From positions 1 to 32,000 of the forward strand of contig NZ_PQWO01000020.1 of the NCBI RefSeq assembly GCF_003231495.1: a DNA stretch of 32,000 nucleotides, in the 5' to 3' direction. The notes beneath the pieces were generated by a model. That model was not told the DNA's origin, searched no databases, and worked only from the letters and a program-made list of their open reading frames with translations. Made by a program: the position numbers and the translations under genes. Positions within the stretch are counted from its first letter, which is position 1. The number at the start of each line of letters is the position of its first letter. Shown here one piece after another: positions 1-32,000 of the stretch. Source of the stretch: Acaryochloris thomasi RCC1774. Its GTDB lineage: Bacteria; Cyanobacteriota; Cyanobacteriia; Thermosynechococcales; Thermosynechococcaceae.

Positions 1-227
1 GTAGAGCCGTTGCATTTGCTGCTCAATATTCACTGTGTAAGGATTCATCTCAAACCAAATAGGGGAGGATGCTCAGACTATCATTCTTCCATTGAGGTTC
101 TGGATATTATTTATTCCTCGATCCTTAGTCCTAGTTTGACTAGCAGAGATATAGATCCAACCTGAGATAGGGCCGACGACGAAGTTGCGATCGCGACTTT
201 ATAAGAGAGCAATTCATTGGAGACTTT

Positions 228-905
228 ATGCTAAATCGAACGCAAGCTATAATTTCGTTTACTCTTCTGCTCTCAGCGCTGGCAGTCCCAGCTATCGCGG
301 CCCCTGAATCCTATGAAGAGGTGACAGAGTCGACTGAAGTCTTTTCAGAAATGGTCAAGAATCCTGAAACGCAGATCCCTGCAGCGCTGCTGAGAAAGAG
401 CCAAGCCATTGCCGTCATTACGAACATTAAGCAAGGTGGCTTCATTCTGGGCGGACGTCGAGGAGATGGCGTTATGCTGACGCGCCAAGCAGATGGAAGC
501 TGGAGCAATCCCGCTTTTATCAATCTAACCGGCGGCAGTATTGGACTGCAGGCTGGATTCAAGTCGACTGACCTAATTTTGGTTTTTCCGAGTAAAGCAG
601 CACTGGATAAAGTGCTCTCTGGCGACTTTGAGCTCGGCGGTAGCGTCTCTGGGACGGCAGGTCCGGTTGGCAAGGCCGCAACAGAATCACTGGAGGGGTT
701 TGGAGATGATATTTATGCCTATTCTCGCAGTGAAGGGCTATTTGGCAGTGTCTCGTTAGAGGGTTCTGAGTTGAGCTTTGATGACGATGATAATGCAGAG
801 TTTTACGGCCAGCCTTTGACCGTTAAGCAAATCTTCGCTGGGCAACCCACATCAGCTCCGACCGTTGTTCAATCTCTCAAGAATGCTCTTCGGTTAGCTG
901 AATAA
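228..905 (+). CDS. Secreted SYLF (Ysc84/DUF500) lipid-binding-domain protein
   Basis: 225-aa ATG ORF. N-terminal signal peptide (LLLSALAVPAIA/APES). Core GGFILGGRRGDGVM..WSNPAF..GGSIGLQAG..GTAGPVG matches the SYLF domain pattern as I remember it. Confidence 0.6.
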   Translation: MLNRTQAIISFTLLLSALAVPAIAAPESYEEVTESTEVFSEMVKNPETQIPAALLRKSQAIAVITNIKQGGFILGGRRGDGVMLTRQADGSWSNPAFINLTGGSIGLQAGFKSTDLILVFPSKAALDKVLSGDFELGGSVSGTAGPVGKAATESLEGFGDDIYAYSRSEGLFGSVSLEGSELSFDDDDNAEFYGQPLTVKQIFAGQPTSAPTVVQSLKNALRLAE

Positions 906-1359
906 CTAACCAGAGCCTCATAATCGCCGCGTCATCTCTTCATTCACAAAGCTTCTGTTCCAGGGTGATTTACCTGTCAGGTGTGGAAACTGGGCTGATG
1001 AATTTTATACACCACTGCAACTTCTCTTGATCACTTTGTTAGTTAACGGAAACAAAGATGCGTTGTGTCAGGCTACGAAGGGTTAGGCTTTGAACCCAGC
1101 TTGAGAAAAGAGGGATATTTCAGTTTCTGTACTGATGAGGGTATATCGGCAGTAAAGTCCGTCAATAGCGCAGAGAAGCTGCCCTACCTTAGCCAGGTAC
1201 TGATATAACACTGCGAAGCATAGAGATTTCAGTATCTGTCTCTACTTATATATGTTTGCCGACAAGCGCCCAATCAAAGCAGATAATCCTTCTTTAGATA
1301 GAGGGCGATTTTACTTTTTTTATCTAGCGTAGGAATGCAGTAATTCTTGGTGGATAAAA

Positions 1360-1677
1360 ATGGCCCGTAAACAAGATCATGAATATCAGCAAGGGTACGT
1401 CGATGGTCAAGGAAGCGGTAGCAACACTTTGCTAAGTTTCTTCGTGGGGCTGTTGATTGCTGTTGTCTTGGGCGGCGCTGCTTGGTTTGCTTTTGGTCAA
1501 GCCAATCAGTCTAATCAAGGAGACACGGACATTATTAATGTGCCTGCCCCTGAAGCACCCGAGGCACCTGAAGCACCTGAAGCACCTGACGTAAATATTA
1601 ATGTTCCTCAACCTGAGATTGATGTGCCTGATGTCGAGCTGCCAACCTCTGGTGGAGCATCGGAGGGCGAAGAGTAA
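1360..1677 (+). CDS. Small single-pass membrane protein with a (PEA)4 acidic/proline tail
   Basis: 105-aa ORF with one hydrophobic helix (LLSFFVGLLIAVVLGGAAWFAF). The C-terminal half is Pro/Glu-rich with PEAPEAPEAPEAP. No family recognised. Confidence 0.5.
   Translation: MARKQDHEYQQGYVDGQGSGSNTLLSFFVGLLIAVVLGGAAWFAFGQANQSNQGDTDIINVPAPEAPEAPEAPEAPDVNINVPQPEIDVPDVELPTSGGASEGEE
1549..1584 (+). repeat. 9-nt tandem repeat x4 (cct gaa gca) encoding (PEA)4
   Basis: Read directly: cctgaagca cccgaggca cctgaagca cctgaagca, in frame within the 1360..1677 ORF. Confidence 0.9.
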
Positions 1678-1726
1678 GATTGTCTTACTTACTGTTTAAA
1701 CTATCCAGTTATCAAAGTGAAATACA

Positions 1727-2200
1727 ATGACTAACCCTAACGATCCGCGCTACACATCTGAGGCTGAGGCCCAGCGCGATTTAGACCGTCGCCTCAAAGA
1801 GCGAGACAGTGAGAATACCTCTCGGGGCCTGCTGATTGGTGTGCTGGCGACAGCCGTTGTGGGTTTGGGTATTCTCGCTTGGTTCCTATCCACGCAACGT
1901 GATAGTCCGACGGTGGCTCCTGTTCCCGTACCTGTGCCCGATACGCAGGCATCCCCTTCACCCTCGCCGGTCCCACCCGATGTCAACGTCAATATCACCG
2001 AGCCTCCGGTTGAGACCGCACCACCACCGGAAATTAATACAGAGGTTACGGTACCCAGCCCTAGCATTCAGCCGTCACCCGAGTCTCAGCCGGCACCTGT
2101 AGAAGAGAATCCTGCACCTGAGGCGACGTCCTCTCCGCAGCCCACAGATCCCCCTGCAGATGCTGGTTCAGAAGAACAACCCCCAGCTCAACCCGAATAG
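1727..2200 (+). CDS. Single-pass membrane protein with a long proline-rich tail
   Basis: 157-aa ORF with one TM helix (LLIGVLATAVVGLGILAWFL) followed by about 100 aa of Pro/Ser/Glu-rich sequence. It shares the DVN(I/V)N(V/I) motif and overall architecture with the upstream 105-aa ORF. Confidence 0.5.
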   Translation: MTNPNDPRYTSEAEAQRDLDRRLKERDSENTSRGLLIGVLATAVVGLGILAWFLSTQRDSPTVAPVPVPVPDTQASPSPSPVPPDVNVNITEPPVETAPPPEINTEVTVPSPSIQPSPESQPAPVEENPAPEATSSPQPTDPPADAGSEEQPPAQPE

Positions 2201-2510
2201 AGATTAGAATGCAGCCGTTTCAAGGGTTGAGTCCGGTGCTGTAATCCTCCTTCCTCAGATGCCAAGTTTGCTCCGCGACTTGGCGTCTGTCGTCTCAGTC
2301 ACAACCACTAAACGTGTTTGTCAGGCAGCGCGACCCTCCTCACTTTTCAGGACCGATGCTGCTATTGAATGCTGCGTAGAAATGAGCCGACGGGGGAGTC
2401 AGATCTATACCCCGAGGGTCTCTCCCTTTCTATCCCGAGACAGATTTGAGATCTGTACACGGCCGATAAAGTAATAGTTAATACGACGAAATTCAAAGGA
2501 GCACACTTTT

Positions 2511-2693
2511 ATGGACATGCAGTTTGTTCAGCTCGCTGCAGCCAGTTTCCCTGAAATACCGGTATTAGCTGGGGTCATTGCTTTAGGATTTACAGCAGCC
2601 GTGACGATTGGTTCAATTGCTTGGTATAACTCGCGTCGCCCGGCAGGTTGGGAAGATAAAGAGCGACCTGGCTTCATCCCTAAAGTCAAGTAA
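2511..2693 (+). CDS. Small hypothetical membrane protein (60 aa)
   Basis: ATG ORF with aaggag 9-14 nt upstream and one TM helix (IPVLAGVIALGFTAAVTIGSIAW). No family recognised. Confidence 0.4.
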   Translation: MDMQFVQLAAASFPEIPVLAGVIALGFTAAVTIGSIAWYNSRRPAGWEDKERPGFIPKVK

Positions 2694-2846
2694 TAGATAT
2701 TTCATTATTAAAAGACTCATCTGTCTTAAGAAATTGTGTAACTGATAAATTTTGAGGAAGGGTGCACTGCAAGCTTTTGCATCTTTACCAAGTTTAAATT
2801 TTTCAGTTCTCTCAGTGTTATCACAACTAAATTGGAGCAATAAATT

Positions 2847-3059
2847 ATGAGTGGCGAGAAAATCGATAAAGATAAGAGCGTTAGCTACGATCCCAACATC
2901 GTCCCGGCTGAAACTGCGGCTCGCATGAAGCGTGAGGGTGACAGTTTCAAGTCAACGGCTCCTGGTCAGACTGTCGATTCTGAGGGACTAGCAAATAACT
3001 ATGCAGTTGAGCCGGAACCCTACGTCAATGAACCCGGTGATCTGAGAGATGCGGACTGA
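2847..3059 (+). CDS. Small hydrophilic hypothetical protein (70 aa)
   Basis: ATG ORF preceded by ggag and followed within 30 nt by a very strong hairpin terminator. Acidic, low-complexity-free sequence. No family recognised. Confidence 0.45.
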   Translation: MSGEKIDKDKSVSYDPNIVPAETAARMKREGDSFKSTAPGQTVDSEGLANNYAVEPEPYVNEPGDLRDAD

Positions 3060-3088
3060 TTTCGCCTAGTTATTCAGATATTAAGAAG

Positions 3089-3126
3089 CAAAAAGGAGAG
3101 ATGCGATCGCATCTCTCCTTTTTGCT
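3089..3126. terminator. Perfect 38-nt palindromic hairpin, probable bidirectional intrinsic terminator
   Basis: gcaaaaaggagagatgcgatcgcatctctcctttttgc is a perfect inverted repeat centred on a HIP1 site, with an A-run before and a T-run after. It lies just downstream of the 2847..3059 ORF. Confidence 0.75.
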
Positions 3127-3193
3127 TAAAATTCCATCTACCTTTGATTGATAACGATCTGGCGGTACCGAGTCTGCAAAACCACAGCAATTT

Positions 3194-3472
3194 TCATCTA
3201 GAGAAGAGGCAGTCATGGCTCCTGAAAACTTGCCCAGCAGTAGCTCTAAAATTGGATATGGTCTCAATTAAGCTGCGATCCGCTGCATGTAGACCATAGG
3301 TAATCAGGCCGAAGGAGATCAGACTCAGGGACAAACCATAGGGCTGAGACCTCAACGTTTGCAAGGCTCTATCTGAAGCCTGAGCTTTCCGCGCATCAAG
3401 ACTATCGGCTGCACTCAATAGACACCCATCAGCATAAACATGCTGCCCCAAGCAGCGAGTTCTGGCCAACAA
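3194..3472 (-). pseudogene. Possible decayed single-repeat remnant of a DUF1206-type membrane protein
   Basis: The translation LARTRCLGQHVYADGCLLSAA..DRALQTLRSQPYGLSLSLISFGLITYGL follows the DUF1206 repeat skeleton (LARxGxxxxGxVYxxxGxLxxxAA...GALxxLxxQPxGxxLLxxxxxGLxxYGL). Key glycines are lost and only one of the usual three repeats is present. The surrounding 600 bp has no convincing ORF. Confidence 0.3.
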
Positions 3473-3678
3473 ATAAAATCCAGATGCGAGCTAGTGGAGA
3501 GAATTATCGGAGCTTCTGCCGTCGCTGAAAATTGAGCATCTGTAAAGGGCATCAAGATTCTCGGAATGGCTATCTTAGAAAAAGGGATGAGCCAAACACA
3601 AGCTTCAGTGATTCAACTCATTGGCGTGTGCAGAAGTATCTGCACGATAGTTCTAACTTATCAATATTCATACAAAAT

Positions 3679-3703
3679 CAGAGACAGGCTAAGCCTATCT
3701 CTG
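3679..3703 (-). terminator. Hairpin downstream of the glsB-like gene
   Basis: cagagacaggctaagcctatctctg forms a 6+4 bp stem. On the minus strand it is followed by ATTTTGTATGAA, and it lies 38 nt after the stop at 3741. Confidence 0.4.
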
Positions 3704-3740
3704 ATGCTCAAAATCAATATGAGAAAATCGGATTGAAATA

Positions 3741-4010
3741 TTAAGCAGTACGGCGAGTTACGAGGCCCCAGAGGAAGATGGCGATGATGGCACCAAGCAC
3801 GGCAACAATCACGCCCGGAATACTGAGAGATGCACCGACTAAGCCTATGCTGCCGGTCTGAATGAAGGTGACGAGGCTCCCTCCGATGAACGCACCTACG
3901 ATTCCGAGCAGCATCGTTGCGAGGATGCCTCCGCCCTGGCGTCCTGGATAGATAGCTTTACCGATGGCACCGGCGATTAACCCTAAAACGACCCAAGCAA
4001 TAATATTCAT
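3741..4010 (-). CDS. GlsB/YeaQ/YmgE family stress-response membrane protein (transglycosylase-associated)
   Basis: MNIIAWVVLGLIAGAIGKAIYPGRQGGGILATMLLGIVGAFIGG is the hallmark of this family. I chose the ATG at 4010 (AAGGAG 7 nt upstream) over the TTG at 4043 used by the ORF track. Confidence 0.85.
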   Translation of the reverse strand: MNIIAWVVLGLIAGAIGKAIYPGRQGGGILATMLLGIVGAFIGGSLVTFIQTGSIGLVGASLSIPGVIVAVLGAIIAIFLWGLVTRRTA

Positions 4011-4172
4011 GATGCAAAACTCCTTAATTGTTCTGAAGACCAATCCCAGTTTTCTAATCCAATTGATTCTGCGAACCAGAGATTCAATACTTTCAGAAAC
4101 CTAGAATATTTTCTATACATATAGAATAAATCTATTCCTTCAGTTTTCTATCCCCTAAAAGGCATAGATTCT

Positions 4173-5507
4173 TCAGCCAAAGCCCGTCTTCTTTTGCTTC
4201 TTTTCTCTACCTTTAGATTTAGACGGTTTCAAACCCTTGACAGCCCCCATCGCTTCCTGAAAAAGATCGTGAAGATGAACCGGAACACTTGCTGTCTCAG
4301 GGAGTTCAGGCTCCTCAGGATGCCCAAATTCCACTAGGATCTGCTCGAGATCTTGCCCTATATTGAAGCGTGGGCGGTCTAAGATCGTCCGTAAAGACTG
4401 CTCCAGCTTCTCTGGATATTTCTCTGCGAGTTGATGCCAGACAAAAGGCTTGATCTCAATATTTTTTAAACTTTGATTTATTTGCGATTCTGAACCAATT
4501 TCCTCACTTTTTGCCTGTAATTCACCAATTAGGATTTGGTAGGTCGAAATCATTACTTGCCCCCAGCGCGGATGGGTCAGGAGGGTCACCTGATCTTCGT
4601 TTTTGAGATGCGGCGGCAGCTCGATTTTCGGCGTCATCATTTTGGAGAGCTTCTGGTTCTTAAGCAGACGGGCAGTTGTGTTTTCATCAATGCCCATCGC
4701 GGCGGCTGTCTCCGTCATCTCTGTCTGGAGTACCCCGGCTTCATCCGCCAGCTCACTTAAGGACTTCTCACCGTCTAGACCTGAATCTACAATTTGCTGC
4801 TGGGCCATTGAGGCTTGAAACTCAGCGAGCTGCTTCTCTAACTGGTGGCCTGAGAGCGTGATTTTACTGTCGTTGAAATAGTCCACAAAGGACTGATGGT
4901 AGTTCTCAACGGATTCCCAAGCTGCTTCTAGTAGTTCTGGAGCGTCGCCATACAGATATTCCTTGTGATATTTTTTGAAACTGCCGATGGCAACGGCTAA
5001 CTTTGGTTTGCCCAGCTTACCGAGAAAAACAGTGGGTTCTGAGAGCATCCAATAGTCGCCGAGGGGTAAAAGACGAGTGAGAACAACTTCTTGGGGTTGT
5101 AAACGGTTTAGAAGCTGATCAGATGCGGTCGGAAGCAAAATGTTGTATTGCTTTTCTGTGAGCCAGTTCATGACGGTTGCGCAATCTTGTTGTCGCACCT
5201 TCACCGTGAATAGGCCCATAAAGCTATGCCGCCAGTGGGTCACTAATGCAGCTTCTTCTGCAGGTAAATCAGAGTGACTTTGCAAAAAAAGGTCAAGAAC
5301 AAACTGGGAACCCACTGCACCATCTAAGGCAAAAGAATTGATGACCTGCTCTGTTTTTTGACTCCCTTGGTAGGGTGAGTTTGTCAGCTGCGAGAGTTGC
5401 TCTGCACTGTATGCCTCAAGAGCGGCAGCGAACTCACCTTCGGCATCAAGGGTAAAGTCTAGCAGCGCTTGCCTGAGACTCTGGGCACGATGTAAGGTTG
5501 GGGACAC
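4173..5507 (-). CDS. Hypothetical 444-aa soluble protein with a lysine-rich C-terminal tail
   Basis: Long uninterrupted ORF, co-directional and 53 nt downstream of the YflT-like gene. No TM segment and no motif I recognise. The C-terminus is KPSKSKGREKKQKKTGFG. Confidence 0.6.
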   Translation of the reverse strand: MSPTLHRAQSLRQALLDFTLDAEGEFAAALEAYSAEQLSQLTNSPYQGSQKTEQVINSFALDGAVGSQFVLDLFLQSHSDLPAEEAALVTHWRHSFMGLFTVKVRQQDCATVMNWLTEKQYNILLPTASDQLLNRLQPQEVVLTRLLPLGDYWMLSEPTVFLGKLGKPKLAVAIGSFKKYHKEYLYGDAPELLEAAWESVENYHQSFVDYFNDSKITLSGHQLEKQLAEFQASMAQQQIVDSGLDGEKSLSELADEAGVLQTEMTETAAAMGIDENTTARLLKNQKLSKMMTPKIELPPHLKNEDQVTLLTHPRWGQVMISTYQILIGELQAKSEEIGSESQINQSLKNIEIKPFVWHQLAEKYPEKLEQSLRTILDRPRFNIGQDLEQILVEFGHPEEPELPETASVPVHLHDLFQEAMGAVKGLKPSKSKGREKKQKKTGFG

Positions 5508-5560
5508 GGAAGTAGGTGCTCTCTTTCAGATTGGCTTGTTATCAATTACAGTCTCAAGGC

Positions 5561-6139
5561 TCATTCGACCACATTGGAAGCCCCTAGGGCAAAGAAGACC
5601 TGCCACTCTTCGATTCCTCTCTGGCTCAGGATATCTTTGGCTTTCTGGACCTCCGATGCTGTTCCTTCAACCAAAAGAATGTAATAACCCTTAGCGACAT
5701 AGTCGTTGTAAGTCGCAGCCTCCTTTTCAGGAACACCGAGGCCAATCAAAGCCCCCACTAATCCTCCTGTTGTTGCTCCCACAACGCCCGATGCCAGCGT
5801 GGTGGCCAGTGCAGTGGCTGTGGCACCCGCTAACATGACGGGGCCGAGTCCGGGAATTGCGATCGCACCTAAGCCCACCAGCAACCCTGATATTGCGCCC
5901 ACGGTACCGCCAGCAACGGCTCCTTTTTCGGAACCACTGGTTACTTGAGGCTGCACATCTATCTCTGGATCGACTTGGTTTAGTCCCTCTTTTAGCTTTT
6001 CATCCTGCGCAATTACAGACACCTGCTCCATCGGGAAGCCCTGGTCTTTCAGGCTTTGAAGTGCCTGCTCTGTATCTGAACGCTTTGCTAAGATGCCGAC
6101 TGCGCGCTGCTGCGCTGCTGCACGGGTTTCTGAGTTCAT
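5561..6139 (-). CDS. YflT (general stress protein 17M)-like N-domain / glycine-zipper membrane protein, paralogue 1
   Basis: N-terminal AVGILAKRSDTEQALQSLKDQGFPMEQVSVIAQD (YflT-type domain), central Gly/Ala zipper (GLGPVMLAGATATALATT..GGLVGALIGLG), C-terminal YNDYVAKGYYILLVEG. ATG at 6139 preferred to TTG at 6148. Confidence 0.75.
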   Translation of the reverse strand: MNSETRAAAQQRAVGILAKRSDTEQALQSLKDQGFPMEQVSVIAQDEKLKEGLNQVDPEIDVQPQVTSGSEKGAVAGGTVGAISGLLVGLGAIAIPGLGPVMLAGATATALATTLASGVVGATTGGLVGALIGLGVPEKEAATYNDYVAKGYYILLVEGTASEVQKAKDILSQRGIEEWQVFFALGASNVVE

Positions 6140-6168
6140 TGTAAGCAACCTTTAGGCCGAAAACGGCT

Positions 6169-6747
6169 CTAGCGTGACGAACTATTGCCCTGTGAAGCGT
6201 AGCCCGAGTTAACTAAATACTGCTTGCCTCTGACATTGTCGAACATATCTAAGTCCAGTGTATGCCCACCCTTCTCAAAAATGGAGACGTCGCCCGTAGT
6301 TTCCATTACAACTGCTAAAACTTGCTCAGTGCTGACAATCCCCGCCTGACGTAGCTTTGACTTTAGATCTGCATCACTCAGGCGGACCTGATCGAGGTGT
6401 CTTTCGATAACTTTTGAGCCAGCCATCAAGAGAACCGGCTGATTGTCGACCAAGTGGAGCAGCAGTGGGCTGTGTCGCCGTCCCCACGAGACTAGGTACT
6501 GAAGTAAAAACAAGGTACTGAGAGCCGTAATGCCCTGCAGCAGAGGCGGATCTTTGGTGAGCAAAATGGAGGCCAGCAGTGAACCAATCGCAACGGTGAT
6601 CGCAAAGTCAAAGCTCGACATCTTGGCAAAGCTTCTGAGGCCAGCGATCCGCGTCAATACTAGCAGGCTAAGGTACGTTGCGATCGCAGTCAGTACCACC
6701 ATCTGAGCCGCCATTGCGGTCGTTGTAATCCACTGCCAGTTAATCAT
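6169..6747 (-). CDS. DUF421 (YetF-like) membrane protein
   Basis: TM-rich N-terminus, the FAKMSSFDFAITVAIGSLLA motif and a soluble C-terminal half, typical of DUF421/YetF. The ATG at 6747 (MINWQW) removes the overlap with the upstream gene that the 6876 start would create. Confidence 0.75.
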   Translation of the reverse strand: MINWQWITTTAMAAQMVVLTAIATYLSLLVLTRIAGLRSFAKMSSFDFAITVAIGSLLASILLTKDPPLLQGITALSTLFLLQYLVSWGRRHSPLLLHLVDNQPVLLMAGSKVIERHLDQVRLSDADLKSKLRQAGIVSTEQVLAVVMETTGDVSIFEKGGHTLDLDMFDNVRGKQYLVNSGYASQGNSSSR

Positions 6748-6791
6748 GTACAGCCTTATGTCCGGTTCCTGAATGCAAAGGTGTATAGCGT

Positions 6792-8303
6792 CTACTTTAA
6801 TACGTCTAAATTTTTGACTGGAGGGCCATTGAGGATCTGGCCGTCGCAGGAAAATCGACCGCCGTGACAGGGGCAATCCCAGCTCTTTTCCGCACTATTC
6901 CAGTCAACAATGCAGCCAAGATGGGGACAGGTCGCAGACACAGCGTGAATCTCACCTTGCGAATCTCGATAGGCTGCAACTTTAGTACCGTCGATGGTGA
7001 CGAGTTTGCCCTCGTCTTTGCCTATTGAATCAAAGGAAAAGCTATCTAAGCCCTTAAGACGATCACCCACCCAATGTACACCCACATCTAGGTTTTCTTT
7101 GATCGAAGTTTCCGTCACAAAGGGGGTGGCGCGAGTGGCGTCATAGAGATCGGCCCAGGGGTTGTCTTTGCCCAAGATGCGATCGCAAAGCAGCATCCCA
7201 GACATTGTGCCATTGGTCATTCCCCAAAGACTGAAGCCTGTGGCAACGTAAACATGCTTATCAAAGGGGGTTAGCGTGCCAACATAGGGTAGATCATCGA
7301 AGGATTTGATATCTTGACCTGACCAGCGATAGTCAAAAGTTTCAATGCCGAACCGCTCACGGCCATACTTTTCGAGAGCCAAATACCGCTCTTCGGTATG
7401 GGTTTCGCTGCCAACCTTATGCCCTTCACCACCGATTAGCAACAGTAAGCCATCTTTGTATGGCGTCGTTCTGATAGAGCGATAATGATCGCCAAAACCA
7501 ATGAACATCCCGTCTGGTGCTTGAGACGGATCAATCTTAGCCGCCACGATGTAGGAGCGCTTCGGAAAGGTCTTTGCGAAAAACAGCCCCTGATCAAGGA
7601 TGGGCAAATTCGTCGTCACAATCACGTCAAGAGCCTTAACGGTGCCCTGCTCGGTAATCACATCGCAGGGTTCACCGGCCTCCACTGTTTTGACGCGAGT
7701 GGACTCGAACACGCGGCTGCCGTCCCCGTTGATTTGCTGGGCTAGGTGCAGCAAATATTTACGAACGTGAAACTGGGCCTGATTCTCAAACTTGACCGCG
7801 CCCACTACTGGAAACGGCAGGGAGGTCTCTTCGACAAAGGATGCTGGTAAACCCAAAAGTGCCGCTGCCTCTACCTCTGCTCTCACCTTGTCTAGGTCAT
7901 CTGCTGATTCTGTAAACGTGTAGGCGCTCTGGCGGCTGAAGTCGCAGTCAATTTGCTCCTGCTCTACTAGAGTCGCAATCTGTTCTAATGCTGCCTGATT
8001 GGAGCCTGCGTAGAGACGGGCTTTCTCTTCCCCTATCTTCTTAACCAAGCTGGCGTAGATTAGCTGATGGAGCGAGGTTACTTTCGCCGTGGTTCGACCG
8101 CTGGCTTTGCTGGCAATCTGTTCTGCTTCAATGAGCGCGACGGTTTTACCGGCTCGCTTCAGCAAGAAAGCTGCCGTGACACCGGCGATGCCGCCGCCGA
8201 TGACCGCAACGTCTACAGTCAGGTTTTGAGTCAGGGGCTGAAAATTTGATTCAGTGGTGGAATCAATCCAAAATGGGGTCGTTTTACCGGAAATTTGAGG
8301 CAT
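6792..8303 (-). CDS. FAD-dependent oxidoreductase with a C-terminal Rieske [2Fe-2S] domain (YhfW-like)
   Basis: Dinucleotide-binding VAVIGGGIAGVTAAFLLKRAGKTVALIE near the N-terminus. C-terminal Rieske ligands CPHLGC..(17 aa)..CPCHGG. ATG at 8303 (MPQISGK) preferred to the track start at 8378. Confidence 0.85.
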   Translation of the reverse strand: MPQISGKTTPFWIDSTTESNFQPLTQNLTVDVAVIGGGIAGVTAAFLLKRAGKTVALIEAEQIASKASGRTTAKVTSLHQLIYASLVKKIGEEKARLYAGSNQAALEQIATLVEQEQIDCDFSRQSAYTFTESADDLDKVRAEVEAAALLGLPASFVEETSLPFPVVGAVKFENQAQFHVRKYLLHLAQQINGDGSRVFESTRVKTVEAGEPCDVITEQGTVKALDVIVTTNLPILDQGLFFAKTFPKRSYIVAAKIDPSQAPDGMFIGFGDHYRSIRTTPYKDGLLLLIGGEGHKVGSETHTEERYLALEKYGRERFGIETFDYRWSGQDIKSFDDLPYVGTLTPFDKHVYVATGFSLWGMTNGTMSGMLLCDRILGKDNPWADLYDATRATPFVTETSIKENLDVGVHWVGDRLKGLDSFSFDSIGKDEGKLVTIDGTKVAAYRDSQGEIHAVSATCPHLGCIVDWNSAEKSWDCPCHGGRFSCDGQILNGPPVKNLDVLK

Positions 8304-8408
8304 GGTGAGCGCTCGCCGTACAAAGAGAAGAAAGGAAAAAAAGAGAAAAGAAGAGCGGTCGCCGATGGGATAACCCATAAACGAACCGCTCGATGTAACA
8401 ATCTCAAA

Positions 8409-8930
8409 TCAATGGTGCTTGCCCATCCACTTAGATGCGACTGCGCCCATGATTGCCCCCACCATCGGGTTGCTCAGAAACTTCATCAGTGCAGGCTGAT
8501 CGGCCATTACTTCTTGGAAGATGTCTGGGTGACTGTGATAGGCAAAACTTGCCAGCTTACCCACGTCATCGGCCTTCATGCGCTTGGGATTGTGGGTAGA
8601 TAAATGAAGCTGCTTTTCGAGCTGACGATCGCTGAGCCCTCGCTCTTTGAGCTGTTTAAAGAACTCGCGGGCCACGTCATCTCGCTCGTTAGGCTTGATT
8701 TTGTTGATGGCCTGCTTCAGTTCTGGCTCCATCTGCTCATGGGAGATTTTGCTGGGGTGCAGCATTTGAGAAAAAATGTTGCGCCGTTCGTCCCGCGATG
8801 AACGCTGAGCAAAATCATCAAAGTTGTCGTACTGCCCAGATGAGCTAGATGATTGGCCGCCCAAAGACTCGACGTTACCGTCTGCCAAGTCTTCCATGAT
8901 TTGTTGCTTGTACTTGTCGCTACTGCTCAT
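8409..8930 (-). CDS. Hypothetical 173-aa hydrophilic protein
   Basis: ATG ORF with its start 11 nt after the stop of the upstream lipoprotein gene. Ser-rich N-terminus, charged helical middle, hydrophobic C-terminal end (PMVGAIMGAVASKWM). No family recognised. Confidence 0.55.
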   Translation of the reverse strand: MSSSDKYKQQIMEDLADGNVESLGGQSSSSSGQYDNFDDFAQRSSRDERRNIFSQMLHPSKISHEQMEPELKQAINKIKPNERDDVAREFFKQLKERGLSDRQLEKQLHLSTHNPKRMKADDVGKLASFAYHSHPDIFQEVMADQPALMKFLSNPMVGAIMGAVASKWMGKHH

Positions 8931-8941
8931 TGATGTTCTCC

Positions 8942-9388
8942 TTAAGATGCTTGATATTGAATTCGATTTGAGAGCCTGTCATAGTTGGCCGTTAGAATAA
9001 GTTCCTTATCCGGCGCATAGACCAGCACCTTCAAATCTCGGTTTGGGAAATTCTTTTGAAACCCGGCCACTAAAGATTTGGCTAAAGACTTGACCTCTTT
9101 AGGGTCAACCTGAGGCGTAATCACAACTCCCAGCTTGTCTTCGTCTCGCACATAGGCATCCTTGACTATGCCTTTCGCTGTCTGAGTGACCCAAGCGCCA
9201 AAGTCTTGACCGGCACGCGTATTACCCTGTTCGAGCTGGATATATCCCGTCGATAAAGCGGAGGGACCCGTGAGCGCGCTGCTAGAGGGGGCCGGTGGGG
9301 CGCTACTGCAGCCTGCTGTCACGAATAACAGTGAAGATAAAACAAGCGGTAGCCACAGTCGGCGGGCTTTCTGAATCAGTTTCAACAT
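8942..9388 (-). CDS. Hypothetical lipoprotein (148 aa)
   Basis: Signal peptide ending in the lipobox LFVTAG/C, followed by an Ala/Pro/Ser linker and a small globular domain. No family recognised. Confidence 0.6.
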   Translation of the reverse strand: MLKLIQKARRLWLPLVLSSLLFVTAGCSSAPPAPSSSALTGPSALSTGYIQLEQGNTRAGQDFGAWVTQTAKGIVKDAYVRDEDKLGVVITPQVDPKEVKSLAKSLVAGFQKNFPNRDLKVLVYAPDKELILTANYDRLSNRIQYQAS

Positions 9389-9442
9389 TGGTTTGTAAAC
9401 CTCTTAAGTGATTAAGATATAGGGGGTATTTTTTAGACCCAG

Positions 9443-9901
9443 CTAGGATTGAGCGGAAGTAACAGCGGCATCTACGATGACGGACTGGACGCCTTTAATT
9501 TCTTTCGCTAACACCTCAATTTCGTCATATTGGTCCTGTGTGACAACGGTTCCCTGAACAGTTACGAGGCCATCCTCTGCCTCGATGGTCAGGGCGCTCT
9601 CAGGAAGATTGGCCTCTAGTTTGCTGCGAACTTCACTAGCAATATCAATGTCGGTCCGACCCTCGGCATCGCCATCGTTAAAGGCATTGTTCCGCTGTTC
9701 CCGCGCTCGAATGTCTGCATCAAGCTGCTCACGGCGAATAGCGCTGGTGGCATCTTCGCTGGCCTCTTCCTGCTGCTCAGCACTCAAGGCTGGAGGATTC
9801 TCGTCACCGTCCGGTGCATCTGCGCTAGTCCGCTTCTCTTGGCAGGCGGTTGCTCCTAGGGCTAATGCTGTCCCGAGAAGTGCGATCGCAAGTTTCTTCA
9901 T
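9443..9901 (-). CDS. BON-domain (OsmY-like) lipoprotein
   Basis: From ATG 9901: MKKLAIALLGTALALGATA/C lipobox. C-terminal IASEVRSKLEANLP..LTIEAEDGLVTVQGTVVTQDQYDEIEVLAKEIKGVQSVIV fits the BON domain pattern. Confidence 0.75.
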   Translation of the reverse strand: MKKLAIALLGTALALGATACQEKRTSADAPDGDENPPALSAEQQEEASEDATSAIRREQLDADIRAREQRNNAFNDGDAEGRTDIDIASEVRSKLEANLPESALTIEAEDGLVTVQGTVVTQDQYDEIEVLAKEIKGVQSVIVDAAVTSAQS

Positions 9902-9941
9902 GATCAAATCCTTCGAATATGTGTCGATGTCTGGGGTCGTG

Positions 9942-10517
9942 CTAGTGCGAAACACTCGGCTTGTTAGCAAGCTGGTAAACGCCCCAGCCTTGAATCCCCC
10001 GTCGCGTCAAAATAGCTTCAGCCCGTCGAATGTCTTGCTCGGTACCGTCCACCGTGACTAGGTAATAGCCTTTCTGTACGTAGTCGTCGTAAACTTTGGC
10101 CTGCTCTTCAGGAATGCCCAGCCCAATTAGAGCGCCCGTTAGCCCACCAGCAGCAGCACCGATTGCACCACCCGCCACCGTGGTTGCTAGCGCCGTTGCA
10201 GTGGCCCCAGCCAACATAATCGGCCCCACGCCAGGAATGGCTAATGTTCCTAGGCCAACGAGTAGGCCTGTCAAGGTTCCAGCAGCGCCTCCGGCCGCCG
10301 CACCTGTGGCAGCACCTTCATCTGCTTTGTTGCCGGTATGCTCAGTCACGGTCACATCGGTCTCTGCCAGACGATCATTGAGTCCATCATCTTTAGCAAT
10401 GACCGAGACTTTGTCCATCGGGAACCGATATTCCTTAAGTTCGTGCAGTGCCTGCTCTGTGTCTAGTCGTCGGGCAAACACACCGATGGCCCGCTGGTGT
10501 TCTTCCTTGTTCATCAT
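9942..10517 (-). CDS. YflT-like N-domain / glycine-zipper membrane protein, paralogue 2
   Basis: Collinear with the 5561..6139 product (AIGVFARRLDTEQALHELKEYRFPMDKVSVIAKDD; GPIMLAGATATALATT; YDDYVQKGYYLVTVDG). Start at the ATGATG at 10517 with ggag upstream. The 44-aa track extension has no counterpart in paralogue 1 and is probably not translated. Confidence 0.75.
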   Translation of the reverse strand: MMNKEEHQRAIGVFARRLDTEQALHELKEYRFPMDKVSVIAKDDGLNDRLAETDVTVTEHTGNKADEGAATGAAAGGAAGTLTGLLVGLGTLAIPGVGPIMLAGATATALATTVAGGAIGAAAGGLTGALIGLGIPEEQAKVYDDYVQKGYYLVTVDGTEQDIRRAEAILTRRGIQGWGVYQLANKPSVSH

Positions 10518-10789
10518 TCCTACTCCAGTTAATTGTTGGTGAGGGACGGCTTTTGCGATACACGAAAAGACTCCGCAGACCGCAAAGGCTGCGCAAGAGT
10601 GCATCATTGAAAACCGAAAATATTGACGTCTAGATAGACTCAGCAACTCTAGTCGTTAATACACAATTAACGGTTAGAAAAGCTGGGTGCAGGTGCAGCA
10701 GAGAAACAACTTTCCTGAAGCTGCACGGGATTGACCTTGTGTTCTGCCTATAGTTTATCGAAGGGGAATGTCTGCCGGCTTCCATCCTG

Positions 10790-10831
10790 GGATAGTTTGA
10801 TAACGTAGCGGGGATCGTTCTCAGGATAGAG
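10790..10831. repeat. Intergenic motif copy A: GGATAGTTTGAT-N22-GGATAGAG
   Basis: Read directly. Same block as 12185..12225. A third related half-site, CTATAGTTTATC, lies at 10748..10759. Confidence 0.6.
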
Positions 10832-10856
10832 AGTCTTAAGGAATGCCCCCTGTGCG

Positions 10857-10895
10857 GTTCAATCGAGACTGAGTGGTGAGCTGACTCGATTGAAC
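10857..10895 (-). terminator. 11-bp perfect-stem hairpin downstream of the SDR gene
   Basis: GTTCAATCGAG-N17-CTCGATTGAAC, 27 nt after the stop at 10922. The T-run (acagcttttta) is on the plus-strand side, so the direction of action is uncertain. Confidence 0.5.
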
Positions 10896-10921
10896 ACAGC
10901 TTTTTAAGGACTCTCTAGGGA

Positions 10922-11722
10922 TTATCCCCCCGTCGCAAAGCCTGGATAGAGCGTCATCCCACCGTCAATAAACAGCGTAATGCCATGGATGTATTCTGAA
11001 TCGTCTGATGCCAGCCAAACGGCAGCTTTACCCACATCATTAGGCTCACCGATGCGATTATAGGGAATTAAATTGAGTAGCTTTTCCTTCGCTTCTGGTG
11101 TCTCCCAAGCATCTTTATTGATCGGTGTCTTGATCGCGCCTGGACCGATGCTGTTGACTCGTATTTTGTGGGGTGCTAGCTCTTGGGCCATGCTTTTCAT
11201 CAGCAGCATGACGCCACCTTTAGAGGCTGCATAGTTACAGTGTCCCGCCCAGGGAATCACCTCGTGGACTGAACTCATGCAGATGATTTTGCCCGCCGAA
11301 CAAGATTTCTCTGGAACAACACCGCGCCGAATGAACGCTTTCGCTGCTTCCCGGGCGCAAAGGAACTGTCCGGTGAGGTTGACGCTGAGCACCTTATTCC
11401 AGGCCTCTAGCGTCATTTCGGTAAGGGGCTGATCCTTTTGTAAACCTGCATTGTTGACGAGGATATCGAGGGTGCCAAAGGCTTCGTCGGTTTTGGCAAA
11501 GAGATTCAAGACCTGATCTTCTTGGCTGACGTCGGCTTGAATTGCGATCGCATCTCCCCCATTTCCCTTAATCTCATCAACCACAGCTTCAGCGCCATCA
11601 GCACTACTGGAATAGTTGACCACAACTTTTGCGCCGGCCTGAGCTAAGCAAACCGCCACGCCTGATCCAATCCCAGAACTTCCGCCGGTGACAAGGGCAA
11701 CCTGATCTTGCAAACGCTGCAT
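10922..11722 (-). CDS. SDR-family oxidoreductase, glucose 1-dehydrogenase-like
   Basis: TGGSSGIG cofactor motif, NNAG, and catalytic YAASKGG with downstream PGAIKTPIN. Overall collinear with Bacillus-type glucose 1-dehydrogenase/YdaD-like SDRs. Confidence 0.85.
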   Translation of the reverse strand: MQRLQDQVALVTGGSSGIGSGVAVCLAQAGAKVVVNYSSSADGAEAVVDEIKGNGGDAIAIQADVSQEDQVLNLFAKTDEAFGTLDILVNNAGLQKDQPLTEMTLEAWNKVLSVNLTGQFLCAREAAKAFIRRGVVPEKSCSAGKIICMSSVHEVIPWAGHCNYAASKGGVMLLMKSMAQELAPHKIRVNSIGPGAIKTPINKDAWETPEAKEKLLNLIPYNRIGEPNDVGKAAVWLASDDSEYIHGITLFIDGGMTLYPGFATGG

Positions 11723-11828
11723 ACGAATCTCCAGATAATGACAGTCACATTAAGCACAGCCTAAAACCGTTGGCCATAGATTTTCATGGATTTAGCCCTC
11801 GCCAAGCATTAGGACATTCCATGAAGAA

Positions 11829-11862
11829 CCCCATGCAGACAAGCTGATTATCCTGCATGGGG
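11829..11862 (-). terminator. 10-bp perfect-stem hairpin downstream of the csbD-like gene
   Basis: CCCCATGCAG-N14-CTGCATGGGG, 60 nt after the stop at 11923. On the minus strand it is followed by TTCTTCAT. Confidence 0.5.
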
Positions 11863-11922
11863 CACTGATTTGTTAGAGCAGAGAAAACCAACCTTAAGAT
11901 GATTTCTCCATTGACTTAAAAA

Positions 11923-12105
11923 CTAGTCAATTGCGTCTTTGACGCCATCCTTGACATCTTCTCCGGCGTGGCGAGCGGAAGCTTCAGTTTGCTTTGCTTT
12001 ACCTGCCGCTTGGTCTCCTTTGTCACCGGTTACATTGCCGAGAGCTTCCTGTGCTTTGCCCTCAACATTTTTGGCTGTAGCTTTGGCGCGATCTTCAAGA
12101 CCCAT
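11923..12105 (-). CDS. CsbD-family stress-response protein
   Basis: The 60-aa MGLEDRAKATAKNVEGKAQEALGNVTGDKGDQAAGKAKQ.. sequence is the canonical CsbD-like repeat pattern. Confidence 0.85.
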   Translation of the reverse strand: MGLEDRAKATAKNVEGKAQEALGNVTGDKGDQAAGKAKQTEASARHAGEDVKDGVKDAID

Positions 12106-12184
12106 GATGATTACCTCTATTGCGAATTAACTTGTGTGTTATTTGCACTGTACTGAGGTTTACCCAGGCTGAGGCTCTACCGCA

Positions 12185-12225
12185 GGATAGTTTGATCAGA
12201 CTCGGGAGTCTGCCTTTGGATAGAG
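12185..12225. repeat. Intergenic motif copy B: GGATAGTTTGAT-N21-GGATAGAG
   Basis: Read directly. The spacer contains a perfect 7-bp inverted repeat CAGACTC-GG-GAGTCTG. It lies in the csbD / tal-pgi divergent region. Confidence 0.6.
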
Positions 12226-12337
12226 TTCTCAAAAAGGCCGCAGTAATGTAGCTTTACGAACCCGAGTCACTTTAAAAAAGTACTTTCGTCAGGCAATGGG
12301 TGTAACGTCTGCGGCCTATCGTTCTCAGCATCGTTAA
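12226..12337 (+). pseudogene. Decayed C-terminal fragment of an AraC-family HTH regulator
   Basis: Translation FSKRPQ*CSFTNPSHFKK, then a +1 shift in the A6 run at 12274-12279, then YFRQAMGVTSAAYRSQHR*. This matches the end of AraC HTH2 (..IAxxCGFxNxSHFxKxFRxxxGxTPxxYR) but carries an in-frame stop and a frameshift. Confidence 0.4.
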
Positions 12338-12468
12338 CGCAAAGAACCAGTGCAAGATCGTCATAGTTCTTGCAGGAATGTAAAAGATTCTCTGGGGTGA
12401 TCTCGATAGTCTGTTGTCAACTTGATGGTGTCGGTGCGGTTGCCTTTACCCCCTTCTCGGAGACATGA

Positions 12469-15351
12469 ATGAGCTTATTACAGACGCCTCAGAAAAATGC
12501 GTTGCAGAACCTTCAGCACTACGGCCAATCTGTCTGGCTAGACTACATTCGCCGCTGCTCTATTGAAGGCGGTGAGCTACAGCAATTAGTAGATGAAGAA
12601 ATTCAGGGGGTAACGTCCAACCCTGCAATTTTCCAGAAAGCGATCGCAGGCAGTACCGACTACGATGCAGCCCTCTCGGCCCTGGAGCGAGACCATGATC
12701 AGGATGCGATCACGCTCTACGAACAGCTTGCCATTGCTGATATCCAAGCGGCAGCCGATATTCTGCGCCCTCTCTATAACCGCACGAATCAGCAAGATGG
12801 TTACGTTAGCCTAGAGGTTTCTCCCTATTTAGCCAATGACTCAGAGCAGAGTCTGATTGAGGCGCAGCGGCTCTGGCAGGCGGTCAATCGGCCAAATCTG
12901 ATGATCAAGGTACCGGCCACGCCTGCGGGAATTCCGGTGATTCAGCAGCTAATCAGTCAGGGAATTAACGTTAATGTGACCCTATTGTTTTCCCGAGCGG
13001 CTTACCTGGAGGTGGCGGAAGCTTATCTTTCTGGCTTAGAGGAATATGTGTCTCAGGGAGGCAGTCCGGGGCACGTGGCGAGCGTCGCGAGTTTCTTTAT
13101 CAGCCGCATCGATAGTGCTGTTGATGGCCAAGTTGCAGAGCGATTGAAGATCGCCGTGCAGGAGTCTGATGCGGAAGCGGTGGCTTTACTGCAGGGGCTG
13201 TTGGGGAAGGTTGCGATCGCAAATGCCAAACTTGTCTACCAAGACTATCTGCGGCTTTGTGAAAGCGAACGCTGGCAAGCATTAAAGGCCCAAGGCGCAC
13301 AGCCCCAGCGTCTCCTATGGGCCAGCACTGGAACGAAAAACCCTCAGTATCGGGACACGCTCTACGTCGAAGAATTAATCGGCCCTGAAACCGTCAACAC
13401 AATCCCGCCCAGTACGCTGGCCGCGTTTCGAGATCATGGGGAACCCCGGCCTAGCCTCACGGAAGCGGTGGAACAGACTGAAATTGTCATGTCGAGCTTG
13501 TCCCAAGTGGGGATTGTCTTTGAAGACATTACCGACCAGCTCTTAGGTCAAGGCGTTCAGCTCTTTCAGCAGGCCTTTGACCAACTGCTGAGTGCAGTGG
13601 AACACAAGCGTGAAGCCCAGCTTGGGAAAGCCCTCAATCGCCAGACTTACACGCTACCGGCAACGCTTTCGGCCCAGGTTCAAGCTACGCTACAGGGCTG
13701 GCAGGACAAAGGGAAAGTGCGACAGCTATGGGCAATGGACTCAACCCTATGGACGGGTGCAGATGAGAGTCAATGGCTGGGCTGGCTGGGCACCACAGAA
13801 GACCAGCTTGCTCATCTCAATGACCTCACCCAACTAGCACAGGAGGTCAAAGATCTAGCGCTAACCCACGTTTTGCTATTAGGTATGGGGGGATCGTCTC
13901 TCTGCCCAGAGGTGATGAAGTTGACCTTTGGGCAAGCAGAGGGCTATCCAGAACTGCTGGTGTTGGACTCCACCGATCCGGCTCAGGTGCAGGCCATCAC
14001 CCAGCAGATCGATTTGAAGCGGACGCTGTTCATTGTGTCTAGCAAGTCCGGCAGCACGCTGGAGCCGAACATTTTTCAGCAGTACTTTTTCGATTTAGTC
14101 CAGAAAGAGATGGGGGCTGAGGTCGCTGGCTCTCGCTTTATCGCCGTCACCGATCCTGGCTCCAAGCTACAGGAGGTTGCTCACAAAAACCGCTTCCGGC
14201 ACTACTTTTTTGGGATCCCGAGTATTGGCGGGCGCTACTCCGCGCTGTCCAACTTCGGCATGGTGCCCGCTGCCTGTCTAGGAATTGATGTCGCTCATTT
14301 CTTAGATTCCGCAGAGGAAATGGTACATTCCTGCGCTGCTTCGGTTCCTGCAATAGATAATCCAGGGGTGGTGCTGGGCATCATTCTGGGCAAGGCAGCC
14401 CAACAGGGACGGGATAAACTAACGCTGATTGCGTCACCCGGTATTGCTGATATTGGCGCTTGGTTAGAGCAGCTGTTGGCAGAGTCCACCGGCAAAGAAG
14501 GCTGTGGCATTATTCCTGTGGATCAGGAGCCGCTAGGTCCGCCTCTGAACTATGGAGCCGATCGCATTTTTGCCTACATCCGTTTAGAGGCGGCCCCCGA
14601 TCCGGCACAGGATAAAGCGGTCGCAGCCCTAGAAGCAGCGGGACAGCCCGTCATCCAGATTCAAGTCACGGATGCCTATCAGCTGGGTCAAGAATTTTTC
14701 CGTTGGGAGATGGCCACTGCGGTTGCTGGATCGGTTCTGGGGATTCACGCCTTTAACCAACCAGACGTAGAAGCAAGTAAGATTGCGACGCGCCAGCTCA
14801 CTGATGCCTATGAAGAAACGGGGGAACTCTTAGTAGAGACGCCCCTGTTCCAAGAGGGAGGGCTACAGCTCTTTACTGATGTCGAGAATGCGGCTGCGCT
14901 GACGGGAATTGCTGGAACTCTGTCACTGTGCGGCTTTCTGAAAGCGCACCTGAAGCGTCTGCGGGCCAATGATTACTTTGCCCTGCTGGCCTATATTCAG
15001 ATGAATAAAGCTCACCAGCAGCAGCTTCAGGGCATCAGAAAAGCAATTTGCGATCGCAAGCAGGTCGCCACCTGTCTGGGCTTTGGTCCTCGCTTTCTCC
15101 ACTCCACCGGCCAGGCTTACAAAGGCGGTCCCAATTCTGGCGTCTTTCTGCAAATCACCTGCGAAGACGAGCGAGATGTCCCCATCCCTGGCCATCGCTA
15201 CAGTTTTGGGGTGGTCAAAGCCGCCCAAGCCCGTGGAGACTTTCAGGTCCTGGCCAAACGCAAACGACGGGTTCTGCGCGTCCATTTAGGGACGGATGTA
15301 GAGGTTGGTCTCAGAACTCTGCGCGTTGCTATTCAGGGTGCACTGCCGTAA
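12469..15351 (+). CDS. Bifunctional transaldolase / glucose-6-phosphate isomerase
   Basis: 960 aa. The N-terminal ~380 aa is a long-form transaldolase (GQSVWLDYIRR..VTSNPAIF..IKVPAT). The C-terminal half is PGI (LLLGMGGSSL, VSSKSGSTLEP, GGRYSALS). This is a known fused architecture. Confidence 0.9.
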   Translation: MSLLQTPQKNALQNLQHYGQSVWLDYIRRCSIEGGELQQLVDEEIQGVTSNPAIFQKAIAGSTDYDAALSALERDHDQDAITLYEQLAIADIQAAADILRPLYNRTNQQDGYVSLEVSPYLANDSEQSLIEAQRLWQAVNRPNLMIKVPATPAGIPVIQQLISQGINVNVTLLFSRAAYLEVAEAYLSGLEEYVSQGGSPGHVASVASFFISRIDSAVDGQVAERLKIAVQESDAEAVALLQGLLGKVAIANAKLVYQDYLRLCESERWQALKAQGAQPQRLLWASTGTKNPQYRDTLYVEELIGPETVNTIPPSTLAAFRDHGEPRPSLTEAVEQTEIVMSSLSQVGIVFEDITDQLLGQGVQLFQQAFDQLLSAVEHKREAQLGKALNRQTYTLPATLSAQVQATLQGWQDKGKVRQLWAMDSTLWTGADESQWLGWLGTTEDQLAHLNDLTQLAQEVKDLALTHVLLLGMGGSSLCPEVMKLTFGQAEGYPELLVLDSTDPAQVQAITQQIDLKRTLFIVSSKSGSTLEPNIFQQYFFDLVQKEMGAEVAGSRFIAVTDPGSKLQEVAHKNRFRHYFFGIPSIGGRYSALSNFGMVPAACLGIDVAHFLDSAEEMVHSCAASVPAIDNPGVVLGIILGKAAQQGRDKLTLIASPGIADIGAWLEQLLAESTGKEGCGIIPVDQEPLGPPLNYGADRIFAYIRLEAAPDPAQDKAVAALEAAGQPVIQIQVTDAYQLGQEFFRWEMATAVAGSVLGIHAFNQPDVEASKIATRQLTDAYEETGELLVETPLFQEGGLQLFTDVENAAALTGIAGTLSLCGFLKAHLKRLRANDYFALLAYIQMNKAHQQQLQGIRKAICDRKQVATCLGFGPRFLHSTGQAYKGGPNSGVFLQITCEDERDVPIPGHRYSFGVVKAAQARGDFQVLAKRKRRVLRVHLGTDVEVGLRTLRVAIQGALP

Positions 15352-15362
15352 CGAAGTAAAAC

Positions 15363-16367
15363 ATGAATAATCTAACAACCACGTTTAACGCTCATCTGTG
15401 GCGACAGCATCGTTTGTCAAAACAGCCGATTGAGATCTCGATTTTGCTGACCCAGATGGGGTTCGCCGCCAAGGTACTGTCTCGGGAAATCAGCCGGGCA
15501 GCTCTAGTGGGGCGGCTAGGACTCGTTGGTGAAAAGAACGCCACGGGTGATGCTCAAAAGAAGCTGGATGTGTTCAGTAATCAGGTCGTCGTAGAAGCCT
15601 TCTCCGATATCGGCTTGGTAGCTGCGATCGCATCTGAAGAACTCGACCAGGTGCAGCTCATTGAGTGTGGCCAAGATGCCCAGTATATTCTCTGTACCGA
15701 TCCGCTGGATGGCTCCTCTAACATCGACACCGGCAGCGCTGTGGGTACGATCTTCGGCATCTATCGCCGCAGCAGCACCGGCTACTGCAGTACCGAGGCT
15801 GATGCTCTGCAGCCAGGGACTGAGCTGGTCGCAGCGGGCTATGTTCTCTACGGCACCAGCACGATGCTGGTGTACACCACCGGCGACCAGGTAGACGGTT
15901 TCACCCTCGACCCCACGTTAGGAGAATTTCTGCTCTCCCATGAAAATATTCGCTGCCCCGATCAGGGTAAAACCTACAGTGCCAACCTGAGCTACTACCA
16001 AGAGTGGCATCCTCATTTGCAAAAGCTTGTTGATTACTTGGGTGATCACAAGTCCACAAGCCATGCCGCTCACACGCTGAGATACAGCGGGGCATTGGTG
16101 GCCGATGTCCATCGCTGTCTGCTGGAGGGGGGACTGTACTTTTATCCTTCCACGGAAGAACAGCCTTTGGGCAAGCTGCGATTGCTCTATGAGTGTGCGC
16201 CGCTTGCGTTTGTCGTAGAGCAGGCAGGTGGACTAGCGACCTCAGGTACAGAGCGAATTATGGATATTGAGGTGACCTCTATTCATCAGCGATCGCCGTT
16301 AGCGATTGGGAGTGCAGCGGCGGTCAAGCTTTACGAAAACTTTTTAGAGCAGGGGATGCCGACATGA
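15363..16367 (+). CDS. fbp: Class 1 fructose-1,6-bisphosphatase
   Basis: 334 aa with DPLDGSSNID, GKLRLLYECAP and the LRYSGALVADVHR motifs of class 1 FBPase. It starts 11 nt after the tal-pgi stop. Confidence 0.9.
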   Translation: MNNLTTTFNAHLWRQHRLSKQPIEISILLTQMGFAAKVLSREISRAALVGRLGLVGEKNATGDAQKKLDVFSNQVVVEAFSDIGLVAAIASEELDQVQLIECGQDAQYILCTDPLDGSSNIDTGSAVGTIFGIYRRSSTGYCSTEADALQPGTELVAAGYVLYGTSTMLVYTTGDQVDGFTLDPTLGEFLLSHENIRCPDQGKTYSANLSYYQEWHPHLQKLVDYLGDHKSTSHAAHTLRYSGALVADVHRCLLEGGLYFYPSTEEQPLGKLRLLYECAPLAFVVEQAGGLATSGTERIMDIEVTSIHQRSPLAIGSAAAVKLYENFLEQGMPT

Positions 16368-16810
16368 TGACCTTGAAGTCTTGGAGCGTTTGTTGGGGCG
16401 TTGCGATTAGTTCTGTGCTGCTCTTTCCTTCGATAAGCCGTGCTGATGTCGTGGCGTTTTTGAATGGGGCAACCGTTATTGAATCAACGAGCTTTAAGGG
16501 TGAGAGCGATCATACCGTCTCGGGCAAAGTGGATATTGTCAAAAAGGATGAGGTTTACTACGTGGTGCTGGGGGAAGACTTCTCTTTTGATGGTGCGCCG
16601 GATCCGCGACTCGGTTTTTCTCAGGAAGATATCTTTCTACCCATGAGCGTATTCTCTAGTCTGAACCTTGATAGCGGCCAGCAAATTTACCGTCTTCCTG
16701 CAACGCTGACTATCAATAACTATGATGAAATTACGATCTGGTGTGAGAAATTTCGCGTTCCCTTGGCAGAGGCCAAGTTTGAAGTCCGAGAAGAGGCGCA
16801 ATCGCCCTGA
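16364..16810 (+). CDS. Secreted DM13-domain protein
   Basis: Signal peptide (..LLFPSISRA/DVV). SGKVDIVKK..YYVVLGEDFSFDGAPDPRL..GQQIYRLP..YDEITIWCEKFRVPLAEAKF fits the DM13 pattern. Its start overlaps the fbp stop (ATGA at 16364-16367). Confidence 0.6.
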   Translation: MMTLKSWSVCWGVAISSVLLFPSISRADVVAFLNGATVIESTSFKGESDHTVSGKVDIVKKDEVYYVVLGEDFSFDGAPDPRLGFSQEDIFLPMSVFSSLNLDSGQQIYRLPATLTINNYDEITIWCEKFRVPLAEAKFEVREEAQSP

Positions 16811-16979
16811 TTCTCGCCGCCCATTTGAGAGAATGCTTACTTTCCTTTCCCCATGCGGGGAGAGGGTCTGAGGGCAGGGGCTGTAAAGATTGAGGTGTTG
16901 GCCGTACTTTTTAAGCGGCCAGTGCATGTTTTGGTCTCTATTCCCCAACCCTAAAATCTGATATCTGAGGAGAGTTACG

Positions 16980-18062
16980 ATGGTCACCATGACGCACAAA
17001 CCCCAATCTGTTGAATCTTTGCTGGGTAAAGAGGCAGAAGACCTGCTCACCTATCAAGCAAAAGTCTCCAAAGATCTTTTACATCTACCTGGGGCAGACT
17101 GGGTCGATCGTATCTTTACCCAAACCGATCGCAACCCCCAAGTTCTCCGCAGTCTGCAGCAGCTTTACAGTACGGGGCGGCTAGCAAACACAGGCTACCT
17201 TTCTATCCTGCCCGTCGATCAAGGGATCGAACATTCTGCGGCTGCTTCCTTTGCACCAAACCCCATCTACTTTGATAGTGAAAATATTCTGAAGTTAGCG
17301 ATGGAAGGCGGTTGCAATGCCGTGGCAACAACGCTAGGCGTGTTAGGCAGCATCTCTCGTAAGTATGCCCATAAGATTCCCTTCATCGTGAAGCTTAATC
17401 ATAATGAGCTGCTCACCTTCCCAAATCAAGCCGACCAGGTGATGTTTGCTTCAGTGGAGCAGGCCTGGAATTTGGGAGCCGTTGCGGTGGGGGCTACGAT
17501 TTACTTTGGTTCTCTTGAGTCTACCCGCCAGATCCAGGAGGTGCGTCAAGCCTTCGCCCGCGCCCATGAGCTTGGGATGGCAACGATTCTCTGGTGCTAT
17601 CTCCGCAACGATGCCTTCAAGCAGGATCAGGACTATCATCTCGCGGCTGATTTGACGGGACAGGCCAATCACTTGGGCGTCACCATTGAAGCCGATATCA
17701 TCAAGCAGAAGCTGCCGATGGTGAATAACGGCTACGGGGCAGTGGTAAAGGCCAGTGATCAAAAGTACGGCAGAACAGACCCTAAGGTCTATTCAGAATT
17801 GAGCAGCGATCATCCCATCGACCTGTGTCGCTATCAGGTTTTGAACTGTTACGCCGGGCGGGCTGGATTGATTAACTCGGGCGGCTCCTCGGGTGAGAAT
17901 GACTTTGCTGAAGCGATACGAACAGCCGTGATCAACAAGCGGGCAGGTGGCTGTGGTTTGATCTCAGGTCGAAAGACGTTTCAGAGACCCTTTGAAGAGG
18001 GCGTGCAGCTCTTTCATGCCATTCAGGATGTCTATCTGTCGGAGGAAGTTGCGATCGCATAG
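16980..18062 (+). CDS. fbaB: Class I fructose-bisphosphate aldolase (FbaB/DhnA type)
   Basis: Collinear with E. coli FbaB as I remember it: [10 protein letters not shown].., [62 protein letters not shown]. Confidence 0.9.
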
Positions 18063-18156
18063 GCAGCAGCGCAAGAACGTAATAAATCAATTTGCGCCCA
18101 GCTTTGTGTTCACCCAGCAGCTTCTCAGAAGAGTCAGAGTCCTTAACTCGGTGAGC

Positions 18157-18405
18157 CCATAGCGGACACCTTGCTTGAAAGGAGTAGATGCGATCGCAAA
18201 AATTCGTGCGCGAACCCCCAACGCCAACATCATCATTCTGACCATCTATGACACAGACGAAGATATTTATAGAGGGCTCCATGCTGGGGGCAGAGGTTAT
18301 GTCCTCAAAGACACCACTGTAGGCTGAACTGATCGACGCTATTCGCACCGTCCACAATGGCCAGCGCTATGTTCCGCCTGAAGAGGCTCTCAAGCTGGCA
18401 GAGGT
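18157..18405 (+). pseudogene. Truncated, frameshifted NarL-type response-regulator remnant
   Basis: Frame 1: ..GVDAIAKIRARTPNANIIILTIYDTDEDIYRGLHAGGRGYVLKDTTVG* (stop at 18325-18327). After a +1 shift: ELIDAIRTVHNGQRYVPPEEALKLAE. The N-terminal half of the receiver domain, including the phospho-accepting Asp region, is missing or degenerate. Confidence 0.5.
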
Positions 18406-18650
18406 CACAACAGTGAGTGAGAGTAACTTGTGCCACCAGTTCAAAGAACAGATGGCAACGTCCCCCCATCAGTAGTATGTGATTCAACATCAACAGCGAG
18501 TGAAGCGTGCAAAAGTGCTGATGTTGGACCGCGAGCTGTCTATCGTAGAGATTGCGTATCGGTGCGACTTCAATAGCCAGAGCCATCTGACGATTTACTT
18601 TCGTCAACTCCCAATGTCTATCGCTCCCCCCATCAGCTCTACGCTAATCA
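18406..18650 (+). pseudogene. AraC-family HTH domain remnant with an in-frame stop
   Basis: SESNLCHQFKEQMATSPHQ*YVIQHQQRVKRAKVLMLDRELSIVEIAYRCDFNSQSHLTIYFRQL gives both AraC helix-turn-helix units. There is a TAG at 18473-18475, and the frame is lost near the C-run at about 18625. It is fused directly to the response-regulator remnant. Confidence 0.5.
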
Positions 18651-18834
18651 ATGGGATTTTGAGGAATCTAGAAAGATTTTTCATCCGTCACAGAATTTTA
18701 CAGGCAGCCTCTTCAAAATCTGAGAATAATTCATCCAACCTTTTCAGAACTAGCTCATCTTAGGTTCACACTCTCACTTCAAGATAAGACTCAAGAGCTA
18801 AAAGAAAACTATCAATCTCAAACAAGAAAGAGTC

Positions 18835-19203
18835 ATGAAGAAAGTTGTTGCAACCTTATTTACGGGGCTGGTCATTCTGACCGCAGCCCCCTCCCAAGCT
18901 GAAGATCTATATCACTTGTCAGCATCTGAGTCTGCTCCCATTGCCCAAACCAACGGGTTTGAAGTGCAAGAAGTGCGCTTTCGCGGTAGGCGCGGTGGCT
19001 TTAGACGGGGCGGCTTCAGGCGCGGTGGCTTTAGACGGGGCGGTTTCAGGCGCGGTGGCTTTAGACGAGGCGGTTTCAGGCGCGGTGGCTTTAGACGCAG
19101 TGGCTTCAGGAACCACGGATTTGATAAATTTCACAAAGTGGACAAGTTCCACAAGGTTGACAAGTTTGACCACCACAATGGGCATAAAGACTTCAAAAAG
19201 TAA
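18835..19203 (+). CDS. Secreted repeat protein: (RRGGF)x8 followed by (DKFHKV) His/Lys-rich tail
   Basis: 122 aa with a Sec-type signal peptide (VILTAAPSQA/EDLY). Eight consecutive R-R-G-G-F pentapeptides (GRRGGF, six RRGGF, then RRSGF) are followed by DKFHKVDKFHKVDKFDHHNGHKDFKK. aagaaagag lies upstream of the ATG. Confidence 0.7.
   Translation: MKKVVATLFTGLVILTAAPSQAEDLYHLSASESAPIAQTNGFEVQEVRFRGRRGGFRRGGFRRGGFRRGGFRRGGFRRGGFRRGGFRRSGFRNHGFDKFHKVDKFHKVDKFDHHNGHKDFKK
18991..19110 (+). repeat. 30-bp tandem repeat x4 (cgcggtggctttagacggggcggyttcagg)
   Basis: Read directly. The four units differ at only a few positions. Each unit encodes two RGGFR pentapeptides using different synonymous codons. 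Confidence 0.95.
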
Positions 19204-19352
19204 GGTTGAGGTAGGGCTTGAAAATCTCTAGGGTAATTTACCCGTGCCGCCCTCCTTTTCCAACTTCAGGCTAAGGGGAGGTGGCGTAGGCATATGCATT
19301 GAGGCTTGTCCGGTCATTCCCCCGTGGGTAAACATATATCGTTGAGCATTCT

Positions 19353-19398
19353 GCACCCCTCCAAGGTCTGATGATTTTCGGAACCGGAAGAGGGGTGC
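19353..19398. terminator. 9-bp perfect-stem hairpin between convergent genes
   Basis: GCACCCCTC-N28-GAGGGGTGC, 19 nt beyond the YHS-gene stop (19417) and about 150 nt beyond the repeat-protein stop. Confidence 0.45.
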
Positions 19399-19416
19399 TG
19401 CTTTAGAAACAGAAGC

Positions 19417-19917
19417 TTAGTTGCTCAACACATTTGGCCAGTTTTCATCCGCCTTGGCAATGTTGCCCGGGATATCTTTTTGCCACCGCTTTTGAATACT
19501 AGGATTGAGGTTGAGATAGAGCTTACCGTCTACAATCTTCCAGGCCTGAGGGTCGATAGGAGCTGTGGTTCCTTTTTTCACTGCCCAGGCGCAGTAGCCA
19601 CCATATTGAGGCGCATACTTTTCTGGCTCGCTAGAGAATGAATCACGATTTTCAGCATTGGCAAAGTGCCAAGTTGCGCCCATCCAGTCATAGGAGAACT
19701 CGCTATTTCCCTCCACGGGTTCGCTATCGGTAAAGTAAGCAACCGGGTCGTATCCTTTGATGGCGACGCCATCTTCGGTATAGATAGTGGGCTTGACGCT
19801 AGCCTGAGCTTGCTCGGAACTGCCTGCATCAGATGTCGTTGAAGCGTCTGTACAGCCAGTACTGAGCCCCATCCCCAGGAGCAAAACGGCTGACAAAAGA
19901 GCAATATTAAATTTCAT
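19417..19917 (-). CDS. YHS-domain-containing (seleno)protein family lipoprotein, Cys form
   Basis: From ATG 19917: MKFNIALLSAVLLLGMGLSTG/C lipobox. IKGYDPVAYF..W.FANAENRDSF..PEKYAPQYGGYCAWAV matches this family. The family's Sec/Cys position is encoded by TGC here. Confidence 0.75.
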   Translation of the reverse strand: MKFNIALLSAVLLLGMGLSTGCTDASTTSDAGSSEQAQASVKPTIYTEDGVAIKGYDPVAYFTDSEPVEGNSEFSYDWMGATWHFANAENRDSFSSEPEKYAPQYGGYCAWAVKKGTTAPIDPQAWKIVDGKLYLNLNPSIQKRWQKDIPGNIAKADENWPNVLSN

Positions 19918-20072
19918 AAGCGGACCTCGCGAGTAAATGAAAAGCAAGTTTTAGAGAACGAAAGGCTGACTCTCCGGGTCACACTAAACCGCCAAGCTGA
20001 GAGTAATGTGAATGCACTCTGAACGGAACATAAAGGACTCATCAGTTTTGCCGCTCACGTGAGTTTTTGGCT

Positions 20073-20591
20073 TCAGGCAACATCCAAGTGAGCAATCGGC
20101 CTTGTTTCGAACGAGACACCTTTTTGGGCATCTTCTGAGTAAACATGAAAAGTGTGGCCGGGTTCAAGGCATGTGACCCGATGAATAAAATTGTCGTAGC
20201 GTCCGATCTGCCCCAAACACCAAGTCGAGTCCGTGGCGCCAAAAAGCTGGCTGCCGGTATACTGCAGGCCAATGGCGCTGTGGGTAAAGTATTCCATCTC
20301 AAAAATACCGCTGATCACATAGTAGAAAGAGAACGCGGGATGGCCATGAATAGGCGTGACGGCCTGTTGATCCCATCGGATCACCAAAGCTTCAAAGCCT
20401 CTCTGGGCAGCTTCCTTGGTAATTGGATTGCGCGTATACGCCGAGGCGGCAAAGGCAAGATGATTTAGCTCAGGGAATTGGCAGGCGGTGATTTGATGCT
20501 GTAGCCAAGGTCCAAGACTAGAGAAGTCTGTGGCCTGGTCTCGATGGTGGAGAAATTGCTGAAATAAAGTTTCCAGGTTTGAGGGCGGCAT
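20073..20591 (-). CDS. Cysteine dioxygenase type I family cupin (Arg-type)
   Basis: 172 aa. AYTRNPI (the Y-x-R-N of bona fide CDOs), cupin motif 1 TPIHGHP, and a second motif IHRV..HVYS, collinear with rat CDO and B. subtilis CdoA as I remember them. Its ATG overlaps the upstream stop (TAATG). Confidence 0.75.
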   Translation of the reverse strand: MPPSNLETLFQQFLHHRDQATDFSSLGPWLQHQITACQFPELNHLAFAASAYTRNPITKEAAQRGFEALVIRWDQQAVTPIHGHPAFSFYYVISGIFEMEYFTHSAIGLQYTGSQLFGATDSTWCLGQIGRYDNFIHRVTCLEPGHTFHVYSEDAQKGVSFETRPIAHLDVA

Positions 20592-21997
20592 TAAACGGCT
20601 TCCTGTTCTAGAGTCTGGGCAGTGGCAACCAGTGCCTCAAAAAAGGTCTCTAAATCTTCTGAGCTCGTTTGGTTATTGCAAATGACGAGACGAAAGACGG
20701 TGCTCCCATCCAGCTCGGCATAGTTCACCATTGCGATTCTTTGCTCCAGTAACGCGGCCCGAATTCTTAGCGTCAGGTCGTTGGCGCACTGCTGCGGCTC
20801 TTTAGGAATGTACTGAAAACAAAGGTTGAGGCTGACACGAGGCGTGACGAGCCTCAATGATGGGTGGGCGTCAATAATGGACTCTGCATAAGCTGCCAAC
20901 TCAAAATATCGATCAATCAGAGCTTCCCAGCCTCTATCCCCCAAGTGCTTCCAGGCTAGCCACAGCTTCACTGCATCGACTCGCCGCCCACAGTGCATCG
21001 TGCTCAGGCCCAGGTCAACCGGATCTTCGTCTCCCGCATGGAATAGATATTCGGTGTCGCTGGCGGTAAAAGTGTCCTGCATCAGGCCGCGATGTTTGAC
21101 CAGCAGCACTGAGCAAACAAGGGATAGCCCCATCATTTTGTGGGCATCCCAGACAACCGAGTCGGCGAGTTCAGCGCCCGCCATTAGGTGCCGATGGCTA
21201 GCGCTCAAAAGGACGCCGCCGCCCCAGGAACCGTCAATGTGAAACCAGAGATTTTCCCGTTGCGCCACTGCAGCAATTTCAGTGAAGGGGTCAAAAACGC
21301 CTCTGACCGTTGTTCCGGCGGTGCCGACGACAAAAAAGGGCTGGGCACCTTGGGCATGGGCTTTGGCGATCAAAGCCTCTAGCTCTGTGACAATCATGGC
21401 TCCGTTTTCGTCAACGGGAACTTTCCAAACCTGTCTTGCGCCCAAACCTAACAGTTGCGCGGCTTTGACGAAAGAGTAGTGCGCTTCAGCAGAGACAAAG
21501 GCAATCAGCGGTGGGGCACCGAGCATCCCGATTTGCTTAGCGCTGGGTAAGGCTTTGTGGGTTGCGATCGCAACTGCCATCAGATTGCCGTTACTGCCCC
21601 CGGTCGTGAACTGTCCCTCAGGTTCAGAGAAGCCCACAAAGCTGCCCATTTTGGCAATCAAAGCATTTTCAATGAGCGTCGCGGCCGGTGCCACCTCATA
21701 GGTATACATTGACGTATTCGTCGCGCTGGTGAGGATCTCTCCCATAAAACCCGCCGCATTGAACCCGCCCCAAAGCTGATTGAAATAGGTCGGGTGAGCT
21801 GTTTTGACGGCATAGCTCAAATAGTTTGAGATTTCTGCATGCAAGTGTTCTAATGATGTACCAACGGCGGGCAATTCAAGAGAAAGCTGCTGCTCCAACT
21901 CTGCAGGTTCAAGTGGCTCAGATTGTGCATCAGCAAAAAACTGTTCGAGCTGATGCAAGAGACCCAGATAGTCGGATGCTTTGAACATAGGCGGCAA
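20591..21997 (-). CDS. Group II PLP-dependent decarboxylase, cysteine-sulfinate decarboxylase (CSAD/GAD)-like
   Basis: 468 aa. HPTYFNQLWGG..NTSMYTYEVAP and the PLP-lysine motif WDAHKMMGLSLVCSVLLV are collinear with animal GAD/CSAD. The start is TTG 21997 or ATG 21988. Confidence 0.85.
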   Translation of the reverse strand: MPPMFKASDYLGLLHQLEQFFADAQSEPLEPAELEQQLSLELPAVGTSLEHLHAEISNYLSYAVKTAHPTYFNQLWGGFNAAGFMGEILTSATNTSMYTYEVAPAATLIENALIAKMGSFVGFSEPEGQFTTGGSNGNLMAVAIATHKALPSAKQIGMLGAPPLIAFVSAEAHYSFVKAAQLLGLGARQVWKVPVDENGAMIVTELEALIAKAHAQGAQPFFVVGTAGTTVRGVFDPFTEIAAVAQRENLWFHIDGSWGGGVLLSASHRHLMAGAELADSVVWDAHKMMGLSLVCSVLLVKHRGLMQDTFTASDTEYLFHAGDEDPVDLGLSTMHCGRRVDAVKLWLAWKHLGDRGWEALIDRYFELAAYAESIIDAHPSLRLVTPRVSLNLCFQYIPKEPQQCANDLTLRIRAALLEQRIAMVNYAELDGSTVFRLVICNNQTSSEDLETFFEALVATAQTLEQEAV

Positions 21998-22688
21998 AAA
22001 TTACTGTATCAAGCACACTTATATAAAAACGCAGCAAGATGAGACGAAGCTTTGTAAATTCCGATCAAATACTGAAAAATTCTGAATCGGTATCGCTTTC
22101 TACAAAAACAGCTTGATCGCGGGAGTGCCTTACCTTAAGTGTTGATCCTGGGTTCCCTGAATCTACCAAGAGATCTTATAGCAGTACCCGGCTGAGTTAG
22201 GACAGCCCTTCTTTAGCACAGACGAGTTTCAGCCATTTTTATGTCCTAATCAATACGTGTACCGCGATAAAAGGCGATTCTGCTGATTCGTCATTAGCAG
22301 AATTGCCGGGATTATGATCACCGCCTTCCTCTTCTCGAATATCTGCTTGAACTCTTTTCTTCAGATATCGAACTGCTTTTTATGAAATAAAAGCTATTTT
22401 TTACTGGTTTTTGATTAATTCTTCTGTCAATTATTTTATATACAAGCAATCAAAAATTATTCAATTTGCAAATTTCAAGAATTATCGTTCCAGTTTTTAT
22501 CTCTCCTCAGATTATTCTCACTCTCACTCTTTTTTCAATAATATGATTGGGTTTCAGTCCAATTCAATCCTGTCTTAAATGGAGATCTAAGCATGTCATT
22601 ATTACTCCCCGGAAGCACCGTTCTATCATTTATTAGTGATTTTGAAGGCAGTGATTCTGACAGGCTGATGAGATAAAATCATCTTCAC

Positions 22689-24041
22689 CTACAAAGAGCG
22701 AACCGTTAGCACCTGTGGCGGCACCGAATCAGGTGGATAGATCAACTCAACCTTGACATGCTGGGTGGCCTTCGGGGCGATCGACAACGTAGCTAGAGGT
22801 TTCCCCTGCTCCCCACAGCGTTGCACCAAATGAAAATACTGTGGCCTAGAAATACTCCTGCTAGACTGACCGTCAGGAAAACTAAGCTTGATCGTCCCCC
22901 GGAAGCAGGGCGGTCCAGCAGGCGATTTGAGAAAACGGAGTCCTTTGCGCGTCAGTCGGTCTTCTTTAATTGGCGTCTGCAACGCAATGGTAACGGTCTT
23001 GGAGCGCTTAGTGGAATTGTGCAGCGGCAGGTCTAAATCATACTTGAGACCATAGTTGCCATTCGAGAGATAGGCCGTATCGCCATAGCGCGCCAGCATC
23101 GGAGCGCTTTGTATCTGCTGAGTGCCCAGGGTGCCCCGATGTAGCGAATTGATCACGTAAGAGAACCCCTTGCCCGATTTAGGCACCTTTAGCACATCAG
23201 AACGAGAGCTATCCGTCAGCGTTCCTCGCCACTCGCCACCCTTTGAAACGCCTGCGACTCGACCATAAATAAACTTCTGTCCCTTGAAGTCTAGCGGTGA
23301 AGGCACTTTATCTCGGGGCCTGATCAATTCTCCTTTTGCCAGCAGCAGTTTCCAGGTCGCTAAGCTGGGGCCGCTGTAGTTTGCCTTACCATGCTTCGCC
23401 ATACTGGCGACATAGAGCGGGCCATTACTCCGTAATCGGATCCAGGTGGTGCGACTGTTGCTGGGCGGAATCGCACGATTGACCAGCATGTAGCTTTCTC
23501 GAGGAGGAACGACCACACCCGAAGACCAGCCGGGCTGACTCTGATCACGCAGAATAACGCCCGCAATCCGACTACCGGGTCCAGAAAATACTTTGCCCGT
23601 TGGATCTTTAATCTGAGCGGCCAGCGGAACAAAGGGCGCATGAGCGCTGCTCAAATAGCTTGCCGCCTGGAGGACCTTCACTTCAACGGGTTTACTGGTG
23701 GGGTTGTGGAGCAAAACCCCTTGATAGAGAGAGCGATTGCCCCGTCGGGACCAACGCCGGGTCACATGATGTGCAAAAACATAGAACTCTCCCGTCAAAG
23801 AATAGTTTAGATGGGCCTCAGGCGATGCTTTGCCTGATTCGGGAAAGGTAGACAGCAAAATCCCCCCTGTATTAATCAGTTCAGGACTATTACTGTGCAA
23901 GAAAGGGCGGTTATCTAGCGCTCCAGGTAATGCTCGAACTTCCTGTGGAATAACGACCTCTGAACTCGCAGCAAGAACGGGTGCTGCCTGGGACAAAAGC
24001 AAGGATGCTAGAAAAATAGATGCCATATGGAGCCAGATCAC
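22689..24041 (-). CDS. Secreted cyanobacterial protein, probably DUF3370 family
   Basis: 450 aa with a signal peptide. The N-terminal QEVRALPGALDNRPFLHSNSPELINTGGILLSTFP resembles my memory of DUF3370, and the length fits that family. An alternative ATG start is at 24026. Confidence 0.55.
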   Translation of the reverse strand: MIWLHMASIFLASLLLSQAAPVLAASSEVVIPQEVRALPGALDNRPFLHSNSPELINTGGILLSTFPESGKASPEAHLNYSLTGEFYVFAHHVTRRWSRRGNRSLYQGVLLHNPTSKPVEVKVLQAASYLSSAHAPFVPLAAQIKDPTGKVFSGPGSRIAGVILRDQSQPGWSSGVVVPPRESYMLVNRAIPPSNSRTTWIRLRSNGPLYVASMAKHGKANYSGPSLATWKLLLAKGELIRPRDKVPSPLDFKGQKFIYGRVAGVSKGGEWRGTLTDSSRSDVLKVPKSGKGFSYVINSLHRGTLGTQQIQSAPMLARYGDTAYLSNGNYGLKYDLDLPLHNSTKRSKTVTIALQTPIKEDRLTRKGLRFLKSPAGPPCFRGTIKLSFPDGQSSRSISRPQYFHLVQRCGEQGKPLATLSIAPKATQHVKVELIYPPDSVPPQVLTVRSL

Positions 24042-24289
24042 AATCGAGCGTATCTTATCAAAACGAGAGATCGGACACTTTGATACGATGCTGCACTGGC
24101 CGTCTTGCTGTTGAAGGCTCCGAAGTGGAGATGTTGGCTCTAGCTTAGGGGGCCTTCCTCATTGCGATGGAACGTTGAAGAGACCTACACATCAAGCTCC
24201 ATTAGCACCTCCTAGAGTTGGGACGCTAGGGACAGTGCAATTTCTGAATCAGGCGAATGTCATCGTCAACGTGAAGGAAAAGCTGAAGA

Positions 24290-24505
24290 CTAGCGGCTTT
24301 CGTACAGCTTATCAACGGTCTCTTCCGTTTTTGCATCAGGATTCTGAGGTTTGATGCTGGGTAACAAACCGATCAACATTTTGTTCAGGGTTGTTCGAGT
24401 ATTGAGGCTATATCCAGCCACAGGCTCGGGGAAAACGCGATCGCCTAGAAAAATAAATAGAAGAGCTATTGTCAATACAGCCAGAGTCAGCTTTTTGAAA
24501 TCCAT
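24290..24505 (-). CDS. Small signal-anchored hypothetical protein (71 aa)
   Basis: ATG ORF with an N-terminal TM helix (LTLAVLTIALLFIFLG), 90 nt downstream of the EamA gene on the same strand. No family recognised. Confidence 0.35.
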   Translation of the reverse strand: MDFKKLTLAVLTIALLFIFLGDRVFPEPVAGYSLNTRTTLNKMLIGLLPSIKPQNPDAKTEETVDKLYESR

Positions 24506-24595
24506 AATCTAGCGCCAGTCTTTTTTCTAGGGTTCCCACCTGGTCTCCTGAGCACTGCTTCGATCAAAGTTAAGAGGCGCATGACTGACTCAAGC

Positions 24596-25594
24596 CTAGG
24601 GAGCTGATGCTGCGTTCTCAGGTTCCTGCATCATCATTTCTGATTTGGACCCTGGCTTCTTGGACCCGCCGAGACTTGCAATCAGCACACCCAGAATAAT
24701 GATGATTAAGGTTCCGACCTGAATGCTAGAGGGACGCTCTCCATTGAGCAAAAAGGCGTAGGTGACGCCAAAGATGGGCGAAATCACCGTCAGACGACCA
24801 ATGGTTCTAGAGTCTAATCGCTCATTGGAGGCGTACCACAGAAACTGGGCCAGTACGATCACAACTAGCGAATAGACAGACATAATAATCCACAGTTTGC
24901 CGCTAAAGGCATCGCCAAAATGATTGGGGCCAAATAGCTTCATGGCGATGAAGAAAAAGATCACCGAGGAGAGCAGGTTGCGAGAAAACACGACAACGGG
25001 CAACGGTGCCGCTTTTTGTACCATCAGTTTGTTCACGAGGGCCGATACTGCAAACACAAGGGTAGAGAGCAGGATTAAGAAGTCTCCCTGGTTGATTTGA
25101 AAGTTGCTGGTTTTAAGTGCGATCGCAACGACCCCTACCCCAATCAGCGAAAACCCAAACCACTCCATCGGTCGAATCCGTTTGCCCAAAATCATCGCCC
25201 CGGCCAGGGCAAATAACACTGGCCCTAACCGTCCCAGCAGGACCGCATTCGTCACGGTCGTAAACTGCAGGCCCAAGAAAATCAGCGCCGATAACAGCGT
25301 TGCCAAACATCCATTCACAAATAGGCCGATTTGTACCTTCAGCTTGAGCGCCTTGAATTCTCGGATAATTCTGCCCAAGCCAAACCAAGTGCCCACCGAG
25401 ATCGCAGCACAGAGATTGCCCACAAACAGAATGTTGCAAAACGAGATGGGGTGTACCGCTCCCCCCCCTAACTCTGAGCCTTTAGCAATCAAAAAGGCAA
25501 TCAGAGCTGGACGCGCCGCCGCCAGAGCGCGAGATGCAATCAGCATTGCCTGAGGATTAAGACGGTGAGGCTGGGTCGCCAGCATTTCGTTCAT
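24596..25594 (-). CDS. EamA/DMT-superfamily transporter
   Basis: 332 aa with about 10 predicted TM helices in two similar halves, typical of EamA-domain permeases. Confidence 0.8.
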   Translation of the reverse strand: MNEMLATQPHRLNPQAMLIASRALAAARPALIAFLIAKGSELGGGAVHPISFCNILFVGNLCAAISVGTWFGLGRIIREFKALKLKVQIGLFVNGCLATLLSALIFLGLQFTTVTNAVLLGRLGPVLFALAGAMILGKRIRPMEWFGFSLIGVGVVAIALKTSNFQINQGDFLILLSTLVFAVSALVNKLMVQKAAPLPVVVFSRNLLSSVIFFFIAMKLFGPNHFGDAFSGKLWIIMSVYSLVVIVLAQFLWYASNERLDSRTIGRLTVISPIFGVTYAFLLNGERPSSIQVGTLIIIILGVLIASLGGSKKPGSKSEMMMQEPENAASAP

Positions 25595-25830
25595 TGGGGG
25601 CAGGTCCGGCAGACAACTTAACCTCGTAGTTTACTGAATCATGGGGGGCCAAGAATGAGATAAGGCTGACAGAATAACGAATACAAGCCGAGTCGGACCT
25701 CTTTTCATGCAAAAGTGGTCAATTTTATGAGCGAATCAGCAGCAATCTCTCAGGTCTGCTTCAGCGTCAGCCCAGGTTAAGACAACAGGATGGGAGCGTC
25801 CCTGTGACATCGTTCTCATTCACTGCAGTT

Positions 25831-27549
25831 ATGGCTCCCCTCAAGATTCTGTTTGTCAACTGTACCTTGAAGCAATCTCCAGAGATCAGCAATACTGAAG
25901 CGCTCTGGAATTATGTTGCAGAACGATACCGCCAAAAGGGTTGTCAGGTAGAACAGGTTAGAAGCATTGATTTCAAGTTTCCCATCGAAATCATGCCGGA
26001 GGGTCGGGATGCATTGCTACCGCTATTTGAGCAAGTTCAAGCAACAGATATTTTGATTGTGGGACTCTCGGGTACCCGATCATCGGCCTATCAGAGGCTG
26101 CTTGAATATCTTCAGGATATCTGCCAAATTCGTGCCGAGCCAACCACGGGACAATCCCCCGTCTACAACAAGGTTTTTGGTGTGGTGATGGTGAGCGGAG
26201 CCCCTCACGACATTGCTCAGACTTGCTATGAATTTAGCCAGTTGGGATGTGTTAATCCACCGAATAATGCCGTCACTTGGCTGCCGTCGGTAGAGTTTAG
26301 CGAGGACTTTATGGCGGCAAACGGCAAGCAGCCGATCCAGGTGAATCAGGAGGCACGGCTGCTGGTGGAACATTCGGTTGCGATCGCAACCCTCCTCCAA
26401 AGCTCTCCCCTCACCGCCAACCAACGGGCCGCAACCCACGAAACCCAGGCGATTGCAGACCAGGCTACGCCCGCAAGTCCAACGCTGCTGACGCCAAAAA
26501 CCGTCCGCACAGACGATCATCTCGACGGCCTTGACCCGCATCGTCTAACCAAGCGAATCTGGACCGTGATGCAGGAAGGAATACGGCGAGGATTTACCTT
26601 TAAGGTTTTTAGCCTAGAGGACCGAACCTTTCAGGCCGAGCGAGAGGGAAAAGGCTTTCTCTACAAAATCTATCCGGGGCATTTCTCTTTTCGCAGGCAG
26701 TACGAGGACTACGACTACGAGCAGTTTAAATCGCGTAAGCTAGCGCTGATGCAGCAAGACGGCCTATCCATACCCACCTCCTATGGCACCTTTAAGACCT
26801 TTGCCGAGATTCCCCTAGAGACACTCTCTTACCCGCTGGTGGCCAAACCTGATTCAGGCTCCCTCAGCGAAAATGTGTTTCCGAATTTAGGTACGGTTGC
26901 TCAGCTTCGGCAGGCAACCGCCGTCATTGAGGCCAGTGGCGGCGTGATTAAACTGGAGTCGCACATTGCCGGGCGTGATTACCGGGTACTGATTATTAAT
27001 CATCAGTATGCCGGATGCGTGGAGCGACGGCCCGCCAATATCACCGGCGACGGAGAACGGACGATTTTAGAGCTGTTTCAGGCGCGGAATCAAGAAGAGG
27101 GAAGAGGCGATCGCAACGAAGCCCACACGACCCTGCATCAACTCGTCTTTGACCACACCAGCCGCCAACTTTTACACAGAGCAAACTACACCCTTGAGAC
27201 CGTCTTGCCTGCAGGCAAAATGTTCTTCCTACAGAAGAAAATTACGGCATCGACGGGGGCTGACTACGTAGACTGCACCGATCGGCTCCATCCCGACACG
27301 ATTAAAGACTGCATTGCGTTCTCCCACCATTTTTCAACCCTGACTCTGGGCTTTGATCTGATGACGATGGATCTCTCACGCCCGCTTGCTGAAACAGGCG
27401 GGGCCTTCAATGAATATAACTTTCTGCCCTATGTTGACCTCCACGAAAACTGTAATATCGGTCAACAGCGGCCGGTCTGTCAGTTGATCTGGGACTATAT
27501 CGAAGCGCATGCAGCCCAGATTGTCACCTCTGATTTCAACGTCTTCTAA
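25831..27549 (+). CDS. Fusion protein: flavodoxin-like (FMN-reductase-type) N-domain + ATP-grasp amino-acid ligase domain (cyanophycin synthetase G-domain-like)
   Basis: N-terminus from ATG 25831: MAPLKILFVNCTLKQSPEISNTEAL..PVYNKVFGVVMVSG, the flavodoxin-family/NADPH-FMN-reductase pattern. C-terminus: LVAKPDSGS.., GRDYRVLIIN..VERRPANITGDGERTILELF..N.EEGRGD, TGADYVDCTDRLHPD, GFDLMT.DLSRPLAETGGAFNEYN, collinear with the CphA ATP-grasp region. No Mur-ligase domain. Confidence 0.8.
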   Translation: MAPLKILFVNCTLKQSPEISNTEALWNYVAERYRQKGCQVEQVRSIDFKFPIEIMPEGRDALLPLFEQVQATDILIVGLSGTRSSAYQRLLEYLQDICQIRAEPTTGQSPVYNKVFGVVMVSGAPHDIAQTCYEFSQLGCVNPPNNAVTWLPSVEFSEDFMAANGKQPIQVNQEARLLVEHSVAIATLLQSSPLTANQRAATHETQAIADQATPASPTLLTPKTVRTDDHLDGLDPHRLTKRIWTVMQEGIRRGFTFKVFSLEDRTFQAEREGKGFLYKIYPGHFSFRRQYEDYDYEQFKSRKLALMQQDGLSIPTSYGTFKTFAEIPLETLSYPLVAKPDSGSLSENVFPNLGTVAQLRQATAVIEASGGVIKLESHIAGRDYRVLIINHQYAGCVERRPANITGDGERTILELFQARNQEEGRGDRNEAHTTLHQLVFDHTSRQLLHRANYTLETVLPAGKMFFLQKKITASTGADYVDCTDRLHPDTIKDCIAFSHHFSTLTLGFDLMTMDLSRPLAETGGAFNEYNFLPYVDLHENCNIGQQRPVCQLIWDYIEAHAAQIVTSDFNVF

Positions 27550-27618
27550 AAAAGCCAACAGGGGCTGGCAATTAGCATAATGATGAAGGACTGTGCGTAA
27601 GAGCTGATTCCAGCAGGT

Positions 27619-29961
27619 ATGACTTCATCTAGTTTCGTCTCTCAGATCAAACAACAAATAACGACGCTCACGAATCCCGATATCGCGCCGCCCGATGTCT
27701 CTTTGACCAATTGCGATCGCGAACCGATTCACATCCCGAGCGCGATTCAACCCCACGGCGTGTTGCTAACCTTCACCGAAGCAGATCTCACCCTGCTCCA
27801 GGTCAGCCGAAACGTCACCACGGTAATAGGGCTAACGCCAGAGCAGCTATGGGGCCAGCCCCTCACGCACCTATTTGCAGCAGAACAGCTTGAGCAGATC
27901 CGAGGCTGTCTGACAGCCGATTTTGAACACGTCAATCCCCTGAGATTATCGGTTGAGGTTGACGGTCAAACCCGCTCCTTTGGCGGCATTGTCCACCGTG
28001 CGGACACCGTTGTCGTTTTAGAACTCGAACCCCTTCAAGCATCAGATGAAATTGACTTTTTTGACTTCTATCGATTCGTTAAGACCCCCATTAGTCAGCT
28101 GCAGAGAACCCAGACCGTTGCTGAACTCTGCCACACTGCTGCGGCTGAGATCCGTCGGATCACTGGGTTTGATCGGGTGATGATCTACCGCTTCGATCAG
28201 GCAGGGGCCGGAGACGTAATTGCAGAAGATCGGCGTGCTGACCTCAAAGCTTTCTTAGGGCTACACTATCCCGCCACCGATATCCCTCAGCAGGCCAAAC
28301 ATCTCTATCGTTTGAATCTACTGCGGCTCATTCCTGACGCCGTTTATGAGCCGGTCCCCCTAGAGCCACAGAATAATCCTGTGACCGATGCGCCTTTAGA
28401 TATGAGTCTATCGGTCCTGCGTAGCGTCTCTTCTGTGCACCGAGAATACTTAGGCAATATGGGCGTACGGGCTTCCATGTCGATTTCTCTGCTGAAGAAT
28501 CAACAGCTTTGGGGACTGATTGCCTGTCACCACTGCAGCCCCAAACTGCTCTCTTATGAGCTGCGGACCATCTGTGAATTCCTAGGGCAGTCCATTTCTT
28601 TAGAGCTAGCGACAAAATCTGAGACGGAAGATCTGGATGATCAGGTGCGGCTACAGTCGATTCAGGCCAACTTTGTTAAAGCTAGCGCTCACTGCCAGAC
28701 GCTGGCTGACGTTCTGAGTCACAATCCTGATAATTTGATGGCCTTGGGTAGGGCCTCGGGCCTAATTTTCTATGAAGGTGATGCGATCATCAGCTTTGGC
28801 CAAACGCCACCGGAACCGGTGATCAGCAAGCTTCTTGACTGGGTAGAGCCGCAGTTTGAGGCAGACGCTGTGCTTTACACAACGGCGTCTTTGGGGCTGC
28901 GTTGTCCAGAAATGGCTGACTATCGCCAAGTCGCCAGCGGTTTGATGGCGCTGCGGATTTCTCGCGTTCAAAAGATTTATCTGCTGTGGCTGCGGCCCGA
29001 GGTTGTGCAAACGGTGCATTGGGGCGGCCAGCAAAAGCAGCAGGAGGGCGTGGATGCTGACGGTCTAACCTACCTGTCACCCAGGAAGTCCTTTGAGCGC
29101 TGGCAGGAGACGGTACAGATGCGATCGCTTCCCTGGAAAGCCTGTGAACAGGAAGCGGCCCTAGAGCTGCGCAGCACAATTATCGGGGTTGTGCTGCAGA
29201 AGTCCGATGAGCTGGCTTTGCTCAATGCAGATCTGGAGCGCAGCAATAGCGAACTCGATTCCTTTGCCTATGTCGCCTCCCATGACCTCAAAGAACCGCT
29301 GCGGGGCATTCATAACTACTCTAGTTTTCTGATCGAAGACTACGGCGATCAGTTAGGAGAAGAGGGGCAACATAAGCTAGAGACCTTGGTGCGGCTGGCG
29401 CAGCGCATGGAGGATTTAATCAGCTCTTTGCTTCACTACTCGCGGTTGGGGCGTGCGGAGCTGGTTTTGCACAGGACTGATATGGGCGAAGTGGTGACAG
29501 AGGTGCTAGACGTCATTAAGATCAGTCAGCCGGAGCCGATTGAGTTTCGCATCCCTCGGCCACTGCCGACCTTGGCTTGCGATCGCATCCGCATCAGCGA
29601 GCTGTTTACTAATTTGATCAGCAACGCCATCAAGTACAACGATAAGCCACACAAATGGATTGAAATGGGCTACGTGAGCACAGATGAAGACCGTGCGACT
29701 TTACCCAGCGCTCTGCAGCAGGCTGGCACCGTTTTCTACGTTCGAGATAACGGCATTGGGATTCGAGACCGGCACTTGGAGAACGTGTTTAAGATTTTCA
29801 AACGTCTTCATGCGCCCGGGCGCTACGGTGGCGGCACGGGCGCAGGGCTCACCATCGTCAAAAAAATCGTAGAGCGACATGGGGGTGAGATCATCATTGA
29901 GTCAGCCTACGGGGAAGGCAGCACCTTTTACTTCAGCTTGGGCGAGGTTGAACATGTATAA
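27619..29961 (+). CDS. bphP: Bacteriophytochrome-type (biliverdin-class) phytochrome histidine kinase
   Basis: 780 aa with PAS-GAF-PHY-HisKA-HATPase order. N-terminal Cys32 in LTNCDREPIHIPSAIQPHG. GAF motifs DIPQQAKHLYRLN and RSVSSVHREYLGNMGV, where Val sits at the position of the Cph1-type chromophore Cys. H-box ASHDLKEPLR. Confidence 0.9.
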   Translation: MTSSSFVSQIKQQITTLTNPDIAPPDVSLTNCDREPIHIPSAIQPHGVLLTFTEADLTLLQVSRNVTTVIGLTPEQLWGQPLTHLFAAEQLEQIRGCLTADFEHVNPLRLSVEVDGQTRSFGGIVHRADTVVVLELEPLQASDEIDFFDFYRFVKTPISQLQRTQTVAELCHTAAAEIRRITGFDRVMIYRFDQAGAGDVIAEDRRADLKAFLGLHYPATDIPQQAKHLYRLNLLRLIPDAVYEPVPLEPQNNPVTDAPLDMSLSVLRSVSSVHREYLGNMGVRASMSISLLKNQQLWGLIACHHCSPKLLSYELRTICEFLGQSISLELATKSETEDLDDQVRLQSIQANFVKASAHCQTLADVLSHNPDNLMALGRASGLIFYEGDAIISFGQTPPEPVISKLLDWVEPQFEADAVLYTTASLGLRCPEMADYRQVASGLMALRISRVQKIYLLWLRPEVVQTVHWGGQQKQQEGVDADGLTYLSPRKSFERWQETVQMRSLPWKACEQEAALELRSTIIGVVLQKSDELALLNADLERSNSELDSFAYVASHDLKEPLRGIHNYSSFLIEDYGDQLGEEGQHKLETLVRLAQRMEDLISSLLHYSRLGRAELVLHRTDMGEVVTEVLDVIKISQPEPIEFRIPRPLPTLACDRIRISELFTNLISNAIKYNDKPHKWIEMGYVSTDEDRATLPSALQQAGTVFYVRDNGIGIRDRHLENVFKIFKRLHAPGRYGGGTGAGLTIVKKIVERHGGEIIIESAYGEGSTFYFSLGEVEHV

Positions 29962-30412
29962 ACAGCCATCTCTTTCTCTACTGGTGGTGGAAGACAGCAA
30001 CGAAGACTTTGAGGCATTCCGACGAATTGTCAATGAAGTTGGGACAATGGACTTATCGATCGTTCGCTGCCATGACGGGGACGACGCCCTAGAGCATTTG
30101 CAGCAGAGGCAGGCGGTTCCCCAGCCGCCTTTGCCGGACGTCATTGTCTTAGACCTCAACCTGCCGGGGACAGATGGCCGTGAGGTTATTGCAGAAGTTA
30201 AGCAGAATGATAAACTGAAGACGATACCCATTGTGGTTTTGACGACTTCGTCTAATCCTAAAGATGTGGAAGCCTGTTACCGTTTCGGCGCTAATAGCTA
30301 CATGCTCAAGTCAATGGATATCCGTTTATTCAAAGCCTCTATTCAACAGTTTTTAGACTTCTGGTTTAAGGCGACGGTTTTACCCTCATCAAATCAGGAA
30401 TCGCGACCTTAA
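29954..30412 (+). CDS. Single-domain response regulator (Rcp-like, phytochrome-associated)
   Basis: From ATG 29954 (ATGTATAA overlaps the kinase stop): SLLVVEDSNEDFEAF.., VIVLDLNLPGTDG, IPIVVLTTS, GANSYMLKS. Receiver domain only. The track ORF start at 29879 lies inside the kinase gene. Confidence 0.85.
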   Translation: MYKQPSLSLLVVEDSNEDFEAFRRIVNEVGTMDLSIVRCHDGDDALEHLQQRQAVPQPPLPDVIVLDLNLPGTDGREVIAEVKQNDKLKTIPIVVLTTSSNPKDVEACYRFGANSYMLKSMDIRLFKASIQQFLDFWFKATVLPSSNQESRP

Positions 30413-30483
30413 CAGATCGTCCAGGCTCCTCTAGCGCAGCTCAGCGGTCTCCGACACGTTTGTCAGCCTCTTGTCCATGCGCG

Positions 30484-32000
30484 ATGTCTTCTGTCTCTGA
30501 ATCTGCTCCTAGTCTTTCTTCTCCCTACTGGAGAAGCGTGTCGGTTTTGCTTGTTGACGATTCAGAGGTGGACCGCCTCACCTATCGTCGATATTTGCAG
30601 GCGACGGTCTCTGCGAACCAAATTATTGAGTGCGACTGCGGTGACGCCGCACTAGAGTCCTGCCGCAGCCAGTGGCCTAGCATCATTTTGCTAGACTACT
30701 CTCTGCCGGATATGGATGGCTTGGACTTCTTTCGGCTGCTCGGCCAAGAGCTTGGGAGCTGCCCACCCATCATTATGCTGACGGGCGAAGGCAGTGAGCA
30801 AGTTGCGGTGGAGGCCATGAAGGCGGGCGCGAAGGATTATTTAATCAAGGGGCAGTTAACTTCAGAGAAGCTAAACCAGGCCGTAACCCAGGCTCTCTTT
30901 GAGCATCAGCTTAAGGCGCAGATTGAGCGCCAGCGGCAGCAGCGAGAACTGCTTAGGGAAGTCGCGCTCAAGGTTATGCAAGCGTCTGAGCTATCGCTAA
31001 TTTTGCAAGCGGCGGCGAGCGGCGGACGTAAGCTGCTGGGATGCGATCGCACTTTAATTTATCGCTTCGAACCCGATATGAGCGGTACCGTGGTGGCGGA
31101 ATCAGTACTGCCTGGATGGACGGCAGCAATGGGCTGTCGGCTAGAGGATAACTGCTTTCAAGGTCAGCAAGGTCACAAAGCTGATAAGTATTTACAGGGC
31201 CACAAAATGGTGGTTCCTGATGTTGAGTCCGCTGGACTGTCTGACTGTCATCTCCAGATGTTGCAGCAGTTTCAGGTGAAATCAAATTTAGTGGTGCCCA
31301 TTATCCGAGCAGATGCTCCTTTAAATCAGACAAAGCTCTGGGGACTCTTGATCGCACACCACTGCGAAGAGAAGCATTGCTGGCAACCGGATGATCTAGC
31401 GCTACTTGACGAGCTGACGCTGCAGGTTGCGATCGCAATTCAACAGGCCGAATTAGTCAACGGCCTGCAGGCAAGCCTAGAAAAGCAGCAAGCCGTTGAC
31501 CATCAGCTGCGAGAGCGGGCAGTCGAGTTAGAACGCACTAACCAGCTTCTGGCTCAGAGTACTCAATCCCTCAGCCAGCGTAACCAGGAACTCGACGAGT
31601 TTGCACATATCGTTTCCCACGACTTGAAGGCCCCGCTGCGCGGCATTGCCAACCTCTCGCAGTGGATCGTTGAGGATTTGCAGGATCAGGTGCCGGAAGA
31701 GAATCAACAGCAGCTAGCTCTGATTCAAAATCGTATTCAACGGATGGACGCCTTGATAGATGGTGTGCTGCAGTATGCACGCGCAGGCCGTCAGACCATT
31801 GCCATCAACATGGTAGATGTCCGTCAAATGCTGCTAGAGATCATCGACTCCCTTGCACCACCAGAGACCTTTGAAGTCCAAGTCCCTGCAGCTCTACCTT
31901 GCATCGAGACCCAGGCCCTACTGTTACAGCAGGTCTTTTCTAATTTGATCAGTAACGCTCTCAAATACCACGACCGCACAGATGGCACAGTCCAGATTTT
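30484..32000 (+). CDS. Hybrid sensor: receiver (REC) - GAF - histidine kinase, 3'-truncated by the window edge
   Basis: Not in the ORF track because it has no stop in the window. My own translation from ATG 30484: VSVLLVDDSEVDRLTYRRYL..IILLDYSLPDMDG..IIMLTGEG..GAKDYLIKG (REC); RKLLGCDRTLIYRF..WGLLIAHHC (GAF); ELDEFAHIVSHDLKAPLRGI (H-box); LISNALKYH (N-box). Confidence 0.85.
   Translation, partial: MSSVSESAPSLSSPYWRSVSVLLVDDSEVDRLTYRRYLQATVSANQIIECDCGDAALESCRSQWPSIILLDYSLPDMDGLDFFRLLGQELGSCPPIIMLTGEGSEQVAVEAMKAGAKDYLIKGQLTSEKLNQAVTQALFEHQLKAQIERQRQQRELLREVALKVMQASELSLILQAAASGGRKLLGCDRTLIYRFEPDMSGTVVAESVLPGWTAAMGCRLEDNCFQGQQGHKADKYLQGHKMVVPDVESAGLSDCHLQMLQQFQVKSNLVVPIIRADAPLNQTKLWGLLIAHHCEEKHCWQPDDLALLDELTLQVAIAIQQAELVNGLQASLEKQQAVDHQLRERAVELERTNQLLAQSTQSLSQRNQELDEFAHIVSHDLKAPLRGIANLSQWIVEDLQDQVPEENQQQLALIQNRIQRMDALIDGVLQYARAGRQTIAINMVDVRQMLLEIIDSLAPPETFEVQVPAALPCIETQALLLQQVFSNLISNALKYHDRTDGTVQI

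Follow-up and report, generated by a model that had tools for sequence, protein, structure and literature searches.

A Cyanobacterial Flavodoxin-Like/ATP-Grasp Fusion Protein, Most Likely a Ligase of Hypotaurine or Taurine

The gene described here encodes a two-domain enzyme that is confined to cyanobacteria and is as yet uncharacterised. Its most likely role is the ATP-dependent ligation of hypotaurine or taurine, supplied by neighboring genes, to another acid. The gene lies in a 32,000-nucleotide stretch of the genome of Acaryochloris thomasi RCC1774 (contig NZ_PQWO01000020.1, positions 1 to 32,000), which I will call the window. I take the protein to be an amide ligase of the pathway that runs from cysteine through cysteine sulfinate to hypotaurine and taurine, with hypotaurine or taurine as its nucleophile, and would give this reading a probability of about one half.

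Results

The Fusion Protein and Its Relatives

Read from an ATG, the fusion gene (25831..27549, forward strand) encodes 572 amino acids. A flavodoxin-like domain of the FMN_red superfamily, whose closest solved relative is RosB (aa 1-212; 25831..26466), is joined by a linker (aa ~213-240; 26467..26550) to an ATP-grasp ligase domain (aa ~241-572; 26551..27546) equivalent to the whole G domain of cyanophycin synthetase (CphA), all on the forward strand. A preliminary description of this DNA, made from the sequence alone, had proposed such a fusion from the same ATG, and the reading frame together with matches in Pfam, NCBIfam, the PDB and Foldseek bears it out. The database entries (GenBank PZD71205.1, RefSeq WP_146242401.1) use an alternative start at GTG 25804, which gives 581 amino acids; in an alignment of 51 homologues, most begin within a few residues of the ATG. 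The AF2 model of the protein has a mean pLDDT of 85.6, with values below 50 at linker residues 213-220. The name given in GenBank is "Cyanophycin synthetase" and that in RefSeq "NAD(P)H-dependent oxidoreductase"; each covers one half of the protein, and both need correction.

The preliminary description was mistaken in its word "orphan", for the protein belongs to a conserved family with some 55 full-length fusions and some 14 forms without the N-terminal domain, all of it cyanobacterial, for which neither NCBIfam nor the literature yielded a characterised member, a curated family or a publication. A frameshift or assembly artefact, which had been named as a possible origin of the fusion, is refuted by 51 full-length fusions that align end to end. 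The shorter forms (321-330 aa) start near residue 248 of the query and match the ATP-grasp part only. Upstream of them no remnants of the N domain were found, so that they cannot be explained as one half of a split gene whose N domain is encoded close by. In a neighbor-joining tree, built without support values, the N domain appears as one gain with nested losses.

Active Site of the Ligase Domain

The claim that the ligase half is collinear with the CphA G domain holds over about 330 aligned columns. The best sequence matches in the PDB are CphA1 (7lg5, 9e-30) and CphA2 (1e-25), and aa 305-557 correspond to positions ~220-470 of the NCBIfam cyanophycin synthetase models. Foldseek, run on the AF2 model, aligned about 330 columns with the G domains of 8fxi_C and 7lgn_B at an rmsd of 4-5 Å and matched CphA, GshF, LysX/ArgX, RimK, PsnB and Ddl, all at probability 1.00, which establishes the ATP-grasp fold of the model. 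The same sub-architecture is found in the G domains of CphA1 (7lg5, 7wae) and CphA2 (7ta5, 8fxi), with some 330 residues collinear.

The protein is nonetheless no CphA1. Its scores against TIGR02068 and NF010623 are 149-152 bits, as compared to cutoffs of 850 and 877, and the three-domain N-G-M architecture is lacking, since the protein ends with its G-like domain. As had been noted from the sequence, the N (anchor) and Mur-ligase (M) domains are both absent: Pfam and NCBIfam gave no homology to either in the fusion protein. The next-closest modules are the C-terminal ATP-grasp domain of GshF/GshAB (3ln6, 3ln7; 106 bits, cutoff 425) and N-acetylglutaminylglutamine synthetase (TIGR03103; 63 bits, cutoff 569). 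Both make small peptides rather than polymers and are likewise fused to another enzyme domain, though their partners are gamma-glutamylcysteine ligase or GNAT, in place of the flavodoxin-like domain seen here.

Catalytic residues were mapped by reference to those defined by experiment in TeCphA1 (PMC9427784). The lysines that contact the ATP phosphates, the Mg2+ ligands and the arginine at the acyl-phosphate are all present, and K300, K339, R385, D509, E528 and N530 are invariant in 57 of 57 members; the E-x-N motif that had been thought to be retained reads E528-Y-N530 in every one of them. With these residues intact and the fold matched, the description of the protein as a free-standing CphA-G-type ATP-grasp ligase holds. 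The ATP-grasp half is also the better conserved of the two, at 58-82% identity as against 35-66% for the N domain. The surroundings of the acyl-phosphate differ from those in CphA, because P-loop His267 is replaced by Leu and oxyanion Gly456 by Tyr. At the position of Glu215', which contacts the primer in CphA, there is D295, and so the acidity is kept.

It is in the nucleophile pocket that the departure from CphA is most pertinent to function. In TeCphA1, R323 binds the beta-carboxylate of aspartate and R458 its alpha-carboxylate (PMC9427784). The first arginine, which holds the side-chain acid of the nucleophile, is kept as R399 in all 57 members, and it alone remains of the three residues (R323, N394, R458) by which CphA recognizes aspartate: T472 stands for N394, and R458 is replaced by D536 in 56 of the 57. 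This R/D signature sets the group apart, in an exhaustive search, from CphA-like sequences with R/R, and an NCBIfam scan of ten wider relatives that carry it found no named family to anchor a function. When the sequences are aligned with that of a single liganded CphA structure, the pocket appears to fit a decarboxylated analogue of aspartate.

The Flavodoxin-Like Domain

The N-terminal module proves to be a separate flavodoxin fold, as first described. The Pfam model FMN_red (PF03358) gives 25.1 bits over aa 5-137 (cutoff 24), phmmer aligns aa 4-211 with PDB 5mji (E = 4e-16), and Foldseek places the domain with RosB (2.6e-14, TM 0.69, 28% identity) and, at 1e-7, with SsuE, which assigns it to the RosB-like branch of the superfamily. 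That it is merely an ordinary pre-ATP-grasp subdomain is ruled out by this homology and by the family members that do without it. Entry 5mji, labelled a "BRAMP domain" protein, was identified as RosB through its Foldseek description; a literature search on that label or on 5MJI found nothing useful. With the N domain alone as query, a word-indexed search returned just two proteins.

RosB (8-demethyl-8-aminoriboflavin-5'-phosphate synthase; 5mji, 5mld) is a stand-alone tetramer that takes FMN as substrate in roseoflavin biosynthesis (PMC9516700). The N domain shares its fold and has a similar phosphate-loop motif after beta1, N10-C-T-L-K-x-S-P-E-x-S-N-T, which is conserved. It differs in being fused to a ligase and, in the window protein, in having two shortened flavin-site loops. 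Identity and context do not point to the function of RosB either: identity is only 28%, the neighboring genes in the window and at related loci concern sulfur amino acids, and among the window open reading frames scanned with Pfam none was annotated as rosA or rosC.

The shortening amounts to three residues after beta3 and about four after beta4, relative to the family, to protein P0083 and to RosB. Most members of the fusion family retain both loops, and the deletions are a feature of the A. thomasi lineage. The preliminary description had pointed to a loop VGLSGTRSS where a flavin-contacting loop was expected, and thought the domain might be a scaffold without redox function. The loop is real, and yet it reflects a lineage-specific deletion of three residues at a position that reads GTPVxxGxRSS in most of the family; the scaffold idea fits the A. 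thomasi sub-lineage, with its two deletions, and does not fit the majority that keep their loops. In most members the domain probably binds flavin.

Genomic Context

The fusion gene is transcribed divergently from an EamA/DMT transporter (24596..25594, reverse strand; 332 aa; Pfam EamA, 1.6e-21) across 236 bp (25595..25830), just as first described; a promoter scan of this shared region gave no match to the sigma-70 consensus. A pair of genes for cysteine oxidation and decarboxylation, placed about 4 kb away by the preliminary description, does lie 3.8 kb upstream of the ligase, from which the decarboxylase is separated by EamA and a DUF3370 gene. The decarboxylase (20591..21997, reverse strand; 468 aa) is a PLP enzyme of the cysteine sulfinate decarboxylase (CSAD) type. 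Its best PDB match is human CSAD (1.7e-96), with GADL1 among the top matches, and it has the selectivity motif W-x19-S-x-Y, an instance of the aromatic-x19-S-x-Y pattern of CSAD. The same motif is reported for the characterised CSAD of Synechococcus sp. PCC 7335 (Agnello et al. 2013, as cited in other papers).

The second gene of the pair encodes a small protein of 172 amino acids (20073..20591, reverse strand), whose start overlaps the stop codon of the decarboxylase gene (TAATG), so that the two are translationally coupled. I call it a thiol dioxygenase of the cysteine dioxygenase (CDO) type because its predicted structure, unlike the sequence profiles, is decisive. The model (pLDDT 90.9) finds only MDO or CDO among its top 40 Foldseek matches (TM 0.73-0.77). 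Besides the cupin fold, the three-histidine site, the tyrosine and an Arg60-type residue expected of such enzymes are at hand, the invariant residues being Y51-T-R53, H81, H83, H136, H148 and Y150. Pfam offered only a sub-threshold match to Cupin_7; NCBIfam and single-sequence and profile searches of the PDB retrieved no thiol dioxygenase, and profile-profile comparison gave the CDO_I-like family a probability of only 10%. There exists, then, a thiol-dioxygenase family beyond the reach of Pfam and NCBIfam profiles.

The association extends beyond the window. In Synechococcus PCC 7335 and at two further loci (L001 and L005) the ligase gene adjoins genes for the decarboxylase and EamA, joined in PCC 7335 and L005 by the small dioxygenase. 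The window EamA is orthologous to those of the three clusters (67-71% identity), and the window decarboxylase is 63% identical to the one next to the ligase in PCC 7335. Three metagenome loci (L035, L038, L040) show the same pattern. De novo clustering of 31 ligase loci, many of them on short contigs, found EamA in 15, which confirms it as a conserved partner, the decarboxylase in 15, and the small dioxygenase in 10. Fourteen of the 15 decarboxylases that neighbor a ligase (the window enzyme and 13 others) have the W-x19-S-x-Y motif. The linkage is thus recurrent though not universal: three loci with full 10-kb flanks (L013, L029, L032) are without every partner gene, and genomes whose ligase locus has no dioxygenase or decarboxylase neighbor encode the dioxygenase on other contigs.

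A more distant relative, P0071 (locus L041), combines a W-S-Y decarboxylase and an ATP-grasp domain in one polypeptide of 831 amino acids, and has Asp at the position of D536. This fusion shows that decarboxylase and ligase are coupled, and not in which order their two reactions occur. A metagenome scan for distant relatives returned mostly the cyanobacterial family again, along with a match that might have been an independent second fusion; it turned out to be P0071 on a longer contig and was rejected as such.

Discussion

What had been offered as speculation, that the ligase acts on a product of the nearby dioxygenase and decarboxylase, is now the best-supported part of the preliminary interpretation, by virtue of the synteny, the decarboxylase/ATP-grasp fusion and the nucleophile pocket. 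The small thiol dioxygenase would convert cysteine to cysteine sulfinate, and loss of the alpha-carboxylate through the W-S-Y decarboxylase would leave hypotaurine, some of which may be oxidized further to taurine. The ATP-grasp domain would phosphorylate the carboxylate of an acyl donor (amino acids, their N-acyl derivatives and short peptides are candidates, and the gamma-glutamyl or beta-aspartyl group first suggested may be the one transferred), and the amino group of hypotaurine or taurine would attack the acyl-phosphate to yield an N-acyl-(hypo)taurine conjugate. R399 may hold the sulfinate or sulfonate in the way that R323 of CphA holds the beta-carboxylate of aspartate, and D536 would replace the arginine that binds an alpha-carboxylate, a group that the decarboxylated substrate does not have. 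The EamA permease may carry the product, or else a precursor, across the membrane. The RosB-like domain would be an accessory module that cyanobacteria gained once; it has eroded in the A. thomasi lineage and is gone altogether from another, and because of that erosion and loss it is presumably not needed for ligation.

The order of the reactions is fixed neither by the gene fusion nor by the synteny, and the ligase might therefore use an earlier or different intermediate of the same pathway: cysteine sulfinate or cysteate, or else beta-alanine that the decarboxylase had formed from aspartate. GADL1, the aromatic-S-Y-type relative listed above among the decarboxylase's top matches, also decarboxylates aspartate, and R399 could hold either a carboxylate or a sulfinate. 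I consider this improbable, however. The presence of D536 in place of the alpha-carboxylate-binding arginine in 56 of 57 members is evidence against an alpha-amino acid, such as cysteine sulfinate, as nucleophile; the dioxygenase genes that recur in the ligase clusters indicate oxidised cysteine rather than aspartate; and the W-S-Y motif is that of an enzyme reported to be a bona fide CSAD. Ligation of beta-alanine would resemble the chemistry of carnosine or pantothenate.

A reversal of charge from Arg to Asp is also what one would expect if the ligand were cationic, for example a diamine. The nucleophile would then be a polyamine, agmatine or a derivative of a basic amino acid, with D536 binding the positive charge, and the clustering with taurine genes would reflect shared regulation, for example under osmotic or oxidative stress, rather than a shared pathway. 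An arginine decarboxylase does lie about 6 kb from the ligase in PCC 7335, and several loci are without CSAD and CDO genes. Against this rather remote alternative, the invariance of R399 implies that the nucleophile bears an anionic group, the arginine decarboxylase does not recur as a neighbor among the 31 loci, and the decarboxylase physically fused to a ligase is of the W-S-Y type.

Very little probability attaches to the two remaining alternatives. A minimal CphA that makes poly-Asp or a related polymer would agree with the best sequence and structure matches and with the acidity of D295, but not with the missing N and M domains, the score of 150 bits where the cutoff is 850, the replacement of N394, R458 and His267, or a setting of sulfur amino-acid, taurine-pathway genes rather than nitrogen storage, in which no cyanophycinase or CphA was seen. 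Equally slight is the chance that flavin oxidoreduction is the main activity of the protein and that its ATP-grasp part is structural or regulatory, as the FMN_red, RosB and SsuE matches and the conserved phosphate loop might suggest, for it is the ATP-grasp half that has invariant catalytic residues and the higher identity, and the N domain that an entire sub-clade has lost and that has eroded in the lineage of A. thomasi.

To return to hypotaurine or taurine as nucleophile, a wider and more tentative version of that reading, which I regard as possible and on balance doubtful, brings all the parts together. Marine filamentous cyanobacteria would make a hitherto undescribed N-acyl-(hypo)taurine metabolite, a dipeptide-like sulfinate or sulfonate, by means of a ligase from the cyanophycin/glutathione-synthetase lineage whose aspartate pocket would have been re-tooled for a sulfur-oxidised, decarboxylated analogue. 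The RosB-like domain would couple ligation to redox, for example through oxidation of sulfinate to sulfonate or through redox gating; in extended clusters the product would be modified further by a second thiol dioxygenase, a GshB-like ligase and a PAT-type acetyltransferase; and EamA would export it.

In the accessible part of its literature, the bacterial CDO-CSAD pathway, exemplified by Synechococcus sp. PCC 7335, consists of two enzymes and has taurine as its end point, and that part mentions no associated ligase or EamA gene. Literature searches on hypotaurine or taurine with ATP-grasp enzymes, and on glutamyl- or aspartyl-taurine, brought to light no ATP-dependent route in microbes. A ligase and a permease within the taurine cluster, and elsewhere a decarboxylase fused to such a ligase, imply that hypotaurine or taurine is a building block for a conjugate and not just an end product. 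The conjugate may be an osmolyte or antioxidant, or it may be exported. The fusion protein thus offers a concrete candidate enzyme and a hypothesis as to its substrate, with R399 and D536 as the diagnostic residues. If the reading is true, the ATP-grasp scaffold of CphA and GshF would have been re-specified in cyanobacteria for an amine without an alpha-carboxylate.

Domain architecture of the fusion protein

The 572-aa reading frame reported in the preliminary description is real, running on the + strand from GTG 25804 or ATG 25831 to 27549. The GenBank and RefSeq records (PZD71205.1 and WP_146242401.1, respectively) start at the GTG, giving 581 aa. The alignment of 51 full-length homologues opens at the ATG (MAPLKILFVNCTLK...), which makes 572 aa the probable length of the protein. 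The database names conflict, 'Cyanophycin synthetase' in GenBank versus 'NAD(P)H-dependent oxidoreductase' in RefSeq, each covering one of the domains.

The sole Pfam domain in the protein is FMN_red (PF03358; aa 5-137, 25.1 bits against a cutoff of 24). NCBIfam cyanophycin-synthetase models match aa 305-557 with their G-domain part (model positions ~220-470), scoring ~150 bits, far below their cutoffs of ~850 bits, and there are weaker NCBIfam matches to the GshAB C-terminal domain and N-acetylglutaminylglutamine synthetase. A sequence search of the PDB found CphA1 (9e-30) and CphA2 (1e-25), and matched the N-terminal 211 residues to entry 5mji (E=4e-16). In the AlphaFold2 model, built with confidence from the family alignment (mean pLDDT 85.6), aa 1-212 fold into a flavodoxin-like alpha/beta domain, aa 213-220 are a disordered linker and aa ~241-572 form an ATP-grasp module. 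Foldseek ranks CphA1, CphA2 and GshF at the top for this model, isolated G domains aligning over ~330 columns with an rmsd of 4-5 A.

Could the N-terminal module be the usual pre-ATP-grasp subdomain? This was ruled out. The ATP-grasp part (aa 241-572) has the same size as the G domain of TeCphA1 (residues 162-487; PMC9427784), and family members of only 321-330 aa start near residue 248 of the window protein. The module is therefore an extra domain joined to the ligase, as first proposed.

The best Foldseek match of the N domain is 5mji, RosB (E=2.6e-14, TM 0.69, 28% identity), followed by the FMN reductase SsuE. The entry describes RosB as the 8-demethyl-8-aminoriboflavin-5'-phosphate synthase of roseoflavin biosynthesis; it is an enzyme of flavodoxin fold that acts on FMN as substrate (PMC9516700). 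Between RosB and the N domain of the fusion, a 221-aa PF03358 protein that stands alone (P0083, 35% identity) forms a bridge. The phosphate-loop motif at beta1, NCTLKxSPExSNT, is kept throughout the family; in most members beta3 is followed by 'GTPVxxGxRSS' and beta4 by a 'VGDAxGG' loop. In flavodoxin-fold FMN reductases these loops form the flavin site. The beta3 and beta4 loops are intact in the PCC 7335 orthologue, but both are deleted in part in the window protein ('GL---SGTRSS' and 'VS-----GAP') and likewise in P0001, its closest relative, so that, judged from the alignment, flavin binding is plausible in the family as a whole but questionable in the window protein.

Distribution and history of the family

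The fusion is not the orphan it was taken for: a large protein database holds ~55 full-length relatives (48-80% identity) and ~14 entries with the ATP-grasp part only, all cyanobacterial and annotated as 'hypothetical' or 'NAD(P)H-dependent oxidoreductase'. Scanning a single genome for each of 185,579 species gave 29 ligase loci, exclusively in cyanobacteria (Leptolyngbyaceae, Symploca, Caldora, Spirulina, Cyanothece, Elainellaceae, Pseudanabaenales and Phormidesmis); many of these genomes are MAGs.

In a neighbor-joining tree of the ATP-grasp domain, calculated without support values, the flavodoxin fusions form a single clade, within which the cyanobacterial forms lacking the N domain are nested. 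Stand-alone relatives of 330-350 aa fall outside it, as does a fusion of the ATP-grasp to a decarboxylase. A search upstream of the short forms found no remnants of the N domain. The tree thus argues for a single gain of the N domain, with one or more subsequent losses.

The decarboxylase fusion (P0071, 831 aa) joins in a single chain a decarboxylase with the W-S-Y motif discussed below and an ATP-grasp 40% identical to that of the window protein, so the two activities are physically coupled in a separate lineage. It was found again at 99% identity on a 17-kb metagenome contig of ~61% GC (L041, SMVB01315894.1; gene at 6038-8533), amongst genes related to sulfur, selenium and redox (3153-13781). 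These encode a mycoredoxin-fused thioredoxin-reductase-like protein (3153-4568), a PALP enzyme resembling cystathionine beta-synthase, cysteine synthase and cysteate synthase (4393-5580), and a glycosyltransferase that exceeds the curated cutoff for SenB, the selenoneine selenosugar synthase (8569-9540; 376 bits against 300). The same region further encodes a methyltransferase, an MFS transporter and a second disulfide reductase.

Genes adjacent to the ligase

Every ORF from 31 non-redundant loci, many of them on short contigs, was clustered without bias as to function. The exporter and the dioxygenase/decarboxylase pair noticed near the window gene proved to be recurrent partners: the PLP decarboxylase (window 20591-21997, - strand) occurs at 15 of the 31 loci, the EamA transporter (24596-25594, -) also at 15, and a small protein of ~170 aa (20073-20591, -) at 10. 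A CDO_I-like protein follows (9/31), then a second ATP-grasp (8/31) and a GNAT (4/31), none of these three being encoded within the 32-kb window.

A PF00282 decarboxylase adjoins the fusion gene both in Synechococcus sp. PCC 7335 and on an unrelated 2.5-Mb Leptolyngbyaceae contig. Both have EamA and, adjacent, a CDO_I-like protein and a second, GshB/RimK-like ATP-grasp; the former adds a ~170-aa protein without Pfam match beside the decarboxylase, the latter a GNAT. A short-form locus again combines the decarboxylase and EamA with the ~170-aa protein. All three have orthologues in the window (52-71% identity), and the pattern recurs at three metagenome loci (L035, L038, L040). Three other loci with full flanks (L013, L029, L032) have no partner genes, nor does the ligase locus of P01_G01_bin.54 (L018); in that genome and in Spirulina SIO3F2, the source of L013, the small protein is encoded on a separate contig.

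Extended clusters (L003:7672-9698; L001:7325-9826; also L008, L015, L021, L023 and L027) carry three more genes, encoding the CDO_I-like protein (250-274 aa), the GshB/RimK-like ATP-grasp and, at some loci, the GNAT, which suggests a multi-step product. The CDO_I-like protein, larger than the ~170-aa one, is a second thiol dioxygenase and matches the Bacillus subtilis CDO (1.6e-12); the GNAT is similar to phosphinothricin/arsinothricin N-acetyltransferases, at a score (3e-34) that stays below the cutoff.

The closest solved relative of the window decarboxylase is human cysteine sulfinic acid decarboxylase (1.7e-96). Its three selectivity positions read W-x19-S-x-Y, as in 14 of 15 neighboring decarboxylases (the window's included), the motif reported for the experimentally characterized CSAD of Synechococcus sp. 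PCC 7335 (bioRxiv 10.64898/2026.08.27.747329).

The small protein matches C1752_07476 at 100% identity, and its start codon overlaps the stop codon of the decarboxylase (TAATG). Pfam, NCBIfam and PDB searches by single sequence or profile gave no match to thiol dioxygenases; in a profile-profile comparison with the CDO_I-like family the expected residues align, but at a probability of only 10%. Its predicted structure (pLDDT 90.9) has only thiol dioxygenases among its best 40 Foldseek matches (3-mercaptopropionate dioxygenase, bacterial and mammalian CDO; TM up to 0.77). Y51-T-R53, H81, H83, H136, H148 and Y150, invariant in 45 homologues, correspond to Y58-T-R60, H86/H88/H140 and H155/Y157 of rat CDO. 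Predicted fold and invariant 3-His/Tyr/Arg set together mark the protein unambiguously as a thiol dioxygenase. Its family comprises ~50 clusters, cyanobacterial throughout.

Several further genes deserve mention. A DUF3370 protein (22689-24041, -; Pfam E=3e-163), whose N-terminus looks hydrophobic and signal-like, is encoded between the CDO/CSAD pair and the EamA and ligase genes, in the A. thomasi genome only. A bacteriophytochrome histidine kinase (PAS_2-GAF-PHY-HisKA-HATPase) begins 70 bp 3' of the ligase, its gene overlapped on the 3' side by that of a response regulator (27619-30412, +); neither is kept with the cluster in other genomes. DEP-domain proteins, stand-alone or joined to a mechanosensitive-channel module, lie near the cluster at L001:6688-7227, L003:16472-18601, L005:14689-16668 and L008 (~18391), and may hint at an osmotic connection. 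A 960-aa ORF (12469-15351, +) combines transaldolase (PF00923) and phosphoglucose-isomerase-like (PF00342) domains, with a class I FBPase and a DeoC/LacD-family aldolase 3' of it; at L005, L025 and L028, too, an FBPase gene lies close to the ligase cluster. Finally, a 528-aa fusion protein (6792-8378, -), an FAD-dependent oxidoreductase (DAO) that ends in a Rieske [2Fe-2S] domain, is encoded in a series of stress-type small-protein genes (YflT, BON, YetF).

The active site and the probable reaction

In TeCphA1, experiments assign the ATP contacts to K220 and K261, a place in the P-loop to H267, stabilization of the acyl-phosphate to R309, Mg binding to D431 and E450, and the oxyanion hole to G456; of the incoming aspartate, R323 and N394 hold the beta-carboxylate and R458 the alpha-carboxylate (PMC9427784). 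These positions were mapped onto 57 family sequences, short forms included. K300, K339, R385, D509, E528 and N530 are invariant (57/57), bearing out the retention of the E-x-N ligands. R323 corresponds to R399 (57/57), and R458 to D536 (56/57, and also Asp in P0071), the latter in a gap-free region anchored on E-x-N-x-x-P...H. N394 is replaced by T472, H267 by L345 and G456 by Y534. In an exhaustive phmmer search, ~74 of the ~150 best representatives had the R/D (or K/D) signature, ~70 of them from outside the cyanobacteria, and 38 had the CphA-type R/R; none of 10 R/D relatives tested reached a curated family cutoff. The site for the side-chain acid of the nucleophile thus appears to be kept, and that for the alpha-carboxylate lost and charge-reversed. 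Hypotaurine and taurine would fit such a pocket, as aspartate analogues that have no alpha-carboxylate and whose beta-carboxylate is exchanged for a sulfinate or sulfonate.

The explanation with the most support, to which I give roughly even odds, is an amide ligase of the ATP-grasp type that joins (hypo)taurine, supplied by the adjacent CDO/CSAD pair, to a carboxylate partner. On this reading EamA would carry the product, or a precursor of it, across the membrane, and the RosB-like domain would serve as an accessory that ligation can do without.

The strongest rival has the ligase acting on another intermediate of the pathway or on beta-alanine, which would fit the pocket too; the CSAD-type motif of the decarboxylase favors (hypo)taurine. 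An unrelated cationic amine as nucleophile would suit the reversed charge at D536, less so the invariant R399. A minimal cyanophycin-type polymerase accords with the matches to CphA1 and CphA2 but is improbable, the N and M domains of CphA being absent and its N394, R458 and H267 replaced. Equally improbable is a protein that is mainly an oxidoreductase, as the RefSeq name has it, the shortened flavin loops and the short forms speaking against it.

A search of curated families and the literature found no description of the fusion architecture or of an ATP-dependent route to taurine amides. The small partner of the ligase represents a thiol dioxygenase family that goes unrecognized by the sequence profiles of Pfam CDO_I, NCBIfam and the PDB, an annotation gap.
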